Of a stretch of 64,000 bases of DNA, positions 1 through 64,000 are shown piece by piece (the stretch's first letter is position 1; each line of letters begins with the position of its first letter). Where the stretch lies: IMG/VR virus record IMGVR_UViG_3300029922_000001, positions 186,001-250,000 of that record; one strand, 5' to 3'. Below the pieces are notes generated by a model. That model was not told the DNA's origin. It worked only from the letters and a program-made list of their open reading frames with translations, and searched no databases. The translations under genes were made by a program, and so were the position numbers.

Positions 1-1
1 A

Positions 2-145
2 GTAGGTGTTAAACTCGAAAATGGTAGTCTTAAAACGATTGCCAGTATACCTAGTGGAAATGTTGCCGCTGTTTATGACGTAAATATTGTCGAAAGGATA
101 GACGAAAAATTAAAGGAAAAAGCCACAGCATCCAGTAAAAAATAA
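2..145 (+). CDS. 3' end of a hypothetical protein (truncated by window edge)
   Basis: Open frame from base 2 (VGVKLENG...ASSKK) to TAA 143-145, directly followed by the next gene. Confidence 0.6.
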   Translation, partial: VGVKLENGSLKTIASIPSGNVAAVYDVNIVERIDEKLKEKATASSKK

Positions 146-147
146 TT

Positions 148-429
148 ATGTGGTATTCGCCTGATGAAACTAATAAGATAAAGAAAGTAGAGGAACAAAA
201 AGGACCCAATGGGACTTTACTTTCTTTATTAACTAAAAAAATTGTTAAAAGAATTTTGTTTAGTAAGGGTGAGTATCGTATCTATGACGAAGACGTAGAA
301 GTTTTCACACGTAAAATCTTGAATCAAATTCAGAAAAGCTATGGTGACATTGAGAAAATTCGATATAAAATTCCTAATACCGAATTGTTACCCATTATAG
401 AAAAGATAGCCAAACAAATTGTAAAGTAA
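148..429 (+). CDS. hypothetical protein
   Basis: 93-aa ORF tightly packed between neighbours. Confidence 0.7.
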   Translation: MWYSPDETNKIKKVEEQKGPNGTLLSLLTKKIVKRILFSKGEYRIYDEDVEVFTRKILNQIQKSYGDIEKIRYKIPNTELLPIIEKIAKQIVK

Positions 430-445
430 ATTGTATAATTTAAGT

Positions 446-1456
446 ATGCAAAATAGAAAATTTGATCCAGATAGAATTATTGATTATAATGTAGACTATT
501 ACACTATATTAGGCTTGAAGAGAGATGACTTTCCTAAAGACACAAGCCCAAATTCTAAGAGAAAAATTGCCGATTTGCTTGATCGTGCCTACAGAGAAAG
601 TGCAATCATTTGTCATCCTGATAATGGTGGCACAGAAGAAGACTTTAAGAGACTTATTAGGGCACACACCGTTCTTAGTGACCATTTAATGCGTAAAATG
701 TATGATAGTGGCGGTACATATAGACCAAGAACGATAGAAGATGGTACCAGTGATTGGGAAATTGACTGGGATAAGTTAGGAAACTATAGAAAAGGTACTA
801 CAGCAGATACTATTGGATATGGTTTATTTGCCATCGTATGTGACATCATTGACGAATTGAATTTAATTCCAGCATTTTACCCATCTGAGCCTTATCACTC
901 TTATAATTGGGATTTTGTTATTCTTAAAAAAGAAATTAAAGCAATTATCAATGGTAATCTCGTTAAATCTCCTGAAATTCCCAAATTAGCTATTGCTGTC
1001 GTACCAGATGAAGAAGAAGTTTTACGACTTACAGATAGTAGTAAAATTGCAACATCATTGCCATTTAAAATTTATATATATATCCCTCGTAAAAGTATTC
1101 AGCCATTGAGAGCAAATGACGAAGAAATTAAAGGAAATAGTCGCTCATACACTATGAAAGGTCATATGAAAGCTATTACATATTCTGATATAGATTTAGT
1201 AGAAACAACGCAACTTTCAGTTGCTGAAGATTATCTTCGTAATAATTTGATTCATGATTTGGAAAAGTATCGTAATGGAACGCTTGAAAAAGAACAACAA
1301 AAGAAAGATACTGAAGCTAAACGTACCACTTGGATGGACACTGAGCAAATCAAACAAATGGATCAGAACTTATTGAAGGCAATTTTACAGACAAAGGTTT
1401 ACACATTTAAACCTGATCCTACTAAATCTGAGTTTTTACAAAAAATTCCAGATTAA
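446..1456 (+). CDS. J-domain (DnaJ-like) protein with novel C-terminal region
   Basis: YYTILGL...ICHPDNGGTEEDFKRLIRAHTVLSD J-domain with HPD motif; start moved to ATG 446, 6 nt after TATAAT (434-439). Confidence 0.85.
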   Translation: MQNRKFDPDRIIDYNVDYYTILGLKRDDFPKDTSPNSKRKIADLLDRAYRESAIICHPDNGGTEEDFKRLIRAHTVLSDHLMRKMYDSGGTYRPRTIEDGTSDWEIDWDKLGNYRKGTTADTIGYGLFAIVCDIIDELNLIPAFYPSEPYHSYNWDFVILKKEIKAIINGNLVKSPEIPKLAIAVVPDEEEVLRLTDSSKIATSLPFKIYIYIPRKSIQPLRANDEEIKGNSRSYTMKGHMKAITYSDIDLVETTQLSVAEDYLRNNLIHDLEKYRNGTLEKEQQKKDTEAKRTTWMDTEQIKQMDQNLLKAILQTKVYTFKPDPTKSEFLQKIPD

Positions 1457-1538
1457 TCATCATGTGGTTGTTAAAAGGGATAAAAAACATATTCTTATTA
1501 ATGACTGGTAATCGTCCCGTCCACCAGGAGGAATTATA

Positions 1539-2060
1539 TTGGCACAACGACATATATATATTTTAGACACTTGTGTATTGCTACACGATCCTAAATCTTT
1601 ATTCAAATTCCAGAACAATGATGTTTATTTACCTTTAGCCGTCATTGATGATCTTGACGACCAAAAGGCTCGTAAAGAAGCTGTTGCTGCGTCCGCAAGA
1701 GAGGTTTTTAGACAACTAAAACCTTTGAATTTGGATCAAATAGGAGATGAAGGCATACCCCTTAATAAAGAAGGTGGTAAATTGTTTATCTATAATCATG
1801 ATAAACAAAGCGAAACCCCTAACATTACACGCATGAATTCAGATAATGCATTAATTGTCTGCTGTCTTGTGTTGCAAGCTAAATTCCCAGATCAAAAGGT
1901 AACTATTGTTACAAAAGATACAGGATTGAGAGTCAGAGCAGCAGCTTATGGTTGTCTTACTGAAAACTATCGTTCCGATCTAATTGAAGATGGAATATAT
2001 TCTGGTGTCAGATATATTACTACAACTTTGATCCCAACTGAAGCTAAGGTTGAAGTTTAA
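1539..2060 (+). CDS. PIN domain (N-terminal half of PhoH2-type PIN-PhoH protein)
   Basis: YILDTCVLLHDP, DNALI, TKDTGLRVRA PIN motifs; AGGAGG RBS upstream; same frame as the PhoH ORF. Confidence 0.9.
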   Translation: MAQRHIYILDTCVLLHDPKSLFKFQNNDVYLPLAVIDDLDDQKARKEAVAASAREVFRQLKPLNLDQIGDEGIPLNKEGGKLFIYNHDKQSETPNITRMNSDNALIVCCLVLQAKFPDQKVTIVTKDTGLRVRAAAYGCLTENYRSDLIEDGIYSGVRYITTTLIPTEAKVEV

Positions 2061-2096
2061 TCTATCAATAAAAAACTTAAAGTAAAATTAGACAAC

Positions 2097-3935
2097 TTGA
2101 ATCCTAATGAATTTGTGATTTTCCAAACTCCTAAAAAGGCAGAAGAAATTGTAACTTCTAAAGTGTATCATCATTTTGATGGATTTCTTTATGAAGTTGC
2201 GGCTACCACAGATACATTTATGGGTATTAAGCCTAAAAACATTGAACAAGAATGCGCAATGCAATTGTTAATTGATCAAAGAATCCACATGGTTTGTTTG
2301 TCAGGAAAAGCAGGTTCAGGAAAAGCACAACCTCTATATTCTCAGGTTTTAACTCCAAGTGGATACGTTGAAATGGGTGATTTAAATAAAGGAGATTTTG
2401 TAATTGGTGACGATGGTTTACCTGCTGAAGTTTTAGATATTTACCCACAGGGTAAAAAAGATATTTATAGAGTTTATTTTTCAGATGGCTCTTTTACAGA
2501 TTCTTGTGATGAACACATTTGGTCCGTAAAAGATGAGCAGGATAGAAATTATAAAAGAGAATATCGTGATTTAGAGCTTAAAGAAATAATGAAAAAAATT
2601 AAAGGTCATGATGGTAGAAAAAACTATTCCATACCATTAGTGAAACCTGTTATTTTTGATGAAAAACAGCATGTAATAGATCCTTATTTGTTTGGGGTTT
2701 TATTGGGTGATGGTTGCATGAAGTTTAATGGTGTTTATTTATCCACTTCTGATAGTGAAATTTTAGAAAGTTTTAAACACTTATTGCCAAAAAACTATTA
2801 TCTTCAACACTCTGATAAATATGATTATAGAATTAATAACATAAAAACACCTGGAGTTAAACAGGAAAACGTTATACAGCAAGAAATTATTAGACTTAAT
2901 TTAAAAGGATCTTCTTCTATTGATAAATTTATCCCTAATGAATATAAGTTCGATTCTGTAGAAAACAGAATTAAACTACTGCAAGGACTAATGGATTCTG
3001 ATGGTACTTGTGATAAATCTGGTCAGAGTATAATCTTTACAACAGTATCTTCTAGATTAGCAGAAGATATGGAGTTTATTGTCAATAGTTTGGGTGGTGT
3101 TATTAAAAGCACCAATCAATATAAAAAATACAAATATAAAGGTGAAATGAAAATTGGTAAAAAATCTCATATATTAACTATAAGCTTGCCGATAGATATC
3201 AGTCCATTCAGACTTAGTAGAAAAAATAATCTTTATATTAATAAATCTAAATATTTACCTTCAAGATATATTACCGATGTTGAATTTATTGGAAACATAG
3301 ATTGCCAATGTATTTATGTTAATAACGAAAGTCATAGATATGTTACAGATAATTTCATTGTTACTCATAATACAATTCTTGCTCTAGCTGCTGCAATGGA
3401 TCAAATAAACGCTGGTGTCTTTAACAAAATAATTGTTATTAAACCAATTGTTCCAGTTGGTGGTAAAGATATTGGTGCTTTACCTGGTGATAAGTTTGAA
3501 AAATTAGCACCTTGGCTTGGACCTATTAGCGACAACTTCGCTCAATTATGTGGTAATTTTGGTTTTCATGGTGCAGACACTTTTGAAGCAGCAGTTAAGG
3601 ATGGTTTAATTGAAGTAGAAGCAATGGCTTATATTCAGGGACGATCTATTCCTAAAACCGTTATTCTTGTAGATGAAGCACAAAACTTAACTCCTAGAGA
3701 AGCTAGAAACATTGTGGAACGTTGTGGAGAGGGTAGTAAAATCATCTTACTTGGTGACGTTTCTCAAATTGAAAACAATTATCTTGATAAAGAAAGTTGT
3801 GGTTTAGCTCATGCTATGAATGGTACTAAAACACAAGATATTTGCGGTTGTGTAACATTAAAATCAGTTACTAGAAGTCCTCTTGCTGCTATTGCTAGTG
3901 AGATTTTCTCTTCTCCCGAAGCACAAGGTAGGTAA
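2097..3935 (+). CDS. phoH: PhoH-family ATPase interrupted by an intein
   Basis: GKAGSGK|T Walker A, GALPGDKFEKLAPW, YIQGRS, ILVDEAQNLT, GDVSQI motifs. Confidence 0.92.
   Translation: MNPNEFVIFQTPKKAEEIVTSKVYHHFDGFLYEVAATTDTFMGIKPKNIEQECAMQLLIDQRIHMVCLSGKAGSGKAQPLYSQVLTPSGYVEMGDLNKGDFVIGDDGLPAEVLDIYPQGKKDIYRVYFSDGSFTDSCDEHIWSVKDEQDRNYKREYRDLELKEIMKKIKGHDGRKNYSIPLVKPVIFDEKQHVIDPYLFGVLLGDGCMKFNGVYLSTSDSEILESFKHLLPKNYYLQHSDKYDYRINNIKTPGVKQENVIQQEIIRLNLKGSSSIDKFIPNEYKFDSVENRIKLLQGLMDSDGTCDKSGQSIIFTTVSSRLAEDMEFIVNSLGGVIKSTNQYKKYKYKGEMKIGKKSHILTISLPIDISPFRLSRKNNLYINKSKYLPSRYITDVEFIGNIDCQCIYVNNESHRYVTDNFIVTHNTILALAAAMDQINAGVFNKIIVIKPIVPVGGKDIGALPGDKFEKLAPWLGPISDNFAQLCGNFGFHGADTFEAAVKDGLIEVEAMAYIQGRSIPKTVILVDEAQNLTPREARNIVERCGEGSKIILLGDVSQIENNYLDKESCGLAHAMNGTKTQDICGCVTLKSVTRSPLAAIASEIFSSPEAQGR
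2325..3371 (+). mobile_element. 349-aa intein with LAGLIDADG homing endonuclease, Ala-start (class 3 type)
   Basis: Starts AQPLYSQVLTP after P-loop Lys, ends VTHN before Thr+1; GVLLGDG and QGLMDSDG endonuclease motifs; HIW / CQC / THN triad. Confidence 0.92.
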
Positions 3936-3984
3936 TTTTTATACACTTTATAGAAAATAAATCTTTAAAGTGTATAATTGAATT

Positions 3985-6534
3985 ATGGCAATTGGTGTTA
4001 ATTGGGTAGTTTATAATAATAGCGCGAATGTGGGCACTAATCCTACAATTGTAGATTATATTAATTTTACAACAGACTCTCCCTTACCCACAAGTACTAC
4101 ATGGTCTACACCAGTGTCTTTTGGTTTTCAAGCAGTTAGTGCGAATCTTAGTAATGTCAATCTTTGGGCAAATAAAAACATTATTGATAGAAATACGTTA
4201 AAATTTATTGATATGTCTCCTAAGCTGTCTGCACCAGCAGGGTCGGTAACATTAAATTTTGGCGGTTCAGGTTCTTTGACTGGATCTTATTTTTACGCTG
4301 TTACTTTTGTGACCGCAACAGGTGAAACAAACTTGGGTGGAATTAGCAGTATTAGTCTTACAGCACAACAAGTTAATATATCAGCTATTCAGATTGATTC
4401 ATCTGGTTTAGCTATTGCAAGAAATATATATAGAACCACTGCTGGTGGATCAACTTATCATTATTTAACAACGATTGCAGACAACACAACTACTACGTTT
4501 ACAGATAACATTCCTGACTCGAATCTTCCTACAATTGATTCTACAACAATTAGTAATACCACAGGATTGAATTTTTATAAGCTTAAAGCTTTAGATTTAG
4601 ATGCACCATATATTTTTCAAGTAGATTATGCAACTTCGGCTGTATATCCATTTTTTGAAACAGGTAATGTAGATCAATATGCAACATTGGGGACTCCTGT
4701 CACAGCGGCTAGTTTTATTATTGATGGTATTACCATTTCTACATCAATAACAGGCAGTAAAATTATATTACTTAAAAATCAAGGTTTTCCAGGTGTACAC
4801 GATCCAATTACTAATGGTGTTTATGTTCTAAATCATGGTTCTGGAACGTATACACTTACCAGACACCCTTTCTTTAGTACACATTTTAATTATTTAACTG
4901 ATGTTAAGATACAAGTGAATGGTGGAACTACGAACGCTGATACGTTTTGGGCGTTATCATTCTGTGCTGTTGATCAATTTTCACCACCATCCCCAAGTGC
5001 TAGTTTTAATCCTTTAAATATGGAATTTATTGCTTCCAGTTTATCGTCTGCCGCAAATGCGATCAGTGTTTATGCGTATCAACTAAGAAAGCCAACAGAA
5101 GCTTATGTTCCATATCCTACTTGCTCTATTAATATTGAAACGAATTTAACAACTGATAATTTAAGTGATTTATATACTGTTAATCTTCCATTGCGCCAAC
5201 AAGGTGTTAATTTAAGTAATAATGATGAAATTATTCTTTCTGGTCAAACTAATACTATACAAAATGGGTCTTATTTGGTAACGAATGTTAATTCCATTAA
5301 TCAAACTTGTAATTTGTCTAGAAAAACATCTACTAGTGAATTTTTAGCACCTGGTTTTAGTTTGATTTCAGGCGAAGGTGTAAATAAAGGTTTGTCAAGT
5401 TGCTTGTTTGCTTCTTGTGTTCCTCAAGAATATTTAGTGGCTAATTTACGTTTAACTAGTGCGGAAAATGCATTAACAGGTGGCAGTTATACTCCAAATG
5501 ATTTAGTGTACAATACTGCATTAATTGGCTGGAATAGTGTTTCGGTTTGTTATCAATATGACACCACAACGGTTGCTTCTAGTTTCACAGGTCAAAATTC
5601 ATTTATATTGGTCACTTCCGAACCATATGGCGGTTATTATGTACGTGTTGGATCATCTGCTATATTTAAACAGCATAATCCTTATCCTTTATGGCACATG
5701 GTAGTGAAATATGTATACACTCAAAGTGGTGTATACACTCGCACTGATCAAGTGTCTTCATTTACTTCAGGTAGCGTTACTATACCAGTAGGCTATACAG
5801 TAAGTTACCTTAATGATAAGGTGGTAGATCCTCTAGGTAATTCTACTAATCCATTTAGGGTGTCTTTAAACACATTTAATCATTATGAAGCAGTACAATA
5901 CACTCCAGTATCAGGCGATACAATTGCACCACCATCTCCTGCTATTCCAGGCTTTCCAAATGCTTTTGTATTAACAACAACCAATCCACCAGAGTTTAAC
6001 TTCGTACAATGGGCGGCTACCGCAACACCTACAGCAAGTGAAATCAATACTACATTTACAATTTACTATGTTGAGTCATCAACATTAGATCAAAAACAAT
6101 TTTACATACCATATAGCAGCACAGTATTAAAAACTGAAGGTGCGTATTTATTTAATCCTATATATGATTTTAGATACGTAACCTATTATGATGGAACCAA
6201 CTATTATTGGTTTACATGGGAAATAAATACAATGACAGATAGCACTACTATTTGGCATCCGTTTTTTGTGTTCCGCAATGACGTTTTTGGTTTTACTTGT
6301 AAAACTTTATACCCTTCGGATTACGTTGATATATCTGATGTTTTTGGAAATCCTTTGATGTTGAATTTTTGGAATTATGCTCCTATTATTTCTGATAATG
6401 CTTTAACAAATGGCACGTTTAGCATGGACGTAAATCAAAAATCATACTCAGGAAGGTATTTAATGAGCTATCAACAGCCACCAAATGGCAATTATCACTT
6501 AACATTAAACGCAACTTTAAATAATTCTATTTAA
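3985..6534 (+). CDS. putative virion structural protein (beta-rich, Thr/Ser-rich)
   Basis: 849 aa; contains a module also present twice in the 27242 fibre gene. Confidence 0.6.
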   Translation: MAIGVNWVVYNNSANVGTNPTIVDYINFTTDSPLPTSTTWSTPVSFGFQAVSANLSNVNLWANKNIIDRNTLKFIDMSPKLSAPAGSVTLNFGGSGSLTGSYFYAVTFVTATGETNLGGISSISLTAQQVNISAIQIDSSGLAIARNIYRTTAGGSTYHYLTTIADNTTTTFTDNIPDSNLPTIDSTTISNTTGLNFYKLKALDLDAPYIFQVDYATSAVYPFFETGNVDQYATLGTPVTAASFIIDGITISTSITGSKIILLKNQGFPGVHDPITNGVYVLNHGSGTYTLTRHPFFSTHFNYLTDVKIQVNGGTTNADTFWALSFCAVDQFSPPSPSASFNPLNMEFIASSLSSAANAISVYAYQLRKPTEAYVPYPTCSINIETNLTTDNLSDLYTVNLPLRQQGVNLSNNDEIILSGQTNTIQNGSYLVTNVNSINQTCNLSRKTSTSEFLAPGFSLISGEGVNKGLSSCLFASCVPQEYLVANLRLTSAENALTGGSYTPNDLVYNTALIGWNSVSVCYQYDTTTVASSFTGQNSFILVTSEPYGGYYVRVGSSAIFKQHNPYPLWHMVVKYVYTQSGVYTRTDQVSSFTSGSVTIPVGYTVSYLNDKVVDPLGNSTNPFRVSLNTFNHYEAVQYTPVSGDTIAPPSPAIPGFPNAFVLTTTNPPEFNFVQWAATATPTASEINTTFTIYYVESSTLDQKQFYIPYSSTVLKTEGAYLFNPIYDFRYVTYYDGTNYYWFTWEINTMTDSTTIWHPFFVFRNDVFGFTCKTLYPSDYVDISDVFGNPLMLNFWNYAPIISDNALTNGTFSMDVNQKSYSGRYLMSYQQPPNGNYHLTLNATLNNSI

Positions 6535-6544
6535 TAAAAGGTAA

Positions 6545-7087
6545 ATGAATGATGGTTTGAGAATAGAAATAATAGTTGGAGGACAATGCGAACTAATGTC
6601 TAATTTGAAGGAAGAATTTTTAAATACACTGATGGAACTTGCACCAGATGTTGATGGGTTTGATGAACAAGAAAGCATCATACATCTAGCTATCTCTAAG
6701 TATAATAAAATTACATCTAATAAAAGGGTGAGCGGTAAGCTTACATCTAAAATTAAAGAATCACAAATTGTAGATTCGTTACTTTATGCTCTAGATACTT
6801 ATGAAGATAAATCTGTCATTGCTAATAACTCAACAAAAGATTTAGATCGTATATTAAGACAGGCTTATAGAAACTCAGATAATATTGGCTTTGACTTAGT
6901 GGATGACAATAAAGATTTACATGTTTTCTTTGACGAAGAAGGTGTTGATGATCGTGATGAAGACGTGGAAGATGATGAAAATTATACTATTCACGACGAA
7001 TTGCATAATTCAGACAATAATAAACTCGAAGATTGCTTTGAGAATTTAGTTGGTGGAAAACACAGAAGTAACTGGAATATAGTTTAA
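6545..7087 (+). CDS. hypothetical protein, acidic C-terminus
   Basis: 180-aa ORF, AAGG RBS. Confidence 0.7.
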   Translation: MNDGLRIEIIVGGQCELMSNLKEEFLNTLMELAPDVDGFDEQESIIHLAISKYNKITSNKRVSGKLTSKIKESQIVDSLLYALDTYEDKSVIANNSTKDLDRILRQAYRNSDNIGFDLVDDNKDLHVFFDEEGVDDRDEDVEDDENYTIHDELHNSDNNKLEDCFENLVGGKHRSNWNIV

Positions 7088-7887
7088 TGAGTTTAATTGA
7101 TTTACGTTTAGTATATGCACAGGCACAAGCGCCACAACAACCTATGCCAGAAGATCCAATGGCAGCAATGGGTGCTGACCCAATGGGAATGGGTGGAGAT
7201 CCTGCAATGGGCGGTGGAGATCCAATGGCAGCAATGGGCGGTGCTGGAGGCGCACCACCAGGTGGAATGGATATGGGAATGGGTGGAGGCGGTGAAGGAA
7301 CTGCTGAAATGGCAAACCCACAAGGTGCTGATCGTCAAGAAATTGGTGGACCACTAAATGAAGTTGCATTAGTACTACACGATTTTGATATTCAGCAAAA
7401 AGTAGAAACTACAGGTAAAGATCCAGCTAAATTAGCTCAAGAAATTTGGATAGCTTATGGTGGTGATAAAACAGGTGGAGTAGTACCAGGTAGAGTAGGA
7501 CAAAGAGATCCTGATCAAAATGTACCAGAGGATCAAATTGAAGCAGAAAGACAATCTACTGAAGATACTCGTTGGGATAGATTACCTAGAGGTTTAAATA
7601 TTGCACAAGTTATTTTAGGTTCAGATGATCCTCAAGATAAAGCAGATCCACAAGAAGCTTTTAATACACTGGAAAAGCTTTGCCAAGGTATGTTGATTAG
7701 TTCCGCACAAAGTTTAAATCCTGTTTATCAAAAAGCTTATGGTGCCCCACCCCCTGCTGCTGGTGGTGGAGGAATGCCTACTGCCAGTGTTAAATATTGG
7801 TATAAATTAGCAAGCAAGTATGATCGTGGTAATAAATTGCGTTCAGCCGATTTAGTAGATAGAATGCTTGCCGCTTATTTAGTTTAA
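7087..7887 (+). CDS. hypothetical protein with Met/Gly/Pro low-complexity N-terminus
   Basis: MGADPMGMGGDP repeats; C-terminal WYKLASKYDRGNKLRSADLVDRML motif. Confidence 0.75.
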   Translation: MSLIDLRLVYAQAQAPQQPMPEDPMAAMGADPMGMGGDPAMGGGDPMAAMGGAGGAPPGGMDMGMGGGGEGTAEMANPQGADRQEIGGPLNEVALVLHDFDIQQKVETTGKDPAKLAQEIWIAYGGDKTGGVVPGRVGQRDPDQNVPEDQIEAERQSTEDTRWDRLPRGLNIAQVILGSDDPQDKADPQEAFNTLEKLCQGMLISSAQSLNPVYQKAYGAPPPAAGGGGMPTASVKYWYKLASKYDRGNKLRSADLVDRMLAAYLV

Positions 7888-8583
7888 TTTAAAAAATTGA
7901 TCTGAATTCAAATCATTATTAGTATTGCAGTAGCCAACATTATCTTTATTGGCATATGATGGAGTCATTGTTGTTATATGAATATCAGTCCACATAATAA
8001 GTCCCTTTGCACCATTTCTTGCTTGGAATGTAGGGTTTCCAAAAGAAGAAGGAATAAAATAAGGATTGCCTATTACTTGATTTTGATTCATTAACGCGGT
8101 AGTTCCAAAAGCTATTGTTGATGATGGGTAAGATATTTCTTCTAAACCTACACCTTTATAAGTTAAGGTTATTGTTGGTAATTGAGGACTTAGATAAAAA
8201 TAGTTATAGCCATAACCATTAAATCCAATCCAGTCCATTATGTGATTATTAAATAATGGATCTTGATTAATAGCTTTTGATTTAGTATAAAGAGATAAAA
8301 TTCCTTGATTATAGTCTAATACACCATTTTGGTATTTAGCCCACCAAAATATAGAGGTATTGGTGGAGTCATCAAATATGGCAAATGGCATTGTGTTTTC
8401 ATCATAATCACTATTGTATAGTTGCCAAGCGTAACCGATTTGTTTTAAATTAGAGGTTGATTGCGTCATTAGTGCTTGTCTTTTGACGCTACTGAATACA
8501 GGAAACAAAATCGCGGCTAATAAACACAAAATTGTGATTACCGTCAGTAATTCGATCAACGTAAAAGCCTGTTTTTTGTTCAT
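7879..8583 (-). CDS. prepilin-type N-terminal cleavage/methylation domain protein (DUF1559-like)
   Basis: A|FTLIELL cleavage motif, LAAILFPVF hydrophobic helix, SNLKQIG..WQLYNSDYDE, degenerate H-X9-DG-like C-terminus (ARNG...WTDIH). Confidence 0.9.
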   Translation of the reverse strand: MNKKQAFTLIELLTVITILCLLAAILFPVFSSVKRQALMTQSTSNLKQIGYAWQLYNSDYDENTMPFAIFDDSTNTSIFWWAKYQNGVLDYNQGILSLYTKSKAINQDPLFNNHIMDWIGFNGYGYNYFYLSPQLPTITLTYKGVGLEEISYPSSTIAFGTTALMNQNQVIGNPYFIPSSFGNPTFQARNGAKGLIMWTDIHITTMTPSYANKDNVGYCNTNNDLNSDQFFKLN

Positions 8584-8722
8584 GGTGTTGTTTTCTGAGG
8601 CAATATCTGTATTATACCATGTTTTTCAGTCACTAATGAAATTTATTTTTTAGATTTTTTCTTAAAAATCAGTTAAAACAAGGCACAGTGATGGAAAAAA
8701 TCGCTATACTGACTTATAGAAC

Positions 8723-10633
8723 ATGAACGAAAACAAAGTTAATAAATATAATGCGTCTAATATTGAAATTCTAGACGGGTTAGACCCTGTAAAACGTCGC
8801 CCTGGAATGTATATTGGCGATACTGGAGAAAGAGGATTTCATCATCTTTTTAAAGAGGTTCTAGATAACAGCATTGATGAAGCTATGAATGGTTATGCTA
8901 CAAGCATACACATTAAGCTACATGATGATGAACGAACCATAGAAATTAGAGATAATGGGCGTGGAATTCCAGTTGATATTCATCCAGACCGTGGAGTTAG
9001 TGCGCTTGAAGTCATTTTAACCACTTTACATGCTGGTGGAAAATTCAATAACGATTCCTATAAGGGTGGTGCTGGTGGTTTACATGGAGTTGGTATTTCG
9101 TGTGTTAATGCACTTTCTGAATTTTTAGAGGTTGTTGTTCAACGTAAAGGTGAAGGCGTTTTTTACCAAAAGTATGAAGAAGGTATTCCCTGTGCAGATG
9201 TTCGTAAAATTAAAGAAGCCACAGCACAAGGTACTTTGGTTAAATTTAAACCAAGTGCCAAGTACTTCAAAAGCTTAACCTTTGACGAAAACAAAATTAA
9301 AGATTTTCTTCAAGAAGCCGCATTTCTTAATGCTGGATTGATTTTAACTTTTGTTAGTAAAAAACACCCAGAAGGATTAAAATTCCAATTTTCAGGTGGT
9401 ATTTCTGATTACGTTAAATCATTAATGGTTAATGTTGATGGTGTATACCCAACTGAGCCTGTAATGATTAAAGGAAAGTTGGACACTATTTCTGTTGAAG
9501 TTGCTTTTCAATATTCCAATAAGGATGGTGAGTATATCCATTCTTTTGCAAACAACATTAGAACTATAGATGGTGGTTCACACGTTTCTGGTTTAAAGAA
9601 GGCATTTACTCGTGTGGTTAACAATCAAGCATTAAAGCAAAATATTCTCAAGGAAAAAGATGCTAAATTAGCTGGTGAAGATATTAGAGACGGTATTTTA
9701 GCTGTCGTTAGTGTTCGTTTACCACAAGCACAATTTGAGGGTCAAACTAAAAACAAATTAACTACAACTGAAGCCGAAACAGCTTTAAATACTGTTGTTG
9801 GAGAGGCGTTAACTACTTTCTTTGAAAAGAATCCTTCTATTCTTAAATCTATTACAGAACGTGCTATTACTAATCAGAAGGCTAAAGAAGCAGCTAAGAA
9901 AAGTTTTGATAATGAAAAGAAAAAGGGTGTCTTAAAATATAATAGACCTGAGAAATTGAAAGATTGTATTTCTAAAAAGACAGAAGAGAGAGAATTGTTC
10001 TTAGTTGAAGGTAATTCAGCCGCTGGTAGTGCTACTGATGGTAGAGATAACTATACACAAGCTGTTTTGCCAATTAAGGGTAAGATTATTAATGCCGAAA
10101 AGACTGATTTTGAATCTCTTTTTGCTAATAAAGAAGTTCAATCACTGATCGCTTCGATTGGTACAGGAATTCAGACTGACAAAAATGATAAATTCAATAT
10201 CAATGATTGTAAGTACAATAAAATCATTATTATGACTGATGCTGATATTGATGGCGCACATATTGCTATTTTACTTTTGACTTTCTTTTGGAGATATATG
10301 AAACCTCTTGTGGAAGCTGGTAAAATATACTTTGCTCAACCACCTTTATATAAAACTACCCTCGGTAAAGATATTAATTATTTTTGGGATCAAGATTTGA
10401 TGCAAAAGCACTTAAATAAAAACCCAAAGGCATTTTTAACACGCTTTAAGGGATTGGGTGAAATGAAGTCAGGAGAGCTAGGTTCTACTACAATGGATAA
10501 GCGTTTTAGGAAGTTAATTCAGATTACAGCACTTGATGCCCAACAAGCTGACGAAACATTGAGTATAGTAATGGGTAAGGATGCTGCTCCAAGAAAAGCA
10601 ATGATTATAGATTACACAAAGGATGGAAATTAA
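8723..10633 (+). CDS. gyrB: type IIA DNA topoisomerase subunit B (GyrB/ParE family)
   Basis: VKRRPGMYIG, EVLDNSIDE, DNGRGIP, GLHGVG, LVEGNSA, MTDADIDG, RFKGLGEM. Confidence 0.95.
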   Translation: MNENKVNKYNASNIEILDGLDPVKRRPGMYIGDTGERGFHHLFKEVLDNSIDEAMNGYATSIHIKLHDDERTIEIRDNGRGIPVDIHPDRGVSALEVILTTLHAGGKFNNDSYKGGAGGLHGVGISCVNALSEFLEVVVQRKGEGVFYQKYEEGIPCADVRKIKEATAQGTLVKFKPSAKYFKSLTFDENKIKDFLQEAAFLNAGLILTFVSKKHPEGLKFQFSGGISDYVKSLMVNVDGVYPTEPVMIKGKLDTISVEVAFQYSNKDGEYIHSFANNIRTIDGGSHVSGLKKAFTRVVNNQALKQNILKEKDAKLAGEDIRDGILAVVSVRLPQAQFEGQTKNKLTTTEAETALNTVVGEALTTFFEKNPSILKSITERAITNQKAKEAAKKSFDNEKKKGVLKYNRPEKLKDCISKKTEERELFLVEGNSAAGSATDGRDNYTQAVLPIKGKIINAEKTDFESLFANKEVQSLIASIGTGIQTDKNDKFNINDCKYNKIIIMTDADIDGAHIAILLLTFFWRYMKPLVEAGKIYFAQPPLYKTTLGKDINYFWDQDLMQKHLNKNPKAFLTRFKGLGEMKSGELGSTTMDKRFRKLIQITALDAQQADETLSIVMGKDAAPRKAMIIDYTKDGN

Positions 10634-13068
10634 TGGCACGTAAAACAGCAACGGAATTATCAATACCAGTAGTAGAAAAAATAGATACATCTTCATTGCA
10701 AGATGTATTAAAAAAGAATTTTAGAATTTATGCTGATTACGTTATCTCAGATCGTGCTTTACCAGACATGAGAGACGGATTAAAGCACTCTCAGCGTCGT
10801 GTACTTATTGCTATGAAAGACTTAGGATTAGAACCAAACGGTAAGTATTCTAAGTCTGCTAAAATTTGCGGTACAACTTCGGGTGATTATCATCCTCATG
10901 GTGAAGGTGTTGTCTATCCAACTATGGTTAGAATGGCTCAGGATTGGGTTTGTAGACATTGTTTAATTGAGGGGCAGGGTAATTACGGAAATATTAATGG
11001 AGAGCCACCAGCGGCAATGAGGTACACTGAAGCAAGATTGTCACAATTTGGTAATTTACTTTTAGAAGAATTAAGTCCTACTGTTGTTGACTATATTCCC
11101 ACCTATAATGATGAAAAGAAAGAACCTGTAGTCTTACCAAGTCGATTTCCTAATCTATTGGTAAATGGTGCGTCAGGTATTGCTGTTGGTTTTTCTACTG
11201 ATATTTTGCCACATAACTATATTGAAATATCAAATTTGATTTCAGCTTATGTAAAAAACAAGAAATTAAGCGTAGATGATATAATGAAAATTATGCCAGG
11301 ACCAGATTTTCCAACTGGCGGTGTCATTCGTGGACAAGATGGTGTTAAGGAATATTACAGAACCGGCAAAGGCTCTGTCGTGTTAGAAGGTGTTTATAAT
11401 GTAAAGAAAACTCCTAAAGATACACATATTATTGAAATTACAGGAGTTCCTTATCAGGTTTCCCCTGAAGCACTTACAACTCAAATCCGTGCATTATCTG
11501 ATACAAAAGTTATTGAAACCATTCTTGTAGAAGACTACTCCAATAGAAAAGAAGAAGAAATCAATATTTCTATTATTATAGAGATACCAAAACATGCAAA
11601 TGTTGATAATACTTTGGCTCATATCCTTAAAAGCACAGATTTAAGAGTTAAAATCAGCATCAATCAAACAGTTTTAATTGATAATAAGGTGGTAGAAAAC
11701 GTTCCAGTCTTGAAGTTCATTGAAAGCTTCGTAGATTATCGTGTAGATATTCTTACGAAGAAATTCAAAAATGAACTAGGTGAAGTGAACGCCAGATTGC
11801 ATATTATTGAAGGATTGATTAGTGCTATTAAGCACATTGATGCGGTTGTTGATCTAATTAAGAAGTCAAAATCCCCAAATGAAGCTATTGCTGGTATGAT
11901 TGAGGCTAAATATGTGACAACTGATATTCAAGCGAAGGCTGTATTGGCGTTAAGATTAAGCAAATTGACCAGACTGGAGACTGATACTCTACTTAATGAA
12001 GAAAAGGAATTGAATTCTAGAATGGATTTTATTAATGATTTATTCTCTAATGATACAAATATTTATAATTTTGTAGTTAAAGAACAAAAAGAACTATCTA
12101 AGAAGTATGGCAATGACAGGAAAACTCAAATTTCCACACCTGTTGATAATATCGTCATCAAGGTTCCTATTATTGAAGAAAAATTCAAGATCAATGTTAC
12201 TTGGGATGGATTCGTTAAGAAACAGCTAGTCAATCAGGTTGATGTTAGTGATGGCGTTGTATTAGGTGAACAATTAGAGGATTATTCTCGTGATTATTCT
12301 GTAACTTCTTCAAATGCTTTACTTGTTTTCACAAATAAAGGCTTATTGTATCGTAAATTATGTGCTGATATTCCTTTGACAGCTAAGAATGCTAAAGGCG
12401 CACATATCCACAATCTAATTGATCTACCTCAAGATGAACATGTTCTTGCTCATATGTTCGTGTCTAACTTCAGAGAAGATCAGTACGTAGTCATTGGCAC
12501 AACCTCTGGATTTATCAAGAAAACCTCTATTTCTGATTATGAAACCACTCAAAAGAATAGGATATTCACTTATCAACCTCTTGAAGATGGCGATGAAGTT
12601 GTTTCCCTAGATGTAATAAACACAAATGATAGTTTAGTTTGTGTCAGTAAGGAAGGATGTTTGGTTAGATATAATGAGTCTACAATTACACCTAGACCAA
12701 GAACAGCACAAGGTGTAGTTGCTATGAAGCACATAGATAATGATTCTTTAGCGGCTGTATTTAAGGTTAATGATAAGCAGAGAATTATTTTTAATACAAG
12801 TTTAGGTTTTGTAGTTACTGTTAACGTTAAAGAACTAGAAGAAGAAACTCGTTCCGCAACACCAAAACACACAATTACGATTCAGCCAGGACGAAATGGT
12901 AATCTAACGGGAATCAAAGTGGGAGACTGTATTAAATATAAGGACGGAGAAGGTAATATTCAGATTCTGCCATTTGACGCTTGTAAAGCCACTAAGCCTA
13001 TGACTGCTAAATCTAAAACAGTTGTATTAGGTAGTAAGGTCTTAAATCCCAACGATGTCCTTCTGTAA
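10633..13068 (+). CDS. gyrA: type IIA DNA topoisomerase subunit A (GyrA/ParC family; no GyrA-box seen)
   Basis: RALPDMRDGLK, YHPHG, AAMRYTE catalytic Tyr, PDFPTGG, C-terminal beta-pinwheel repeats. Confidence 0.92.
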   Translation: MARKTATELSIPVVEKIDTSSLQDVLKKNFRIYADYVISDRALPDMRDGLKHSQRRVLIAMKDLGLEPNGKYSKSAKICGTTSGDYHPHGEGVVYPTMVRMAQDWVCRHCLIEGQGNYGNINGEPPAAMRYTEARLSQFGNLLLEELSPTVVDYIPTYNDEKKEPVVLPSRFPNLLVNGASGIAVGFSTDILPHNYIEISNLISAYVKNKKLSVDDIMKIMPGPDFPTGGVIRGQDGVKEYYRTGKGSVVLEGVYNVKKTPKDTHIIEITGVPYQVSPEALTTQIRALSDTKVIETILVEDYSNRKEEEINISIIIEIPKHANVDNTLAHILKSTDLRVKISINQTVLIDNKVVENVPVLKFIESFVDYRVDILTKKFKNELGEVNARLHIIEGLISAIKHIDAVVDLIKKSKSPNEAIAGMIEAKYVTTDIQAKAVLALRLSKLTRLETDTLLNEEKELNSRMDFINDLFSNDTNIYNFVVKEQKELSKKYGNDRKTQISTPVDNIVIKVPIIEEKFKINVTWDGFVKKQLVNQVDVSDGVVLGEQLEDYSRDYSVTSSNALLVFTNKGLLYRKLCADIPLTAKNAKGAHIHNLIDLPQDEHVLAHMFVSNFREDQYVVIGTTSGFIKKTSISDYETTQKNRIFTYQPLEDGDEVVSLDVINTNDSLVCVSKEGCLVRYNESTITPRPRTAQGVVAMKHIDNDSLAAVFKVNDKQRIIFNTSLGFVVTVNVKELEEETRSATPKHTITIQPGRNGNLTGIKVGDCIKYKDGEGNIQILPFDACKATKPMTAKSKTVVLGSKVLNPNDVLL

Positions 13069-13107
13069 AATAAAGGGGTGAGCAATGATTTTATTGAAAA
13101 ATAAGAT

Positions 13108-14079
13108 ATGCTCACCCCAGGAATGATATATAGAATAGAACCAGCTACTGGTAGTGCGTCTAAAAGTATTCGATTAAAAACCAACGACGAAGCAAATTAT
13201 AATTATTTGCCCATTAATGAATGTACCTTAAATTGGGAACAAACATTTGAAATTAAATATTTGATTCAAGGTGGACCTAGAGCAAATATTGCCGATATTG
13301 GTTTGCGTGTAATTAAGGGTAAGCTATCCATGCCTTTAAGAGTAGATATTAATGGTGATTTATTACCTGGCGTTATATCTATTTTAAGATGCGCTGAATT
13401 TCAGGTCAACAATACGTATTTGGAGATTAGTACCAATCACTTTTTATCGCCTTCAGTTGTTCCATATGTTGTTGCTGATGGCTGGGCAAGTAACAATATT
13501 GGTTTATTGAATATTACAACCTGTTTAATATCTAATTTATCAATTGAGGGACGTTCTGGTGGTAATTTAACGTTAAGCTGTGATATTAGTGGAATTATTG
13601 ATTCTAGAAATATAAGTGACGTTATCAGTTTGGATGACATAGATTTATCTGGCAGAGAATTGGTTTTTGCTGATTGTAAAGCGTATAGATATGAAGCTAG
13701 ATTACCAATTAGTATGTTTCAAGTTAACGTGAAGTCTACTATTACTGAAGATGTTTTTATCAATCCACCAGGGACACCTATAAGTATGAGAAGTGATCAA
13801 GCACAGTTCATTTCAGCTAATAATTGGGAGTCTAGTGGTAAATATGAACAGTTTGTAAAGAAAAGACTTGAAAAAAGCAGTTTTCTTCAAGGTGGTATCA
13901 TGCAAAATCAAAATATGACTTTTGAAATTGGTCCATTAAAGGTTATCTACTATACGCCTATGTTTAATGTGTCTACTCAAAACATAGATCCTAAATTGAT
14001 TAAGAGAACCGCAACTTTCACAAATATAACACCACCATTTTATATGGAGAATACGGGATTCAATTTTTTTAATTATTGA
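13108..14079 (+). CDS. hypothetical protein, possibly tail tube-like
   Basis: 323-aa beta-rich ORF; resemblance to tube proteins is an impression only. Confidence 0.45.
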   Translation: MLTPGMIYRIEPATGSASKSIRLKTNDEANYNYLPINECTLNWEQTFEIKYLIQGGPRANIADIGLRVIKGKLSMPLRVDINGDLLPGVISILRCAEFQVNNTYLEISTNHFLSPSVVPYVVADGWASNNIGLLNITTCLISNLSIEGRSGGNLTLSCDISGIIDSRNISDVISLDDIDLSGRELVFADCKAYRYEARLPISMFQVNVKSTITEDVFINPPGTPISMRSDQAQFISANNWESSGKYEQFVKKRLEKSSFLQGGIMQNQNMTFEIGPLKVIYYTPMFNVSTQNIDPKLIKRTATFTNITPPFYMENTGFNFFNY

Positions 14080-14173
14080 AACGCTGGATATATTCTGTAA
14101 AACTCTATACGTTTATTTAAATACAGGAAGGAATTCTCTTTCATATGTTTAATTTATAATTAGGGGTTTAAAT

Positions 14174-15208
14174 ATGCCAATAGGTAATAAATTTAGTAGT
14201 GCTTTCAGACAATTACAAATAAGTGGTCAAACATACCTTGCTGATGATTTTACAAGAGCAAAGAGTATGGAAGTTTCAGATGTTGACCTTATCAAAGGTA
14301 CCATTTTAACTCAGGTTTTGGACATCGGTGGTGTTGTCGAAAAGTATACTGTAGAAGTTCCTATTCTTGTTGGTGGTGGTAAGCCATTAGATGGTCGTAC
14401 CCTCTTAACGACTAAGATTAACGAAATTATAACTCAAACATTTACATTACCAATTTTAGAAAGAGGCAATATAAATGTTAGCAAAGGTGAATGTAAGGCT
14501 TCTATTACTATGATTTCTGATGGTATCATCAATCCTTCTGTTTTCTCTGTTTTAGGCGAAGTTGATCCTTCAACTTCTGTATTAAATCCTGCTAATTCTG
14601 CCAATATTCCAACGAGAGTTGCAAAATGGTACGATTTCCGCATTGGTATTGGAAGATATCAGCTTTGGCTTGAACAATTATCTTTAGATGTTAACGTTAA
14701 GACTGAAAACCTTTATTTTTTTAATGGTCCTGGCGCTTTCTCGGGCAGTACAGACTTACCAAGTGGTTCTAACACATATAATTTTGGAACTCAGTTTCCT
14801 TGGATCATGGTAAAGTCTGTTGGTATCACTGGAAGTGGTACAGCCGCTGTTGAAATTGATACTGGAAATACAGATGTTGGTTATGGGGACTACAACTCAG
14901 TTAATGAAGCGTTAAACGTATCATTAGGCGCAAACGAACAAAGTGAACTAACATTACAAAGACCAGGTAGAGTTATGTGGGAACCTACAGGCTTTACAAT
15001 GGAAATTTTCCAACCATCTGACTCTGTTCCTGCTTCAGAAAATGAAAACACTACTGGAGCATGGATACCTTTGTTTACGTTAGATGGTACCAATTCCATA
15101 ATTGACTTTAGCAAGTGCGTTATCAAAAAAGCTGATTTTCACATGAAGGCAGCAGATAAGATGACTGTTAATTTCGAATTCCATTGTTGGGTTGGACAGC
15201 CTTATTAA
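14174..15208 (+). CDS. hypothetical protein, possibly tail tube-like
   Basis: 344-aa beta-rich ORF ending TVNFEFHCW; similar size and composition to the upstream gene. Confidence 0.45.
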   Translation: MPIGNKFSSAFRQLQISGQTYLADDFTRAKSMEVSDVDLIKGTILTQVLDIGGVVEKYTVEVPILVGGGKPLDGRTLLTTKINEIITQTFTLPILERGNINVSKGECKASITMISDGIINPSVFSVLGEVDPSTSVLNPANSANIPTRVAKWYDFRIGIGRYQLWLEQLSLDVNVKTENLYFFNGPGAFSGSTDLPSGSNTYNFGTQFPWIMVKSVGITGSGTAAVEIDTGNTDVGYGDYNSVNEALNVSLGANEQSELTLQRPGRVMWEPTGFTMEIFQPSDSVPASENENTTGAWIPLFTLDGTNSIIDFSKCVIKKADFHMKAADKMTVNFEFHCWVGQPY

Positions 15209-15768
15209 TGTTCTTCTAGATCATTATCATCATTATCATCATCATACCAATCATCGTTTTCATCATCGTAAAAATCGTAATTTGAACTTGAACTATCATA
15301 TGCTTCAAATTCATCTAATGCGCTTTTTACGACACCGAGTGTTACTGTTGATAGTTTACCAAATATCAATGCATCCCCAAGACTACACTGACTAGAAAAG
15401 AGTTTGTTTCTCTTTGTACGCCAAACAACTCTGCAATACACAATGTCACCTTTAACAGATTCTACAGTAATGGAATCTATATAATTTCCACAGTTTTTCA
15501 TATATTCCATGTATAGCTGATAAATTGTAGGTAACAATGAGTTGAAATGTAATTCAGCATAGTAAAAACTTAAATAATTGGCATCTCCAACAGTTAGAGG
15601 TTGAATAAACTTTTTGGATGGAGTCATTATTAAGATGAAAGGACCATGTTCAGGATCTGTGACAATCTTAGTATCTATTATTGCAACATGTTGTAAATCT
15701 TGAATAGATTTTAGTTTACGTTCAAAGGTAAATAAATCAGCACCAATTGGTATTTTTAAATTATCCAT
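15205..15768 (-). CDS. DUF151 / bifunctional nuclease-like protein
   Basis: IQPLTVGDA, LPTIYQL, ITVESVKGDIVYCRV, SLGDALIF pattern and acidic tail match the DUF151 layout. Confidence 0.6.
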   Translation of the reverse strand: MDNLKIPIGADLFTFERKLKSIQDLQHVAIIDTKIVTDPEHGPFILIMTPSKKFIQPLTVGDANYLSFYYAELHFNSLLPTIYQLYMEYMKNCGNYIDSITVESVKGDIVYCRVVWRTKRNKLFSSQCSLGDALIFGKLSTVTLGVVKSALDEFEAYDSSSSNYDFYDDENDDWYDDDNDDNDLEEH

Positions 15769-15777
15769 AATATATAT

Positions 15778-16419
15778 TTAACCCAAATCATTTAAAGAAA
15801 CCTGTGTATAATTCGATAAAGCTTTAATTTTAAACGACATTCTATGTAAACCTTGAATTTTACCATATTTTTTAATTAAAGCAATGTGTTCTGGATTACC
15901 ATAACCTTTATTGTCGGATAAATTGTAATTTGGATATGTTATAGATAATTCATCCATATATTTATCGTGTGTAACTTTTGCAAGTATAGATGCCGCCGCA
16001 ACTGACGCGCTTAAAGAATCCATTCTTGGCATCATTAACATATTTTTCATTTTTAATGGAGATTGATCTATTACGTATAAATCAATTTTTAATTTTGATG
16101 CACAAACGGTTTCTTTAATAGCTATTTCCATAGCCTTAGTATTAGATGGATTAATACCGATGCGATCTATTTCTTCTGCTTGTATAAAGGCAACATGCCA
16201 AGCAATAGCTTGTTTTGTAATTTCCTCATATAGATCTAGTCGATTTTTAGGGCTTAGTTGCTTACTATCTTTAATACCTTTTATGTTTGTGTCTGCGTGA
16301 AATATGACCGCTCCAGCGCATATGGGTCCAGCCAGACTACCTCTTGCGCACTCATCAACCCCAATAATATTGGGTCCATATTTAGCTCTAAGACTATTGT
16401 CAAAATCAAAAACGTTCAT
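15778..16419 (-). CDS. rnhB: ribonuclease HII
   Basis: IGVDECARGSLAGP, IKDSKQL, VAAASILAKV, KGYG, HRMSF. Confidence 0.93.
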   Translation of the reverse strand: MNVFDFDNSLRAKYGPNIIGVDECARGSLAGPICAGAVIFHADTNIKGIKDSKQLSPKNRLDLYEEITKQAIAWHVAFIQAEEIDRIGINPSNTKAMEIAIKETVCASKLKIDLYVIDQSPLKMKNMLMMPRMDSLSASVAAASILAKVTHDKYMDELSITYPNYNLSDNKGYGNPEHIALIKKYGKIQGLHRMSFKIKALSNYTQVSLNDLG

Positions 16420-16631
16420 TTTTTTAAGTGCATTGATAAATCAATTATATGATACAGTAGTAACACGATCATTAATAATATGTATACTCGTAACGTAAAG
16501 AGAGCTAATTTAGTCCCTTTACTTAGTTTCATTAACCCTAGTTCAGCACCATCGTATTTAACTTCTGGTTCGTCAAACATTGGGTGAATAACATAAAATT
16601 CTTTATTTTGTTTCTCCAATAGTCGCTCCAA
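16416..16631 (-). CDS. small membrane protein
   Basis: 71 aa with C-terminal hydrophobic helix; fills the gap between dnaK and rnhB. Confidence 0.55.
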   Translation of the reverse strand: MERLLEKQNKEFYVIHPMFDEPEVKYDGAELGLMKLSKGTKLALFTLRVYILLMIVLLLYHIIDLSMHLKK

Positions 16632-18387
16632 TTTTATTTACTTTGGTTTCTGCCCAAACATAAACATCATCTGAAGCATTCTTAATTATAGCTTCAACTT
16701 CCTTTGATAGTTCACTAAGGATCTCTATATTCGTAGAATCTTTTGCATCATTTAATGAAGCAAGCATATCTTCTAATTCATCAATAAATTCTTGTGTAAA
16801 TGCAGCCTTGTTATTGCGTAAGAATGATTCAATTTGAATGAGTTGTGAGAATAGAACAGCCTGACCATTTTTAATGGTCAGTTCTAATTGATCTTGTTCT
16901 TTGTGTAATTCTGCATTTTTTAGAATATCTTGAATTTCTTCAGGAGTTAATGAAGAACCACCAGTAATAAGCATTTCTACTTCAGTACCAGTGATAGCAT
17001 CTAATGCTTTAACACTTAAAATTCCATTAACGTCAATCTTAAAGGTAACATCAATCTTGGCTACGCCTCTTGGTGCTGGAGCTATTGTAAGTTTAAATTC
17101 GTCAAGTTTACGGTTATCTTTAACATTAGGACGTTCACCTTGGAAAACTTTAACATCAACAGATTCTTGACCATCTTCATAAGTGGTAAATCTTTCAGTG
17201 AATTCATGAGGGATGGTAGTGTTTCTACGAATCATAACACTCATTAACTCTCCATAAACCTCAACACCTAAACTGAGTGGTGTTACGTCAAGTAGTAAAA
17301 TATCTCTCTTTCGATTACCAGTGATCGTTGCAGCTTGAATAGCGGCACCAATTGCAACTGCTTCATCTGGATTAACACCCTTATGTGGTTCTAATCCAGT
17401 TAACTTTTTGAGTTCATCTGATACATATGGAATTCTTGTAGATCCACCAACTAAAACGATTTGATTAAGGTCTTTATAGTCTATGTGAGCATCGTTTAAA
17501 GCTTGCTTAACGGACATTAATGTTTCAGTGATCAACGGTTTAATCATTTCGTTGAATTTAGCTCTAAACATTTTATATCTAAAGGGTTTAGCACCGAAAA
17601 AGTAAGGAATTTTAACTTCGTATGATTGGTTAAATGATAATTGCTTTTTCATTTTTTCCGCAGCTTCTCTAAGGCGAGAAAGAACTGCAACATCACTACA
17701 GTCTAAATCAGGCATTTCTTTGTTTACTTCTTTGATGAAGACATTCATAATTAACTTATCAATATCGTCACCACCTAAAGCTGTGTTACCAGCAGTGGAT
17801 TTGACTTCAAAAACACCATCATCACTAAGTTTCAAAACAGTAACATCAAATGTTCCACCACCTAAATCATAGACCAAAATAGTTTCGTTTTTGTTTTTAC
17901 CTAATCCATAAGCTAATGAAGCGGCTGTAGGTTCATTGATAACTCTTAATACGTTCAAACCAGCAAGTTCACCCGCAACCATTGTGGCTTTTCTTTGATT
18001 ATTATCAAAGTAAGCTGGAACGGTAATAATAACATCTGTGATTTCTTCTTCTAAGAAACTTTCTGCATCATTTTTTAGCTTTCTAAGAATTTCTGAACTA
18101 ATTTCTTCTGGACTTAAAACTCTATCCTTAATCCTAAATCGTTTGTTAGTTCCCATATATCGCTTAATAGATCGAATAACATTTTCGGGAGTAAATGCCT
18201 CTTGTTCAATAGCAGAATTTCCAATAAGAACTTCTCCATCTACAATTGTGAAAACCGAAGGGGTGGTTCTGTCGCCTTCTGAATTTGTTAAAACTTCAAT
18301 AGTACCATCATCTTTAACGTGAGCTACGCAAGAAAATGTAGTTCCAAGGTCTATGCCGAGTACGGAAATATATTCTTTATTTTTCAT
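16603..18387 (-). CDS. dnaK: Hsp70/DnaK chaperone
   Basis: GIDLGTT, TVPAYF, INEPTAA, YDLGGGTFDV, LVGGSTRIP, LLDVTPLSLG; short subdomain IB and no acidic tail. Confidence 0.96.
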   Translation of the reverse strand: MKNKEYISVLGIDLGTTFSCVAHVKDDGTIEVLTNSEGDRTTPSVFTIVDGEVLIGNSAIEQEAFTPENVIRSIKRYMGTNKRFRIKDRVLSPEEISSEILRKLKNDAESFLEEEITDVIITVPAYFDNNQRKATMVAGELAGLNVLRVINEPTAASLAYGLGKNKNETILVYDLGGGTFDVTVLKLSDDGVFEVKSTAGNTALGGDDIDKLIMNVFIKEVNKEMPDLDCSDVAVLSRLREAAEKMKKQLSFNQSYEVKIPYFFGAKPFRYKMFRAKFNEMIKPLITETLMSVKQALNDAHIDYKDLNQIVLVGGSTRIPYVSDELKKLTGLEPHKGVNPDEAVAIGAAIQAATITGNRKRDILLLDVTPLSLGVEVYGELMSVMIRRNTTIPHEFTERFTTYEDGQESVDVKVFQGERPNVKDNRKLDEFKLTIAPAPRGVAKIDVTFKIDVNGILSVKALDAITGTEVEMLITGGSSLTPEEIQDILKNAELHKEQDQLELTIKNGQAVLFSQLIQIESFLRNNKAAFTQEFIDELEDMLASLNDAKDSTNIEILSELSKEVEAIIKNASDDVYVWAETKVNKIGATIGETK

Positions 18388-19060
18388 TGTGTAGTTCCTT
18401 GTACAATAAAATTAGTTCTGAAATAACTTTAATCCAACTATCTCTATTATAATTAGTTTTTGAGTGACATGAATAACACAAAGGTATAAGATTTTGTTCT
18501 GTGCAATTTTTTTTATTATAATCTATATGATGCACAGCTAATCTAACATTATTTTTATTGCATATTAAACATTTATTATCATATGTCTGTTTTATGTGAG
18601 TTTTTAATTTTTTTGTCCATTCTTTGGAATATGGTTCAAATGAAGTTCCTCCTTTCCAATTTGGATGATTTTCACCACTTAGTGAATTTTGACAAAGCAA
18701 TTCATATTGTTTACTTGTATATGCCCATTTACCCTTTTTAGATTCACTTAGATGTTTTTTAGTTTCATCAGAATGTTTTTTTGAGAAAAAATGATTTAAT
18801 TCACCAATTCTGGGGTTTTTAATTAAATAAGTTTTTAAACTCTCACTGATTTTTTGAGACACTTCAGGGCGACAGGATGGATTGTTTTCTCCGCTTACCT
18901 GTTTAGAACGTTTTTGACGTATTTCTTTTGCTCTTTGTTTCCCTATTCTTTCTTCCCATGTTATTTGAGATTGCCACTCTTTTTGACAATTTTTTGAACA
19001 AAATCTTTGTTTATTTTTTCTTTCAAATTCATTATTACATTTTTCACATATTAACATCAT
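18377..19060 (-). mobile_element. free-standing HNH homing endonuclease with NUMOD3-like DNA-binding repeats
   Basis: KKHSDETKKHLSESKKG, HPNWKGG, CLIC...VHHIDYNKKN...NLIPLCYSCH. Confidence 0.85.
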
Positions 19061-19149
19061 ACAACATGTATTATAAATAAAATTATTTGACCCTTGTTGA
19101 TCCTAGATCAATACCGGAAAAATAAGTATTTTTCTTGTAGAAATAAAAT

Positions 19150-21618
19150 ATGCCAGTACCTTTTCAACTGCCATATGATATTGTAACACTTGCTCAAAGT
19201 GGCACGATAAGGTTTATTAATCCCATAGATGATGTAACTGTTGGAACCGAAACAGATATCGTTTACCAAAGTGCATCTTCAATAGATACATTATCAATTG
19301 GTAGAGCTTCTTCTTCGGCTTTATTAACCTTGAAAATGTCTTCGAGTTTTGAAGGTGTTGGTATTGGTGTTACTTCACCAACTGCTAAATTACATCTTGA
19401 AGCAGGAACAACAACTATACCGATGTTACAATTCAATGCTGGATCTGTTTTAACTACGCCATTAGCTGGCGTTATGGAATGGGACGGAACCAGTTTATAT
19501 ATGACCCAAACCACAGGACCAACTAGAAAAACATTATTATATGCTGATTTTTCTAATTTAGGTGGTTCAGGTGTGTTGCCATTAGCGTATGGTGGTACTA
19601 ATGCAAACTTAACTGCTGCATTAGGTGGTGTTGTTTATAGTACATTAACATCACTGGCTATTTCTAGCGTAGGTGTATCGGGACAATTATTTAAATCAGG
19701 TGGAAGTGGTGTTCCAAGTTGGGGTTATATTTCCAGTATAGTTACTGCTAGTACTGGAATAATTATTTCTGGATCTAGTACTGTAACTGTTGCAGTTGAT
19801 CAAACGTCTGCATTTACTCCAACCTGGAATGGGTTACATATTTTTGCAAATGGTTTAACTGTAACTAATGCCAAAACCACAGTGGCTACTGCTACTGTTA
19901 GTTATGCATCATTAAGAATTCCTTCTTCTGGTGGCACAACACCTACTTCTCCTGTTTCTGGAGATTTTTGGTGGGATGGAACTGGTTTATATTTCAATAA
20001 TGGTTCATCTAATGTGAATATATTGGCACTAACTGGTGTTACTGGTAGTAGTTCTGCTGGAAATATTGCATATTGGACTGGATCAACTACAATAGCGGGT
20101 TATCCTGGTTTTGTTTATTCCCCAGGTTCAGGATTGTCTCTAGCTGAAGGTGCTGGATTTGGTGGTGGAATAACGATATCTGCGGGTGGTTTAGTTGTTG
20201 CTGGTGGTACTACAACTATTAATGGGTTAAATGGTTTTGTAGTAGCTGATTCTAGTGGTCTTTTATCTAGTGTTTCTTCAATTTCTATTGCGGTAGGTGG
20301 AACTGGAATAACATCATATACGACTGGAGACATGTTATATGCTTCTGCCACAAACGTATTAAGTACACTGCCTATTGGTTCTACAGATCAAGTGCTTACA
20401 GTTATAGGCGGTATTCCAGCTTGGTCAAATTTGTCATCTATTGGAATTAGTGGAACTATTACCAATAACGAAATCGCTTATGGTGGTGGAACAGATACCA
20501 TAACAGGAAGTTCCACGTTTGTTTATGTTTCTGGAAATGTGGGTATTGGAACCACTAACCCAACCGCTTTATTACAAATTGCTGCTGGAACCACAAGTAA
20601 TCCAATGCTTAAATTTACTTCTGGAGTTTTATTAACATCTGCTGTAGCTGGTGTTATGGAATGGAATGGAACTAGTCTATATATTACTCAAACTACAGGA
20701 CCAACTAGAAGAACTTTGTTATATACTGATTTTTCTAATTTGGGTGGTTCAGGTTTGCTACCGTTGGCAAATGGTGGAACTAATGCTAACTTAACTGCTT
20801 CGGCAGGTTCCATTGTTTATAGTACGTCATCAGCGATGGCACTTTCAGGAGTTGGAACTTCTGGACAATTATTACTTTCTGGTGGTACAGGTTCACCAAC
20901 TTGGTCTAGTGTTAGTACTGTTTTGTCTACTACTGCGTATTTACAAGGTGGAAATAGTTTTAGTGCTTTAGCCACATTGGGAACTAATGATAATAATAGT
21001 TTATCCATTAAAACAAATGGTAATATAGTAGCTACATTTACAACATCTGGAAGTTTAGGTATTGGTACTACAACTTCTCCATCTTCTCAGGTAACAGTTG
21101 TTACTAATTCAACTAGTAATATTGGTATATACGTAGATGCAATGTCGGAGCAAACCGCAAATCTTCAAGAATGGGCTGTTAACGGTGTTGTTATGGCTTC
21201 CATAGATAGTGTTGGGCATTTAAGAGCTACTGCTAAATCCTTCGATATTAAACATCCAATTAAACCCAATACCAGATTATTACATGGTAGTTTTGAAGGA
21301 CCTGAATACGGAATTTATTATCGTGGAGAAGTGGAAGGATACCTATCTAATGGAATTATACAGGTTAATTTACCTGATTATTGGGCTAAATTAGTTGGTA
21401 AAAATTATTCTGCTCATATTGATGCAATTGGTGATTATGATCTGTATAAGTATAGCCAAGATGAAATGGGTTTTCTTGTAAAAATCAAGTCAAAATGGTG
21501 GAATCGTTGGTTTATTCGCAATAAAAAAGTGAAATTTGATTTTATTGTGATTGGCGCACGATTAGACATTGATTTTGCGTTAGAAGAACCTGACAAAAAC
21601 ATAAAAAGACTCCAATAA
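19150..21618 (+). CDS. tail fibre / receptor-binding-like protein
   Basis: S/T/G-rich, VGIGTT repeats, internal duplication, C-terminal KSFDIKHP...EGPE...YYRG domain. Confidence 0.8.
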   Translation: MPVPFQLPYDIVTLAQSGTIRFINPIDDVTVGTETDIVYQSASSIDTLSIGRASSSALLTLKMSSSFEGVGIGVTSPTAKLHLEAGTTTIPMLQFNAGSVLTTPLAGVMEWDGTSLYMTQTTGPTRKTLLYADFSNLGGSGVLPLAYGGTNANLTAALGGVVYSTLTSLAISSVGVSGQLFKSGGSGVPSWGYISSIVTASTGIIISGSSTVTVAVDQTSAFTPTWNGLHIFANGLTVTNAKTTVATATVSYASLRIPSSGGTTPTSPVSGDFWWDGTGLYFNNGSSNVNILALTGVTGSSSAGNIAYWTGSTTIAGYPGFVYSPGSGLSLAEGAGFGGGITISAGGLVVAGGTTTINGLNGFVVADSSGLLSSVSSISIAVGGTGITSYTTGDMLYASATNVLSTLPIGSTDQVLTVIGGIPAWSNLSSIGISGTITNNEIAYGGGTDTITGSSTFVYVSGNVGIGTTNPTALLQIAAGTTSNPMLKFTSGVLLTSAVAGVMEWNGTSLYITQTTGPTRRTLLYTDFSNLGGSGLLPLANGGTNANLTASAGSIVYSTSSAMALSGVGTSGQLLLSGGTGSPTWSSVSTVLSTTAYLQGGNSFSALATLGTNDNNSLSIKTNGNIVATFTTSGSLGIGTTTSPSSQVTVVTNSTSNIGIYVDAMSEQTANLQEWAVNGVVMASIDSVGHLRATAKSFDIKHPIKPNTRLLHGSFEGPEYGIYYRGEVEGYLSNGIIQVNLPDYWAKLVGKNYSAHIDAIGDYDLYKYSQDEMGFLVKIKSKWWNRWFIRNKKVKFDFIVIGARLDIDFALEEPDKNIKRLQ

Positions 21619-21727
21619 TAAAGGTTTTTATATTTAAATATCTAAAAAGACTCCAATAATAAAGGTTTTTATATTTAAATATCTAAAAAGACTCCAATAA
21701 TAAAGGTTTTTATATTTAAATATCTAA
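21602..21727 (+). repeat. three exact tandem copies of a 41-bp unit
   Basis: taaaaagactccaataataaaggtttttatatttaaatatc at 21602, 21643 and 21684. Confidence 0.97.
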
Positions 21728-21756
21728 TTAAGAAATAGTATAACAGGGAAATCAGT

Positions 21757-24700
21757 ATGGCGAACAATAAGGGCAAAAAAAACGTGGGCGAACAAAATAC
21801 TTTCAACGATGATAATGTACTAGTTGACGAATTAGTTAGTAGTAAACAGGTTGAAGTTGAAACAACTGAAGAACCAAACGTTCAAGCAGAATCGTTAGAT
21901 TTTACTATGCAGTCTGGTACTAGTGAAGGTACTGGTATTACATCTGATCCTACTACCAGTAATGGTGGTGTTATTTCTAAAGATATTGAAATAATTACTA
22001 GCTGGGTTAATGGTTCCTTTGGTTCTACTGCCGCTGCCTATAGCTCTCTTGATTTTAAAATATCTAGAACTACAGATACTGAGCCAGTAACGACAGGCGA
22101 AGTTAAGGTTTCTTTATTTAATCATGGTGAGTGGCCCTCCACTCGTACTTCGTGGACAAACAACCCTAACTTACCAGTTTTAGCAATTGGTGGTTCTTGG
22201 AATAATGCAAGTACTGGTGCTACATCCTTTACATTAAGCGCCCCAACAGTTGGTGGATCTTTTGTTTATGGTGGAGCTAGTGGAGCGGGTTCAACATGGA
22301 CTGGTATTGCACCTACAATTTATCTAAAGCCATTTGATGGCACTGTTGAAGCATCAAACTTTGTCGCAATTGCACAACCTGCTGGTGGCGCACCAAACTC
22401 AGGTAGTGCTGGTACCTTTAATGGTTTAGTTTTAACTAATAACACTACTGGATTTGCAATGTATGGTGGAACTTCAACTGAACTTGGTCATGGACAAACA
22501 GCCGCAAATCAAATAACATTTTATAGTGGAACTTCATTTGGTTCTGGTGGTTCAACAGGAAGTGTAATAACATTTAACAGCAATTTAACCATTGGTAGTG
22601 CTGGTGCCCTTACTCTTAACCCAGCTTCTGGTGGTTCAACTGTTACTGTACCTGCTACTGGAACCTTAATCACTTCTACCCCTGCTGGTCAGCAACTTAT
22701 TTCAGGTGCCGCATCTTCTGCTGGTTTAAGACTTCAACCAAGTGCCACAGGTACTCCAAATATTGCAGAATTTTATGGTGCTACAGCTACATTAGGTACT
22801 TTAACTGTTGTTGCTAATGGTGGCACTTCAACAAACGCAAACTCAGCATATATTAGTCAAAATGCTGTATTTTTTGGTGATGGATCTGGATTAGTTAACA
22901 TTGTACCTGCTGGATTTAATGGTATTTTACCAATGAATAAAGGTGGTACTGGAGCAAACCTTACTGGTAATGCTGGTGCTATCGTTTATACTAATGGTAC
23001 AACCACAATGGCGATTAACTCTCCTGCTGGTTCTGCTGGTATTCCTTTATTGTCAGGAACTTCTGGTACAGGAACACCAACGTTTACAGCATTAAGTTTG
23101 GCTGGTGGTTCTTCTGTTGTAACAGGTACATTACCAATTGGTAATGGTGGAACAGGTACAGCATCAGCACCAACTCAATACGGTGTAATTTATGCTACTA
23201 CAACTTCAGCATATGCATCTACTGCTGCTGGTACTACAACTACAGTATTAATTGGTAACGCTGCTGGTTCCCCAACTTTTGGAGCAGTTGTCTTAACTAC
23301 AATGGTTTCTGGTACTTTGCCTATTGCTAATGGTGGAACTAACTCTACTACTGCTGCTTCTGCTGGTGCGGTAATTTATTCTTCTGCTTCCGCATTCTTA
23401 CCTAATACCCCTGCTGGTTCTGCTGGTATTCCACTTGTATCAGGAACTTCTGGTACAGGCGCACCAACATTTTCAGCATTAAACTTAGCTGGTGGAACTT
23501 CTATAATTACTGGTACCTTACCAGTTGGTAATGGTGGAACAGGCGCTTCATCTTTCTCTTCCACTAACTCATTAATAGTTTCAGGTTCAACTTCTACTAA
23601 TCCGCTTACTACAGTTACTGGTGCGGCAGGATTGCTTTATGGAACCGCTGCCAATACAGCCCCAACATTTGTAACATCAGTTGGTACCGCTATGACATTC
23701 ACTGCTGGTATAACTTTGAATGGTGGAACCAATAGTGTAACCGTTACACCAATTAACTCTACAGATATTGTCAATAAAGCTTATGTTGATAATGTAGCAC
23801 AAGGTATTTCTGTTCGTGGATCAGTTAGAGCTTCATCTGTACCAACATTTGAATCATTAATTGGTGGTTTACTATTGGGTGGTGGTATTAGCAGTGCTTG
23901 GTATACCAACTCTACTATTACATGGAATAGTGTTACTTACACTGGATATATTACAACCACTGTTACAACTACTAATAATACACCAGGTACTTCAGCCGTT
24001 ACTTCTGGTGGTATCTATACAGGATTTGACTCACCTAGTGGAACTTCATCAGCATTGAACTTAGGTGATCGTGTCTTAATTAAAGATTTCTCCAACTCTG
24101 CTACATATAATGCAATTCCAGGTACATTGCGTTCTTCAGCTAATGGTATTTATGTTGTTGTAACCACTGGTGGTGGTGGACCTAATTATACTATCGCTTT
24201 TGCTCGTGCGTTAGATTGTACAACCGCCGCTCAGTTAAGTGAAGGTGTATTCACGTTTATAGACGAAGGAGCAACTGAAGCTGAAACTGGTTGGATTCAA
24301 GTTGATAATACTTCAGTTATTAATCCTGCGTCAGCCGCAGCAAGTGCCGCTGTAACACCACAGTTTACTCAATTTACTGGTGCTGCTGATGTTACTGTTG
24401 TTATGGGACTTCAAAAGAGTACCAATACTATAGGTGCTAATGTTAATATAACATCTGGATCAACAACATTTAGTTTAGGTGGTAATGCTGTTTCTCCGTT
24501 CTCTAATAACACTAATCCAACATTTACAGTAACTTCAGCATCTGCCGCAACACTCACATTAACACAGAATACATCAGGTTGGTCATTAGCAGCGGGTAGT
24601 ACAAACGTTAATACATTAACATTGAGTCAAGCTGGAACTGCAACCTATACAATTGCTGGTACTGGTGGAACGTTAACAATTTCCAACTCAGCTTCATTAA

Positions 24701-26955
24701 CTGCTACAAATACAGGAACATTAACAATTACTGGTACTGGTGGAACATTAACAATTTCCAATACAGCTTCATTAACCGCTACTAACTCTGGAACATTAAC
24801 AATTGCTGGTACTGGTGGAACATTAACAATTTCCAATACAGCCTCCTTAACTGTTACTAACTCTGGAATTATTACTATTACTGGTGGTGGTGGAACTGTT
24901 TCAATTGGTTCAAACGTTACAGTTGCTGGTTCATCTGCTGTTTCAATTTCTTCACCTGTTACAGTTGCTGCTTCATCAACAGTATCAATCTCTTCTGGTG
25001 TTACAGTTGCTGGTTCATCTGCTGTTTCAATTTCTTCACCTGTTACGGTTGCCGCTTCCTCAACAGTATCAATCTCTTCTGGTGTTACAGTTGCCACTAA
25101 TGCTTCATTGTCTACTTCTGTTGCTGGTGGTGGTGCTGCTTCAACCGGTGGTATACTATTAACTAACAATATACAAGGTACTAATGCTGCTCAAGCTGCA
25201 TTAAGCTTAAATAGCGCATCAGGTGCGCTTGCTTTGGCTACATTCACCTTTACATTAGGTTCTTCTTCTACACTAAGTACAAATAGCCAAACCTTTACAT
25301 TAACTTCTTCAATGGGTAATGTAACCTTGGCGGCTGGTGTTGGTACATCTGCCACCACACACAACCTTGTTCAATCTGGTACTACTCAATATGTTCTAGA
25401 ATCTGCTACAGCACCAACAGCGTTGGGTGATATGTATTATGCCTCTACTACATCTTATGCTACCATGACTAAATTAAGTATTGGTGTCCGTGGCGCAACT
25501 TTGGTTGCTAATAGTGCAACTCCAACCCCAACCTGGCTTGCGCCATCAGCTACTGCTGGCGTAGCCGTTGTTTCTGGTGGTACTGGTGCTGACGTTGCCT
25601 ATGGAACAGTAGTTGTCGCGGGTGGTGGAACTGGTGCGATAACATTAACATTAAATGGTGTTCTCTACGGTAATGGAACTTCCGCTGTAGGTATTACGGC
25701 TCAAGGTGGAACTAATACAATTCTAACTGCTAATGCTGGCGCACCTAGCTTCTCAGCTACTCCAGTTATTAATACTTCTGTACAAATTGGTGTAGCAGGA
25801 ACATCTACAGGACAATTAATCTTAGCTAATGGAACTGGTGCTAACACTACTAAAATACAAGCTGGTGCTAGTGCCCCTTCATTAACATACACCTTGCCAA
25901 CAACCACACCAACTAGTGGTCAAATTCTATCTTCAGACAACGCTGGAAATCTTTCTTGGATTACAAACGTTACTGGTACCGTTACTGGTACAGGTACCGC
26001 TGGACAGGTAACTTATTGGAGTGGAACTAGTGTTATCACTGGCAGTGCAGGATTCCTATATGGAAGCAATCAGTTAACAGTTACTGGTTCTAGTGGTAGT
26101 GGTATTATTGATACAGTTACTGGTTTGACTACAACATCAACTCAGGGTTTTGCTTTACAAAATACTACTGCTTCTACATCTGGTGCTACACAACAACAAA
26201 GTCCTGGTTTTGACCTTATTGGACATGCTTGGAATACAACTCCTACCGCCGCTGATAATACTATCAGATTTAGAGAAGAACTTCAAGTTACTTCAGCTTC
26301 TACGCCTTCTGGAACTTTAGTTTGGAAATCATCTGTTGATACCGGTACAGCTTCATTCACTAATAGAATGACGTTGACTACAGGTGGTGCTTTAACAGTC
26401 ACTAGCTCATTAAGTGCTGGTGGTGGAGGATTTACTACTACAGCTAATGGTAATGTAACTATTGCACCACAAGCTTCTGGAACTAACACTATTACACTTA
26501 AAACAAATGTAACTGATGATGGTTCTGGAACAGTATATCTACTTAATGCTACTGACTCTACTGGTAATGTAAAGGCATCTATTACAGGTAGTGGTGTGAT
26601 TAGAGGTTCATCTAAGTCCTTCTGTATCCCTCACCCTACAAAAGCCAAAAAGAACCTTGTTTATGGATGTCTTGAAGGTCCAGAACATGGTGTTTATCAC
26701 AGAGGAACAGTAGAAGGTAAAGGAATAGTTAGAATTGATTTACCAGAATATTGGTCTAAGTTAGTTGCTAAGGGTGATTACACAGTTACTTTAACTGGTT
26801 GGAATGGCTCTAATATGACATTAGTTGATAAGGATGAAAATGGTTTCAATGTTCAATGCACCAACTTCTTTAAGAAACTATTTAGATTACCATACAAATT
26901 TGAATACGTCTTAGTTGGAGCTAGAGAATACTTTGATATTGAGGAAGATGTATGA
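21757..26955 (+). CDS. giant tail fibre-like protein (1732 aa)
   Basis: LPIxNGGTG repeats, VNKAYVD motif, C-terminal KSFCIPHP...EGPE...HRG domain. Confidence 0.82.
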   Translation: MANNKGKKNVGEQNTFNDDNVLVDELVSSKQVEVETTEEPNVQAESLDFTMQSGTSEGTGITSDPTTSNGGVISKDIEIITSWVNGSFGSTAAAYSSLDFKISRTTDTEPVTTGEVKVSLFNHGEWPSTRTSWTNNPNLPVLAIGGSWNNASTGATSFTLSAPTVGGSFVYGGASGAGSTWTGIAPTIYLKPFDGTVEASNFVAIAQPAGGAPNSGSAGTFNGLVLTNNTTGFAMYGGTSTELGHGQTAANQITFYSGTSFGSGGSTGSVITFNSNLTIGSAGALTLNPASGGSTVTVPATGTLITSTPAGQQLISGAASSAGLRLQPSATGTPNIAEFYGATATLGTLTVVANGGTSTNANSAYISQNAVFFGDGSGLVNIVPAGFNGILPMNKGGTGANLTGNAGAIVYTNGTTTMAINSPAGSAGIPLLSGTSGTGTPTFTALSLAGGSSVVTGTLPIGNGGTGTASAPTQYGVIYATTTSAYASTAAGTTTTVLIGNAAGSPTFGAVVLTTMVSGTLPIANGGTNSTTAASAGAVIYSSASAFLPNTPAGSAGIPLVSGTSGTGAPTFSALNLAGGTSIITGTLPVGNGGTGASSFSSTNSLIVSGSTSTNPLTTVTGAAGLLYGTAANTAPTFVTSVGTAMTFTAGITLNGGTNSVTVTPINSTDIVNKAYVDNVAQGISVRGSVRASSVPTFESLIGGLLLGGGISSAWYTNSTITWNSVTYTGYITTTVTTTNNTPGTSAVTSGGIYTGFDSPSGTSSALNLGDRVLIKDFSNSATYNAIPGTLRSSANGIYVVVTTGGGGPNYTIAFARALDCTTAAQLSEGVFTFIDEGATEAETGWIQVDNTSVINPASAAASAAVTPQFTQFTGAADVTVVMGLQKSTNTIGANVNITSGSTTFSLGGNAVSPFSNNTNPTFTVTSASAATLTLTQNTSGWSLAAGSTNVNTLTLSQAGTATYTIAGTGGTLTISNSASLTATNTGTLTITGTGGTLTISNTASLTATNSGTLTIAGTGGTLTISNTASLTVTNSGIITITGGGGTVSIGSNVTVAGSSAVSISSPVTVAASSTVSISSGVTVAGSSAVSISSPVTVAASSTVSISSGVTVATNASLSTSVAGGGAASTGGILLTNNIQGTNAAQAALSLNSASGALALATFTFTLGSSSTLSTNSQTFTLTSSMGNVTLAAGVGTSATTHNLVQSGTTQYVLESATAPTALGDMYYASTTSYATMTKLSIGVRGATLVANSATPTPTWLAPSATAGVAVVSGGTGADVAYGTVVVAGGGTGAITLTLNGVLYGNGTSAVGITAQGGTNTILTANAGAPSFSATPVINTSVQIGVAGTSTGQLILANGTGANTTKIQAGASAPSLTYTLPTTTPTSGQILSSDNAGNLSWITNVTGTVTGTGTAGQVTYWSGTSVITGSAGFLYGSNQLTVTGSSGSGIIDTVTGLTTTSTQGFALQNTTASTSGATQQQSPGFDLIGHAWNTTPTAADNTIRFREELQVTSASTPSGTLVWKSSVDTGTASFTNRMTLTTGGALTVTSSLSAGGGGFTTTANGNVTIAPQASGTNTITLKTNVTDDGSGTVYLLNATDSTGNVKASITGSGVIRGSSKSFCIPHPTKAKKNLVYGCLEGPEHGVYHRGTVEGKGIVRIDLPEYWSKLVAKGDYTVTLTGWNGSNMTLVDKDENGFNVQCTNFFKKLFRLPYKFEYVLVGAREYFDIEEDV
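24655..25094 (+). repeat. intragenic tandem repeats (3 x 75 nt, then 2 x 84 nt)
   Basis: AGTGGTLTISNxASLTxTNxGTLTI x3 from 24655; VTVAGSSAVSISSPVTVAASSTVSISSG x2 from 24916. Confidence 0.9.
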
Positions 26956-27218
26956 TTTTAATAAATATTAAATCTAACAAATACCCAGATGCTACAAAGC
27001 TAATGATTGAAGAAGGAAATTTCCATTTCATGGCTGGTATTCGCTGTTGTTTAAGTTTATTAGACAATGATCATAATGTTCTAGTGAAAAGATTATTAGT
27101 TATTAATGGTGAGGATTTCAAAAACATTCTACAAAAAGCTAATAGTCTTGCAGCTTTCAAGGTTAAAATAATGAATTTAATGGATTTGATTGAGTGTCCT
27201 GATATTCCATTAATTTAA
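26952..27218 (+). CDS. hypothetical protein
   Basis: 88-aa ORF overlapping the upstream stop (ATGA). Confidence 0.65.
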   Translation: MILINIKSNKYPDATKLMIEEGNFHFMAGIRCCLSLLDNDHNVLVKRLLVINGEDFKNILQKANSLAAFKVKIMNLMDLIECPDIPLI

Positions 27219-27241
27219 TTGTTGTATAAAGAATATAAATT

Positions 27242-30200
27242 ATGGCTCAAGTCGATGTAATTATAACGCCACTGACTGGTAACATTGTCTTTTACGACAA
27301 TGACCTTGCTGCACAAAATAGTGTCCGTATTCAAGGAGAGTCACAAGGTGTTTTGTATTTTGCTGGTGACGGAGTTAATATTCCTAGTTCTGGCTTAACA
27401 GCCCCAACAGCAAGTACTAATCCTAATCAATCTGCATTGCCATATCCAGGTCAAGCCGCAAATGCATCAGCTAGTAATTCCTTGTTTGTTATATTAGACT
27501 CTATAACCGGTACTATTACACCAGGTTTATCTGGTTATGAAATGGGTTCCAGTACATTACCTTGGAGATATTGGGGTACAGCCGCAAACTTTAGTGGTGC
27601 AGTTACTTTAGCTGCAACATCTTCTTTATTTTTAGCTAATACTGGTGGTTCCAATGGCGCACCATTAACTTTTTCCGTATCTGCTTCAGCCCCAACCTCT
27701 TTATCTGCTGGTCAAATGTGGTGGGATGGAACTAATCTTAATTTTTATACCTCCACAACCAAGATTTTTGGTTGGGCTGATTTTTCCAATGTATCGGGGT
27801 TTTTAAGCGTATCACATGGTGGAACAGGGGTTGGAACATTTACCTCTAACGGAGTGTTATATGGTAATACTACTTCAGCCATTCAGGTTACGGCAGCATC
27901 TGGTGCTATAGGCGCTATTCTGCAAACAACCTCTTCAGGTGGTGTCCCATCTTTTGCCAATACTTTACCAGGAACATACACATTTTCTGGTTCGGGAACC
28001 GCATTAACAGTTACGAATAATGCATTAATTTCTGGTAACACTACATCACCAACTTATTATGGTTCCTCTTCTTCTGGTGGAACCCTAACGCTTAGTTCGA
28101 CTTCGAATGCGACCAAAGGTAAGATTTTAATTGGTTCCAATGCTGCTTTTGATGAAGTAAACACTAGGCTTGGTGTTGGTACACAGGGTCCAGTCCAAAG
28201 ACTAGATGTTGGCTATGGACATTTTCGATTTACAACACTTTCACACCCAAGCGCACCAACCGTAGCAACAGGCTCTGCTGGATCACTCACGGGAAATTAT
28301 TACTATTTCGTAACTTTTGTTACTACCCAAGGTGAAACAAATGCTGGCATAGTCTCATCTGTAGTTACTCCATCATCTCAACAAGTGAGTCTTACGGCAA
28401 TTCCAACAGACGCAACAGGCAATGCCACATCTCGAAATATTTATCGAACGACTACTGGCGGTGCTTCGGGTGGACCATTCTACTTACTAACGACCATAGG
28501 TGACAATACTACCACCTCCTATACAGATAATACGGTTGATGGATCACTAGGTACTATAAATTATTTCAGCAGAGAAAACACCACCGCTGGCTATTTTTAT
28601 GTAGGAACCCAATTTAGCGGATATTCAGGATTTTCAAATACTATATTTGGTCAATCTAACCAGAACATAAACAATATTTCTGGTACTTCAAATGTTGGTT
28701 TCGGACCCTTCACATATACCTCGCTCACCACAGGAACCAGAAATTCCGCTGTAGGATATAATGCACTCAACGCCCTAACAACAGGAAGTTACAATACTGG
28801 AGTAGGATGTTTCACTTTAGTTTCAGTTACAACAGGACAAAATAATGTCGGAATGGGACACAAGACACTTCAGGGTAGTATTGTTGGCAGCAATAATACT
28901 GCAATAGGAAGTAGCTGTTGTGACTATAACGTAAATGGATCAAGTATTGTAAGTATTGGATATAATTCATTAAACCAAAACTCTTTTTCAAGTAATATTA
29001 CAGCATTAGGTACTAGTACGGACTTTGTGTGTCCTGCCACGTTCACTGCTACAGCGACGAGTGGCGCTGGTTTGAATACTGGTGTGTATCAGTACATGGT
29101 CACATTTGTTGTCAACTCTAATGAAACCAATCCAAACTGTATAGTTAATGCCCCTGTCAGCGTTACAACAACGGGTTCAAACTCTCAGGTTTCAATAACA
29201 GGTATCCCAACTTATACTGGTCCGTATACTGCCACCCGAAAATTGTATCGAACAAAAGTAGGAGGATCATCAACATCTACTTTTTACTTGCTAACAACAA
29301 TAGGAGATAACATAACAACTTCTTACACAGATAGCACGGCTGATACTTCATTGGTAACGACATATAACCCAGTGAATAGTGGTATCTTAATAGGAGCGGG
29401 GGCGACTGGGCTTTACGCAAATCAGTTGGTAATTGGAAGCACAACATCCTCGGTTGCTGATGCTTATATAGGCAATGGAATCTATACATCTTCTCCCCAA
29501 AGTGTAACACTTCACGCAACGGGTGCCTCTGCATCGAACACGGCTGGAGCGAATTTCACTATCGCTCCAGGTCAAAGTACAGGAACTGCTGCTGGAGGAT
29601 TCTTCTCAGTTCAAACTGCTGCTGCTGGCTCAAGTGGCTCTACCTTTAATGCTTTAACTGAGCGATTCCGAATTGATTCAACAGGCTTAACGAGTGTTAA
29701 GGGTTCATTTAACGCTGGTTCTAGTGCCCAAATGACCATTGATACCTCTGGAAATATCGGAACTTCTGGTGGATATACTCAAACTGGAACAACAGCAAAT
29801 ACTTTTTCTGGTGCAACTACATTTTCAGCCGCAAGTACAGCTTTAACTGTCAATAATAATGCTACAATTAGTGGTTTATTAGGTGTTGGAGCCGCATCTT
29901 CCGCAGGTAACCAATTAAATGTAGTTACAACCGCTATTGGTAATGTTGGAATTTATGTTAATGCCATTACTGGTCAAACAGCTAATTTACAAAACTGGGC
30001 TGTTAATGGTACTCTAGTAGCTAATATTAATGCAAGTGGTAATTTTACTGCTACAACAACTATAACAATAAACAACATTGCTAGTGGTAATCCAATTTCC
30101 TTTACAGCCTCTGCGGGTGTAAGTGCTACTCAAGCTTATATTCTACCAACTAACGTTCCAAGTGGAACCGGTCAATTCTTAACATGTACATCAACAGCAC

Positions 30201-32464
30201 CATATCAATTTGCTTGGGCTGTACCTGCCGCAAGTGCTTCTAGCGTATCTATTGGTAGCACGGTTACTGGTGGTACAGATACTTACATGCTTTACATTAC
30301 CAATATAGGAACTCCAACCTTATCTCAAGATCCTGGTTTGACTTATAACTATGGAAACCAAGCGTTGCAATTGGCTGGTACAGTCTCAAATGCGGCTAAT
30401 TTGATAGTAACAAAAGCTGGAATTACCACAACATCAACAGCGGTTGCCCAAATTGTTAATAGCACTTTATCAACTGGTGGAAGTACTTTACAACAAAGTC
30501 CTGCTTTAGATTATATTGGTCACGCTTGGAATACAACCGCTACAGCGGCTGATAATTTTGTAAGAATGAGAAGTGAACTTCAAGTTACTTCTGCGGCTAC
30601 TCCTACTGGTACATTTATTTGGAAATCTTCAGTAGATACTGGAACTGCCTCATACACCAATAGAATGACCTTAACCACTGGTGGATTACTTACAGTTTCT
30701 AATGGTTTAACTATTACAGCAGGAACTTTCACTATTGGTAGTTTTACTTTTGCATTGAGTTCTAATTCAACTTTAAGCCTTAACAGTCAAACGTTGACCA
30801 TGAATACTACAATAGGTAATTTTACTATTGGTGCTGGCACCGGTACTTCTGCTACTCAGCATAATTTTGTTCAATCAGGCACTACTCAATATGTTCTAGA
30901 GTCAGCTACCGCCCCAACAGCGTTGGGTGACATGTATTATGGTAGTACTACTTCTTATGCTACTATGACTAAATTAAGTATAGGAGTTCGTGGTGCAACG
31001 TTAGTTGCATCAACATCAACCCCAACACCAACTTGGCTTGCACCATCCTCCACCGCTGGCGTAGCCATCATTTCTGGAGGTACTGGTGCTGATTTGGCTT
31101 ATGGTACAATTGTTGTAGCGGGCGGTGGAACAGGAAATAATACATTTGGCTCTACTAATTCATTATTAGTAACTGGTTCTAGCTCCACAGGAGCATTTGC
31201 CACTGTTACTGGTGCTAGTGGATTATTATATGGTACCGCTGCCAATACCGCTCCTACATTCACCACTTCTATTGGTGCTACTATTACATTCAGTAATGGT
31301 GCTACTATTTCAGGTGGAACCTTTACTTTGAACACATTAGAAAGTTGTACTTTAACTATTACAGGTACTGCTCCAAATGCTGGTAGATCCGATGTTGATA
31401 CATGGCAACCATCAGGTGCCCCAACAACTGATTATTATGCTTATTATCAACAGGTCAAATATGATTCTAACCAAGCGAATACTTTTGGAATTGCTGGTTT
31501 AAGATCCGATGCTATTACCACTGCTACAATGACAAGCTCTACATTGGCTCGCACTGATAGTATGCTTGCTTTTTATAGTCCAGGTCATGGTGGTACAGTA
31601 TCTCAGGCTACAGGTTTAAGAGTTACACAATTAGCTACTTGGTTAGGAACTACTACTAATTATATGGGTGTTCGTATTGAAAGTAACTATACTTCAGGAA
31701 CATTAACTAATGCTGCTGGTTTATATATAGATGTTATTGGTAGTAAGGGTTCTTCATCAGGTGCTTCAGTTTATTTGGTTTCTGATGGAACAGCTAAAAC
31801 TGGATTATCTTGGGGAACTAGCACTTCTGCATACACTGCTGATGTAGGTTTATTCCGTTCTGGTGCAGGCACTTTAACTATTACTGGCACGGCAACTGTA
31901 ACTAATGGTTTAACTATTAATAATGCAAAAACAACAGTTGCTGCCTCTACAACAGGTTATGCATCCTTAAATATTCCTGCTGGTACAGCCCCAACTTCAC
32001 CATCTAATGGTGATACCTATTATGATAGTAGCGGAATTCTTTGGTTCTATGATGGAACGACAGCTAAGAGAATTAATAAGCATCAAGCTTCAATTTGTAT
32101 GTGTGCTGGTTACACTCCAACAGGTACGGGCACTGGAGACGTTTGTGAATTCGTAGTGCCATATAAGGGTGATGGAACTACTCAAATAACTTATAATGTA
32201 AGAAGAATTGATTTTAGAGTTGGTACTGCTGGTACTGGTGGTAGTGTTACTGTTGAGGTTTACACCGGAACATCTGCATTTCCAGCATATGGTACAGCAA
32301 CTGTTATTGGAACAACAACACTTACAACGGGTACATATGAAAATTCCACAACTTCCTCCTTTACAACGTCCACAGTTCAAAGTGGTAATAAAGTTAGATT
32401 TACCCCTGTCACCATTGCGGGTACTGCAAACTGGACAGTTATGTTAGAGTTGGAGGAAGCATAA
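27242..32464 (+). CDS. giant tail fibre / adhesin-like protein (1740 aa)
   Basis: S/T/G-rich, NTAVGxxAL-type repeats, blocks shared with neighbouring fibre genes. Confidence 0.8.
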   Translation: MAQVDVIITPLTGNIVFYDNDLAAQNSVRIQGESQGVLYFAGDGVNIPSSGLTAPTASTNPNQSALPYPGQAANASASNSLFVILDSITGTITPGLSGYEMGSSTLPWRYWGTAANFSGAVTLAATSSLFLANTGGSNGAPLTFSVSASAPTSLSAGQMWWDGTNLNFYTSTTKIFGWADFSNVSGFLSVSHGGTGVGTFTSNGVLYGNTTSAIQVTAASGAIGAILQTTSSGGVPSFANTLPGTYTFSGSGTALTVTNNALISGNTTSPTYYGSSSSGGTLTLSSTSNATKGKILIGSNAAFDEVNTRLGVGTQGPVQRLDVGYGHFRFTTLSHPSAPTVATGSAGSLTGNYYYFVTFVTTQGETNAGIVSSVVTPSSQQVSLTAIPTDATGNATSRNIYRTTTGGASGGPFYLLTTIGDNTTTSYTDNTVDGSLGTINYFSRENTTAGYFYVGTQFSGYSGFSNTIFGQSNQNINNISGTSNVGFGPFTYTSLTTGTRNSAVGYNALNALTTGSYNTGVGCFTLVSVTTGQNNVGMGHKTLQGSIVGSNNTAIGSSCCDYNVNGSSIVSIGYNSLNQNSFSSNITALGTSTDFVCPATFTATATSGAGLNTGVYQYMVTFVVNSNETNPNCIVNAPVSVTTTGSNSQVSITGIPTYTGPYTATRKLYRTKVGGSSTSTFYLLTTIGDNITTSYTDSTADTSLVTTYNPVNSGILIGAGATGLYANQLVIGSTTSSVADAYIGNGIYTSSPQSVTLHATGASASNTAGANFTIAPGQSTGTAAGGFFSVQTAAAGSSGSTFNALTERFRIDSTGLTSVKGSFNAGSSAQMTIDTSGNIGTSGGYTQTGTTANTFSGATTFSAASTALTVNNNATISGLLGVGAASSAGNQLNVVTTAIGNVGIYVNAITGQTANLQNWAVNGTLVANINASGNFTATTTITINNIASGNPISFTASAGVSATQAYILPTNVPSGTGQFLTCTSTAPYQFAWAVPAASASSVSIGSTVTGGTDTYMLYITNIGTPTLSQDPGLTYNYGNQALQLAGTVSNAANLIVTKAGITTTSTAVAQIVNSTLSTGGSTLQQSPALDYIGHAWNTTATAADNFVRMRSELQVTSAATPTGTFIWKSSVDTGTASYTNRMTLTTGGLLTVSNGLTITAGTFTIGSFTFALSSNSTLSLNSQTLTMNTTIGNFTIGAGTGTSATQHNFVQSGTTQYVLESATAPTALGDMYYGSTTSYATMTKLSIGVRGATLVASTSTPTPTWLAPSSTAGVAIISGGTGADLAYGTIVVAGGGTGNNTFGSTNSLLVTGSSSTGAFATVTGASGLLYGTAANTAPTFTTSIGATITFSNGATISGGTFTLNTLESCTLTITGTAPNAGRSDVDTWQPSGAPTTDYYAYYQQVKYDSNQANTFGIAGLRSDAITTATMTSSTLARTDSMLAFYSPGHGGTVSQATGLRVTQLATWLGTTTNYMGVRIESNYTSGTLTNAAGLYIDVIGSKGSSSGASVYLVSDGTAKTGLSWGTSTSAYTADVGLFRSGAGTLTITGTATVTNGLTINNAKTTVAASTTGYASLNIPAGTAPTSPSNGDTYYDSSGILWFYDGTTAKRINKHQASICMCAGYTPTGTGTGDVCEFVVPYKGDGTTQITYNVRRIDFRVGTAGTGGSVTVEVYTGTSAFPAYGTATVIGTTTLTTGTYENSTTSSFTTSTVQSGNKVRFTPVTIAGTANWTVMLELEEA

Positions 32465-32465
32465 T

Positions 32466-33200
32466 ATGGCAATTACATTAGTTAATAATAATTATACTAC
32501 ATCAACTTTAGGACCTTCTCCATCAAGTATTTCGGCTACTGTTACAGCCGCAACAAGTGGAAATGTTTTGATTTTAGCATTGATGGTGCCTAAAGCTGGA
32601 ACGATTTCTTCTTTAGCATTAACTAATGTAACTTGGACACTCGCTTCATCTGTAGCAAGTAATGGTTTATATGAGTTATATATTTATTATGGAATTGTAA
32701 GCGGAACTGGAGGTACTTCATTAACATTTACTGTGACTGGTGCTAGTTCTGGTCAACCATGTAGTATTCAAATGTCAGAATGGTCTGGACTAAGTACTTC
32801 TACTGTTGTTGATGGTTCTCCAGTAACAAATGCACAAGCTTTACAAACAGGAATTTCAGAAACTACATCTACAGGGAGCTTGACAACTGGCACTGCTGGT
32901 GATTTAGTGATTGCATTTATGTGCGCTGATGGTTCTGCTGGTTCTGGATATAGTGCAAGTGGTTCACCTGGTAATTCGTTTACATCTATTAGCACAACAA
33001 ATAGTGGTGGTGCCGCTATTATCGCAACACAGTTAGCATACCAAATTGAGAGTTCTACAGGCACTTATTCTAGTAGCCAAGCGTTCTCTGGAGGTTCTTC
33101 TCAAAACTTTTATTGCACAAGTATTATTCTTGGTTTCTTAGCGGCTACTGGTGGCGGTGGTGGTGCTGTTCGTCGTCGTTGTTGGGTGAGTATGAGTTAA
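32466..33200 (+). CDS. putative fibre-associated structural protein
   Basis: 244-aa S/T/G-rich beta protein co-transcribed with fibre genes. Confidence 0.55.
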   Translation: MAITLVNNNYTTSTLGPSPSSISATVTAATSGNVLILALMVPKAGTISSLALTNVTWTLASSVASNGLYELYIYYGIVSGTGGTSLTFTVTGASSGQPCSIQMSEWSGLSTSTVVDGSPVTNAQALQTGISETTSTGSLTTGTAGDLVIAFMCADGSAGSGYSASGSPGNSFTSISTTNSGGAAIIATQLAYQIESSTGTYSSSQAFSGGSSQNFYCTSIILGFLAATGGGGGAVRRRCWVSMS

Positions 33201-33212
33201 TAGGACGGTATT

Positions 33213-34259
33213 ATGAGATTTCATTTATTGGGTTTGCCAAATGCGCCTATTAGTAAAAAATACAATTCAAATCCATTTATTATTAAATGTTATCACATGG
33301 CAGATATGATGACTTCTTTAGGTTATGAAGTCTTTACGTATGGGGTTGAAGGATCTGAGGCTAATGCAAACAATATTACATGTTTAAGTAATGAATCATT
33401 TGATCATTTTTATCCTTATAATCCTGAAATTGTTGGATATGATTATGACGATTTACAACCTTGGCGTGAATTCAACAGTAATTGCGCTAGAGCTATTGAA
33501 ACCAATAAACAAGATGGTGATGTTATCTTATGTCCTATGGGGCATTATCATGATTTAGTCAGGGATCATACAAAATTGCCATGTGTTGAATTTAGTATTG
33601 GTCATATTGCTTCTACTGATAAAAACTACAGAATATTTGAAAGTTATTCTTGGGCTAATTTTGTATATGGTAGTGAAAACAAACAATTACCACACGAAAT
33701 GGACACTGTAATTCCTGCGTTTTTCGATCCTAAAGATTTTGACTCAACTCAAGAGACTGAAAAATACTTATTGTTTATAGGGCGATTAATTCCTGAAAAG
33801 GGAATTGATTTAGCTATAAAAACTGCGGAATATGCCAAAATGAAGTTAATTGTTGCGGGTGTTGGCGATTACAAGCCACAAAGTGATTACGTAGAATATA
33901 TTGGATCTATCAACGTGGAGCAACGTAAAGAATTACTTGCTAAAGCTAAAGCTTTATTGGTCCCAAGTCAATACAATGAACCATTTGGTTCTGTAGTGAT
34001 TGAAGCTATGTTATCGGGAACACCAATTATTAGTTCTAATCGTGGTGCTTTACCGGAAATCAATCTTCATAGGCAAACAGGCTTCGTTTGTTGGTGTGAG
34101 CAAGATTACTATGACGCTTATGATAACTTAATTAAATTACAAACCGATAAAAATTGGAAACATTATGACCAATATTCAAAAGAAAAAGTGCGTTGGTCTT
34201 ATGATACATATTTTAAACGATTAGATCAGTATTTGAAACAGGATGTTAAGACAAATTAA
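33213..34259 (+). CDS. glycosyltransferase, GT-B/GT4-like
   Basis: LLFIGRLIPEKGID, EPFGSVVIEAMLSGTPII. Confidence 0.88.
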   Translation: MRFHLLGLPNAPISKKYNSNPFIIKCYHMADMMTSLGYEVFTYGVEGSEANANNITCLSNESFDHFYPYNPEIVGYDYDDLQPWREFNSNCARAIETNKQDGDVILCPMGHYHDLVRDHTKLPCVEFSIGHIASTDKNYRIFESYSWANFVYGSENKQLPHEMDTVIPAFFDPKDFDSTQETEKYLLFIGRLIPEKGIDLAIKTAEYAKMKLIVAGVGDYKPQSDYVEYIGSINVEQRKELLAKAKALLVPSQYNEPFGSVVIEAMLSGTPIISSNRGALPEINLHRQTGFVCWCEQDYYDAYDNLIKLQTDKNWKHYDQYSKEKVRWSYDTYFKRLDQYLKQDVKTN

Positions 34260-34273
34260 GGAATAAATAAAAT

Positions 34274-35524
34274 ATGAACTATTTGATTATACCACCAAGA
34301 GGATTAGCCTCTAGTTTAGGTACACTATTTGTAACTAATGTAAACTCCAAAAATGGTGCATTATCCATTACTGGTGGCAGTGGTATAAGTATTGATAATA
34401 CTGGTTTAAGTGAAATTGTTGTTAATGTTACAACAAATGTAGTACAATCCAATTTAGCGGTGTCTTTTTCCGCTCCTGTCACTTTATCCAGCGTCATCAT
34501 TCCATTGGCTGCATCAGCCCCTGGATCGCCAACAAATGGTAATCTATATTACAATACAAGTAACTCTGAATTGCAATTATACTACAGTTCTTCCTGGGTC
34601 GTTTTAAATGCAACTGGTGGTTCAATTGGTGGTACTTTATCGGGAGGTCCAAACACTGGCAGTTTACTATTTGTTGGTAGTGCTGGTGTTCTTACTCAAA
34701 ATACAAATCTTGTAGTTAAAACAACTTCAGGTGTACAAGTTGGAATTGGTACCAGCACTCCAAGTACTGCATTGCAGGTTATTGGAACAGTTAAATCAAC
34801 TGCATTATTAGCTACTAGTTTAGCTACAGCAACAACACCAGGTGCTAATTTAGTTACTTCAGATGGTAGTGGTAATTTAATTGCGGCTTTACCATCAACA
34901 GTTATTGGTTCTGTTGGCGTTTTACAAGGTACAAATACAGGTCCATTAGTTATTAATTCAACTAATACAATGACTTTATCAGGTGCTGGATTGTTAGGTG
35001 TTTATATTGATAATAGTGGCAATGTAGGTATTGGAACTAATGTAGTAACCACTAAACTAACTGTTTTAGGAAATATTCAAGCTACTAATATTGGAGTAAG
35101 TAATGTTGGAAGCATAGAAAAGGGTGAAGACGTTGTATTAAGCGGCAGTAGTCAACAGTTAGCTTGTAAATCCTTATTAGATTTTGCTGGTAGTATTGTA
35201 GCCACTTTAACTACCACTAATAATACAATTGATCCTACTGGACGTGTGGTTATTCAATTAACTACTGGAAGTCCTTGGTTATCAACTGATAGAATGGCTT
35301 TAACTACAAATAAGGGGCATCACACTCAAACATTAGTATTACAATGGGTTAATTCGGTTACAGCACCAAATCCTATATTGGTATCAGGTGGAAATATTTT
35401 ATTAACTGCTAATTGGGTACCTGCTCAAAACAACATATTAGTATTAATGTACATTTGCAATAGCATTGGAACTGCTGGTAATTGGGCAGGTACTTGGTGT
35501 GAGATATCTAGAAGTGCGATTTAA
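34274..35524 (+). CDS. short tail fibre-like protein
   Basis: GNLYYNTS, VGIGTSTP, GNVGIGTN..KLTVLGNI motifs. Confidence 0.65.
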   Translation: MNYLIIPPRGLASSLGTLFVTNVNSKNGALSITGGSGISIDNTGLSEIVVNVTTNVVQSNLAVSFSAPVTLSSVIIPLAASAPGSPTNGNLYYNTSNSELQLYYSSSWVVLNATGGSIGGTLSGGPNTGSLLFVGSAGVLTQNTNLVVKTTSGVQVGIGTSTPSTALQVIGTVKSTALLATSLATATTPGANLVTSDGSGNLIAALPSTVIGSVGVLQGTNTGPLVINSTNTMTLSGAGLLGVYIDNSGNVGIGTNVVTTKLTVLGNIQATNIGVSNVGSIEKGEDVVLSGSSQQLACKSLLDFAGSIVATLTTTNNTIDPTGRVVIQLTTGSPWLSTDRMALTTNKGHHTQTLVLQWVNSVTAPNPILVSGGNILLTANWVPAQNNILVLMYICNSIGTAGNWAGTWCEISRSAI

Positions 35525-35730
35525 CTTTTAGTTTGATTTTGAACGTGTGGTTTTACAGCAGATTTTTTATAGTAGTCATCTTCTTTGTGTGTTTCTATAA
35601 CATTAAAACCAGGAATTTTATCTAAAAATTCCATCAACTTCAAACATTCTGGACCTTCAGTACCTTCTGGTTTAACGTGAATTTGTCCATTTTTATCAAT
35701 TTCAATATGTAGTTCAACTTTTTTTGCCAT
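35521..35730 (-). CDS. DUF2997-like protein
   Basis: IEIDKNGQIHVKPEGTEGPEC...DDYY; adjacent to a DUF1257-like gene. Confidence 0.7.
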   Translation of the reverse strand: MAKKVELHIEIDKNGQIHVKPEGTEGPECLKLMEFLDKIPGFNVIETHKEDDYYKKSAVKPHVQNQTKS

Positions 35731-36150
35731 TTAAATAACCTTTGATGATATAATGCTTACATTTACCCGTGCTTTTTGTTTTAGATTAGTAGTGCGAGTG
35801 TTTTTAAATCTATTCATAGATAAAGCTTTTTCAATACCAGCTTTAGCATAAGCTTGTATTACTCTTTTATCAATTTCTAAATTTTTATCGTAATCACTAA
35901 TTTTCATTAGATAACTTTGTGTTTTATCATCCCATTCAAAACCTAAATCATTTGATGCACCTGTAAAAATTGCATTTAATTGTTGTCTTGGTATAATAAT
36001 ACTAGCAGCTTCTGGTCTTTCATCACCCATAAAGCCTTTAAGTTTTACTTTAGTATCTGTTACAGTTGGTTTAAATCCTAACTCTTCTAAACCTGTCAAC
36101 AGAAATTCTTTGATTTTAAGATCGCATTGAATGATTTTATATGCAGACAT
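35731..36150 (-). CDS. DUF1257 (Ycf35-like) protein
   Basis: MSAY...LLTGLEELGF...SNDLGFEW...ISDYD...IQAYA. Confidence 0.72.
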   Translation of the reverse strand: MSAYKIIQCDLKIKEFLLTGLEELGFKPTVTDTKVKLKGFMGDERPEAASIIIPRQQLNAIFTGASNDLGFEWDDKTQSYLMKISDYDKNLEIDKRVIQAYAKAGIEKALSMNRFKNTRTTNLKQKARVNVSIISSKVI

Positions 36151-36192
36151 AATATAAGTATACGCCTCATGTAATGATATTTCCTTGATTTA

Positions 36193-36537
36193 TTATTGAT
36201 TTAATAAAAATGTATTATATTTAGGCATTAAATTAATTAATATTTTACATTTAGGACAGTGTAAAATATTAGATTTAATTTCTAGTGGTAATTTATCTGA
36301 AACATCATTAGGTATTTCTAATGGAATATTACGAATAGATGGTAGCCCACTTCCATTAAAATAAACAGGTTCTAAAAAACAAAATGGACAACCAAAAATT
36401 TTATTAAGTTTACCGTTGTTAGCACCAACAACGGTGTCTTCAAGTAAAAATAAATCTTCTTCTGTAAAATTTTCAGACAGGTTATCTATTATTTTTTTAT
36501 AAAACTCCGGGTGTGTATTTTTTAAATTAGTAATCAT
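36193..36537 (-). CDS. hypothetical protein with CxxC pairs
   Basis: CPFC and CPKC motifs. Confidence 0.65.
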   Translation of the reverse strand: MITNLKNTHPEFYKKIIDNLSENFTEEDLFLLEDTVVGANNGKLNKIFGCPFCFLEPVYFNGSGLPSIRNIPLEIPNDVSDKLPLEIKSNILHCPKCKILINLMPKYNTFLLNQ

Positions 36538-36887
36538 TATAGTTGAATTTTTTTATCAATTGATACTTCTTCGTTTGTAATATCTTGGTTGTCATAAATT
36601 ACAATACAATTTTCTTGAAACCAATTAAGTGTATTAGATAGTGTTTCTCTTAGTATCACAATTCCGTGTAGTAAAATAGCCCCTAGTTCACTGTTTCTTC
36701 CTGAATTACTCATTCCTTCAGTTAAAATATAGGTTGCGGCAAGTGCTTCTTCAATTCTTTGCATAACGATATCGGGAGATTCAGAAGCTAAATCATTTTT
36801 AATATCTTGTTCCTTTTGTTCAAAATCTTTACGACTTTCTTCAATATCTTCTTCAATATCTTCTTCAATAATTTTATTCTGTCTCAA
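36537..36887 (-). CDS. hypothetical protein
   Basis: 116-aa ORF, acidic/helical. Confidence 0.6.
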   Translation of the reverse strand: MRQNKIIEEDIEEDIEESRKDFEQKEQDIKNDLASESPDIVMQRIEEALAATYILTEGMSNSGRNSELGAILLHGIVILRETLSNTLNWFQENCIVIYDNQDITNEEVSIDKKIQL

Positions 36888-37224
36888 CTTTCAACTCCTT
36901 GTGTAAAACAAAATAATAAATAGCTGATGTTATTATTCTACAATATGAAATTTTTTTTCTAGAAAAAGCATCTGATTTAAAATTATCCATTTGAAGAAAA
37001 AGTTCCATAGGTAAGTCCACTACGGAAATCTTGTCATATTCAAGTTTAGTTTTATGTATTATTTTTCTTTTAGCACTTTTTTGATTTAATAATTTATGTA
37101 ATGCAAATATAATTGCATCTTTTTTGGATATATTGTTTTTTCTTGTGTGTGTATCAAATTCTTCCATCATGCCTTCTGGCAAATAATACACTATACGTTT
37201 AATATTTTTCTTAATCGGTTCCAT
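36874..37224 (-). CDS. hypothetical protein, possible tandem ribbon-helix-helix DNA-binding protein
   Basis: two beta-helix-helix-like segments (IVYYLPEGMMEEFD; VVDLPMELFLQMD). Confidence 0.45.
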   Translation of the reverse strand: MEPIKKNIKRIVYYLPEGMMEEFDTHTRKNNISKKDAIIFALHKLLNQKSAKRKIIHKTKLEYDKISVVDLPMELFLQMDNFKSDAFSRKKISYCRIITSAIYYFVLHKELKVETE

Positions 37225-37254
37225 CTTTCATCCTTATAGGCTAATTTTATATAT

Positions 37255-38211
37255 TTATACAGGATTTGCAGGTACTACTTCCTTCAAAGTGATAAAATTC
37301 ATAGGTAATCCACTACTTGCTGACATTCTCAACCAGTATTGTGGTCCATAGACAATAACTTGTGGAGGAAGTAAGTTGTCGCTATGTCTTCCTGCTAAGT
37401 TAGCATCTACGGCAGCTTGAATTGCATATTCAGGATCTTGTGTTAATTCTGTAGGTACCCAATCGGCTGGTGGTATAATTCTCATAACACCACTGTAAGC
37501 AAGATGTACCAAACCACTACTGTCATTATTAGATGTTCCATCAATAAGATTTCCAGTAGGTAGATTTGTCCAGGCACCATTCCAATATTGAATAGTTACA
37601 CCAGCGGTATTCCAAGTTTGTGGTTTATTAAAGAATAAATTGGTAATAGGAGAGAATGATGCCATATACCATTGATCAGTACTATTTTGCAATACAGGAA
37701 ATCCATAAGGGTTCATTGATTGTTTAAGTTCTCTTGTATAATCAATGAAACTGTTATCTGGGTGATTTACAAAATTCTTGAAACTAATATCGTTTAACCA
37801 AGGCGTAGTATCAGTAGCACTTAATGTACTAGGTTCTCTACCTTCACCAATTGCTGTAACATTGAAAATAGTTCCAGGTGTAATTGCTGAAGCATTAATT
37901 TTGATATACAAGCAATTAGTTCGATATAAATCTTCAACATATAATTCATTAAAAAAAATATTTTCATTTAAACTACCTGCTGTTACCGCGCCCCAGGTCA
38001 TAGCCAAATTAGTATTATTTGCATCTTCACCAGAATGGTTTACAATTGTGAAGGTTGGACTAGATACAGAGTGGTTTGCAGTTACAATCAATTGATTTAA
38101 TACAGAAAAATTCTCCCAATTGAAAATTGTAAGATAAACAGTGTTACCTGCTGAAGCCACACTGTATCCAGATGCTTTAATTCTTTTTTTAAACGTTGAA
38201 TAGTAACTCAT
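37255..38211 (-). CDS. hypothetical protein, possibly virion-associated
   Basis: 318-aa beta-rich ORF. Confidence 0.6.
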   Translation of the reverse strand: MSYYSTFKKRIKASGYSVASAGNTVYLTIFNWENFSVLNQLIVTANHSVSSPTFTIVNHSGEDANNTNLAMTWGAVTAGSLNENIFFNELYVEDLYRTNCLYIKINASAITPGTIFNVTAIGEGREPSTLSATDTTPWLNDISFKNFVNHPDNSFIDYTRELKQSMNPYGFPVLQNSTDQWYMASFSPITNLFFNKPQTWNTAGVTIQYWNGAWTNLPTGNLIDGTSNNDSSGLVHLAYSGVMRIIPPADWVPTELTQDPEYAIQAAVDANLAGRHSDNLLPPQVIVYGPQYWLRMSASSGLPMNFITLKEVVPANPV

Positions 38212-38304
38212 TTTTATTAATCCCTAGATAACAAGTTAGGAAAACGTCTTAAAGATTCCTTTTACTAGAAGGATTTTTTGATATGGAGCGTGTACAATAT
38301 CCAT

Positions 38305-38360
38305 AGTTGAATTGCATACCTTGTGAAATGGCATGACGGGGTTCTCTATAGAATTCAACT
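38305..38360 (+). ncRNA. candidate small structured RNA or leader
   Basis: TG-TACAAT (38291-38298), then 6 nt to a 9-bp terminal inverted repeat agttgaatt/aattcaact enclosing a smaller hairpin. Confidence 0.3.
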
Positions 38361-38366
38361 TCGAGT

Positions 38367-38396
38367 TTTACAATCAAGACTGATTCTCCTTATAAT
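38367..38396 (+). promoter_or_regulatory. sigma70-type promoter for a leaderless DHH/ThyX transcript
   Basis: TTTACA-N18-TATAAT, ATG 5 nt downstream. Confidence 0.65.
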
Positions 38397-38401
38397 AGAA
38401 T

Positions 38402-39526
38402 ATGAAGAAAACCTGTGTACTCAGCCACGCCGCCGACCTAGATGGTTGTGTTGCCGCATTAAATACTTATCACGCTTTAAAAAATAAACCTAATCTTTAT
38501 GAAATCAACTCAGAAGATGTTTACTTCGCTGACTACGCTGATTCAGAAGCTAAATTATTGGAATTAGTTTCCAAATATGAATGCTTATTTATCACTGATC
38601 TTTCTTGGAAGTCTACTTCTTTATTAGATAAACTTCCAAAAGATGAAAAGTTCTTCGTATTTCTAGATCATCATAAGGATTCTAAAGCTGTTTTTGATGC
38701 CTTTCGAAGTGATTTTCCTAATGTTTGGGCTGAATTATCAGATGATGATTCAAAATGTGCCGCTGATATGGCATTTGAACTGTTTGACTCTAAGTGGTCT
38801 GAAGAAATTAATAAGTTTGTTCCCAACAAAATGCAACCTTATATGTCAGAAAATGATTGGATTAAAGAGTGTCTAAGAACATTGACAAGATATACTCATT
38901 CTAGAGATTTGTGGATTCGTGACGAACCAATGGGTGAACTGTTAACAGAAGTTATCGCAGTGAAAGATGTTCCATTCCTCTTTAATTATTTTGTTGATTA
39001 TTTTGACAATGCATTTGGACCTGGTTATGACTATAATGGAGAAGTATTGTTTTCGGAAAGTTACGATTTTTATACTCCAAAAGAATTTAAGTGTTATCAT
39101 GATGAATGTGAAAGAACAAACGAAATTTCCTATGCTATGGCTGGTAGAACTCGTCTATCAGGTGAACTTAAACTACCTGGTGATACATCAGTTTGGCTAC
39201 ATAGTATGTACTCTTTTGGACCAATTTCAGAAATAGGTGCCACGGTAGTAGAACAATACAAATTAGGTTGGGCTGTTATGGTCAACTTAGAAAGAGGTTC
39301 ATTATCTATTAGGTCTAATAAGGAAACTTTTGAACTATTAGGTATTGGAGCAAATGATATCGCTAAAATGTATGGTGGTGGTGGACACACTCTTGCCGCT
39401 GGTGCCCCACTTGAAATTGATGATATGCGTAATATTAACAGTATTCATAACGAAATTATGACCGTATTAATCAAGGCGATTCCACAACAACTACAAAACA
39501 AAGGCTTATTAAAAGGTGTCGAATGA
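38402..39526 (+). CDS. DHH/DHHA1 phosphoesterase
   Basis: HAADLDG, FLDHH, SIRS, GGGH motifs. Confidence 0.88.
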   Translation: MKKTCVLSHAADLDGCVAALNTYHALKNKPNLYEINSEDVYFADYADSEAKLLELVSKYECLFITDLSWKSTSLLDKLPKDEKFFVFLDHHKDSKAVFDAFRSDFPNVWAELSDDDSKCAADMAFELFDSKWSEEINKFVPNKMQPYMSENDWIKECLRTLTRYTHSRDLWIRDEPMGELLTEVIAVKDVPFLFNYFVDYFDNAFGPGYDYNGEVLFSESYDFYTPKEFKCYHDECERTNEISYAMAGRTRLSGELKLPGDTSVWLHSMYSFGPISEIGATVVEQYKLGWAVMVNLERGSLSIRSNKETFELLGIGANDIAKMYGGGGHTLAAGAPLEIDDMRNINSIHNEIMTVLIKAIPQQLQNKGLLKGVE

Positions 39527-40989
39527 AAGTAACACAAGTATCAATTATCCCAACTGAAGCATCAAAGAATGCTGGTCGTCCCTCTTTAACACCTGAATTG
39601 TTAGCCGCAACAGGTGCTAGATATTCCCGAAATAATGAAGGATTAGAAAATATTTTAAATAAAATAGATATTAATAATCCAGATAAAAGTGTTGATACTA
39701 TTTTTAAGTACACGGATTTTGGTCACCAATCAATATTAGATAATATTCCTGTATCTATGTTTATGGATGATATCAGTGTTTTCTTAGCTTATTTTCTTTG
39801 GTCTGTTTGTCCAACCGCCAGTGGTCAAGAAAGCAGTACTAGATACGTTAAAATGACAAAAGATGGTTTAGTAGACCCAGAATTACTTGGTATTAACAAA
39901 GAAGAACATCAAGAATGGTATAAAAATATGAATGATGCTGTTATGGCTTATGAAGATCAATTAAAGTTTTGGACTAAATATGGCGAAGAACATCCTGAAT
40001 TAATGCGAATACCTAAGACATTAATGGAAGATACTTCCGAAAAAGCTAAAAAACAAGTTGACAGAATGAAGCGCAATTATGCATTCGATAGATCAAGATA
40101 TTACATTCCGGTTGCTATGAAAACAAATGTAATGATGGTTATGTCTGCAAGATCATGGGTTAGTCTTTGTGTTCAATTATTGAGTCATCCTATTCCAGAG
40201 TTTCAATTGCTTGGTGATAAAATTAAGTCTGAATTAGAATTGGTTTCTCCAAGATCTATAAAACATGCAGTTCCTCATGAGGCTATGATTGAAACCCATA
40301 AAGCTAATTTGGGAAATGCTCAATGTTACATTGGATCAGTATCAACTGATCAAGCTAGTGATTATCAATCTGATGGTGCATATTTACAAATTCACAAACA
40401 ATCTGGACAAGTTCCAATTGATTGTAACGAAGATGGTGATCTTGATGTATCATTCGATCTTAAAAAACGAACTAATAGATATTCTTCAGTTGGTCCATAT
40501 TTATCTAACCAATTTGTGACTTTTGGTTGGGATAATGTTTCTATTGCGGAAATTAGAGATTTTAATCGCCATAGAACAGGTAAGAAGTCTTGTATTTTAT
40601 GCCCTGGAGGATTTTACAAAGCTGATGATCAGTTACTTGAAGCTGATAAGTATTTAGCTAAGAAGAATTTTGTTGAAACTAAGACCACAAATATTGCATT
40701 AGAAAAATTAGGTGCTGGTGATGCCAGTTATATCTATTGGACGTTATTAGGTCATCAATATCCATTCGAACACACTACTTCCGCAGATCATTTTATCTAC
40801 GAAGCAGAATTAAGAACAGGAGTTGGTTCACACTATAAATATGCTGAACATCTTCGTAATGTACTACAATTATGGTATGCCGAATATCCAGAAACAAGTC
40901 CATATGAAAGAAAGAGAATTGCAGAAGATTTAGGTGTAGAGGTAGATTTGAGTGGTACTATTTTTGAAGGGAGTGCTGAACCAGAATGA
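39523..40989 (+). CDS. thyX: flavin-dependent thymidylate synthase (ThyX-like, tandem two-domain form)
   Basis: GHQSI, QESSTRY in the first half; RDFNRHR in the second half; 488 aa. Confidence 0.7.
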   Translation: MKVTQVSIIPTEASKNAGRPSLTPELLAATGARYSRNNEGLENILNKIDINNPDKSVDTIFKYTDFGHQSILDNIPVSMFMDDISVFLAYFLWSVCPTASGQESSTRYVKMTKDGLVDPELLGINKEEHQEWYKNMNDAVMAYEDQLKFWTKYGEEHPELMRIPKTLMEDTSEKAKKQVDRMKRNYAFDRSRYYIPVAMKTNVMMVMSARSWVSLCVQLLSHPIPEFQLLGDKIKSELELVSPRSIKHAVPHEAMIETHKANLGNAQCYIGSVSTDQASDYQSDGAYLQIHKQSGQVPIDCNEDGDLDVSFDLKKRTNRYSSVGPYLSNQFVTFGWDNVSIAEIRDFNRHRTGKKSCILCPGGFYKADDQLLEADKYLAKKNFVETKTTNIALEKLGAGDASYIYWTLLGHQYPFEHTTSADHFIYEAELRTGVGSHYKYAEHLRNVLQLWYAEYPETSPYERKRIAEDLGVEVDLSGTIFEGSAEPE

Positions 40990-41033
40990 GTAATGATATA
41001 GGTAAAAATATGAGTAATGATATAGGTAAAAAT
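40986..41033 (+). repeat. exact 24-bp tandem duplication
   Basis: atgagtaatgatataggtaaaaat x2. Confidence 0.95.
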
Positions 41034-41180
41034 TATCAGCAAAATCCTGATGGTACATGGTCGGAAGCAATTCCGTTACCTTTCTATTATAGTTTAATTC
41101 CTTTCTTGTGGCTTCGACTAACTGGTTATAAAGATAACTATGGTCGTAAGGCACAATTTATAGGATGGGAAAAAGATTAG
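40986..41180 (+). CDS. hypothetical small protein
   Basis: 64 aa; N-terminal 8 aa duplicated. Confidence 0.6.
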   Translation: MSNDIGKNMSNDIGKNYQQNPDGTWSEAIPLPFYYSLIPFLWLRLTGYKDNYGRKAQFIGWEKD

Positions 41181-42007
41181 TCTTTCTTAACACTAGTTAA
41201 CATTCTAATGATATTAGCATTTAAAATTAAATAGTCTTTGTTTTCAGAACGGAACCTTCTTAATGGTTTGATATTGTGTGGTAATTCATCCATACTACCA
41301 ACAATCATTATGAAGGTTCTACTATTTAATGATGCTAATACATCTAATTTAGACATTAAGTTATCAGTAACATAAAGTGTTACATCGTCACTATATTGAT
41401 TTGTAAACATTGTGTTGTGACTTAATATTTTAACCACATTATTATTGATATCTGAATATATTTTAGTTATGGGTATAGTGTCTGTAATAGCTTTAGCAAT
41501 ACCACTTTCATTAGATACATCTCCTGTTATAGCCTTACGGATGTCTTCTGGAGTGGCTTCTGAGAACGTTTCTAATTCCCCTTTGTCATTTTCTATGGGA
41601 ATACGAGAACCAAAGAATGGTAAACCTTCTAGACCATTAAGAATAATGAATTCTTTACGAACTCCCCAGAAATCTTTTTGAATAACAATTGGATCTTTAG
41701 TAAGCTGTCTTAAACCTTCCCAAATTGTCGTTGCAGCAGGTAAATCAGCCCCTTTTATAAATAATGTAGCTAAAGAAGACGGTAAAATAATTCCTGCCCT
41801 AATAGCTACAGCTTCACTATCTTTATTGATATCTTCTGGTATCATAAAGTAAAAATTTGGTTTAGTGATCCAATTTAATTTTGTTTCCTCAATGTCTTCA
41901 CCATAAAAAATAAACATTTTTTGATATCCAGGTAAATCCATAATCACTTCATTAGCACGAAGTGCATCATTGAGATTATAACATAATATAGCGATAGTAA
42001 ATAACAT
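41177..42007 (-). CDS. hypothetical protein
   Basis: 276-aa ORF. Confidence 0.7.
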   Translation of the reverse strand: MLFTIAILCYNLNDALRANEVIMDLPGYQKMFIFYGEDIEETKLNWITKPNFYFMIPEDINKDSEAVAIRAGIILPSSLATLFIKGADLPAATTIWEGLRQLTKDPIVIQKDFWGVRKEFIILNGLEGLPFFGSRIPIENDKGELETFSEATPEDIRKAITGDVSNESGIAKAITDTIPITKIYSDINNNVVKILSHNTMFTNQYSDDVTLYVTDNLMSKLDVLASLNSRTFIMIVGSMDELPHNIKPLRRFRSENKDYLILNANIIRMLTSVKKD

Positions 42008-42010
42008 GGT

Positions 42011-42652
42011 TTAAGAAAGTGTACTGTAATAGTTTATTGCATCAGATACCTCATGTGCAATGTCTTGATTTGAAATGAAAAAATGTAAATCTAAATCATT
42101 AAATTTAGGACTTACATTAAAGTCCACAGCTACTGGTATGTCTTTTTTATTTATATCGCAAATATAATCTATAGACCAAATAGGTTGTGGCACAGCATCA
42201 ATATATTGTTTTAGTGGTGATTCCGCAAGTATATCTACCGCATATCGCCCCTGATTAGCCATCCATTCATGATCACTGCTATATCTAATAATAAACTGCC
42301 TTTTGCCTATTTGTAATAGTTTATATGAAGTAGTTATTTGTTGAGAACATTCTATAAATTCACAACAGAAATTATCGGGGTATAAATCAGTGGCTACAGT
42401 TGATGGTAAAAGTAATTTACCTTTGCCTTCGTGTTGGTTAATATCCGTATAGACAACCAATGTCGGGAATTGCGATGATAATTCTTTTACTATACCATGT
42501 TGGGGTACGAAATACCCTAAACTTCTAAGCTTTTCAAATTGTTGAATTTTATTTGGTCCACCCGAAGAAATCCTTTGAAATTCCACTCCATCTTGAGTGA
42601 AATATTTATCATATGGTTGTTCAAAGTCAGATTTAAGTGTAACTTTATACAT
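42011..42652 (-). CDS. hypothetical protein, possible ATP-grasp-like fold
   Basis: PIWSIDY...AVDFNVSP C-terminal pattern. Confidence 0.5.
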   Translation of the reverse strand: MYKVTLKSDFEQPYDKYFTQDGVEFQRISSGGPNKIQQFEKLRSLGYFVPQHGIVKELSSQFPTLVVYTDINQHEGKGKLLLPSTVATDLYPDNFCCEFIECSQQITTSYKLLQIGKRQFIIRYSSDHEWMANQGRYAVDILAESPLKQYIDAVPQPIWSIDYICDINKKDIPVAVDFNVSPKFNDLDLHFFISNQDIAHEVSDAINYYSTLS

Positions 42653-42686
42653 TGATTAGCTCCTTACACACTTTATACAAATTTTC

Positions 42687-43361
42687 TTATATAAAACTTT
42701 TAAAAGGGCGGGTTCTTAGCTTCTTAACGGTAAAATTGTTGTTTTGTGTTTCTTGGGGTGCTAAAATCTTATCTAATAATGACTCATTAGATTCTTCTTC
42801 AGGTGCTGGCATAGGCTGTACGGGTTGTAATTGTGGCTTTGGCTTGGCTTTAGATGCTGGTTCTAAAATTTGTTTTGGTTGATATAGTTTATCTGGTGGG
42901 ATATTAGGTATTGGTTCAACTGGCTCATTTTCTTGAACGCCACTTTGTGGTTGCTCAATTTGAATTGGTGCGGCAACTCCACCATTTTGCTTAGGATATG
43001 TATCTTCTAGATATTGAGTACTGGCTTGATTGTAAATCTGTGACATCTTCTTACAGATTGGACAAGCACCTGGATTAATATTCCAGTAGCTAATAGTTTC
43101 ACCAGTTTCAGGAATAGCACCAACTTCTATCAAATCGCATCTACAGTGATTATGCATTTTTGGCACTCGAAAACCACGCCCATCAACTGGATGAATTTTC
43201 TTGATATAGTCAAGAACTTTACCTTGGGCATAGCTAGGTGTTGGCATATTACTCATAAGAGCAACTGCATAGTTTTCTAACCCATCTGGAAGATGGTGAG
43301 TGAGTTCTGCAACTTCAGGAAAGTCGGTTGCTAAATTTTGAGCTATCTTGTACCAAGGCAT
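42687..43361 (-). CDS. hypothetical protein with HNHCRC / CxxC motifs (head-morphogenesis-like)
   Basis: MPWYKIAQ start, MHNHCRC, ACPIC, Pro/Gln-rich tail. Confidence 0.55.
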   Translation of the reverse strand: MPWYKIAQNLATDFPEVAELTHHLPDGLENYAVALMSNMPTPSYAQGKVLDYIKKIHPVDGRGFRVPKMHNHCRCDLIEVGAIPETGETISYWNINPGACPICKKMSQIYNQASTQYLEDTYPKQNGGVAAPIQIEQPQSGVQENEPVEPIPNIPPDKLYQPKQILEPASKAKPKPQLQPVQPMPAPEEESNESLLDKILAPQETQNNNFTVKKLRTRPFKSFI

Positions 43362-43401
43362 ATAATCTCATTCTAAACGAATACAAGATAGCCCTTGTTA
43401 C

Positions 43402-43983
43402 CTATAGGAAATCTTCGATAGTAATATCTTTACCATCGAAGTTGGATCTTAGTTTCTTTAACGCTTTTTGAGTTGTTTTGTAAACCTTATTAACTTCCCA
43501 TCCTAATTGTTCGGCAATATCTGAAGCCTTTTCTCTTTCGCTATATGTGGCAAGCAAGACTAATTTTTCATCATCAGTAAGAGTGTTTAAAGCCTCTTTA
43601 AGAACTAATTTAATGGTGATAAGGTCTAATTCCTCATGAGCATTAGAAGAGTGTTCTAATGGCAATTCTACGTATGCAGGAATAGGCTCATTAGAGTTGT
43701 GAGGTATGTGCATTAAACCGGTTTCACCACGCAAATGCTTTCTGACAGCATTGTATGCTTTTACCCATGCAAACGTAATAAACTTAACGCCTTTAGATTC
43801 GTCATATTTTCTATGGGCATCAAGAATACCAAGCTGGGCGTGTTGAAATGCATCCTTATAATCTTCAGACTTTGGATCTGATTTAAACTTAGATGTAATT
43901 TCGTGTGCCAAAGAAGTGTAATCTTTTAGGACTTGATTTTCTTTGTCTGTGTTTTCTTCGTTTATATTTAATGTCTTTAGCAT
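43402..43983 (-). CDS. sigma-70 family RNA polymerase sigma factor (group 3/4-like)
   Basis: DAFQHAQLGILDAHRKYDESKGVKFITFA region 2; ASDIAEQLGWEVNKV HTH region 4. Confidence 0.88.
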   Translation of the reverse strand: MLKTLNINEENTDKENQVLKDYTSLAHEITSKFKSDPKSEDYKDAFQHAQLGILDAHRKYDESKGVKFITFAWVKAYNAVRKHLRGETGLMHIPHNSNEPIPAYVELPLEHSSNAHEELDLITIKLVLKEALNTLTDDEKLVLLATYSEREKASDIAEQLGWEVNKVYKTTQKALKKLRSNFDGKDITIEDFL

Positions 43984-44049
43984 TTTCTCACATTCCTTAA
44001 CTTCGCAAGAAGGACTTTCAATGGTGCAAAGGTAATTATTATATTATAG

Positions 44050-45252
44050 ATGAAACACAAAATTCCTGCTCCATTATATAAAAATATACTCAACCCCGTA
44101 AAGCTCTCTTCTATAGACTATACCACACTAAAGGGCATTGATGGTATGGCAACACATTTAATGAGAGAATCCCAGTATGGTGGGAATGCTTTGAATCATG
44201 TTGGACTCAATATAGCAGATAGATTTCGTGATAATTTCGATGATATCTTTAAAAATATTCAAGAAGCATATCAAGGAATACAAAATATTCCTAATTTGCC
44301 ATTAACTTACAAAAACTATATTTGTCAGTATTTGTATACTATGTTAGATATAATGGCACCCGAAGTGCAAAATCCAGAATATAAAGAAAATTACAGTGCA
44401 ATTCAATCTACTGTGTATCAACAGTATTTACAACAACAAAAAGGGATGACGACTAAGAATGTTAATCAAATGCATCAGGATAACTATGTACCACCTAAAT
44501 TCAAATCTTCTGCTAGTATTAGAAATATTGTTTTAGCACAAGGTTATACTGCTGGTGTTCCTGTTGATCCTGCTTCAATTCCTGCTGGACCACAAACCCC
44601 TCCAACACAAACTCCTGCTCAAAAACCGCAAATTACTAACGATCAACAAAATTCTATGAATCAAGTTCTTGGTATGATTGGTGATATCATTAATCGTATT
44701 GAAAGTAATGCAGGGGATTTTAAAAAACTAGGTGATCATATGGTTGACTTTAATGCTAATATTACAGCCTTGAAGTCTTTAATTTCTCAAAACCCAGCGG
44801 CAAGAAGTAAGTATATTCAAGATAAACAAACAGCGGCAACACAAAGTCAAGCTAATGGTGGACAGCTTAGTACAAACGGTAAAGATGCCAATTTTGTTGA
44901 TGCTAATGGTACTATTCATAAATATAAATTAGATGAAGAAATCGTGCCAACCGGAATGTCTACGATTCAAGGTGCTGGCGATGTCTATCAACGTATTATC
45001 CAAAATGGTTTAGCTGCTAAAGCGCCTTGGTTACAAATTGCTCCACAATTAGTTAAAGCATGGCAAGTAGAACACAAACAAACTATGCCACCACCTATTT
45101 ATGAGCAATATAGAATGTTTTATGCTCAAGAACTTAATGGTACATCACAACAAAAACCAGCAACACCAGGACAACCACAAACGCCACAACCACAAACGCC
45201 AGGACAACAAACACCAGGACAACCTGTAATTCCTGCCGCAAATGCTAATTAA
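44050..45252 (+). CDS. hypothetical protein, Gln/Pro-rich
   Basis: 400-aa ORF; internal IRNIVLAQ motif. Confidence 0.7.
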   Translation: MKHKIPAPLYKNILNPVKLSSIDYTTLKGIDGMATHLMRESQYGGNALNHVGLNIADRFRDNFDDIFKNIQEAYQGIQNIPNLPLTYKNYICQYLYTMLDIMAPEVQNPEYKENYSAIQSTVYQQYLQQQKGMTTKNVNQMHQDNYVPPKFKSSASIRNIVLAQGYTAGVPVDPASIPAGPQTPPTQTPAQKPQITNDQQNSMNQVLGMIGDIINRIESNAGDFKKLGDHMVDFNANITALKSLISQNPAARSKYIQDKQTAATQSQANGGQLSTNGKDANFVDANGTIHKYKLDEEIVPTGMSTIQGAGDVYQRIIQNGLAAKAPWLQIAPQLVKAWQVEHKQTMPPPIYEQYRMFYAQELNGTSQQKPATPGQPQTPQPQTPGQQTPGQPVIPAANAN

Positions 45253-45572
45253 GGCGTTTTAGGTTTGATTGCAAAGTATATTCCACCATCTGCTTGAAAA
45301 GAAGTCCAACCATCTAAAACACTAGACTGATCTATACCACCACATTTAATATTGAATCCAAATGTGGTTTTTTTACTTCTTATAATTAAGAATGTTTCAT
45401 TTTGTTCATTGGTTCTTAATGAAATATCTTGTAAGATTTCATACTCGTTTTTAAATTTTTTATTCACAATTTTAATAAAACTTTTTCTTAGATCAACGAT
45501 AAAGCCGTTTTTGTATTTAGCTTTATCGTTGACTAGCTGTTCCCAAAATTCTAAATTCTTAATTAAATACAT
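45249..45572 (-). CDS. hypothetical protein
   Basis: ATG 6 nt after TATAAT. Confidence 0.65.
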   Translation of the reverse strand: MYLIKNLEFWEQLVNDKAKYKNGFIVDLRKSFIKIVNKKFKNEYEILQDISLRTNEQNETFLIIRSKKTTFGFNIKCGGIDQSSVLDGWTSFQADGGIYFAIKPKTP

Positions 45573-45579
45573 GCATACA

Positions 45580-45981
45580 TTATACAATAGGTTTGTTAAT
45601 ATATTGATACAGATGATTTAATAGCCACGCCGCAATACGATATCCGTCAACTTCAGGATCATAACCAGCTTGTTTGCAAGCCACTACCAAATTGTAACCA
45701 TTCATGGGATCACCTTGTAAATCGTCATCTAAAATATCTACTTGCTCCCAAAAATCCTTATCTTCTTGAGTGTATTCATCTCCATCAGGTGGATTTGGTA
45801 AAGGTTTGGCGGTAATAACATAAGATGGATCATTCATTCGAACTAAACCTAACTCACCTTCATACCATCCATAGTCTGCTGAATCATAAGATTCAGTAGC
45901 CACATATAAATAATAACCAGGAAGGACTTCGGATTCATCATCTCTTACTGGTTTTGCTTCGGTCAAACATTGCATACACAT
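45580..45981 (-). CDS. hypothetical protein
   Basis: 133 aa; ATG 6 nt after TATAAT. Confidence 0.7.
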   Translation of the reverse strand: MCMQCLTEAKPVRDDESEVLPGYYLYVATESYDSADYGWYEGELGLVRMNDPSYVITAKPLPNPPDGDEYTQEDKDFWEQVDILDDDLQGDPMNGYNLVVACKQAGYDPEVDGYRIAAWLLNHLYQYINKPIV

Positions 45982-45996
45982 GCCTGTATTATAGCA

Positions 45997-46545
45997 TTAA
46001 TAATGGGTAATAGATCGTTTTTCTAGTTCTTTTTCGATCATTGGATAAATCGTTTCAAGAGTTTTTCTGTGTTCTACTAAAACCGGGTTATAAGAGACTT
46101 CATATTTACAAAGAAAGTCTACGATTGCATTATCTACTTCAATTGATTTTTTTAGATCATGTAATCTATTGTCATTTTCAAATTTATTATTAGGATTTCT
46201 GGTAAGTAGAATATTGTAATTATCAAATTCATTGAATAATTCTAAAATGAAATTATTCCAAGCCTTTTTTGGCTTGGGATTATAAAAAATACCAAGTAAG
46301 ATAGGAGAATCAGTAATAACAATATCCACTTGTCCATGCGGTTGCATTTGTCTTTGAATTTGAGTTCCTGTAACATAAGCTTGGTTTTTAATTGTTTTTT
46401 CATCCTGATCATAGACTAAATCTTTGGCAAATTCCCTAACTAATTCAACATTATAACTATTTAATTTTAATTCATAAAATAGACCAGCAGCGAGCGTACT
46501 TTTTCCACAGCTTGGTCCTCCGAAGAAGTTTATTATGAGAGACAT
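45997..46545 (-). CDS. NadR/AAA_28-like P-loop kinase/ATPase
   Basis: NFFGGPSCGKST, ELVREFAKDL, ITDSPILL; start at ATG 46545. Confidence 0.8.
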   Translation of the reverse strand: MSLIINFFGGPSCGKSTLAAGLFYELKLNSYNVELVREFAKDLVYDQDEKTIKNQAYVTGTQIQRQMQPHGQVDIVITDSPILLGIFYNPKPKKAWNNFILELFNEFDNYNILLTRNPNNKFENDNRLHDLKKSIEVDNAIVDFLCKYEVSYNPVLVEHRKTLETIYPMIEKELEKRSITHY

Positions 46546-46551
46546 ACTTTT

Positions 46552-46573
46552 ATTGTACAGCTTGTGGTATAGT
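46552..46573. promoter_or_regulatory. back-to-back -10 elements driving two divergent leaderless genes
   Basis: TACAAT (minus, 46552-46557) and TATAGT (plus, 46568-46573), each exactly 6 nt from an ATG. Confidence 0.7.
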
Positions 46574-46579
46574 TGATAC

Positions 46580-48103
46580 ATGAAAGCACCCGTGCTAGAC
46601 CTAATTAATTACGATCCCTCTAAAGATTATCTAATCCCGCCAGATAAGTTGGCAATGTGGGCAAAACACAAAATGAATGTTTTGTTCATTGGTGAGACTG
46701 GTGTAGGAAAAACCGCAATTATCATGTCGTTTTTTGAACAACTTGGATTGCGCTGCAAATATTTTTCTGCACCTACGCTTGAACCATATATTGACATTAT
46801 TGGTGTTCCTCGTGAACATACAGACGCAGATGGTAATACGTTCCTAGAGTTTATTCAAAAAAGAGAATTTGCTAAGGATGAAATTGATGTTGTGTTTATT
46901 GATGAATTCAATAGGGCACGTCCTGAAGTTCGTAATGCTGTTATGGAGTTCGTGCAATTTAAGAGTATCAACGGTAAGAAATACCACAATCTTAAAATGG
47001 TTTGGGCTGCAATTAACCCTTACGATGAAGATGGCACTTATGATGTTGATCGTCTTGACCCTGCTATGATGGGAAGATTCCCTATTAAGCATTTCGTAGA
47101 TAATCGTCCTTGTCCAGCTTATTTTGAAGCTGTATTTGGTAAATATATAGCGGATACTTCTATTGAGTGGTGGACTAAGTTGACAACAGATCATCCTAAT
47201 ACTTTGGCTTTGGTTCCACCTAGAACATTACATGATGCAGTTAGTTGGTATTTGCTTGGTGGAGACGTTAGAGACGTGATGCCAAAAGACACTAATATTA
47301 ATTGCACTGAATTTGTAACAACTCTCGCGGCTGATCCAATTGAGGTTCAGGTTGAAAAACTCTTTACTAGACAAGATCAAAATGCTACTAAAGCATTTTT
47401 GAATACTGCTAATACATTGTTCAGAGCTAAAAGTATTATTGAATCAAAAGAAGAGTGGCTAAACTACTTCCTTCCTTTGGCACGTCCTGAAGTAATTTCG
47501 GGTTGGGCTAGAGAATCAGAAGTGGTGTTAGATAATCTAGTTCGTAATATCAATATTGGTCCTAATCGAAGTATCATTGATGATTTTATCAATTTTCAAC
47601 CTGATCTTAAACCAAAAATTAAGCAAGCTTGGGTAACAACACCATTTATTCAAGATCCAGCTTATAGAGTTTTGACAGAAAAGATTGTTTTTGATATCAA
47701 TCTAGCTTGTTCGGAATTTTATGTTTCTGTACCAACAGGTAAAGTTAATTATTCTTTCACAGAACGATTAATTGCCCTCAAGGTAAAAACTAATAATTTC
47801 GAATATAAGAATGATCAGGATAAAGCAGGAACATGGACGGCACTTTGTGCTTATGTTCCAGGTGATCTTTCGGAAGATGATGCTAAATTCGGTCTGTATG
47901 TTATGGATACATTGGCATCTGCCAAACTTGGCTTCTTGGCTGAATTTGATAAATCTGTTTCTTTGTTGAATACTTTTGCTGCAACCCTGTATTTTAAGCA
48001 TGGTTATACTCCTGAACAGATTTGGAAAATCTGTCCACACGTTGAACAAAGTAATAAGTCTTTGACTTCAGCTAAGCATACTAAAAGTATGTTTTTGAAA
48101 TAA
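46580..48103 (+). CDS. MoxR-like AAA+ ATPase
   Basis: GETGVGKT Walker A, VFIDEFNRA Walker B, AAINP, LDPAMMGRF. Confidence 0.85.
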   Translation: MKAPVLDLINYDPSKDYLIPPDKLAMWAKHKMNVLFIGETGVGKTAIIMSFFEQLGLRCKYFSAPTLEPYIDIIGVPREHTDADGNTFLEFIQKREFAKDEIDVVFIDEFNRARPEVRNAVMEFVQFKSINGKKYHNLKMVWAAINPYDEDGTYDVDRLDPAMMGRFPIKHFVDNRPCPAYFEAVFGKYIADTSIEWWTKLTTDHPNTLALVPPRTLHDAVSWYLLGGDVRDVMPKDTNINCTEFVTTLAADPIEVQVEKLFTRQDQNATKAFLNTANTLFRAKSIIESKEEWLNYFLPLARPEVISGWARESEVVLDNLVRNINIGPNRSIIDDFINFQPDLKPKIKQAWVTTPFIQDPAYRVLTEKIVFDINLACSEFYVSVPTGKVNYSFTERLIALKVKTNNFEYKNDQDKAGTWTALCAYVPGDLSEDDAKFGLYVMDTLASAKLGFLAEFDKSVSLLNTFAATLYFKHGYTPEQIWKICPHVEQSNKSLTSAKHTKSMFLK

Positions 48104-48132
48104 GATTAGAGGCTAAAATTTAGCCTCTAATC
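48104..48132. promoter_or_regulatory. perfect 14-bp inverted repeat (operator or terminator-like) overlapping the next promoter
   Basis: gattagaggctaaa-a-tttagcctctaatc immediately before TATACT (48136-48141). Confidence 0.55.
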
Positions 48133-48147
48133 TGGTATACTCTAATT

Positions 48148-49545
48148 ATGCAATTCCTTAATCCAGTGGAAACCACAAAGATTCTTCGCGCTCTTGAGCG
48201 TTATCATATTGTGTTTTCTAAAATATTTGAATTTGGTTATGTCAGTTTCGATAAATCTGTACCTAGAGCATGTTTAAGATTTAATAAAGAAACTGGTAAA
48301 CCTTTTCAGTATGTTTTTAACCCAGATTTTTGGGAGTCAATTGATTTTGATACTAAACTTTTTATTATTAAACACGAAACTGCACACTCATTTTTGAATC
48401 ATTGTCAAAGGGGAAAACAAATTTTGGCATCTGGTGGGAAAATAGAGACTTTGAATGTAGCTATGGATCTTGCCGTTAATCACATGTTGGTTGATTGCTT
48501 TGGTGTTGACAGAGATAACGTTAAAGATGCTGATAGTTATTGTTGGGTTGATACGGTTTTTCCTGATGATAAAATCCCTGATGATCTACACTTTGAGGGT
48601 TATTATGCTTTATTGTTAAAGAAAGAACAAGATAAAAACGACGATAAAGAAGAACAAGATAAGGGTGACAATAAGGGTGATCAAGAATCTTCCGAAGACG
48701 ATAAAGGTTCATCACAAGGATCTGATGGCGGTAAAGGTTCGTCTAAACCACAAATTGTAGATAGTCATGAATTTTTAGATGAACAAGCGCAAGAAGCGTT
48801 TGAGAAAGTTCTTGAAAGAGTCAAAAAGCAATTAAACGTGGATGAACTTAAAGATTTTAATGATAAGCTTCAACAACATGGTGATGGTCCAAGCGGAATT
48901 CAATTTGAAATTGAATTACCAAAACTTAAACCCAACTTAAAGTGGCTTAATCTTGTTACAAAATTTAAGTATAAACACAACGAACTACATTATAAAATTA
49001 AACCTCAGTTTGTTTTTAAAAATAGGCGCATGAATATGTTGCCTAAAACAAATTTAATGCCTCAAGAATATGAAGTCAGAGAAATTAGTGAAAAGAAAAC
49101 CATTATTGATGTTTGGTGTTTTTTAGATGTTTCCGGTTCATGTATTAGTTTTAAAGAACATTTTCTTTTAGCTGTTAAAACTTTTCCAGAAGAATATTTT
49201 AGATTGAGGGTTTTTGTTTTTGATACTACCGTATTAGAAATAGACTTAAAAAAAACTATATTACGTTGTGGTGGTGGAACACATTTTCATATTATTGAGG
49301 ATAAAATTCAACATATATGTAAAACTGAATCTTGTAATTATCCAAGTATGGTTGTAGTGGTTACTGACGGAGAAGGAACCAGGGTTAATCCACAATATCC
49401 AAAAAGATGGCATTGGCTTTTGACTGATAAAGCGGCTTATAAGAAAAAAGGACTAACTTATATTCCTGTGAAGTCTCGAATTTTTGAATTGAAGGAATTC
49501 TTTGATATTCCTACAGTTCAAAAACAATTAAGAAAGAAGTTTTGA
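48148..49545 (+). CDS. metallopeptidase-vWA domain protein (DUF2201-like), MoxR partner
   Basis: KHETAH (HExxH), NVAMDLAVN, acidic linker, FLDVSGS MIDAS, GGGT, VVTDG. Confidence 0.85.
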   Translation: MQFLNPVETTKILRALERYHIVFSKIFEFGYVSFDKSVPRACLRFNKETGKPFQYVFNPDFWESIDFDTKLFIIKHETAHSFLNHCQRGKQILASGGKIETLNVAMDLAVNHMLVDCFGVDRDNVKDADSYCWVDTVFPDDKIPDDLHFEGYYALLLKKEQDKNDDKEEQDKGDNKGDQESSEDDKGSSQGSDGGKGSSKPQIVDSHEFLDEQAQEAFEKVLERVKKQLNVDELKDFNDKLQQHGDGPSGIQFEIELPKLKPNLKWLNLVTKFKYKHNELHYKIKPQFVFKNRRMNMLPKTNLMPQEYEVREISEKKTIIDVWCFLDVSGSCISFKEHFLLAVKTFPEEYFRLRVFVFDTTVLEIDLKKTILRCGGGTHFHIIEDKIQHICKTESCNYPSMVVVVTDGEGTRVNPQYPKRWHWLLTDKAAYKKKGLTYIPVKSRIFELKEFFDIPTVQKQLRKKF

Positions 49546-50595
49546 TTCTTTCATACTACCTGGTGTTAGAATAATGTATTCAGAATTGTCTCTAAGTTCT
49601 GTAATTGTTCTAGCACCAGAATAGGTTAAACCAGAACGGATACCACCAACAATTTCTTCTACTACATCTTCAGTGTTGCCTTTATATAGAACTTGTTTAT
49701 CAACACCTTCAGCGGCAATACCCTTTTTCATTCCACCGCGTAAATGTTCCTGTGCGGTCTTACTAGACATTCCATACATGATCTTGTAATGTTTGCCATC
49801 AGACTCAAAAACATCGCCAGGAGAGGCACTAGTGCCACACAACATGCCACCTAAAGTAATAGTATCAGCACCAAAAGCTAAAGCCTTGACAATATCACCA
49901 GAAGTAGTAAAACCACCATCACCAATAATTTTGACATTATTAAAACCACGATTCGTTAATGATTCTTTTGCTTCTATAATTGATGTAAGTGTTGGAACTC
50001 CAAAACCAGTTTGAGTTCTCGTACTACAAACTGAACCTCCACCGATTCCACAACGTATTGCATCAGCACCAGCGTCAGCAAGATATAAAGCACCTGAACC
50101 TGTAGCAACATTTCCAGCAATAACTTCGATATCATAATGATCTTTAATGTATTTGATCATTTTCTTAACTGAGTTTGAGTGACCGTGCGCAATGTCAATT
50201 AAAATAGCATCGGGTTTAAGTTGAACGTCAGGAAAGCCGTAAGATGCATTCATGAGTTTATCCACTAGCTCACAATCTTCATCTTTAGTTCCTACAGATG
50301 GAACAATAATAGAATTAGGATATTTTACCCTAAAGTCCATTAAAGTAGCTACCATTTTGTCTGGATGCATAAATCTATGTAAGAACCCTAATGATCCTGT
50401 TTTATACATAGCTTCCAACATGTTCTCTTCAGTAACCGTTGACATATTTGTTGATATAATTGGAATATCTAATTTAATATTAGGTGTTAAATAAGTTGAT
50501 ACATCGGTTTTAAGTCTACTTTCAACATCGCTATATTGAGGGACTAATAGAATATCATTAAAAGATAGTGCTTTGTGATTGTATAGATTCGCCAT
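49528..50595 (-). CDS. guaC: GMP reductase / IMP dehydrogenase family enzyme (no CBS domains)
   Basis: IDIAHGHS, AGNVAT, GIGGGSVCSTR, YGMSS (GMPR-like), AAEG. Confidence 0.8.
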   Translation of the reverse strand: MANLYNHKALSFNDILLVPQYSDVESRLKTDVSTYLTPNIKLDIPIISTNMSTVTEENMLEAMYKTGSLGFLHRFMHPDKMVATLMDFRVKYPNSIIVPSVGTKDEDCELVDKLMNASYGFPDVQLKPDAILIDIAHGHSNSVKKMIKYIKDHYDIEVIAGNVATGSGALYLADAGADAIRCGIGGGSVCSTRTQTGFGVPTLTSIIEAKESLTNRGFNNVKIIGDGGFTTSGDIVKALAFGADTITLGGMLCGTSASPGDVFESDGKHYKIMYGMSSKTAQEHLRGGMKKGIAAEGVDKQVLYKGNTEDVVEEIVGGIRSGLTYSGARTITELRDNSEYIILTPGSMKESKLLS

Positions 50596-50651
50596 GTTTT
50601 CCTTGAGGGGAAGTTCAGGTCCTTATTCATTTTACGTAAGTTTCGAATAGA

Positions 50652-51506
50652 ATGCAGGATTCGTTATCTAATAATTCCGAAAAAGTTTATATGGTTCAAG
50701 AAGAGTTAATTGGTTTAGTACGCTTTGCAGCAAAGCTAGAAGCTGACGGATATAGTGAGGATTCCGATTACGTCCTTAATGAAACAGTTCGTTTAGCTGG
50801 TTGGCTTGGTGAATTAGCTGGTGGCGTTGCGGAAAATGCAGGTAAATTAAAACAATTTTTAAGCCCAGCAAGCGAATATGGCGAAAACTTTTTTAAGAAC
50901 ATAGATAATACAAAAACTTTTGCTCAACCAGCCGCCCAGAGTGCTTTAACTAACGCAACTTCAACTTTGACTAATTCAGATGCTCCTGCATTATTACAAT
51001 TCGTTCAAAAGTATTTACCTGGTCAAACGGGCACAGTAACTAAGTTAGTACAAGATTCTTCTGCACTGGCAGAAGAAATAGCTAATCCTAGTGCTAATCC
51101 TTTTAGTACTTTTAGATCCGAATTTGAAAAAGAATTAGCAGATAGAGGGAAGACATTGGCACCAGAAGCTACAGATCCTAATTACTATAAGCAATTTTTA
51201 GAAAATAAACAAACTATAATTAACAATCAACTTTCATCATTAAAGAATGATATTGTTGCTAATCAATCGAACGCTATTAAGAAAAGTGTATTAGATAGTA
51301 ATAATGGTGCTTTCCAAAATCAATACAGCTTAAATGGTTTAAATGCTGCCAAAAGCGGTGCTTTAGCTTATCTTGGATATAATCAAATTAAGAACCAATT
51401 TAATCAACCTAAAACACCAGGAGAAGGAGCCACAACTCCGACAACATCGACAACTCCCACTGCTCAAACATTAGACCCTAATTTTAAATTATTTGCCACT
51501 AATTAA
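50652..51506 (+). CDS. hypothetical protein
   Basis: 284 aa; LVRFAAKLEADGYSEDSDYV motif near the N-terminus. Confidence 0.7.
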   Translation: MQDSLSNNSEKVYMVQEELIGLVRFAAKLEADGYSEDSDYVLNETVRLAGWLGELAGGVAENAGKLKQFLSPASEYGENFFKNIDNTKTFAQPAAQSALTNATSTLTNSDAPALLQFVQKYLPGQTGTVTKLVQDSSALAEEIANPSANPFSTFRSEFEKELADRGKTLAPEATDPNYYKQFLENKQTIINNQLSSLKNDIVANQSNAIKKSVLDSNNGAFQNQYSLNGLNAAKSGALAYLGYNQIKNQFNQPKTPGEGATTPTTSTTPTAQTLDPNFKLFATN

Positions 51507-52122
51507 ATAATAGTTTAGATAGGGCAATTGCTCTCATTCGATGAAAAGCTGCTGAAGATGCTAGAATTTTTTCCATAGGTGATGACTCTGGATTTTCAGC
51601 AATAGCTTGTAAATCTAGTACACTTAAATCATTAGCGTCACAGTTGTCATCATCTTCTTCTAATAAAGCTTCCCATTTTGCTTTTAATGCATTGTATTCT
51701 GATTCTAATTGAGACTGTGCAAACATAGAAAGGATTTGATCATCAATAGGATCACCAGGTTGAGCTAATTCTTCAATAGGATACGTTTTGATGTTTTCAA
51801 TATCATCTTTTGTAAATGTTCCAGTACTCGCCGCACCAGTTGTGAGGGTAAGTGTGTTTTTAGGATCTGTAATGGTGATTGTTGTTGTAGTATTTGGTGT
51901 CATGGAGTTTAAAGTTTTATTTGCGGCATCATAATCGGTAATGAATCTTTGTTTGAGTTCTTCAACTGCGTTTTTTTCATAGTCCCAACTAAGTGGATCT
52001 TCTGGTAATTTGTAGTGTGCCGATTTTGACCATAAAACGTTCCAACCATAACAGAATCTTTCTAAAAAAGATAAGTGTTTGAAAGAGTGAACATTATAAT
52101 GCACAGTTTTAATTTCGTTCAT
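51499..52122 (-). CDS. hypothetical protein
   Basis: ATG 52122 lies 6 nt after TATAAT. Confidence 0.7.
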   Translation of the reverse strand: MNEIKTVHYNVHSFKHLSFLERFCYGWNVLWSKSAHYKLPEDPLSWDYEKNAVEELKQRFITDYDAANKTLNSMTPNTTTTITITDPKNTLTLTTGAASTGTFTKDDIENIKTYPIEELAQPGDPIDDQILSMFAQSQLESEYNALKAKWEALLEEDDDNCDANDLSVLDLQAIAENPESSPMEKILASSAAFHRMRAIALSKLLFN

Positions 52123-52160
52123 GTCCTTATTATACATATCAATTAGGGTATAATAGAGAC

Positions 52161-52442
52161 ATGGTTAATGACGAAGTAATCCAAAAAAAAATCACCGGAC
52201 GAAGACTCTCAACAGTTTTCACTGAAATTAAAACAATCAAGAAGGATCTTGGCAACAAGTTCATTCGTGAACAACGCACACTCGTTAATGAGTATATTCG
52301 ATTGGCACAATCTGCTTTTGATCGTGAAGATTGGGGTAAGGCTCGTCTTTGGTCTGACGAAGCACTAGATATTGCTAAAACCAATCCTAATGGTAGAGCA
52401 TGGATGTCTCGAAAGAACGATAGGAACACAGTAACCAAGTAG
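52161..52442 (+). CDS. hypothetical protein
   Basis: 93 aa; ATG 6 nt after TATAAT. Confidence 0.7.
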   Translation: MVNDEVIQKKITGRRLSTVFTEIKTIKKDLGNKFIREQRTLVNEYIRLAQSAFDREDWGKARLWSDEALDIAKTNPNGRAWMSRKNDRNTVTK

Positions 52443-52481
52443 ATTGGAGGGTTTTAGCTTCATAATATATAATTATATATT

Positions 52482-52667
52482 ATGAAGCTAATAGATTTAA
52501 TTGGTGAAAAATTTGGAAGATTAATGGTTTTAAAACGAGAAAACTCCAAATGGCTATGTAAGTGTGAATGTGGAAATGAAAAGTTAATTTCTGGATGTAG
52601 TTTAAAAAACGGGAAAACTCAATCTTGCGGATGTCTACGTAGTAAACCATGCGAAGCTAGTTCTTGA
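52482..52667 (+). pseudogene. truncated N-terminal module of an HNH/AP2-type homing endonuclease
   Basis: DLIGEKFGRLMVL...WLCKCECGN...GKTQSCGCL, then a stop with no nuclease domain. Confidence 0.7.
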
Positions 52668-52790
52668 GTGGTTCTTTCTATTGAACTTTGTTGTATTCCG
52701 GTACAAGTGCAAACTTCAAAAACACAAAAACACAAAACACCACAACCGATGACGAATCTTGTAAAATCATTCCAATTAAATCTCATGATG

Positions 52791-53018
52791 TTATGATACC
52801 TGACTTTGTGGAATCCATACTTCAACTTTCGCAATACCAGCAGTAGGTTTTGAACAATTTCTAATGATTTCAGCGCATTCTTCAACTGTATCAACTTGAT
52901 AAGAATTTTCAGGGAAAAATGTTCTTGCTGAATTAGGAGTAAATATATCAACACAATACTTATTTTCTAGGGATCTATCTCCACTCATGGCTTTTTCGAG
53001 AATTTTTTCTTTAGTCAT
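52791..53018 (-). CDS. hypothetical protein
   Basis: 75 aa; ATG 5 nt after TATAAT. Confidence 0.65.
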   Translation of the reverse strand: MTKEKILEKAMSGDRSLENKYCVDIFTPNSARTFFPENSYQVDTVEECAEIIRNCSKPTAGIAKVEVWIPQSQVS

Positions 53019-53024
53019 GACTTA

Positions 53025-53252
53025 TTATAAATCAACTTTACACTTATTGTTAGTGCAATGACCTAAAGCGTCTTTTAATAGATAATTCTTAGCACCACGA
53101 TCTTCATCACTCATAAGGCGATAATTTAATTTATCAATGCCTTCGTAACGAAATTTGAATTCGCTAATGATAGTTTCCATGAGTGTTTCAGCCATATCTG
53201 CTGATTCTTTTTCGTCTGTAAATAATGGGATGTCGATATGCAATCTGAACAT
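53025..53252 (-). CDS. hypothetical protein
   Basis: 75 aa; GGAG RBS, follows the tRNA. Confidence 0.65.
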   Translation of the reverse strand: MFRLHIDIPLFTDEKESADMAETLMETIISEFKFRYEGIDKLNYRLMSDEDRGAKNYLLKDALGHCTNNKCKVDL

Positions 53253-53270
53253 AATAATTCTCCTGTCTCG

Positions 53271-53344
53271 TGGTCCCTCTGCTGAGAATCGAACTCAGAC
53301 CGAACCGTTATAAGCGGTTCCGCTCTACCTTGAGCTACAAAGGG
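53271..53344 (-). tRNA. tRNA-Ile (anticodon UAU)
   Basis: CCCTTTG/CAGAGGG acceptor, GCTC/GAGC D-stem, AACCG-CTTATAA-CGGTT, CTGAG-TTCGATT-CTCAG, encoded CCA. Confidence 0.92.
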
Positions 53345-53368
53345 GTGTTTGTAATGGGTGTGGGGTTG

Positions 53369-53390
53369 GTATACGCTAATTAGCGTATAC
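53369..53390. repeat. perfect 22-bp palindrome upstream of tRNA-Ile
   Basis: gtatacgctaa-ttagcgtatac. Confidence 0.9.
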
Positions 53391-53507
53391 TTATGAAGCC
53401 AAACGCAGGAGAGTTCTGGGAAATATCATTATAGATTTGATAGTTTGACTTCATTACGTATCTATTATACCAGCATTTAGAGGAAAATTGTCTGAATTTC
53501 TATGTGT

Positions 53508-53744
53508 TTATTGATATTCTACTGTTACTGTTCCGCTAACATCAACTTCTTTATGGTTATCTTTAGTGCAAAAATAATAAATACCACTTGAGAGATGAAC
53601 TTCTCCATCAGAAGTATATTGATTGAGAATCTTGCCATCACTTGAATAAACCGTAACTTTGGAGTCAGTGTAATCTGCTCCACAACCGCACATGATTAAC
53701 GAAAATAAGGATAAGGTAAGAATAGAGATTGTAATTCTTTTCAT
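53508..53744 (-). CDS. putative lipoprotein
   Basis: signal peptide ending IMCGC. Confidence 0.65.
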   Translation of the reverse strand: MKRITISILTLSLFSLIMCGCGADYTDSKVTVYSSDGKILNQYTSDGEVHLSSGIYYFCTKDNHKEVDVSGTVTVEYQ

Positions 53745-54163
53745 GGTTTTATTATACCATATTTTGGCATACGAATCATATCTATGTAACCGCCCATTTC
53801 TGCACGAGTTTTGCCGGTTTGGTTTATGAAATTTTCAACTACAAATCCATGACGATTATACCATTCGATAAGTTGTTGTTCATTTAATTTAGGTATTCCA
53901 TGATCATATAAAGGAAGTGGTTTAACTTCTAACCATAAGGTTACACCATGACGATCTGCGTAATAGGAAATTTCATCTAGAGTTCTAGAAGCAAAGCCTT
54001 TAAATTCATGATCTGATTTGATGTAATCAATATAAAGTATTTTATTATTTCTGCCTATCAATAGTTCAACTTCAATAAGACCAAAATAAATAAAATGCTG
54101 TGATGTTTTTGGTGTAACATTATATGAACATTTCATATCAAGAAGCATTTCAGAGACGCCCAT
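53741..54163 (-). CDS. GNAT-family acetyltransferase
   Basis: IDYIKS..EFKGFASRTL, LWLEV, LIEWYNRHGF. Confidence 0.7.
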   Translation of the reverse strand: MGVSEMLLDMKCSYNVTPKTSQHFIYFGLIEVELLIGRNNKILYIDYIKSDHEFKGFASRTLDEISYYADRHGVTLWLEVKPLPLYDHGIPKLNEQQLIEWYNRHGFVVENFINQTGKTRAEMGGYIDMIRMPKYGIIKP

Positions 54164-54202
54164 ATTGAATCATTCAAAAAATAAAGCTTTTATCCTATGT
54201 AA

Positions 54203-54538
54203 TTACTTACTTATGATAAAAGCTTTATCGCTGATTCGCATGACAAAAACAGCTTCTTGTGCATAATGTTTCAAAGTGAATTCCACAATCGTTTTAATTT
54301 GTTCTTCGTTACAGGCAATCCTTACTGGAATCATTAATTCTTTATGGATTTTACCTGTGGGACTAACCCATTGCCCTTTAGAAACTTTTTGAATAGTTAA
54401 TCCTCCAGCAATATCTCTCACATAATCATCCCAGATATTGTGATAGGGAACTAATACATTTTTCCTTCCCATTTTATAGGGAACCAATATTTCCCAAACT
54501 TCAGTTTCTAAATTCATGATGAAATTATTATGACACAA
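54203..54538 (-). CDS. hypothetical phage protein
   Basis: WEILVP, GGLTI, GQW, MIPVRIAC. Confidence 0.65.
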   Translation of the reverse strand: MCHNNFIMNLETEVWEILVPYKMGRKNVLVPYHNIWDDYVRDIAGGLTIQKVSKGQWVSPTGKIHKELMIPVRIACNEEQIKTIVEFTLKHYAQEAVFVMRISDKAFIISK

Positions 54539-54548
54539 TCTATGCTAT

Positions 54549-54833
54549 TTATGCAAGGGCAGGAGATTTTGTTTTAATAACGTTCAAACAGTCGATGTAA
54601 CCCATTGCTCTTTCTTTAATTTCTTTATTATCAAAGATTAGAACTGTAGGTACGGTAGTGATAAAAAATGATTCTGCGGCTTCCATGTTTTCTTCGATAT
54701 CACAAATAGCAACATTCATATCGTCTGTAATTTGCTTTTTAAGATTTTGGCATGGCGCACACCAAGGGGCAGAAAATAAGACTATGCTTTGCGAAGCTGT
54801 GTCTTTAATTTGTTCGTATGTAATTGATTTCAT
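54549..54833 (-). CDS. thioredoxin-like protein
   Basis: FSAPWCAPC, TTVPT cis-Pro loop. Confidence 0.85.
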   Translation of the reverse strand: MKSITYEQIKDTASQSIVLFSAPWCAPCQNLKKQITDDMNVAICDIEENMEAAESFFITTVPTVLIFDNKEIKERAMGYIDCLNVIKTKSPALA

Positions 54834-54905
54834 AGGTATATATTATGATAATTCAAATGAACCCAAATATAACCAAAAAGGTTAGAACTCGTCGGAGTGA
54901 ATCAG

Positions 54906-54994
54906 TAGAAGGCTAGGAAATCGAGTCCTTAACGGCTATTTACCGTCACACCTATTTTCGAAATAGGGCTAATAACCATATTAGAAAACCTTCT
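54906..54994 (-). tRNA. non-canonical tRNA-like RNA, anticodon CGA (Ser), 8/4 fold with 6-bp D-stem and long variable arm
   Basis: AGAAGGTT/AGCCTTCT; CTAATA-TGGT-TATTAG; CCTAT-TTCGAAA-ATAGG; TGACGG/CCGTTA; AGGA-CTCGATT-TCCT; no encoded CCA. Confidence 0.75.
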
Positions 54995-55002
54995 TATAAT
55001 TC

Positions 55003-55257
55003 TTACTGTAGTGTAGCCAAGAATTCATCAATAGCTTCGCTAAATGATGCAAACTCAACTCTGGAACGATCAGGGTACAAAACAGACCAAGTTTCACCAT
55101 CCATCTTTTCAATTAAAGATTTTTTACCTGAAACCTTCAATCCATATTGCAAAACTTGAGCAATAGGCATCTTTAACAGTGAGTTGTGATAATAAGGTTC
55201 TGGGGCAGGAATTGGTGGAACGACGTTAGATTCTTTTACTGGTTTTTCTTTTTTCAT
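55003..55257 (-). CDS. hypothetical protein
   Basis: 84 aa; GGAG RBS. Confidence 0.65.
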   Translation of the reverse strand: MKKEKPVKESNVVPPIPAPEPYYHNSLLKMPIAQVLQYGLKVSGKKSLIEKMDGETWSVLYPDRSRVEFASFSEAIDEFLATLQ

Positions 55258-55277
55258 ATTAATCTCCTAATAATGAA

Positions 55278-55625
55278 TTATACAGTTAATTCAGTATTAG
55301 GAGATTTGATTTTGGATTTTTGATATAAATCTTCGTAGTGTTTATCAATTTCTTGTTTAAAAGTCTTGAAATTCAAACCATGTTCAGGTGCCCATGATCT
55401 ACTACCACAAGAAGTAACGACATCTAAATCAATAAGCATTTTGCCCACTGTGCTATCAGAAATATAAGCATCATGATTTTCTAACTCTTCTAAAAGTTCG
55501 AATAAATCTTGAAGATCATATTCAACATCGTTAATAGTAATCCAATAACGATAAGCTATATATGGTTCAAGTCTTGGTTTACTAATAGGCAAATCGTTAG
55601 TCAAATCTAAGGTTAATTGTGGCAT
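55278..55625 (-). CDS. hypothetical protein (paralogue of the next gene)
   Basis: YWITINDVEYDLQDLFELL; ATG 6 nt after TATACT. Confidence 0.7.
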   Translation of the reverse strand: MPQLTLDLTNDLPISKPRLEPYIAYRYWITINDVEYDLQDLFELLEELENHDAYISDSTVGKMLIDLDVVTSCGSRSWAPEHGLNFKTFKQEIDKHYEDLYQKSKIKSPNTELTV

Positions 55626-55643
55626 AATCTGAGTATACCTTAA

Positions 55644-56003
55644 TTAGTCATTTATGTGTGCTAAACGACTTTTATAGATTAAAGTCGTTAATTCTTCATT
55701 GAGAAAAGATATAAATTTATCATAATTAACATCGGCATTTTGAATGGAATGATTTACCTCTGGATATTTACCTTTATTCGAATGCACAATAACTTTTAAG
55801 TCTTGTAACATAGCTCTTGTGGCTGGATTCCAAACATGTCCCCATCTACGATGTTCAAAACTTTTAAATATATCCAGTAATTCCTGAATGTTATATTTGA
55901 CTCCCTTAACCACAATGAAATAATGATGAACCCAAACTTGCTCAGACTCATATTTAACAGTATCAATGCCTAAATCATTCATAATATCAGAAGTATACCT
56001 CAA
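55644..56003 (-). CDS. hypothetical protein (paralogue of the previous gene)
   Basis: YFIVVKGVKYNIQELLDIF. Confidence 0.7.
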   Translation of the reverse strand: MRYTSDIMNDLGIDTVKYESEQVWVHHYFIVVKGVKYNIQELLDIFKSFEHRRWGHVWNPATRAMLQDLKVIVHSNKGKYPEVNHSIQNADVNYDKFISFLNEELTTLIYKSRLAHIND

Positions 56004-56647
56004 ATCGTATATGATTTGAGGTTATAAAAATACGCCCTTGTTAATCTTTTGACCGTAGAGCTAGGTCCAATCCAAGACATGACGTGCCAACCACTAACAC
56101 CCATTGACGAGCCTGTAACAGCCATTTGGAGCCTAATGGATATGTTCTTGACTTTCATGCCCAACTCTACACATAATGCTTTAATTGTGGTTTGAACCCA
56201 CTCTAAGGAAATGTCATTCTCACCTTCAAGAAGAGGTATATAATGATCTAAAAACAATCTAAAATCATCATCAAAAAGAGTTGGATTCTCAAAGGGAATT
56301 TCATAGTCAGAAATGGCAATACAACTCAAATGTTTAGCAAAATCAGATAGAATAAATGCTTTATCCTTAATATGCACAAGCATTTCATCAATGCGAGGAT
56401 GATTCAAAGTGTCTTTGAAATGATGTAGTTGCGCTCCCATCAATCGTTTATTGAAATCCTTAATTTGCTTATTGTAGTCAACCTCATTGTCCTCATTGAC
56501 TTCTATGGGGTTGTTTTTAATGATCGTATCTAAGATCATGAGATTTGGTAACTTTGAGTTATCAATATCGAACAAATTTGGTTTGTATAGAAAATCGCGC
56601 ATAATGCGTTTATTATACTTTATATTAACCCCTTTCAGCTTCTTCAA
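56000..56647 (-). CDS. stand-alone class I aaRS (GluRS-type) anticodon-binding domain protein
   Basis: IKALCVELGMKVKNISIRLQMAVTGSSMGVSGWHVMSWIGPSSTVKRL resembles the GluRS C-terminal helical domain; no HIGH/KMSKS; true start may be ATG 56602. Confidence 0.6.
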   Translation of the reverse strand: MKKLKGVNIKYNKRIMRDFLYKPNLFDIDNSKLPNLMILDTIIKNNPIEVNEDNEVDYNKQIKDFNKRLMGAQLHHFKDTLNHPRIDEMLVHIKDKAFILSDFAKHLSCIAISDYEIPFENPTLFDDDFRLFLDHYIPLLEGENDISLEWVQTTIKALCVELGMKVKNISIRLQMAVTGSSMGVSGWHVMSWIGPSSTVKRLTRAYFYNLKSYTI

Positions 56648-57044
56648 GAGCTAATTTAAGCATACCAACTTGACATTCTTTCCAATTAGCCACTCTTGGA
56701 TTTTTGGAGTTTTGTTCGTATTTGCGAATATTATCTTTTAGATATTCGCATTGTTGAGCTAATTCTTTTTTCTTTTTATCTAAAATGATAACCAGTTGTT
56801 CTTTAAGTGTTTTAACATTATTATCAATCAAAATATGTTTTACGTCCCAAGGATTATAATGTCTATAATTGTACTTACCAAGTCTAACAACAAATAAATC
56901 AACTTTACCATTTGGCAAAATTACATCTTCTGTAGCGTTTGTCCAGTCGGATTCGTAAACATAACATTCCGTTATAACGAATTCATTATTGGCTTGACTA
57001 TACAATAAACCGAATGTATTTGGTTTTTCTTTGGGCAATAACAT
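56625..57044 (-). CDS. hypothetical protein
   Basis: 139-aa ORF. Confidence 0.65.
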   Translation of the reverse strand: MLLPKEKPNTFGLLYSQANNEFVITECYVYESDWTNATEDVILPNGKVDLFVVRLGKYNYRHYNPWDVKHILIDNNVKTLKEQLVIILDKKKKELAQQCEYLKDNIRKYEQNSKNPRVANWKECQVGMLKLALEEAERG

Positions 57045-57328
57045 TATAATGGTATTATACCTTTTTTGCCGTATGTCTTGTTAGGTAATGGTTTTGTCCA
57101 TGAAATCAAATCATCGCCAGCTTTTTGCAGTTCTTTTCTAGTTGGTGTTCCATGAAGCATATACATTCCTATTGCTTTAACATCTTTTGATACATCTTCC
57201 AGTACATAATCTAATCCAGTGTAATCATGTAATTTCAACTGTGCGGCATTAGATTGTGCAATTACAGTTAAAATTGAAGCTTCTTCTGCGGGAACATTAA
57301 TCATATTATTCCTCAATATAGAAGTCAC
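57044..57328 (-). CDS. hypothetical protein
   Basis: 94-aa ORF. Confidence 0.6.
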   Translation of the reverse strand: MTSILRNNMINVPAEEASILTVIAQSNAAQLKLHDYTGLDYVLEDVSKDVKAIGMYMLHGTPTRKELQKAGDDLISWTKPLPNKTYGKKGIIPL

Positions 57329-57692
57329 TTAATTTGCCAAGGAAAAAATCGTGAATTATTTCAGTGTCACTTTCTGCGTCTTCGTCAGTTGTTTTAGTGT
57401 CACCCTCTTCATCTTCGTCACCTACTTCAATTGTTGCAACTATAACATTATTACTATCACTAACTATTGCAACCAAACCGTTAATTAAACCTAGTGCTGA
57501 AATGTAAAACTTGTCATCAATACAAGTAAGACCACAAGTTAAACCATCTAATTTTTCTACTGTTTCGGTATCTATTGGATGTTTAGTTAACAAAACCTTT
57601 GATACTATTTCTGGGGCAACTTCAACATATTTATTTAATAATGAAATGATAGATTCTAAATTGTCACTTCCAAGTCCACTGTACATACTCAT
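57306..57692 (-). CDS. hypothetical protein
   Basis: 128 aa; ATG 5 nt after TACAAT. Confidence 0.7.
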   Translation of the reverse strand: MSMYSGLGSDNLESIISLLNKYVEVAPEIVSKVLLTKHPIDTETVEKLDGLTCGLTCIDDKFYISALGLINGLVAIVSDSNNVIVATIEVGDEDEEGDTKTTDEDAESDTEIIHDFFLGKLSDFYIEE

Positions 57693-57708
57693 GCTTTATT
57701 GTAAAGCA

Positions 57709-58053
57709 TTAAAATGTGTCATGTGGTTCTTGACCAATAGCTTGTTTTAAATCTGTGTGAAATTGGGCAACAGGATTTGGTTGTTGTTGCAATAATGGTT
57801 GTTGAGTAGCGTCAGGCTTATAAATTAAATGCCACAACCCTTCAATGGTCTTTAAGATTTGTGGTAGTTTAGAATCGGTATCATCAACTTCATGTTCTAT
57901 AACAGAAGCAAGATCACGTAACTCTCCAGCGGCATGAGTACAAGTACTTGCAGTTGTTAATCTAATAGCAACTCTAGTAACAGAGTCCGCTTTTTTAAAT
58001 TCACCCTTTTTGTCATATGCCGTTGCGTATTCAATAAGTTTATCTGCGTTCAT
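57709..58053 (-). CDS. hypothetical protein with recurrent motif
   Basis: KLIEYATAYDKKGEFKKADSV. Confidence 0.7.
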   Translation of the reverse strand: MNADKLIEYATAYDKKGEFKKADSVTRVAIRLTTASTCTHAAGELRDLASVIEHEVDDTDSKLPQILKTIEGLWHLIYKPDATQQPLLQQQPNPVAQFHTDLKQAIGQEPHDTF

Positions 58054-58089
58054 GATTACCAAATTCTACAAACCTGGTAATCATTCCTT

Positions 58090-58446
58090 TTAATCAGTAT
58101 TAACTTTTAGAATTAATCTTGTTAAATCTGCGGTGTCTGCTTTAATGCCATAAAATTCTTGTAAGTCTAATGCCCTATTCCATGCGGAATTGTATGGATT
58201 TTCAGGTTTACTAACTTCAAATTCCTTTTGAATTGCCACAATTTCTTCATCTAGTCTAAATTGTGCGTTAGTTAAATATTTATAAATCCACTTTACCGTT
58301 CCATATTCTTTTTGACGTTCAACATGCACTGTTGCGTGTGCTAAAATAGCATCAGTAAAATTGTGATTTTTTCTAACAACGATCACTGGATTGAAAGCAA
58401 AAGCTTGACATGCTCCAGGTAGCCAAGACACACGGATAATTTTCAT
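58090..58446 (-). CDS. zincin-like small protein with degenerate HExxH
   Basis: AILAHATVHVERQKEYG..WIYKYL. Confidence 0.5.
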   Translation of the reverse strand: MKIIRVSWLPGACQAFAFNPVIVVRKNHNFTDAILAHATVHVERQKEYGTVKWIYKYLTNAQFRLDEEIVAIQKEFEVSKPENPYNSAWNRALDLQEFYGIKADTADLTRLILKVNTD

Positions 58447-58655
58447 ATGATTATTATAGCTTGTTTTGTTGAGCTAAATCAAGTAGTATTTTTTGACGTT
58501 CTAATGGTGCAGAGACATAATCTGTTTTGATTAATTTACTGGTTTGCGTACTAGATAGACGATCTAATATACCAATCATGCTATTTAATAATATAATTTT
58601 TCTATTTTTTCTTTATCGCAATTTACAATAATTTTATCCAGTCTATCCAATCTAT

Positions 58656-58982
58656 TCATTTTATTCGCTCCATTAATATTTTGCTTCTTTTAGATGGTGA
58701 TTTGGTTAGGAAGCCACAACCTTTAGCTTTATTGTAATCTAAATCAAAATCAAATTGATCTTTAGTGATATCAACTATGTCTTGTGTTTGTGGATTTTTT
58801 AAAAACCAATGAGTAATACCATCGACATTTAAAATGAATGGTTTGAAACCCAATTCTTTATATTTAAGATGATAAGCTACCTCGGAAGCCACATAACAAT
58901 GACCCCAATAAGGATTAGAATGACCCCTGAATTGGGGTTTTAATAAATCTTGTGTTAAATGGCTTTGGATTTGTGTAATCAT
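58656..58982 (-). CDS. hypothetical phage protein
   Basis: WGHCYVASE, THWFL, VDITKDQF (possible Cys-His-Asp triad). Confidence 0.7.
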   Translation of the reverse strand: MITQIQSHLTQDLLKPQFRGHSNPYWGHCYVASEVAYHLKYKELGFKPFILNVDGITHWFLKNPQTQDIVDITKDQFDFDLDYNKAKGCGFLTKSPSKRSKILMERIK

Positions 58983-59527
58983 TTCTTGACGATTCTTTTC
59001 CTGATATCAGCTTCAATTAAGGCATAGTCAGCACGTACTCTATCTGTGACTTGATAACCATCCTCAACATCAATACCAAAACGTTTTCGTGCATTGACGG
59101 TATCAGCATCTGGACCTGTCATGGGTAGATATTTAAGACTACCATTAACTTTAACCATTTCTCTATCGTTATTGCCGTAAGCACATTTAGCTACTGAATT
59201 GTAAGGATTACCATCTTCTGGAATATAACCACGCAGTTTACTTCCGTCCCAATAAATAATAAAGAACACCGGATATTCCCAGTCTCCACCAGCACTAACT
59301 CCTAAAAAGGTTAAACCATTATCAAGGGTGTGAATACCCGTTAATGGTGTGAATTTATCTTCAGCATCTTCTACGTTCTCACAATCAAAGCTAACTTTTG
59401 CTAAATCCTTTGTGATAGTTGTGGTAAGTGTTGGGTATTGATAATAACCGAATTCATCAGAATCTCTAGCTTTTTGAAGTTTAATTCTAAAATCTTTTTC
59501 AGGTATTTCCACAAAGAATCTACTCAT
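58979..59527 (-). CDS. hypothetical protein
   Basis: 182 aa; AGGDWEYPVFFIIYWDG. Confidence 0.7.
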   Translation of the reverse strand: MSRFFVEIPEKDFRIKLQKARDSDEFGYYQYPTLTTTITKDLAKVSFDCENVEDAEDKFTPLTGIHTLDNGLTFLGVSAGGDWEYPVFFIIYWDGSKLRGYIPEDGNPYNSVAKCAYGNNDREMVKVNGSLKYLPMTGPDADTVNARKRFGIDVEDGYQVTDRVRADYALIEADIRKRIVKK

Positions 59528-59720
59528 TGTCTAGATCCACTACTTTAGTTAAATTAGGTAATAACTCTACTAGCTTACGATAAGCTTTAGTGTTAATATG
59601 AAATTTTTCAGTATCTGTGTATATTCTAAACTGACTATCATTGAACGAAGTTACAATACCTACAATTTTATCTGTATTAACATGGTAAATATATGGTCCA
59701 TTTTTATATGTGATATACAT
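59520..59720 (-). CDS. hypothetical protein
   Basis: 66 aa; ATG 6 nt after TATAAT. Confidence 0.65.
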   Translation of the reverse strand: MYITYKNGPYIYHVNTDKIVGIVTSFNDSQFRIYTDTEKFHINTKAYRKLVELLPNLTKVVDLDNE

Positions 59721-59887
59721 GCTTACATTATAACACTATTTGACTATAAAATACAACACTTTAGGTGGATTACGGTAATATTTAGCTAAAGTTGCTTGAC
59801 CCTCCAGTGTTGCTAATGCACGATCAATAATAGCTTCTCTATCTTTCATATCTTGAATAATTGCATTAATATTTTTCGTGTTACTCG

Positions 59888-59993
59888 TGGAGCGGGTAGC
59901 GGAATTCGAATCCGCATTTTAGCGTTCCTCTAAGTAAATATTTTAATATTTCTCACAGGCAACGCCATGTTCTAACCATTGAACTATATCCGC
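59888..59993 (-). tRNA. tRNA-Gly (GCC) with a 31-nt insert/intron (59927-59957) between positions 36 and 37
   Basis: GCGGATA acceptor, GTTC/GAAC D-stem, TGGCG-TTGCC|insert|AA-CGCTA, GCGGA-TTCGAAT-TCCGC, CCA; removing the insert gives a canonical 75-nt tRNA. Confidence 0.88.
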
Positions 59994-60014
59994 GTGAATA
60001 TATTATACCACTTA

Positions 60015-60281
60015 TTAAGACGCTTTGACCTTTTTGTGAGTGTATTGTTCGGCGTTAATTAATTGTGAAATATTAGGATCTGAGCTAAATTCAATATCAT
60101 TCTTAATGATATTGAGGACTTCTTCACCATTTGGCATAGAAATTAATTTCTCTATTAAAGAAAATAATTTTCTATTTTGTTCCATTTGTGCGTCAAGTAC
60201 ATCTTTATTAACCATAATTTTGGGTGTAAAATTTGGTATATATTTATAACTGCATGGCATTCTTTCTGATCGTATTGGCAT
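60015..60281 (-). CDS. hypothetical protein
   Basis: 88-aa ORF. Confidence 0.55.
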   Translation of the reverse strand: MPIRSERMPCSYKYIPNFTPKIMVNKDVLDAQMEQNRKLFSLIEKLISMPNGEEVLNIIKNDIEFSSDPNISQLINAEQYTHKKVKAS

Positions 60282-60287
60282 AGATTA

Positions 60288-60656
60288 TTATAGTCTAATT
60301 CTAAAAGAAACTGATGGATCAACAATAATTACAGGTTCTGGATCATAATAACCAACAATAGGACCGTTTTCATAATAAGCTACCCCACCACCTTCATACC
60401 AAAACATGGTGACATCACCAATAACGTAGGTTGTAACCCAATGGCATCTAGGTCTTTCACCAATGCGCCAAACACGAGTAGGAGTGAATCTATAATGTTC
60501 AAATCTACGAATTCTAGAGTGTTCTGGTCTGCGATTTTGTTCTTGTCTAATTGCGGGTCTGCGTGATTCTTGATGACCACCACGACGCTGAGCTAAACCA
60601 CTAACAGAAAGAGCTAGAATAGAGCAAAGAGCAATAAGTTTTAGATTTTGTTTCAT
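60288..60656 (-). CDS. putative secreted protein
   Basis: N-terminal signal peptide (LIALCSILALSVSGLA), Arg-rich segment. Confidence 0.65.
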   Translation of the reverse strand: MKQNLKLIALCSILALSVSGLAQRRGGHQESRRPAIRQEQNRRPEHSRIRRFEHYRFTPTRVWRIGERPRCHWVTTYVIGDVTMFWYEGGGVAYYENGPIVGYYDPEPVIIVDPSVSFRIRL

Positions 60657-60686
60657 ACCTTATTATTATCCCTTTGCACTTTAAAT

Positions 60687-61037
60687 TTACTGAGAATTAT
60701 TTAAGATATCACTTCTTAAATGATCATATTTGCTTCGTTCATCTGCATACAAAGTGATAAGGGATTGTAGTCTTTCATCAGTAATGTCAGTAAGAATTTC
60801 CATTTCTGGAATTTCACCCCATACGTTGTATATCTTATGTTTAATACAAAACTGCGTATGTCTTCGTTTACAATAAGGCTGGAAAATTAGCACATAAAAC
60901 ATAAATATTGTGAAAATACAGCCCATTACAAGTACCCAATGGAAAATAGCACTTGCAATTAAAAGAAAGTATCCACCAAAAACAATCCACATTGGCAGAA
61001 CACGAGTGGTGAAATGTGTGTTATAAAAATTACTCAT
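60687..61037 (-). CDS. putative membrane protein
   Basis: two N-terminal hydrophobic helices. Confidence 0.65.
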   Translation of the reverse strand: MSNFYNTHFTTRVLPMWIVFGGYFLLIASAIFHWVLVMGCIFTIFMFYVLIFQPYCKRRHTQFCIKHKIYNVWGEIPEMEILTDITDERLQSLITLYADERSKYDHLRSDILNNSQ

Positions 61038-61264
61038 GATGAAAGTGTACCTTATTTCTTGATATGTTTATGGGTGTACTCATGAAATTCGGCAAGATGA
61101 AGATGCGGATGGGCGTTATTTTGAGCCATTTGCTGTATTGATTTCTTTGCCTTTAAGCATTTAGTATGGAAATATCCTTCCGGGGGGTTGACACAAGCTT
61201 AAAACATTTTAAATGCCAATTCCAGTGTTTGTTACAAAACTTACAAGTTTTCATATATAACTCG

Positions 61265-61292
61265 TGGAGCGAATAGCGGGATTCGAACCCGC
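61265..61292 (-). pseudogene. orphan tRNA 3' half (T-arm, acceptor 3' strand, CCA), Gly-like
   Basis: GCGGG-TTCGAAT-CCCGC-TATTCGC-T-CCA with no matching 5' half upstream. Confidence 0.75.
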
Positions 61293-61521
61293 CGATTTAT
61301 AATTTAATGTGGTTTACCATATTGATCGCCAAAATATATCAAAGCAATTAATTCTAGAAAAACAGAACTAAAATGATGAAATTCCAATGAACCTAATAAG
61401 GCTATGAAGAAAAATATCATGGAAACTTACACTTTTACATTTTGGACAATGTAGTTTTTCTGTAGCTTTCAAGTCTTTGAAATTGACAATAAATTGTCTT
61501 GTTGCTATCATAGTTTTACTC

Positions 61522-61620
61522 GGAGCGGGTGTGGGTAGTCGAAACCCAATCTACTACTTCCTTTAGGTATATTCCTATCCCAAAGGAAGGAAGTTATAAT
61601 AGCCGTTATAAGACACCCGC
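61522..61620 (-). tRNA. tRNA-Gly (UCC) with a 25-nt insert/intron (61560-61584) between positions 36 and 37
   Basis: GCGGGTG/CACCCGC acceptor, glyT-like D-arm, ACTTC-CTTCC|insert|AA-GTAGT (one T-T mismatch), TGGGT-TTCGACT-ACCCA; ends TCC without the final A. Confidence 0.82.
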
Positions 61621-61647
61621 TTACACATATATTATGCCCAATAATGA

Positions 61648-61869
61648 TTAGGTTTTTAGTGCAAATTCCTCATTTGTAGATACTAATTTTCTGATATATT
61701 CGGAAAGAACGTCTTCTACACCATTTGAACCATAGTCGGCAGTAAAAGCATAATCACCACCATCAATTCCTGAATTTTCGTATTTAACCAGTAGGCGCTT
61801 ATGTGGTCTTTCATAAATACCAACAGCACGTCCACATACCATAGTTACATATAATCTTTGATTTTCCAT
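61648..61869 (-). CDS. hypothetical protein
   Basis: ATG 61869 lies 6 nt after TATAAT. Confidence 0.65.
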   Translation of the reverse strand: MENQRLYVTMVCGRAVGIYERPHKRLLVKYENSGIDGGDYAFTADYGSNGVEDVLSEYIRKLVSTNEEFALKT

Positions 61870-61876
61870 GTGATTA

Positions 61877-62224
61877 TTATAGCACAAAATCCGCCGCAAC
61901 TTCTATGTGTTTTACAGTACTCACCTCACTTGCTTCTTTATTGTATTGATCAATTTTATTAGCCATACCAACAAGGCATTCTGCTATTTCTCTTAAATCT
62001 TCTGTTTCTATAAACGGCATATGTATTTCTGATCTACAATCCCCTTCTTCGCCACAAAACACAAACGTCGTGAATAAATTAGGACCTCCTGGGAATTGAC
62101 GATTTGGATTGATATCTATTGTGTCAATATAAAAACATTGTTTAGCGCCTTCTCTATCCGTATTTTCCGCACCAACTACTCTATATGTTTTTGTTTTAAC
62201 TTCACGATCAATCATTTTATTCAT
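61877..62224 (-). CDS. hypothetical protein
   Basis: 115-aa ORF. Confidence 0.65.
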   Translation of the reverse strand: MNKMIDREVKTKTYRVVGAENTDREGAKQCFYIDTIDINPNRQFPGGPNLFTTFVFCGEEGDCRSEIHMPFIETEDLREIAECLVGMANKIDQYNKEASEVSTVKHIEVAADFVL

Positions 62225-62496
62225 CCTTCAACCTCAATAACTTTATTATATTGAATTTGTTCAGATAGCGTGTACTCTACAATTTCTACGGAATTTAAAT
62301 ATTCTTTATTAGAAACATTTCTTTGAGGATCATAATAAGAAATGTTTCTAAACTGAGTTAAATGCGCTTTAATATGATTTAACTGTTTCCATATTTTACC
62401 TTTTTTGTTAAATAACGGATCTAATCCACCTGTAGAAAATAATCCAGTTTCTTTATTTCTTAATTTATATACTTTCATTGTAAAACTCGAATACAT
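62221..62496 (-). CDS. hypothetical phage protein
   Basis: VYKLRNKETGLFSTGG..P.F.KKGKIW. Confidence 0.7.
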   Translation of the reverse strand: MYSSFTMKVYKLRNKETGLFSTGGLDPLFNKKGKIWKQLNHIKAHLTQFRNISYYDPQRNVSNKEYLNSVEIVEYTLSEQIQYNKVIEVEG

Positions 62497-62513
62497 TATT
62501 AGTATATAATGTA

Positions 62514-62801
62514 TTATTTAATTAATGATTTAGCAGAAACTTCAACTAATTCCACTAAAGATTTTTCACTCAAATATCCACTATTAAATAATTTAACAGA
62601 TTGAGCAAGAAATTCAGATTCTTCCAATACCATTTTTTCTGTTAATGGCACAGAATTTCGTAATTTTTCAGCAAGTAAAATTATGGTTTTTCGCAATTCT
62701 ACATCTAAATGTTTTCCGTTTTCTAATTTAAATTTAAGTAAATTTAAAGTTTCATTCAATTCGTAATTAATTTCTTCTAGGGTTTCAACAGTGTGTTTCA
62801 T
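62514..62801 (-). CDS. hypothetical protein
   Basis: 95-aa helical ORF. Confidence 0.65.
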   Translation of the reverse strand: MKHTVETLEEINYELNETLNLLKFKLENGKHLDVELRKTIILLAEKLRNSVPLTEKMVLEESEFLAQSVKLFNSGYLSEKSLVELVEVSAKSLIK

Positions 62802-62940
62802 ATCAAATAATAATTTAATAATTTATATATTCTATACCTTCGGTTTGTTAATGAGTTTTGTCTGCAAATCATATTATATTTAAAATACTAGTAATTTTAC
62901 TTGTTTATGGTATATAAATAAAATTATTCTTATCACAATC

Positions 62941-63429
62941 CTAAGTACTATCTTTAGTTGGATTAACACTAAATAATTCTTTTCTTATTTCCATCCACAA
63001 TTTTCCTAATTGATTTTGTCCATCTTTATTAGGTCCCCATCCCCAAAAATTATCACGCCAACTACACTCTACGATTGCATTATCACCACTAGCTTTAAGT
63101 TTTTTCATAACATACGGATGTTGATTTGCTTTTTCTTTTAAAATTTCTTTCATAATATCAAGTTTAACTTCATCCCAATCAACACGTCTTATATTTTTAT
63201 TTTCCTCAGCCCATTTGAAACAAGCATGTGCTGAAGGCATTTTTCTAATCATATTTTTGATTTTTGGATCGTCAAATTTCTCAGAATGATAAGCGTGTTC
63301 TGATGTTGGATAAATCTTACCCTTCCAATATAGTTGAAATGCAGAAAAATTAGAGAAAATATAATAATCACGTTCATAACAATCAAGGATTGGTAAGTCG
63401 TAATTCGCTAAATCGTGATATTCAATCAT
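62941..63429 (-). CDS. NADAR (YbiA/DUF1768) family hydrolase
   Basis: FSNF, YPTSEHAYHSEKF, DNFWGWG, GQNQLGKLWMEIR; start at ATG 63429. Confidence 0.9.
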   Translation of the reverse strand: MIEYHDLANYDLPILDCYERDYYIFSNFSAFQLYWKGKIYPTSEHAYHSEKFDDPKIKNMIRKMPSAHACFKWAEENKNIRRVDWDEVKLDIMKEILKEKANQHPYVMKKLKASGDNAIVECSWRDNFWGWGPNKDGQNQLGKLWMEIRKELFSVNPTKDST

Positions 63430-63436
63430 GCTATTA

Positions 63437-63697
63437 TTATAAGTAATCTTCATGATATTCTACTACTGGAGTGTTTGATTTAGCTTTAGACTCTTCTTCA
63501 GCTAACATGCCCTTTTGATAAGCCTCATTAAGCAATCTTAAATGTCTAGCTTCATGATCAGTAATCTCTCCATCCATTTGTGAAATTGAATTTATATCTT
63601 GTTCAACATACATCATCTTAGGAGATTCGTTAACGTCCTGAAATAATTTAAGATCGTGTGTTTTGGTTGTATTTTCGTTTATGATATTTGGTTTCAT
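63437..63697 (-). CDS. hypothetical protein
   Basis: 86 aa; ATG 5 nt after CATAAT. Confidence 0.6.
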   Translation of the reverse strand: MKPNIINENTTKTHDLKLFQDVNESPKMMYVEQDINSISQMDGEITDHEARHLRLLNEAYQKGMLAEEESKAKSNTPVVEYHEDYL

Positions 63698-63753
63698 GCT
63701 TTATTATGAGCAATAATCACGTAAGAATACCTGTTTTTGGGACTTTTAGAAAT

Positions 63754-64000
63754 TTAATGATGTAAATAAATAATCCTGATAATGCCAAAAACAGCAAAAG
63801 TAGCGACAATTATATTGATGATTGCAGATTGATAAATTTTCTTATGATAAGTTAGAATGAATGCGCCAGTAGCACCCATTAAAACAATAATGTAATAAAT
63901 TACTTGATTGGAATTAATGACATTAAAACTAGATAATGCATAAGAAAGTATTACAAAAAATACACCTATCCAACCAATAAATTCAATGATTTTGTTTTTC
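63754..64000 (-). CDS. small membrane protein (5' truncated by window edge)
   Basis: KNKIIEFIGWIGVFFVILSYAL...YQSAIINIIVATFAVFGII, three hydrophobic helices; not in the supplied ORF track. Confidence 0.65.
   Translation of the reverse strand, partial: KNKIIEFIGWIGVFFVILSYALSSFNVINSNQVIYYIIVLMGATGAFILTYHKKIYQSAIINIIVATFAVFGIIRIIYLHH

What the first reader, a model, noticed from the sequence alone, without database searches (positions are those of the whole stretch)
53271..63429. Possible integrated 'tRNA armour' system in the accessory region
Synthesis of separate observations: anticodon-masked intron tRNAs, an 8/4 allo-type tRNA, a TilS-independent tRNA-Ile, a half-tRNA, a common trailer and a free anticodon-binding domain all fall within 10 kb on one strand, interspersed with GNAT, thioredoxin and NADAR genes. 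Established: many anti-phage systems cut or modify host tRNA anticodon loops. Inference: a coordinated strategy of supplying structurally atypical or conditionally matured tRNAs. The required splicing enzymes are not identifiable in this window and may be among the small hypothetical ORFs.
Basis: inference. Interest (0 to 1): 0.75.

Follow-up and report, generated by a model that had tools for sequence, protein, structure and literature searches.

The report
Phage tRNA genes with hairpin inserts
This 10-kb stretch of a roughly 440-kb peat megaphage holds real but unusual tRNA genes, two of which carry a short hairpin insert that buries the anticodon; they belong to a genome-wide tRNA supply-and-repair strategy in a fast-changing accessory region, not to one integrated 'armour' module.

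Summary
On the minus strand there are:
- a tRNA-Ile(UAU);
- an 8/4 tRNA-Ser(CGA);
- two Gly tRNAs with 25-31-nt inserts in the anticodon loop;
- a decayed tRNA-Gly(UCC);
- a stand-alone GluRS-type anticodon-binding domain;
- thioredoxin and NADAR genes.

No GNAT was found. The 'common trailer' (CGAG) follows 28 of 29 predicted tRNAs across the whole genome, so it is not specific to this region.

The striking part is the inserts. At least six tRNAs in this 441-kb genome carry one (a seventh, at genome 389592-389681, has a long anticodon arm but does not fit the rule), and one more in a ~95%-identical relative. In each, a 17-31-nt hairpin sits just after the anticodon and pairs with it. Insert-free orthologues in the relative show these are discrete insertions in tRNAs that otherwise keep their structure through compensatory changes. 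There is no bulge-helix-bulge motif and no EndA. The inferred cut sites are staggered by 2 bp.

The genome encodes PNK, an Rnl1-like ligase, four Rnl2-family ligases and Tpt1, all outside the window.

The 'integrated system' reading is weak. Elements vary independently between relatives, and the anticodon-binding-domain gene occurs elsewhere without tRNAs. My best reading is intron-like pre-tRNAs, but splicing is unproven because no RNA data exist.

The parts
53271..53344 (-). tRNA-Ile(UAU), canonical cloverleaf with a 6-bp anticodon stem and encoded CCA, followed by a CGAG trailer (53267-53270)
   Evidence: ARAGORN. Rfam 58.7 bits. Fold. Conserved in the relative at L024 13325-13398. AUA makes up 20% of Ile codons in long ORFs.
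54549..54833 (-). Thioredoxin-family ORF (94 aa)
   Evidence: Pfam PF00085, E = 8.3e-11. Conserved in the relative.
54905..54994 (-). 8/4-type tRNA-Ser(CGA): 8-bp acceptor, 6-bp D stem with a 4-nt loop, loop UUCGAAA, 7-bp variable arm, 4-bp T stem. The CGAG motif lies about 14 nt downstream rather than adjacent.
   Evidence: RNAfold (z = -3.2). ARAGORN calls the orthologue at L024 11674-11762 as tRNA-Ser(cga). Differences from the relative fall only in loops and the trailer. Not detected by Rfam.
56000..56647 (-). Stand-alone GluRS-type anticodon-binding domain protein. The ORF is 215 aa; the likely true start is the internal Met used by the relative, giving 200 aa.
   Evidence: Pfam PF19269, E = 4.6e-14, positions 6-140 of the 141-position profile. 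PDB GluRS 8jpv, E = 0.004. It is the only PF19269 hit in the genome, and there is no PF00749 hit. Only 4 homologues among 5.8 billion proteins.
59888..59993 (-). tRNA-Gly(GCC) with a 31-nt insert. Anticodon GCC is at 59960-59958, the insert at 59957-59927, and A37 A38 at 59926-59925. It encodes CCA followed by a CGAG trailer, and has an extended -10 promoter (TGGTATAAT, from about 60010).
   Evidence: Rfam 52.8 bits. Fold z = -6.1. The relative has an insert-free tRNA-Gly(GCC) with loop TTGCCAA at the same locus. Identity supported by G1-C72, C2-G71, G3-C70, U73 and body similarity of 0.79. The X2 contig covering 58744-60657 is identical.
61268..61330 (-). The T arm, 3' acceptor strand, CCA and CGAG are intact. 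The 5' acceptor and D arm are diverged, and the anticodon arm is replaced by A/T-rich sequence.
   Evidence: The 3' 45 nt are identical to the intact tRNA-Gly(UCC) at L024 5300-5374. There are only partial T-arm hits in Rfam. Fold z = -1.45.
61522..61620 (-). Gly(UCC)-like tRNA with a hairpin insert. U33 is at 61588 and the anticodon UCC at 61587-61585. By homology the insert is 61584-61560. The trailer is CCGAG. The acceptor/T branch can be read as 8/4 or 7/5.
   Evidence: ARAGORN -i -ps. Fold z = -4.7. A homologous insert-bearing tRNA lies at L024 3806-3897 (Rfam 38.8 bits), differing by 12 compensatory pair changes. Contigs from X2 and X5 span it.
62941..63453 (-). NADAR-domain ORF (170 aa)
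   Evidence: Pfam PF08719, E = 4.2e-27. Conserved in the relative.

Best explanation
SETTING
The region is part of a one-strand accessory block of small genes in a peat megaphage. The JGI contig is 441 kb, and a 521-kb contig carries identical proteins. tRNA genes are scattered through the block, at least two of them (the Gly(GCC) gene and tRNA-Ile) behind a GGTATAAT-type extended -10 promoter, and it continues past the window end to about genome 254 kb.

THE INSERT-BEARING tRNAs
Two of the tRNA genes (Gly-GCC and Gly-UCC-like) belong to a class that occurs genome-wide. In this class the gene is interrupted by a 17-31-nt insert directly 3' of the anticodon (between nt 36 and 37; between 35 and 36 in Cys). 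The last two insert nucleotides pair with anticodon nt 35-36, and A37/A38 pair with U33/N34. The anticodon stem therefore runs on as one uninterrupted hairpin, and the anticodon is buried.

These are most likely intron-like pre-tRNAs. To decode, they would have to lose the hairpin through two cuts staggered by 2 bp (leaving a 3' overhang) and then be resealed. The sealing and healing enzymes are phage-encoded elsewhere in the genome: a T4-type PNK, an Rnl1-like ligase, four Rnl2-family ligases, and Tpt1 next to the adjoining tRNA cluster. The endonuclease is unidentified. It could be a host dsRNA-type enzyme such as RNase III, or an unrecognised phage protein.

THE OTHER ELEMENTS ARE ORDINARY OR INDEPENDENT
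- tRNA-Ile(UAU) supplies the frequent AUA codon.
- The 8/4 tRNA-Ser is a type already known in phages.
- The 'half-tRNA' is a relic.
- The anticodon-binding domain is a rare orphan of unknown role.
- Thioredoxin and NADAR are common jumbo-phage accessory genes.

SHOWN VERSUS INFERRED
- Shown: the structures, the insert positions, the presence/absence polymorphism, the compensatory evolution and the enzyme inventory.
- Inferred: that the inserts are excised, by what, and that this serves counter-defence.
For: 1. Discrete insertion. Own tRNA-Thr(UGU) (genome c253296-253394) and its orthologue in the ~95% relative differ by a single indel, 18 nt exactly between U36 and A37. They also differ by 5 compensatory pair changes, none of them disruptive. 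The relative's loops CTGCAAA and TTGCCAA confirm the mature loops of the Cys and Gly(GCC) genes.
2. Structure is under selection. There are 8-12 compensatory double changes per pair across three positional orthologue pairs, with the helices kept. This includes the insert-bearing pair, window 61522-61620 versus L024 3806-3897.
3. The anticodon read 5' of the insert agrees with independent identity marks in every case: Gly (G1-C72, C2-G71, G3-C70, U73), Cys (U73), Leu (A73 plus long variable arm), Lys (A73), and Thr (U73 plus the orthologue). It also agrees with cluster membership and body similarity.
4. The geometry is uniform in all seven insert-bearing tRNAs analysed: six in this genome (for the window's Gly(UCC)-like gene only by homology, not in its minimum-energy fold; the Cys cut site was chosen among three possible) and one in the relative. 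Exactly two exon nucleotides pair with the last two insert nucleotides. G·U pairs in the hairpins point to RNA-level rather than DNA-level selection.
5. Enzymes present: PNK with kinase and HAD phosphatase (genome 287883-288761); Rnl1-like ligase (402770-403822); four PF09414 ligases; Tpt1 (253903-254463, E = 1.6e-44), directly upstream and co-directional with the Thr/Ser tRNA cluster.
6. Real DNA. Sequence is identical across the inserts in independent runs.
7. Jumbo phages are known to carry KptA, RNA ligase and NADAR kits for tRNA restoration (PMC9503650; PMC7824862).
Against: - There is no RNA evidence at all, because no RNA run holds this phage.
- No endonuclease was identified. EndA, RtcB, RNase III, 2H phosphoesterase and CCA-adding enzyme are absent by Pfam.
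- The hairpins have no BHB bulges, so no known tRNA-splicing enzyme fits.
- The distal stems are only 5-6 bp in most cases, which is short for bacterial RNase III (my own knowledge).
- Tpt1 has no obvious substrate if PNK/Rnl1 chemistry is used.
- One long-arm tRNA-like gene (genome 389592-389681) does not obey the rule.
- Three of the six insert-bearing tRNAs have insert-free isoacceptors in the same genome, so translation may not depend on them.
- The comparison rests on a single close relative lineage.
- The helices used for the compensatory counts were defined by hand.
Confidence: 0.5

Rival explanations
1. The insert-bearing tRNAs are never spliced and act in the form in which they are made. 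One version: they are tRNA-shaped decoys or sponges, with a nuclease-proof double-stranded anticodon arm, that bind host anticodon nucleases, tRNA-modifying enzymes or synthetases. Another version: they serve only as processing punctuation in polycistronic transcripts.
For: - The anticodon is fully sequestered in a stable helix.
- No splicing endonuclease was found.
- Three of the six have insert-free isoacceptors next to them.
- tRNA genes are followed closely by small ORFs, so RNase P/Z processing would release mRNAs.
- Acidobacterial allo-tRNAs have been proposed to act as regulatory ncRNAs (PMC5389517).
Against: - The exact anticodon triplet and the U33/A37/A38 context are kept in every case and match the acceptor identity. 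A pure decoy would not obviously need that.
- In this genome the only Gly(GCC), Gly(UCC) and Leu(UAG) genes are insert-bearing, while the relative keeps insert-free versions.
- The genome carries five RNA ligases and a PNK.
Confidence: 0.2
2. The elements in 53-63 kb form one integrated 'tRNA armour' module: atypical tRNAs, an anticodon-binding protein, and hidden splicing enzymes among the small ORFs. The module would be selected and inherited together.
For: - All the elements lie on one strand within 10 kb.
- Synteny of Ile(UAU), 8/4-Ser, thioredoxin, the anticodon-binding domain and NADAR is kept in the ~95% relative.
- tRNA-targeting defences are widespread (PMC12445682, PMC11464382, PMC11555353).
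Against: - Insert state, tRNA bodies and even the presence of tRNA genes differ between the two close relatives at the same loci.
- The anticodon-binding-domain homologues occur without tRNAs and with unrelated neighbours.
- Insert-bearing tRNAs and the trailer are genome-wide.
- No ORF in the region matches a nuclease or ligase in Pfam, PHROGs or NCBIfam.
- The repair enzymes lie 4-160 kb away.
- The GNAT is absent and the half-tRNA is a relic.
Confidence: 0.1
3. The inserts are neutral or mildly harmful lesions in redundant tRNA genes that are on their way to becoming pseudogenes, like the neighbouring Gly(UCC) relic.
For: - The region does contain a decayed tRNA.
- The Gly(GCC) gene has an A5·C68 mismatch.
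- Presence/absence differs between near-identical phages.
- Rfam at its gathering threshold misses several of these genes.
Against: - Insert-bearing genes keep full cloverleaves through many compensatory changes, including between two diverged insert-bearing orthologues.
- The insertions share one precise position and one pairing rule across six amino-acid or anticodon classes.
- The hairpins are far more stable than shuffled sequence (z = -4.7 to -6.1).
Confidence: 0.1
4. The insert acts at the DNA level. It disrupts the recognition site of a homing or defence endonuclease that targets conserved tRNA-gene sequence, as introns do for their own homing enzymes. RNA-level removal would then be a secondary necessity.
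For: - tRNA bodies are swapped as cassettes between conserved promoters, acceptor ends and trailers.
- The relative has a PD-(D/E)XK endonuclease gene inserted inside its Thr/Ser tRNA cluster, and a TnpB gene sits beside the Leu cluster here.
- T4 SegB targets the T4 tRNA gene region (my own knowledge).
Against: - The insert sequences are individually complementary to each anticodon and contain G·U pairs, which indicates selection on RNA structure.
- No endonuclease with such a specificity has been identified.
Confidence: 0.05

Closest known systems
Protein-spliced tRNA introns of archaea and eukaryotes (BHB motif, EndA/Sen endonuclease, then RtcB or Trl1 plus Tpt1)
   Same: A short (14-30 nt) non-coding insert in the anticodon loop, next to the anticodon. 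The insert pairs with the anticodon. Healing/sealing enzymes of the Trl1/T4 type (PNK, Rnl1-like ligase) and Tpt1 are present in the genome.
   Different: - The position is 36/37, not 37/38.
- There are no 3-nt bulges, and the central helix is 2 bp rather than 4 bp.
- The genome has no EndA or RtcB.
- The setting is bacterial: extended -10 promoters and Shine-Dalgarno sites.
Group I self-splicing introns in bacterial, cyanobacterial and phage tRNA anticodon loops
   Same: An insertion within or next to the anticodon of a bacterial-type tRNA gene, with presence/absence polymorphism.
   Different: The inserts are 17-31 nt, far below ribozyme size, and there is no Rfam group I hit.
Phage T4 tRNA repair (PNK plus Rnl1 against the PrrC anticodon nuclease) and the jumbo-phage KptA/ligase/NADAR repair kits
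   Same: The genome has a T4-type bifunctional PNK, an Rnl1-like ligase, Rnl2-family ligases, Tpt1/KptA, DUF4326 and NADAR, as described for jumbo phages (PMC7824862, PMC9503650).
   Different: These enzymes lie outside the reported region. Nothing described in those systems involves tRNA genes with built-in hairpin inserts.
Nuclease-resistant phage tRNAs (T5 and other phage tRNAs that escape PARIS, retron effectors and P2-OLD through changes in the anticodon stem or loop)
   Same: Phage-encoded isoacceptors of the tRNAs that defence nucleases target, including Thr(UGU) and Lys(UUU), with altered anticodon arms (PMC12445682, PMC11464382, PMC11555353).
   Different: The known cases are point substitutions or shortened stems in tRNAs that are directly functional. 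Here the loop is replaced by a long helix that cannot decode without processing.
8/4 allo-type tRNA-Ser (Mukai et al., PMC5389517)
   Same: An 8-bp acceptor with a 4-bp T stem, a Sec-like long D stem, a long variable arm and a Ser anticodon. This type is already reported in phages and in forest/peat soil datasets.
   Different: It reads the cognate UCG codon, which is rare in this phage (3% of Ser codons). Its discriminator is A. The CGAG motif is displaced by about 14 nt.
tRNA-Ile(UAU) decoding AUA without lysidine (Mycoplasma mobile, T4-like phages; my own knowledge)
   Same: A UAU anticodon in an AT-rich genome that uses AUA frequently.
   Different: Nothing unusual was seen. The modification state is unknown.

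Membership tests
Archaeal/eukaryal BHB tRNA intron | Two 3-nt bulges separated by a 4-bp helix at the splice sites | tested here: not met
   The minimum-free-energy folds of all seven anticodon arms show a continuous helix with at most 1-nt bulges. Only 2 bp form between the exon and the 3' end of the insert.
Archaeal/eukaryal BHB tRNA intron | Splicing endonuclease (EndA/Sen, PF01974) available | tested here: not met
   There is no PF01974 hit in the phage genome. The host is unknown, but the expression signals are bacterial.
Archaeal/eukaryal BHB tRNA intron | Insert lies between nt 37 and 38 (the canonical position) | tested here: not met
   The orthologue alignment places the Thr(UGU) insert between 36 and 37. 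The same holds for Gly, Leu and Lys. In Cys it is 33/34 to 35/36.
Group I intron in tRNA | A ribozyme core of about 200 nt or more that Rfam recognises | tested here: not met
   The inserts are 17-31 nt, and no Intron_gpI hit appears in the whole genome.
8/4 allo-type tRNA | A 12-bp acceptor/T branch split 8+4, a long variable arm and a Sec-like D arm | tested here: met
   The fold of 54905-54994 has an 8-bp acceptor, a 6-bp D stem with a 4-nt loop, a 7-bp variable arm and a 4-bp T stem. The stems are invariant against the relative.
8/4 allo-type tRNA | Aminoacylated (with Ser) and active in translation | not testable with these tools
   No RNA or biochemical data are available.
T4-type tRNA healing-and-sealing system | Bifunctional PNK (kinase plus phosphatase) and an Rnl1-type ligase encoded by the phage | tested here: met
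   PF13671 plus PF25109 on one 292-aa ORF, and PF09511 on a 350-aa ORF. Both lie outside the window.
GluRS anticodon-binding domain (PF19269) | Full-length match above the Pfam gathering score | tested here: met
   53.5 bits against a cut-off of 23.6, covering profile positions 6-140 of 141. A GluRS C-terminal region in the PDB matches at E = 0.004.
GluRS anticodon-binding domain (PF19269) | Fold and tRNA-contacting surface conserved | tested here: inconclusive
   The AlphaFold2 model built on 5 sequences failed (pLDDT 36.7), so no fold comparison was possible.
Integrated defence/counter-defence gene system | Components co-occur and are syntenic across relatives | tested here: not met
   The insert state and the tRNA content differ in the ~95% relative. 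The anticodon-binding-domain homologues lack tRNAs and share no neighbours.

The most novel reading that the evidence does not exclude
These phages use a tRNA maturation route that has not been described before. In it, hairpin 'mini-introns' without a BHB motif are removed from bacterial-type pre-tRNAs by a double-strand cut staggered by 2 bp in an extended anticodon helix, and the loop is then resealed by phage RNA ligases.

In the boldest version the cutter is a host dsRNA or anticodon-arm nuclease, such as RNase III or an OLD/PARIS-like Toprim enzyme. Those Toprim enzymes leave 5'-phosphate and 3'-hydroxyl ends that T4 Rnl1 and Rnl2 can join (PMC12445682). The insert would then be a sacrificial extension, and the host's attack would turn the pro-tRNA into an active tRNA.
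Probability: 0.25. Interest if true: 0.85.

Novelty: new variant of a known kind. Interest (0 to 1): 0.62.

Why it matters
Protein-dependent splicing of short tRNA introns is treated as a trait of archaea and eukaryotes. Bacteria and their phages are known only for group I introns in tRNAs.

This phage lineage has six or more tRNA genes that carry precisely placed, anticodon-masking hairpins, together with an unusually rich set of RNA ligases, a PNK and Tpt1. If the inserts are excised, that would reveal a new processing pathway in the bacterial world. It could also give bacterial and phage Tpt1/KptA and the multiple phage RNA ligases a natural substrate.

It would also add a new tactic to the phage-host conflict over tRNA, namely tRNAs held in a nuclease-proof pro-form.

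Even if the RNAs turn out to be decoys, they would be a new kind of tRNA mimic. In practical terms, standard tRNA finders miss or misname these genes (ARAGORN called them Pro, Val, Arg, Gln and Trp), so tRNA inventories of huge phages may be systematically incomplete.

Tried and rejected
SEARCHES FOR RELATIVES
- INPHARED phages: megablast of the region, tblastn of the anticodon-binding domain, and blastn of a tRNA cluster. No relatives found.
- IMG/VR: peptide-pattern scans with two proteins, a 'tRNA between two CGAGA trailers' pattern, and the 3' half of the Gly tRNA. These gave only chance hits or nothing.
- JGI metagenomes: only the source contig was returned.
- GTDB genomes: two exact tRNA patterns, aimed at finding a host, gave nothing.

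RNA EVIDENCE
- No RNA run holds the phage.
- The DNA runs showed no variation and no insert-free form.

CANDIDATE SPLICING ENZYMES
- EndA, RtcB, RNase III, 2H phosphoesterase and CCA-adding enzyme are absent.
- A PD-(D/E)XK gene lies inside the relative's tRNA cluster, but the family is absent from this genome, so I rejected it as the cutter.
- The HNH-RNA-ligase fusion belongs to a widespread family of more than 720 members and is not specific to this lineage.

SMALL ORFs OF THE REGION
- Pfam, PHROGs and NCBIfam gave nothing beyond weak hits.
- An atlas search of the 182-aa ORF was uninformative.

OTHER
- The anticodon-binding-domain structure prediction failed.
- The neighbours of the anticodon-binding-domain gene are not conserved in its homologues' contigs.
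- The generic sigma-70 scan showed no enrichment over shuffles.
- I rejected ARAGORN's anticodon assignments for the insert-bearing genes (Pro, Val, Arg, Gln, Trp) in favour of Gly, Thr, Leu, Lys and Gly, based on orthologues, identity elements and cluster context.
- Literature searches found no description of such inserts in phage tRNAs.

Full report
WHAT THE WINDOW IS

The window is bases 186001-250000 of a single 441,498-bp contig with 33.9% G+C. IMG/VR classes the contig as a complete linear virus. It comes from peat metagenomes. It encodes phage hallmarks and jumbo-phage extras, including topoisomerase II, a PhoH/terminase-like ATPase and DnaK. A 521,591-bp contig in other assemblies carries identical proteins, so the 441-kb record may be incomplete.

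From about 52 kb to the window end, and on to about genome 254 kb, nearly all genes are small and lie on the minus strand. Several are preceded by GGTATAAT-type extended -10 elements.

CHECKING THE OBSERVATION

Default ARAGORN finds only tRNA-Ile(UAU) at 53271-53344. Rfam adds a 103-nt tRNA at 59891-59993 with a roughly 31-nt insertion in the anticodon loop (52.8 bits).

Reading the intergenic gaps and running ARAGORN with introns allowed gave three more elements:
- A second insert-bearing tRNA at 61522-61620.
- A T-arm plus acceptor remnant at 61268-61330.
- An element at 54905-54994 that folds as a cloverleaf with an 8-bp acceptor, a 6-bp D stem, a long variable arm and a 4-bp T stem. ARAGORN calls its orthologue in a relative tRNA-Ser(CGA).

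Fold energies are well below shuffled controls for the two insert-bearing genes (z = -6.1 and -4.7) and for the 8/4 gene (z = -3.2). The remnant is not (z = -1.45).

Pfam confirms thioredoxin (54549-54833), a full Anticodon_2 domain in a 215-aa ORF (56000-56647) and NADAR (62941-63453). No GNAT is present. The genome's GNATs lie at 372-386 kb and 434 kb.

CCACGAG follows three of the elements. However, CGAG follows 28 of 29 ARAGORN tRNA calls across the genome, against a background of 0.51 per kb per strand. The trailer is therefore a property of all this phage's tRNA genes, not of this region.

THE INSERTS ARE A GENOME-WIDE CLASS

Folding all candidates showed that at least seven tRNA-like genes, in five separate clusters, carry a 14-31-nt insertion. 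They lie at genome 172713, c245888, c247522, c251433, c253296, c275381 and 389592. In each, the insertion extends the anticodon stem into one long hairpin.

Rfam scores three of them above its gathering threshold despite the insert (52.8, 55.4 and 38.6 bits).

Independent peat runs carry identical sequence across the two window genes. One example is a 1914-nt contig covering 58744-60657 with no differences. The inserts are therefore not assembly artefacts.

A CLOSE RELATIVE SETTLES WHAT THE INSERTS ARE

The anticodon-binding-domain protein has only four homologues in 5.8 billion proteins. The 97%-identical one lies on a 41.8-kb ENA scaffold (loci L024 and L071). That scaffold is syntenic with the window and about 95% identical in coding blocks. 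At the tRNA loci the two phages differ as follows:
- Locus of the window's insert-bearing Gly(GCC): the relative has an insert-free tRNA-Gly(GCC) (65 bits) with loop TTGCCAA. It has the same promoter, the same acceptor ends and the same CCACGAG trailer, but different D, anticodon and T arms.
- Locus of the 'half-tRNA': the relative has an intact tRNA-Gly(UCC) whose last 45 nt are identical to the remnant. The remnant is a decayed gene.
- Second Cys gene: insert-free in the relative, with loop CTGCAAA.
- Thr(UGU), the cleanest case: this genome's gene and the relative's 82-nt tRNA-Thr(UGU) align end to end. The only indel is 18 nt exactly between U36 and A37. Five base pairs differ by compensatory double changes and none is broken.
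- The relative has its own insert-bearing Gly(UCC)-like gene (L024 3806-3897, Rfam 38.8 bits). It is homologous to window 61522-61620 and shares the core of the insert, but differs by 12 compensatory pair changes.

The inserts are thus discrete, polymorphic insertions in tRNA genes whose cloverleaves remain under purifying selection.

IDENTITY AND GEOMETRY

I read the anticodon immediately 5' of each insert. This gives Gly(GCC), Gly(UCC), Cys(GCA), Thr(UGU), Leu(UAG) and Lys(UUU).

Each assignment agrees with independent marks:
- acceptor and discriminator identity elements;
- a long variable arm for Leu;
- membership of the matching tRNA cluster;
- best body similarity.

ARAGORN's own assignments (Pro, Val, Arg, Gln, Trp) do not agree with these marks.

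All seven anticodon arms analysed obey one rule (for the window's Gly(UCC)-like gene the reading rests on homology with the relative's gene, not on its minimum-energy fold):
- N32 is bulged (G34 in the Gly(GCC) gene).
- U33 and N34 pair with A38 and A37.
- The two nucleotides before the insert pair with the last two insert nucleotides.
- The helix then continues inside the insert to a 3-5-nt loop.

Removing the insert therefore means cutting both strands of a helix with a 2-bp stagger and 3' overhangs. There are no 3-nt bulges, so this is not a bulge-helix-bulge motif, and the position is 36/37 rather than 37/38. For Cys three cut positions would give the same product, and one of them fits the rule. 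G·U pairs in the hairpins point to selection on the RNA rather than on a DNA palindrome.

One element, at genome 389592-389681, has a 15-bp arm that does not fit the rule.

ENZYMES

By Pfam the genome lacks EndA, RtcB, RNase III, 2H phosphoesterase and CCA-adding enzyme. It does encode:
- a T4-type bifunctional PNK;
- an Rnl1-like ligase;
- four PF09414 ligases, one fused to an HNH domain (this fusion family has more than 720 members, so it is not lineage-specific);
- a Tpt1/KptA 2'-phosphotransferase (E = 1.6e-44).

Tpt1, a DUF4326 protein and IF3 lie immediately upstream of, and co-directional with, the Thr/Ser tRNA cluster that holds the insert-bearing Thr gene. That is 3.9 kb beyond the window end.

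Such KptA/ligase/NADAR kits are known in jumbo phages and are interpreted as tRNA repair (PMC7824862; PMC9503650). All of them lie outside the reported region. None of the roughly 30 small ORFs in the region matched a nuclease or ligase.

THE OTHER ELEMENTS
- AUA makes up 20% of Ile codons, so a UAU isoacceptor is ordinary codon supply.
- 8/4 tRNA-Ser genes have been described in phages and soil or peat data (PMC5389517).
- The anticodon-binding domain is the genome's only PF19269 match. No GluRS catalytic domain is present, and the phage has no clear tRNA-Glu.
- The anticodon-binding-domain family is tiny. Its 52%-identical members sit on contigs without tRNAs and with non-homologous neighbours. 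Its role is unknown, and the structure model failed.

INTERPRETATION

The idea of one integrated module is not supported. The elements vary independently between close relatives, the distinctive features are genome-wide, and the enzymes are elsewhere.

The best-supported reading is that the insert-bearing genes are intron-like pre-tRNAs. The evidence is the discrete insertion, the preserved anticodon and its context, the compensatory evolution and a rich set of ligases and PNK. In this genome the only Gly(GCC), Gly(UCC) and Leu(UAG) genes carry inserts.

How the hairpin is removed is inference only. The 2-bp, 3'-overhang geometry is that of RNase III-type cleavage, whose 5'-phosphate and 3'-hydroxyl ends ATP-dependent ligases can join directly. 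Against that, the distance from the tRNA body is constant while the distance from the hairpin loop varies (5-11 bp). This suggests a ruler set on the mature domain, and the distal stems are short for RNase III.

A relevant precedent is P2-OLD. It makes a staggered double cut in the anticodon stem of tRNA-Thr(UGU), leaving ends that T4 Rnl1 and Rnl2 can join (PMC12445682). That makes a 'sacrificial extension' model conceivable, but it is untested.

The rivals are decoy RNAs that are never spliced, neutral decay, and DNA-level immunity to homing nucleases. They are weighed in the report sections.

No RNA data exist for this phage, so splicing is unproven.

NOVELTY

Searches of the held literature found no description of short hairpin inserts in phage tRNA genes. 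The repair kit, the 8/4 tRNA and the UAU tRNA are known kinds. The insert class is a new variant of tRNA interruption, and it may point to a new processing route.

Noticed in passing
whole genome; in the window at 53267-53270, 59884-59887, 61261-61264 and 61522-61526: CGAG(A) follows the discriminator (after 0-3 encoded nucleotides of CCA) of 28 of 29 predicted tRNAs, against a background of 0.51 per kb per strand. This is a universal 3' trailer of unknown role, possibly a processing signal. No CCA-adding enzyme gene was found in the genome.
   Followed up: partly
genome 253572-255016 (3.6-5 kb past the window end), minus strand: IF3, Tpt1/KptA (E = 1.6e-44) and DUF4326 genes lie directly upstream of, and co-directional with, the Thr/Ser tRNA cluster. 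The relative has the same arrangement, with a WGR-PARP gene nearby (L057).
   Followed up: partly
genome 12636-13289, 306286-307314, 366926-368086, 385970-386992, 402770-403822, 287883-288761: Five RNA-ligase genes (one Rnl1-like and four PF09414, one of them fused to HNH and one to a PHA02142 OB domain) plus a T4-type PNK. This is an unusually large RNA-joining repertoire.
   Followed up: partly
genome 172128-172200 and 353602-353673: Two tRNAs with a CUA (amber-reading) anticodon. TAG ends only 12 of 208 long ORFs. Stop-codon recoding of some genes is possible.
   Followed up: no
genome 293574-293927: ARAGORN predicts a tmRNA (tag GKSYAYVG*) behind a TGGTATAAT promoter, but Rfam at its gathering threshold does not report it.
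   Followed up: no
window 59740-60010 versus L024 6630-6850; genome 251433-251524 versus L024 1833-1908: tRNA bodies look swapped like cassettes. Promoter, acceptor ends and trailer are nearly identical between the two phages, while the D, anticodon and T arms differ at most pairs. The flanking genes are about 95% identical.
   Followed up: partly
L071 4229-4585 (relative scaffold): A 118-aa PD-(D/E)XK (PF11645) endonuclease gene lies inside the relative's Thr/Ser tRNA cluster. The family is absent from this genome. It is possibly a mobile homing-type nuclease.
   Followed up: partly
genome 275929-277275: A TnpB/IS605 OrfB (Cas12f-like) gene lies next to the Leu tRNA cluster that contains the insert-bearing Leu(UAG) gene.
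   Followed up: no
window 59891-59923 (loose ends in runs X2-X4): Community contigs share the 3' half of the window's Gly tRNA, then continue into an insert-free tRNA-Gly(CCC)-like 5' half. This is a further allele or relative. It was not found in GTDB genomes or IMG/VR.
   Followed up: partly
genome 389592-389681: A tRNA-like gene (Rfam 33.5 bits) whose anticodon arm is a 15-bp perfect hairpin with a 5-nt loop. It lacks U33 and does not follow the insert rule seen in the others.
   Followed up: partly
whole record: A 521,591-bp Logan/ENA contig carries proteins identical to this 441,498-bp record, so the window's genome may be about 80 kb longer than the record held.
   Followed up: no
window 16603-18387 (-): A phage-encoded DnaK/Hsp70 homologue, 40-45% identical to those of 630-735-kb uncultured huge phages and of Lak megaphages.
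   Followed up: no

Follow-up and report, generated by a model that had tools for sequence, protein, structure and literature searches.

Putative short hairpin introns in the anticodon loops of tRNA genes of a huge bacteriophage from peat

How can a tRNA be produced from a gene whose anticodon loop carries 31 extra nucleotides, too few for any self-splicing intron? This question is raised by a locus in the genome of a huge phage recovered from a peat metagenome. The window analysed here is a stretch of 64,000 nt that corresponds to bases 186001-250000 of the 441,498-bp IMG/VR contig UViG_3300029922_000001; the same region is found on a 521,591-bp contig in an ENA assembly. A preliminary description, made from the sequence alone, noted at 59888-59993 a tRNA-Gly(GCC) gene with a hairpin insert between positions 36 and 37, and proposed a short intron of an apparently different type that is removed by enzymes. 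The features of the locus, all in window coordinates, are as follows.

59888-59993, minus strand: interrupted tRNA-Gly(GCC) gene of 106 nt, with CCA encoded.
59958-59993, minus strand: 5' exon, tRNA positions 1-36, ending in the anticodon GCC.
59927-59957, minus strand: 31-nt insert (5'-UGUG...UAGAGG-3'), present in a single copy in the window, that extends the anticodon stem into a hairpin of about 20 bp and whose last two G pair with C35 and C36.
59888-59926, minus strand: 3' exon, from A37 onward, with the T arm, the acceptor strand, U73 and CCA.
60002-60010, minus strand: TGgTATAAT, an extended -10-like box ending 8 nt before tRNA position 1, of putative function only.
59884-59887, minus strand: CGAG directly after CCA, the start of the CGAGA(U)AAWAU trailer/leader motif that recurs between the tRNAs of this phage.
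59893-60036, no strand assigned: stretch covered by one 158-nt contig of a peat metatranscriptome.
53271-53344, minus strand: uninterrupted tRNA-Ile(UAU) (ARAGORN; Rfam 58.7 bits), the only other tRNA in the window.
62941-63453, minus strand: NADAR-domain protein (PF08719, E = 4.2e-27), part of the NAD+/ADP-ribose gene set that includes Tpt1.

The observation itself held up in full, the coordinates being correct, although the gene lies on the minus strand. The Rfam tRNA model RF00005 matches 59891-59993 (minus strand) at 52.8 bits, against a gathering score of 29, with 35 nt where the model expects 4, that is, with 31 extra nucleotides in the anticodon loop. Read 5' to 3' from 59993 to 59888, the gene consists of an acceptor stem GCGGAUA/UACCCGC with a single A/C mismatch (A5/C68), which is tolerated by the Rfam model, a D arm GUUC/GAAC, an anticodon stem UGGCG/CGCUA, a T arm GCGGA-UUCGAAU-UCCGC, U73 and an encoded CCA. 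ARAGORN in default mode misses the gene, whereas with introns allowed it calls the complement of 59888-59993 with a 31-nt insert, placing this insert at 33/34 and consequently labelling the gene Pro-AGG. From sequence alone the insert could sit at any of several positions in the loop, but the tRNA body carries the bacterial glycine identity marks G1:C72, C2:G71, G3:C70 and U73, and only the 36/37 position gives the remaining members of this set, C35 and C36. After in silico removal of 59927-59957, the loop reads TT-GCC-AA and ARAGORN calls a standard 75-nt tRNA-Gly(GCC); charging with glycine is inferred from these identity elements.

The minimum-free-energy structure of the anticodon arm is the one given in the preliminary description. 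C35 and C36 pair with the last two insert bases, both G, and the first insert U pairs with an A, whereas G34 is bulged and there is one G/G mismatch; beyond these follow UGAG/CUUA, a bulged A and then AAAUAU/AUAUUU. The arm thereby becomes a helix of about 20 bp that folds at -19.1 kcal/mol (z = -6.5 against shuffled sequences). The promoter assigned to this gene in the preliminary description corresponds to the TGgTATAAT box at 60010-60002, which lacks a -35 box and for this reason was not listed by a simple promoter scan.

The genome encodes phage-type genes, namely terminase-like/PhoH, topoisomerase II, ThyX, capsid-like proteins, a lysozyme, homing endonucleases and TnpB, along with a sigma-70 family factor, IF3, a peptidoglycan hydrolase and a prepilin-type signal, which point to a bacterial host. 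Thus, this is a huge phage of a bacterium, not a bacterium or an archaeon, a point that the preliminary description had missed.

The interrupted tRNA-Gly gene is not a single case. We examined 99,361 nt of this phage for tRNA genes using ARAGORN with introns allowed, which yielded 15 tRNA calls, 4 of them interrupted, whereas 30 shuffles of the same DNA gave no calls at all. The three additional interrupted genes lie within 30 kb of the first, in two loci read along the contig beyond the window (denoted L001 and L042), so that the phage carries at least four such genes:

Gly-GCC, minus strand, window 59888-59993, insert of 31 nt.
Cys-GCA, minus strand, L001 8332-8423, equivalent to window positions 65433-65524, insert of 17 nt.
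Thr-UGU, minus strand, L001 10195-10293, equivalent to window positions 67296-67394, insert of 18 nt.
Leu-UAG, minus strand, L042 19090-19193 (contig 275381-275484), equivalent to window positions 89381-89484, insert of 18 nt.

The cloverleaves of all four genes are otherwise intact, and removal of the inserts results in standard tRNAs in each case. The isotypes also fit independent marks, that is, the identity set described above for Gly, U73 for Cys, and a long variable arm, A73 and a place in an array of Leu tRNAs for Leu. The interrupted Leu gene scores 38.6 bits in Rfam; the interrupted Cys and Thr genes were not reported by cmscan at E <= 1, but are called by ARAGORN both with the insert and after its removal. 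In default mode ARAGORN missed all four genes, and with introns allowed it found all four but named three of them wrongly. Its labels Pro-AGG, Val-AAC and Arg-UCU were rejected because they stem from its placement of the insert and conflict with the acceptor, discriminator and variable-arm identity. The Cys, Thr and Leu genes lie inside tRNA arrays and have the same CGAGA(U)AAWAU spacers as their intact neighbours.

In all four genes the insert continues the anticodon stem, and the junctions conform to a four-part rule: the second-to-last base of the 5' exon pairs with the last insert base, the last base of the 5' exon pairs with the second-to-last insert base, the first insert base pairs with the third-from-last insert base, and the first base of the 3' exon, which is always A, pairs with an upstream U at position 33 or 34. 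In each gene exactly one of six possible cut positions satisfies this rule, and it is the position required by the identity of the tRNA, namely 36/37 for Gly, Thr and Leu and 35/36 for Cys; by contrast, among 11 ARAGORN intron calls in unrelated viral loci, only 1 of 66 positions satisfied it. The last two bases of the insert covary with the anticodon bases that they face (GG with CC, AC with GU, CU with AG, and GC with GC). Part of the rule follows from the conserved U33, A37 and A38 of any tRNA, so that the informative part is the complementarity to the anticodon. The Gly and Thr inserts additionally share 5'-UGUG and UAGA-NN-3', with a G/G mismatch at the same place, but the loop sequences are otherwise unrelated. 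The Leu gene was found after the rule had been formulated, and it obeyed it.

Both inferred cut sites lie in one helix, on opposite strands and 2 bp apart, such that cutting there would leave 2-nt 3' overhangs on both products. This arrangement is not the bulge-helix-bulge motif of archaeal and eukaryal introns: the minimum-free-energy folds of all four anticodon arms show continuous helices through both cut sites, and when the two 3-nt bulges separated by a 4-bp helix are drawn manually at the required cut sites, the four bases before each bulge cannot pair. The canonical position 37/38 does not fit either, because a cut there would put a pyrimidine at position 37 in three cases (U in Gly, U in Thr, C in Leu) and would give Ser-GCU on a Cys-type body in the fourth. 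Group I introns, which also interrupt the anticodon loop of bacterial-type tRNA genes, are self-splicing ribozymes of about 200 nt or more; inserts of 17-31 nt lack room for such a catalytic core, and no Rfam intron or ribozyme family matches here. The inferred geometry is, however, that of RNase III products. RNase III excises stem-loop intervening sequences from bacterial 23S/16S rRNA with cut sites inside the stem (PMC4990558, PMC8708148), but these sequences are about 100-450 nt long, replace helix tips, and the fragments are not rejoined (PMC4990558), whereas in a tRNA rejoining would be essential for function. The cut sites are derived here from the folds and the required mature loops in 4 of 4 genes, not mapped, and the helix, which is about 20 bp in Gly, is only 13-14 bp in the other three genes unless stacking on the D stem counts, compared with the about two helical turns associated with RNase III cleavage.

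The phage encodes an RNA healing-and-sealing module, the presence of an RNA ligase being one of the points that the preliminary description had proposed to check. At contig positions 306286-307314, there is a 342-aa protein with an N-terminal HNH nuclease domain (E = 1.7e-7) and a full RNA_ligase domain (PF09414, E = 1.8e-27, motif I KMDG), that is, an HNH-fused Rnl2-type RNA ligase; the locus that carries it overlaps the IMG contig at 100% identity over 10.6 kb. A T4-type Pnkp kinase-phosphatase (AAA_33 + HAD_PNKP, E = 3.4e-32; PF25109 + PF13671), a cREC cyclic-phosphate-processing domain (PF20274, E = 1e-13), a Macro-domain protein and a kinase-only AAA_33 protein, with a weak best PDB match to T4 polynucleotide kinase (E = 0.12), are encoded further along the contig. 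About 300 nt from the first tRNA array lies an RNA 2'-phosphotransferase, Tpt1/KptA (PF01885, E = 1.6e-44), in which the invariant catalytic Arg and His residues of the family are conserved. Toolkits of this kind, including HNH-Rnl2 fusions, cREC and KptA, have been described in jumbo phages, where they are common without any link to introns and are interpreted as repair of tRNAs cut by host nucleases (PMC7824862, PMC9503650). Therefore, their presence shows that the phage can heal and seal broken tRNA but not that it splices. No RNase III, EndA, RtcB or 2H protein was detected among the proteins scanned in about 127 kb, which leaves out about 70% of the genome as well as the host, and a regular-expression search for 2H and ligase motifs in the first 95 kb found nothing. 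Searches of Pfam, PHROGs, PDB and Atlas with the uncharacterized ORFs next to the tRNAs (226, 220 and 372 aa) produced nothing usable; the RNase III matches of the 226-aa protein had a TM of about 0.3 on a poor model and the protein lacks the RNase III signature, so these were rejected. The 359-aa and 406-aa ORFs beside Pnkp resemble a capsid protein, not a ligase.

The only RNA evidence obtained is a single 158-nt contig of low depth (3.8) from a peat metatranscriptome (run X23, record 5), which matches 59893-60036 with 0 differences and 0 gaps and runs continuously through the insert. It thus represents the unspliced precursor together with 43 nt of upstream leader, whereas the 450 nt on either side have no RNA contig. 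This argues for a stable, transcribed precursor, although DNA carry-over cannot be excluded, and suggests that transcription starts upstream of the TGgTATAAT box. No spliced junction (GCC|AA) was seen in the assembled contigs; however, assembled contigs drop rare variants and ordinary RNA-seq recovers mature tRNAs poorly, so that this is weak evidence against splicing. DNA contigs from three other peat samples show no allele without the insert.

Searches for relatives, in which compensatory changes could be sought, were likewise negative. A megablast search of INPHARED phages with 2 kb of the locus gave no match, exact tRNA halves and the neighbouring proteins matched only this contig in IMG/VR, and a gapped pattern search of JGI metagenomes recovered the same contig in two samples plus two chance hits, so that the covariation described above rests on the four genes of one genome. 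A motif scan of IMG/VR (TGTG..TAGANNAA..GGTTCRAWTCC) returned 30 loci, none of which is a convincing homologue. We also searched for an association with Tpt1: 79 other Tpt1-encoding viral loci held 138 tRNAs and 12 heterogeneous ARAGORN intron calls, none of which showed this geometry beyond chance, and the closest Tpt1 homologues come from a bacterial contig and a 129-kb phage-like contig with no tRNA nearby.

Collectively, the evidence makes it somewhat more likely than not that the inserts are short, protein-dependent intervening sequences in functional phage tRNA genes: too short to self-splice and unlike archaeal introns, they probably need a protein cut-and-rejoin step not yet described in bacteria or their viruses. 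In this view, the insert turns the anticodon loop of the precursor into a continuous helix, and making the mature 7-nt loop would require two cuts on opposite strands, offset by 2 bp, followed by rejoining across 36/37 (35/36 in Cys). The most likely cutting agent would be a duplex-specific, metal-dependent nuclease leaving 3'-OH and 5'-phosphate ends, such as host RNase III, which gives this geometry, or the HNH domain fused to the phage ligase, and the sealing would be performed by the HNH-Rnl2-type ligase, although Rnl2-type ligases prefer nicks in duplex RNA to open anticodon loops. If, alternatively, the cutter leaves 2',3'-cyclic phosphate and 5'-OH ends, Pnkp, cREC and Tpt1 of the phage could heal the ends and clean the junction. 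What the analysis demonstrates directly is the structure of the genes, the geometry they share, the covariation, the presence of the enzyme genes and a precursor-length contig in an RNA library, with the reservation on DNA carry-over given above; that cutting and rejoining take place, which enzymes are responsible, whether by RNase III or by the phage module acting on these precursors, and that the mature tRNAs are charged is inference. The interpretation in the preliminary description is accordingly supported in part. The tRNA-Gly(GCC) identity, the 31-nt hairpin at 36/37 masking the anticodon, an insert too short for a group I or II intron and the lack of a bulge-helix-bulge motif are supported, and the three further genes with the same junction design, together with the RNA ligase and end-healing toolkit, make an enzyme-removed intron the best reading; on the other hand, short non-self-splicing introns in phage tRNAs have a precedent in the Lak megaphages (PMC6784885), and no spliced junction, endonuclease or relative with compensatory changes was found in the searches described above, so that removal of the insert remains an inference.

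Among the alternatives, the two main ones, each unlikely on the present evidence, assume that no splicing occurs. The anticodon-masked RNAs might act as such, for example, as decoys or sponges for host anticodon nucleases, synthetases or modification enzymes, or as regulators. This would agree with detection of the unspliced form only, with the base pairing of the anticodon in all four genes (G34 being bulged in the Gly fold), with the fact that the Cys, Thr and perhaps Leu genes duplicate an uninterrupted isoacceptor of the same phage and hence are dispensable in principle, and with the tRNA-conflict setting of a phage that has a repair toolkit and many tRNA genes of its own (PMC7824862). However, each insert has exactly the length and register that leave a canonical U33-NNN-A37-A38 loop with an anticodon matching the identity of the body, which a decoy would not need, and no binding partner is known. 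Alternatively, the genes could be pseudogenes hit by small palindromic insertions. Apart from the redundancy and the lack of spliced RNA and of relatives that could show conservation, this possibility is favored by the abundance of mobile elements in the genome (TnpB, HNH and GIY-YIG genes), but four independent inserts with unrelated loop sequences all sit in the anticodon loop in the same register and each is complementary to its own anticodon, the cloverleaves, T loops and flanking spacers are intact, and there are no target-site duplications and no repeated element family.

The remaining alternatives appear less plausible still. Excision by RNase III without rejoining, as in bacterial rRNA, with the two halves held together as a split tRNA, is compatible with the staggered geometry but very unlikely, because a break between positions 36 and 37 opens the anticodon loop and tRNAs nicked in that loop are inactive, which is the basis of anticodon-nuclease defence (PMC7824862), and because the phage has an RNA ligase. 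An archaeal-type intron removed by an EndA splicing endonuclease of an archaeal host or of the phage could be suggested by the short insert next to the anticodon and by Tpt1, a tRNA-splicing enzyme in eukaryotes, but is highly improbable given the absence of the motif, the position of the insert, the marks of a bacterial host and the lack of an EndA-like protein among those scanned. An assembly or sequencing artefact can be all but dismissed, there being no evidence in its favor, because the identical sequence occurs in independent assemblies and samples, namely two JGI samples, the ENA contig, Logan contigs of several runs and an RNA library.

A more far-reaching possibility, which we consider tentative and less likely than not, is a third kind of enzymatic tRNA splicing native to a bacterial virus, in which short introns embedded in a continuous helix are recognised by their pairing with the anticodon, removed by two cuts staggered by 2 bp, made by host RNase III or by the HNH domain of the HNH-RNA-ligase fusion, and the exons are rejoined by that ligase. 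If the fusion does both steps, it would be a single cut-and-seal splicing enzyme. Such introns could let the phage make the maturation of some of its tRNAs depend on its own enzymes, or shield the anticodon from host anticodon nucleases until then. According to the textbook view, bacterial-type tRNA introns are self-splicing ribozymes and protein-dependent tRNA splicing belongs to archaea and eukaryotes. The Lak introns hinted at an exception but gave no handle on the mechanism, whereas the minimal inserts described here, four in one genome that also carries a ligase and an end-healing toolkit, share an explicit structural rule and thus turn an unexplained observation into a directly testable model, with defined substrates of about 100 nt, two predicted cut sites per substrate and a short list of candidate enzymes. 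If confirmed, this would show that RNA repair enzymes of phages can serve as a splicing machine, the long-proposed evolutionary origin of tRNA splicing, and would add an intron class that current bacterial-mode tRNA finders miss or mislabel.

Literature searches for short protein-dependent introns in bacterial or phage tRNAs found only the 'enigmatic' introns of Lak megaphages (Devoto et al. 2019, PMC6784885; also PMC8346664). These too are non-self-splicing inserts in the anticodon loop of some tRNA genes of huge phages of bacteria, with an unexplained mechanism; alleles with and without the intron exist, and by the authors' alignments the excision point is offset by one nucleotide from the canonical 37/38. 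By our reading of their Table S6, Lak Thr-UGU fits 36/37 with the same 35-n, 36-(n-1), i1-(n-2) pairing, whereas the Tyr and Phe junctions do not show the 2-bp-stagger pairing. The Lak inserts, however, are 79-114 nt long and contain a T-arm-like or tRNA-like domain and a conserved AAAUUAAAC-like segment, which are lacking in the plain 17-31-nt hairpins described here, there is no sequence similarity, and the phage lineage and habitat differ. Archaeal and eukaryal introns, removed by EndA/Sen and sealed by RtcB or by Trl1 with Tpt1, resemble the present inserts in being short, next to the anticodon and paired with it, and a Tpt1 gene, a polynucleotide kinase and a ligase are present here as well, but they differ in the bulges, the position and the host. 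Phage tRNA repair by T4 Pnkp and Rnl1 after PrrC cleavage, and the jumbo-phage modules with KptA/Tpt1, cREC and HNH-Rnl2 (PMC7824862, PMC9503650), involve the enzyme families encoded here and act on breaks in anticodon loops; however, repair restores a tRNA cut by a host nuclease, whereas here the gene itself carries extra sequence that must be removed, and no link between these modules and introns has been reported. We regard the inserts as probably a form of protein-dependent phage tRNA intron distinct from the Lak, archaeal and group I types. Finally, the Tpt1 gene of this phage sits beside genes for IF3, DUF4326, CYTH-like ORFs and a PARP.

A recurrent spacer, CGAGA(U)AAWAU, was found to follow the 3' end (often after CCA) of almost every tRNA and to run up to position +1 of the next one. 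The spacer was observed in two loci retrieved separately and numbered in their own coordinates, L001 (8430-10500, minus strand) and L042 (18600-19400, minus strand), and, within the window, at 59884-59887. It may be a processing signal or, alternatively, a promoter-like -10 element that is repeated in the arrays. In L042, at about 18606-18780 (minus strand), there are two tRNA-like genes with the anticodon loops UU-UAG-AA and UU-AAG-AA, both of which start with GCUAGGG and carry 6-7 extra nt (GAUAAY) between position 9 and the D stem; ARAGORN does not call these genes, and the Rfam search yielded only about 20 bits. In L001, at 10402-10485 (minus strand), a tRNA with the Thr anticodon CGU has a 14-nt variable region that forms a small stem, which is unusual for Thr, and the interrupted Thr-UGU gene also has a variable region of 12 nt, in this case unstructured. 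In the peat DNA runs, a foreign uninterrupted tRNA-Gly(UCC) from another abundant organism cross-matches the 3' half of the interrupted tRNA-Gly gene (window 59888-59923; 32 of 36 nt), which inflates the depth there.

The other genes that we noticed in the window and in the additional retrieved loci (L001, L003, L042, L043, L127 and L128, each in its own coordinates) were as follows.
L001 10471-14359, L003 8570-9868, window 62941-63453 and L127 18740-19312: a dense NAD+/ADP-ribose gene set comprising PARP (WGR + PARP), Tpt1, DUF4326, two CYTH-like ORFs (EIERKF), NADAR and Macro.
Window 45997-46581 and L043 269-889: two AAA_28 (NadR-like) kinases, occurring in addition to this set.
Window 56000-56647 (minus strand), L003 1171-2619, L128 17833-18969 and L128 11029-11409: translation genes scattered around the tRNAs, namely a stand-alone GluRS/GlnRS-type anticodon-binding domain (215 aa), a class IIb aaRS, a class Ib (Tyr/Trp-type) aaRS, ribosomal protein L12 and IF3.
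Window 1539-2060 and 2097-3935 (plus strand): a PIN_4 domain protein directly followed by a 612-aa PhoH-like ATPase.
Window 21757-26955 and 27242-32464 (plus strand): two adjacent ORFs of 1,732 and 1,740 aa.
L043 1057-2166 and 8087-9433, L042 12507-13403 and 17656-18522, L043 2833-3645, and window 18377-19060 and 48148-49545: mobile-element genes, namely two TnpB (OrfB_IS605/Cas12f-like), several HNH genes and a GIY-YIG homing-endonuclease-like gene.

The PIN_4 and PhoH-like genes form a split PhoH2-like arrangement, and the two products could be an RNA helicase/nuclease pair; they are, on the evidence of domain content alone, a possible candidate for RNA processing. The two large adjacent ORFs produced no Pfam match and lie in a stretch of higher G+C (0.40-0.41 against about 0.33 elsewhere). 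The many mobile-element genes surround the tRNA arrays. With respect to the contig as a whole, the ENA assembly of the same phage is 521,591 bp, against 441,498 bp in IMG/VR, and accordingly, the IMG/VR contig may be incomplete or the ENA one may be partly concatenated.

tRNA and tRNA-like genes were also noted in other viral genomes. In locus L047 (5195-5505), which comes from the 73-kb, Tpt1-encoding IMG/VR record UViG_3300025645_000055, two tRNAs (one Lys-UUU-like and another) appear to carry a 12-13-nt GNRA-tetraloop hairpin (GGC-GAAA-GCC and GAC-GAAA-GUC) inserted in the D loop, which is a different kind of interrupted or expanded phage tRNA. Finally, in L030 4140-5147 (a locus of a 304-kb phage), L019 (another of the retrieved loci) and L024 10275-10392 (a locus of a 250-kb phage), several tRNA-like genes share the same acceptor stem, AGUCAGG/CCUGACU, but have different, poorly formed anticodon arms that ARAGORN reads as 'introns' of 11-29 nt.

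Follow-up and report, generated by a model that had tools for sequence, protein, structure and literature searches.

How does a huge phage come to carry a glycine tRNA gene that is interrupted immediately after its anticodon, and can such a gene give rise to a working tRNA? We examined this question in a 64,000-nt stretch (positions 186,001 to 250,000, hereafter the window) of IMGVR_UViG_3300029922_000001, a 441,498-bp contig from a peat metagenome. The same phage is also present on a 521,591-bp ENA contig, and its genome (Ga0311363_10000008; ERZ27248709 k141_1408874) is given here as 441–521 kb. The window encodes proteins that fit a huge phage of a bacterium (DnaJ, DnaK, a PIN domain plus PhoH, gyrase B and A, RNase HII, ThyX, a sigma factor, IMPDH, and two proteins of about 1,730 amino acids), and GenBank phages hold nothing closely related. 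The original prediction, made from sequence alone, was that the locus at 61522-61620 is a second tRNA-Gly(UCC) gene with a 25-nt insert at the 36/37 site, and this observation is correct in every detail. Its interpretation, a splice-site rule specific to Gly anticodons, is only partly supported.

The minus strand of the locus reads as a glyT-type tRNA-Gly(UCC) gene. The acceptor stem is GCGGGUG/CACCCGC and is followed by the discriminator U73 and CC-G in place of CCA, the T arm is UGGGU-UUCGACU-ACCCA, and the anticodon stem is ACUUC/GUAGU with a U30·U40 mismatch. Between the strands of this stem lies CU-UCC-[25 nt]-AA. The bacterial Gly identity set comprises G1-C72, C2-G71, G3-C70, U73, C35 and C36, and all of these are present. 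The insert UUUGGGAUAGGAAUAUACCUAAAGG forms a hairpin in which CUUCCUUUGGG pairs with CCUAAAGGAAG (11 bp, one G·U) and an A is bulged on the 3′ side. The precursor folds far better than its shuffled versions (z = −5.0, 0 of 200 shuffles as stable), none of 1000 shuffled inserts gives as stable an anticodon arm, and the three pairs that span the junctions arise in about 3% of shuffled inserts.

Coordinates of the interrupted tRNA-Gly(UCC) gene, its sister gene and associated features in the window.
Position	Strand	Feature	Basis
61585..61620	−	tRNA-Gly(UCC) 5′ exon, positions 1-36: acceptor, glyT-type D arm, anticodon stem 5′ strand, C32 U33 and anticodon UCC	86% identical over 1-36 to annotated tRNA-Gly of phage G and Boevelstad; alignments with intact genes
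61560..61584	−	25-nt intervening sequence between C36 and A37; hairpin with a GGAA loop and a bulged A at 61568; last two bases (GG) pair with C35 and C36	Single gap block against intact homologues; MFE structure and shuffle test; unique within 72 kb
61522..61559	−	tRNA-Gly(UCC) 3′ exon: A37 A38, stem GUAGU, variable AGAU, T arm, acceptor CACCCGC, U73 (61524), then CC (61522-61523)	Sequence and alignment; ARAGORN (lowered threshold) calls tRNA-Gly(tcc) after removal of the insert
61518..61523	−	3′ trailer CCGAGU, a member of the motif (N73)CC[A]CGAG(A/U) that follows nearly every tRNA of this phage	Motif scan and sequences
61631..61636	−	CATAAT, −10-like hexamer 10 nt upstream of the tRNA 5′ end, within GGGCATAATATAT; resembles TGGTATAATATAT upstream of the sister gene	Read from the sequence; not flagged by a two-hexamer promoter scan; promoter function inferred
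59888..59993	−	Sister gene tRNA-Gly(GCC) with encoded CCA and a 31-nt insert at 59927-59957, also between C36 and A37	Rfam tRNA 52.8 bits with a 35-nt skipped block; spliced form called Gly(gcc) at the ARAGORN default threshold; alignment with intact genes
59893..60036	−	Stretch covered by the one metatranscriptome contig (158 nt, depth 3.8): sister tRNA with its insert retained plus a 43-nt 5′ leader	0 mismatches and 0 gaps; the only piece of the 5.9 kb compared that the RNA run covers
60002..60010	−	TGgTATAAT, extended −10-like element 8 nt upstream of the sister tRNA	Read from the sequence; inferred only
62941..63453	−	NADAR-domain protein, part of the NAD/ADP-ribose gene set around the tRNA genes; Tpt1/KptA, DUF4326 and PARP lie just beyond the window end	Pfam PF08719, 4.2e-27

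To fix the boundaries of the insert, we compared the gene with intact tRNA-Gly genes of other phages. The similarity of its 5′ exon to the annotated tRNA-Gly(UCC) genes of Bacillus phage G and Pseudomonas phages stops exactly at C36. The 17-nt anticodon arm as it would read after removal of the insert, ACTTCCTTCCAAGTAGT, occurs verbatim in two intact tRNA-Gly(UCC) genes from IMG/VR (loci L154 and L158), both of which ARAGORN calls at its default threshold. The same search for the sister gene (TGGCGTTGCCAACGCTA) found seven intact tRNA-Gly(GCC) genes. In the alignment of our gene with L154, L158, phage G and Pseudomonas phage Boevelstad, the insert is a single 25-column gap block between C36 and A37, and the sister gene displays a 31-nt block at the same site against six intact tRNA-Gly(GCC) genes. 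These comparisons settle the site and the Gly identity, and they rule out the readings Pro(agg) and Pro(ggg) that ARAGORN assigned to the two Gly genes.

The original prediction had conceded that it would fail if the mismatch in the anticodon stem and the missing terminal A reflected decay in all relatives. They are not decay. The U30·U40 mismatch belongs to a working type of phage tRNA-Gly(UCC), about half of the tRNAs of this phage end in N73-CCG, and the unusual D arm UAUAACGGCUAUUAU is the ordinary glyT type, apart from U10. By software measures the gene is nevertheless a marginal tRNA. ARAGORN without introns and the Rfam tRNA model (RF00005), even at E<=10, report nothing at this locus, and ARAGORN with introns finds it only at a lowered threshold and misreads it as Pro(ggg). 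The spliced form is likewise called only at a lowered threshold (-ps80), its MFE fold is not a cloverleaf, and it carries a U10·U25 mismatch that its relatives lack. The sister gene reaches both the Rfam gathering score and the ARAGORN default threshold and is much the stronger candidate for function.

To establish whether the two Gly genes stand alone, we ran ARAGORN with introns on contig positions 186001-281395, which extend beyond the window end. In these 95 kb we count 19 tRNA genes (17 ARAGORN calls plus two atypical paralogues), five of which carry anticodon-loop inserts: Gly(GCC) with 31 nt, Gly(UCC) with 25 nt, Cys(GCA) with 17 nt, and two genes, called Val(aac) and Arg(tct) by ARAGORN, with 18 nt each. 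We rejected the Arg reading because the gene has a long variable arm, A73 and a Leu-like D arm, shares its anticodon stem with the neighboring Leu(AAG) gene and sits in a Leu cluster. With the insert at 36/37, it reads CU-UAG-AA, that is tRNA-Leu(UAG). The gene called Val(aac), at 10195-10293 of locus L001 (a piece of the same contig that is 100% identical to window 57102-64000), is ambiguous between Thr(UGU), Val(UAC) and Val(AAC), and we do not count it as support.

In the MFE fold of each of the five precursor arms, the last exon base pairs with insert base n−1, the exon base before it pairs with insert base n, and the first insert base pairs with insert base n−2. Both junctions therefore lie in one continuous helix, offset by 2 bp, and the excised hairpin would carry a 2-nt 3′ overhang. 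Shuffled inserts give these three pairs in 1.5–3% of trials each, and 0–4 of 1000 shuffles reach the observed stability. The proposed Gly-specific rule CC|U...AGG|AA is a special case of this geometry, as the Leu gene obeys it with different bases (AG|C...GCU|AA) and the Cys gene is compatible with GC|U...AGC|AAA. The pairing bases follow the anticodon (CC/GG in Gly, AG/CU in Leu, GC/GC in Cys), whereas the letters CC/AGG are not conserved. For the Leu gene, the geometry picks anticodon UAG, which fits its long variable arm, its A73, its Leu-like D arm and its place in a Leu cluster. The independence of these cases is limited. The two Gly inserts share the ends UKUGRG...ACYUARAGG and a bulged A at −9, and only 19 of 5000 shuffles align as well, so they are probably homologous and are not two independent witnesses. 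The Cys site is ambiguous among three registers that all give the same product. The firm independent cases are thus Gly and Leu, with Cys compatible.

We looked for relatives of this architecture in several sequence collections. Exact and degenerate DNA patterns returned only the source contig from IMG/VR, and one rule-based hit (L007) is a malformed tRNA-like sequence without this architecture. The rule-based pattern matched at least 120 loci in JGI metagenomes, and none of these 120 passed a T-stem plus acceptor filter that did recover both window genes as a control; one of them (L016) looked tRNA-like, but ARAGORN found nothing there. BLAST of the Leu gene and of the fifth interrupted gene against GenBank phages gave only chance AT-rich hits, a match in Lak-B1 (L151) is not a tRNA, and an ARAGORN "intron" in locus L163 does not share the architecture. 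The flanking proteins (a 122-aa ORF, a 226-aa ORF and Tpt1) have no relatives in IMG/VR or in a set of 5.8 billion proteins. All other contigs that carry them are 100% identical, leaving no population variation, and no related phage was found on which evolutionary conservation or covariation could be judged. The sequence is identical in JGI, ENA and Logan assemblies of several samples and is thus not an assembly artefact, DNA runs show no insert-less allele, and each insert is unique within 72 kb.

Evidence for expression is confined to the sister gene. A single contig from one peat metatranscriptome run contains the sister tRNA with its insert and ends within 2 nt of the tRNA 3′ end, and nothing covers the tRNA-Gly(UCC) gene. 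This is consistent with a discrete unspliced precursor but says nothing about a spliced form, since contigs drop rare variants and ordinary libraries capture mature tRNAs poorly. No spliced RNA was seen. After splicing, the exons would meet as ...ACUUCCUUCC|AAGUAGUAG... in the tRNA-Gly(UCC) gene, with the junction word ACUUCCUUCC|AAGUAGUAGAU, and as UGGCGUUGCC|AACGCUAAAAU in the sister gene.

Directly upstream of the main tRNA array, on the same strand, lies an operon that ends in IF3, Tpt1/KptA (PF01885, 1.6e-44, full length) and DUF4326, with NADAR and a WGR-PARP protein close by. About 38 kb further on there is a T4-type polynucleotide kinase-phosphatase, Pnkp (phrog_505, 2.5e-75), and, separately, a kinase-only paralogue. 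Tpt1 removes the 2′-phosphate left at the junction in fungal and plant tRNA splicing, and in jumbo phages it has been read as part of tRNA repair (PMC7824862, PMC9503650). The Tpt1 neighborhoods of phage G and phiCD211 show no link to tRNA genes, and KptA in other phages is not linked to interrupted tRNAs, so its presence and position here are suggestive only. No RNA ligase, RNase III, EndA or 2H enzyme was found in contig 186–300 kb, the 114 kb read, which excludes the remaining roughly 330 kb and the host. Neither the 351-aa ORF heading the Tpt1 operon nor a 235-aa ORF next to a kinase has a PDB match, and the 351-aa ORF, the only one compared with the Atlas, gave no informative hit.

Combining these findings, we propose that the locus is a phage tRNA-Gly(UCC) gene interrupted by a protein-dependent intervening sequence, one of at least five such inserts of 17–31 nt in the tRNA genes of this phage. 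We give this reading a probability of about 0.5, with splicing plausible but unproven. What the analysis establishes is the position of the junctions, the helix that spans them and extends the anticodon stem, the pairing of bases 33–38 (the anticodon included) in the precursor, the co-variation of the junction pairs with the anticodon, and the presence of end-healing enzymes. Excision and everything downstream of it are inferred: an endonuclease that reads the helix would cut both strands 2 bp apart, releasing a hairpin with RNase III- or Mini-III-like geometry, and an RNA-repair-type ligation would rejoin the halves into a normal 7-nt loop, CUUCCAA, with Pnkp and Tpt1/KptA as candidates to take part. 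If the cut leaves 5′-P/3′-OH ends, an Rnl-type ligase could seal them directly, and if it leaves a cyclic phosphate, Pnkp or a 2H enzyme plus Tpt1 would be needed; the present evidence does not allow a choice between these routes. The Leu and Cys sites lack the CC^U sequence, and the 17–18-nt inserts leave only 3–6 bp beyond the cut, which is short for classical RNase III, and both points count against this nuclease family.

In this view, the unprocessed RNA would be inert for decoding and charging, as the GlyRS determinants C35 and C36 are buried, single-strand-specific anticodon nucleases could not reach it, and use of these tRNAs would depend on a processing activity. The suggestion that the insert hides the anticodon from host anticodon nucleases thus remains a possibility only. 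The two interrupted Gly tRNAs read the dominant Gly codons of the phage (GGU at 52 and GGA at 26 per thousand), and three large proteins contain 12–14% Gly, but a timing switch dedicated to Gly-rich fibre proteins, the other proposed role, is unlikely as the sole role because Leu, Cys and one more tRNA are also interrupted. Of the original interpretation, the boundaries, the Gly(UCC) identity, the architecture shared with the first interrupted tRNA-Gly and the argument that structure rather than random insertion is being kept are supported, whereas the restriction to Gly anticodons is not. A more far-reaching reading, which we consider tentative and rather unlikely, is that these hairpins at 36/37 (35/36 in Cys), with 3′ ends tailored to the anticodon, are a new class of tRNA intron in bacterial viruses. 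They would be cut out by an RNase III-family or other helix-reading nuclease and the exons resealed by the phage's own tRNA-repair enzymes, so that the tRNAs would be masked from host anticodon nucleases and usable only once the phage's processing enzymes are made.

Alternatively, the insert may never be removed, and the gene may yield a stable tRNA-shaped RNA with a long closed anticodon arm that is either a dead tRNA or serves another purpose, such as a decoy for tRNA-binding defence proteins or modification enzymes. The detection of only the unspliced form of the sister RNA, the failure of Rfam to recognize the locus, the poor score of the spliced product, the lack of processing enzymes in the region read and the presence of tRNA-like remnants at 61267-61329 and just past the window end, which show that decay does occur in this genome, all speak for this reading. 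We nevertheless consider it unlikely, because five inserts in different tRNAs keep pairing tailored to their own anticodons, the exons stay identical to working arms of other phages, both readers of the main Gly codons would be lost, and terminal loops of 3–4 nt cannot decode. A related and still less likely possibility is that RNase III cuts out the hairpin but the halves are not rejoined, as with the intervening sequences of bacterial 23S rRNA. The 2-nt 3′ overhang, which RNase III and Mini-III also leave (PMC4357697), and the absence of a ligase from the region read fit this, but a tRNA nicked between 36 and 37 should not decode, and the end-healing enzymes of the phage imply a sealing step.

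It is also doubtful that the inserts are neutral hairpins that arose from a small palindromic mobile element or a template-switch mutation and happened to land in anticodon loops, their structure being a by-product of their origin. All are hairpins, the two Gly inserts look as if one had been copied from the other gene, and homing endonuclease and TnpB genes lie near the tRNA clusters. However, no other copy of any insert occurs in 72 kb, placement is confined to 35/36-36/37 wherever it can be determined, the junction pairs involve exon bases and differ by anticodon, and the insert sequences cannot be derived from flanking exon sequence alone. A self-splicing intron is effectively refuted by size. 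Although group I introns interrupt bacterial and phage tRNA anticodon loops and the Gly inserts end in G, 17–31 nt leave no room for a catalytic core, no Rfam intron or ribozyme matched, and the 5′ exon ends in C rather than U.

Interrupted tRNA genes in huge phages have been reported once, in Lak phages, with no mechanism proposed. The present phage offers a much simpler case, in which the inserts are tiny, their boundaries can be fixed to the base by comparison with intact homologues, and together they define a structural rule that predicts where the cuts fall and what ends they leave. If the inserts are spliced, bacteria-infecting viruses would have a protein-dependent tRNA splicing system, Tpt1/KptA and Pnkp in phages would have a substrate beyond damage repair, and a virus would have a way to keep its tRNAs hidden or switched off until its own enzymes appear. 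If they are not spliced, the case shows that a phage can lose both of its main glycine tRNAs to hairpin insertions while keeping the exons intact, an outcome that would need its own explanation.

Among known systems, the introns of Lak megaphages (Devoto et al. 2019, PMC6784885), which their authors call "enigmatic", also interrupt tRNA genes of a huge phage, a tRNA-Gly(UCC) included, in the anticodon loop just after the anticodon. They are, however, 79–114 nt long, carry an internal tRNA-like T arm (Table S6), are placed at 37/38, give or take one, and show no pairing of their last two bases with C35/C36. The inserts described here, which are plain hairpins, are best regarded as a very small, helix-embedded and previously undescribed form of such introns, although their removal is inferred. 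The protein-spliced bulge-helix-bulge introns of archaea and eukaryotes (EndA/Sen) are likewise short and not self-splicing, the 3′ part of the intron pairs with the anticodon region, the 5′ cut is distal and the 3′ cut proximal to the tRNA body, and the exons require a ligase, with Tpt1 as the last enzyme of the fungal and plant pathway. In our phage there are no 3-nt bulges, the cuts would be 2 bp apart rather than separated by a 4-bp helix between two bulges, the site is 36/37 instead of 37/38, the tRNA features are bacterial (U73), and no EndA was seen among Pfam hits in contig 186–300 kb. Group I introns share the location in the anticodon loop of a bacterial-type tRNA gene but are ten times longer and have a catalytic core (P3–P9) of about 200 nt or more.

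RNase III and Mini-III processing sites, including those of rRNA intervening sequences, resemble the present arrangement in that a hairpin is grafted onto a loop and the predicted scissile bonds face each other across a helix with a 2-nt 3′ stagger, a similarity of position only. B. subtilis Mini-III prefers ACC^U and leaves 2-nt 3′ overhangs (PMC4357697), which is close to (G/U)CC^U opposite AGG^A in the Gly genes. The helices are 12–20 bp including the anticodon stem, the short ones being below the usual RNase III size, and rRNA intervening sequences are not religated, whereas a tRNA would have to be. Finally, although phage tRNA repair by T4 Pnkp and Rnl1, and by KptA in jumbo phages (PMC7824862, PMC9503650), is described as a response to host anticodon nucleases and not as a maturation step for a phage's own interrupted genes, the present phage encodes both Pnkp and KptA, and joining two tRNA halves broken in the anticodon loop is exactly what this machinery does.

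Nearly every tRNA gene of this phage is followed by the sequence (N73)CC[A]CGAGA, which often continues as UAAUAUG and runs straight into the next tRNA. This element is a conserved spacer and probably a processing signal, and about half of the genes encode CCG instead of CCA. A 63-nt tRNA-like remnant lies inside the window, which has a perfect T arm (GCGGGUUCGAAUCCCGC), a partial acceptor and the same UCCACGAG trailer as the sister tRNA-Gly(GCC), but no proper anticodon arm, and is seen only as sub-threshold Rfam hits. A second remnant with the same trailer lies just past the window end.

Coordinates of additional features in the window, on the same contig beyond it, and on other contigs (L numbers denote retrieved sequence loci; L001 and L149 belong to the phage contig)
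Location	Strand	Position on the contig	Feature
window 61267-61329	-		tRNA-like remnant
L001 near 6937			second remnant
window 53271-53344, 59888, 61522; L001 8332-10485; L149 4600-5300			tRNA genes with the trailer motif
L001 10802-11362 and neighbors	-	about 253.9-254.5 kb, just beyond the window end	IF3 - Tpt1/KptA - DUF4326 operon
window 62941-63453			NADAR
L149 17548-18396	+	about 287.9-288.8 kb	polynucleotide kinase-phosphatase
L136 19107-19628			kinase-only paralogue
L149 5016-5119	-	275381-275484	tRNA-Leu(UAG)
downstream of the Leu cluster	-	about 274.8-275.1 kb	two atypical tRNA-like genes
L153 1343-1540	+		split tRNA-Gly(UCC), Patescibacteria MAG JBBTRL010000003.1
window 1539-2060 and 2097-3935	+		PIN_4 nuclease gene and PhoH ATPase gene
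window 56000-56647	-		215-aa anticodon-binding-domain protein
		about 264.8-266.3 kb	class II Asp/Asn/Lys-type synthetase
window 19150-21618, 21757-26955, 27242-32464	+		three large glycine-rich proteins
L163 4198-4314	-		class-II-like tRNA, IMGVR_UViG_3300033141_004242
window 14300-14396	+		tRNA-Asn call, inside ORF 14174-15208
L149 5564-6910 and 12831-13940; window 18377-19060			TnpB, GIY-YIG and HNH genes

The operon encoding IF3, the Tpt1/KptA RNA 2′-phosphotransferase and DUF4326 runs straight into the tRNA array. A WGR-PARP protein and an Rv2179c-like exoribonuclease lie nearby, whereas the NADAR gene is located inside the window. Further along the contig, the phage carries a T4-type polynucleotide kinase-phosphatase (AAA_33 + HAD_PNKP; phrog_505, 2.5e-75), and a kinase-only paralogue of this enzyme was also identified. 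No partner RNA ligase was found nearby. The run of small ORFs beside the tRNA genes includes a stand-alone protein that matches only the anticodon-binding domain of Glu/Gln-tRNA synthetases (PF19269, 4.6e-14).

ARAGORN assigns one of the interrupted genes to Arg(tct) with an 18-nt intron. Its long variable arm, A73, D arm and neighbors, however, identify it as tRNA-Leu(UAG) interrupted at 36/37. Downstream of this Leu cluster are two paralogous, atypical tRNA-like genes of 82-84 nt that start with GCUAGGGUGGAUAA and whose loops read UU-UAG-AA and UU-AAG-AA. ARAGORN calls them Lys(ttt) and Ser(act), which looks wrong. These genes are followed by an HNH endonuclease ORF and, more generally, two TnpB (OrfB_IS605/Cas12f-like) genes, a GIY-YIG endonuclease and HNH endonucleases are scattered around the tRNA clusters. 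At a lowered threshold, ARAGORN also calls a tRNA-Asn with a 9-nt intron within an ORF of the window, which is probably a false positive.

Elsewhere in the window, a PIN_4 nuclease gene lies directly before a PhoH ATPase gene, forming a split PhoH2-like pair. The PhoH ORF contains a LAGLIDADG domain, which suggests an intein or similar insertion. The three large proteins have a glycine content of 12-14%, with glycine encoded almost entirely by GGU and GGA. None of them has a Pfam match, and the 822-aa one matches two PHROGs of unknown function.

Anticodon-region insertions were also encountered in two other genomes. In another phage contig (L163), a class-II-like tRNA carries about 29 extra bases in the anticodon region and is called Gln(ctg) with an intron by ARAGORN. 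Its fold is different, comprising two hairpins, and one register would give the anticodon UCA. In a Patescibacteria MAG (L153), a complete tRNA-Gly(UCC) with CCA is split at the same place as the phage gene (after CUUCC) by a 119-nt insert, which has a 7-bp terminal stem and contains a second, complete tRNA-Gly(UCC). The stagger of this insert is opposite to the one seen in the phage described here, and its organization recalls the tRNA-in-intron of Lak phages.
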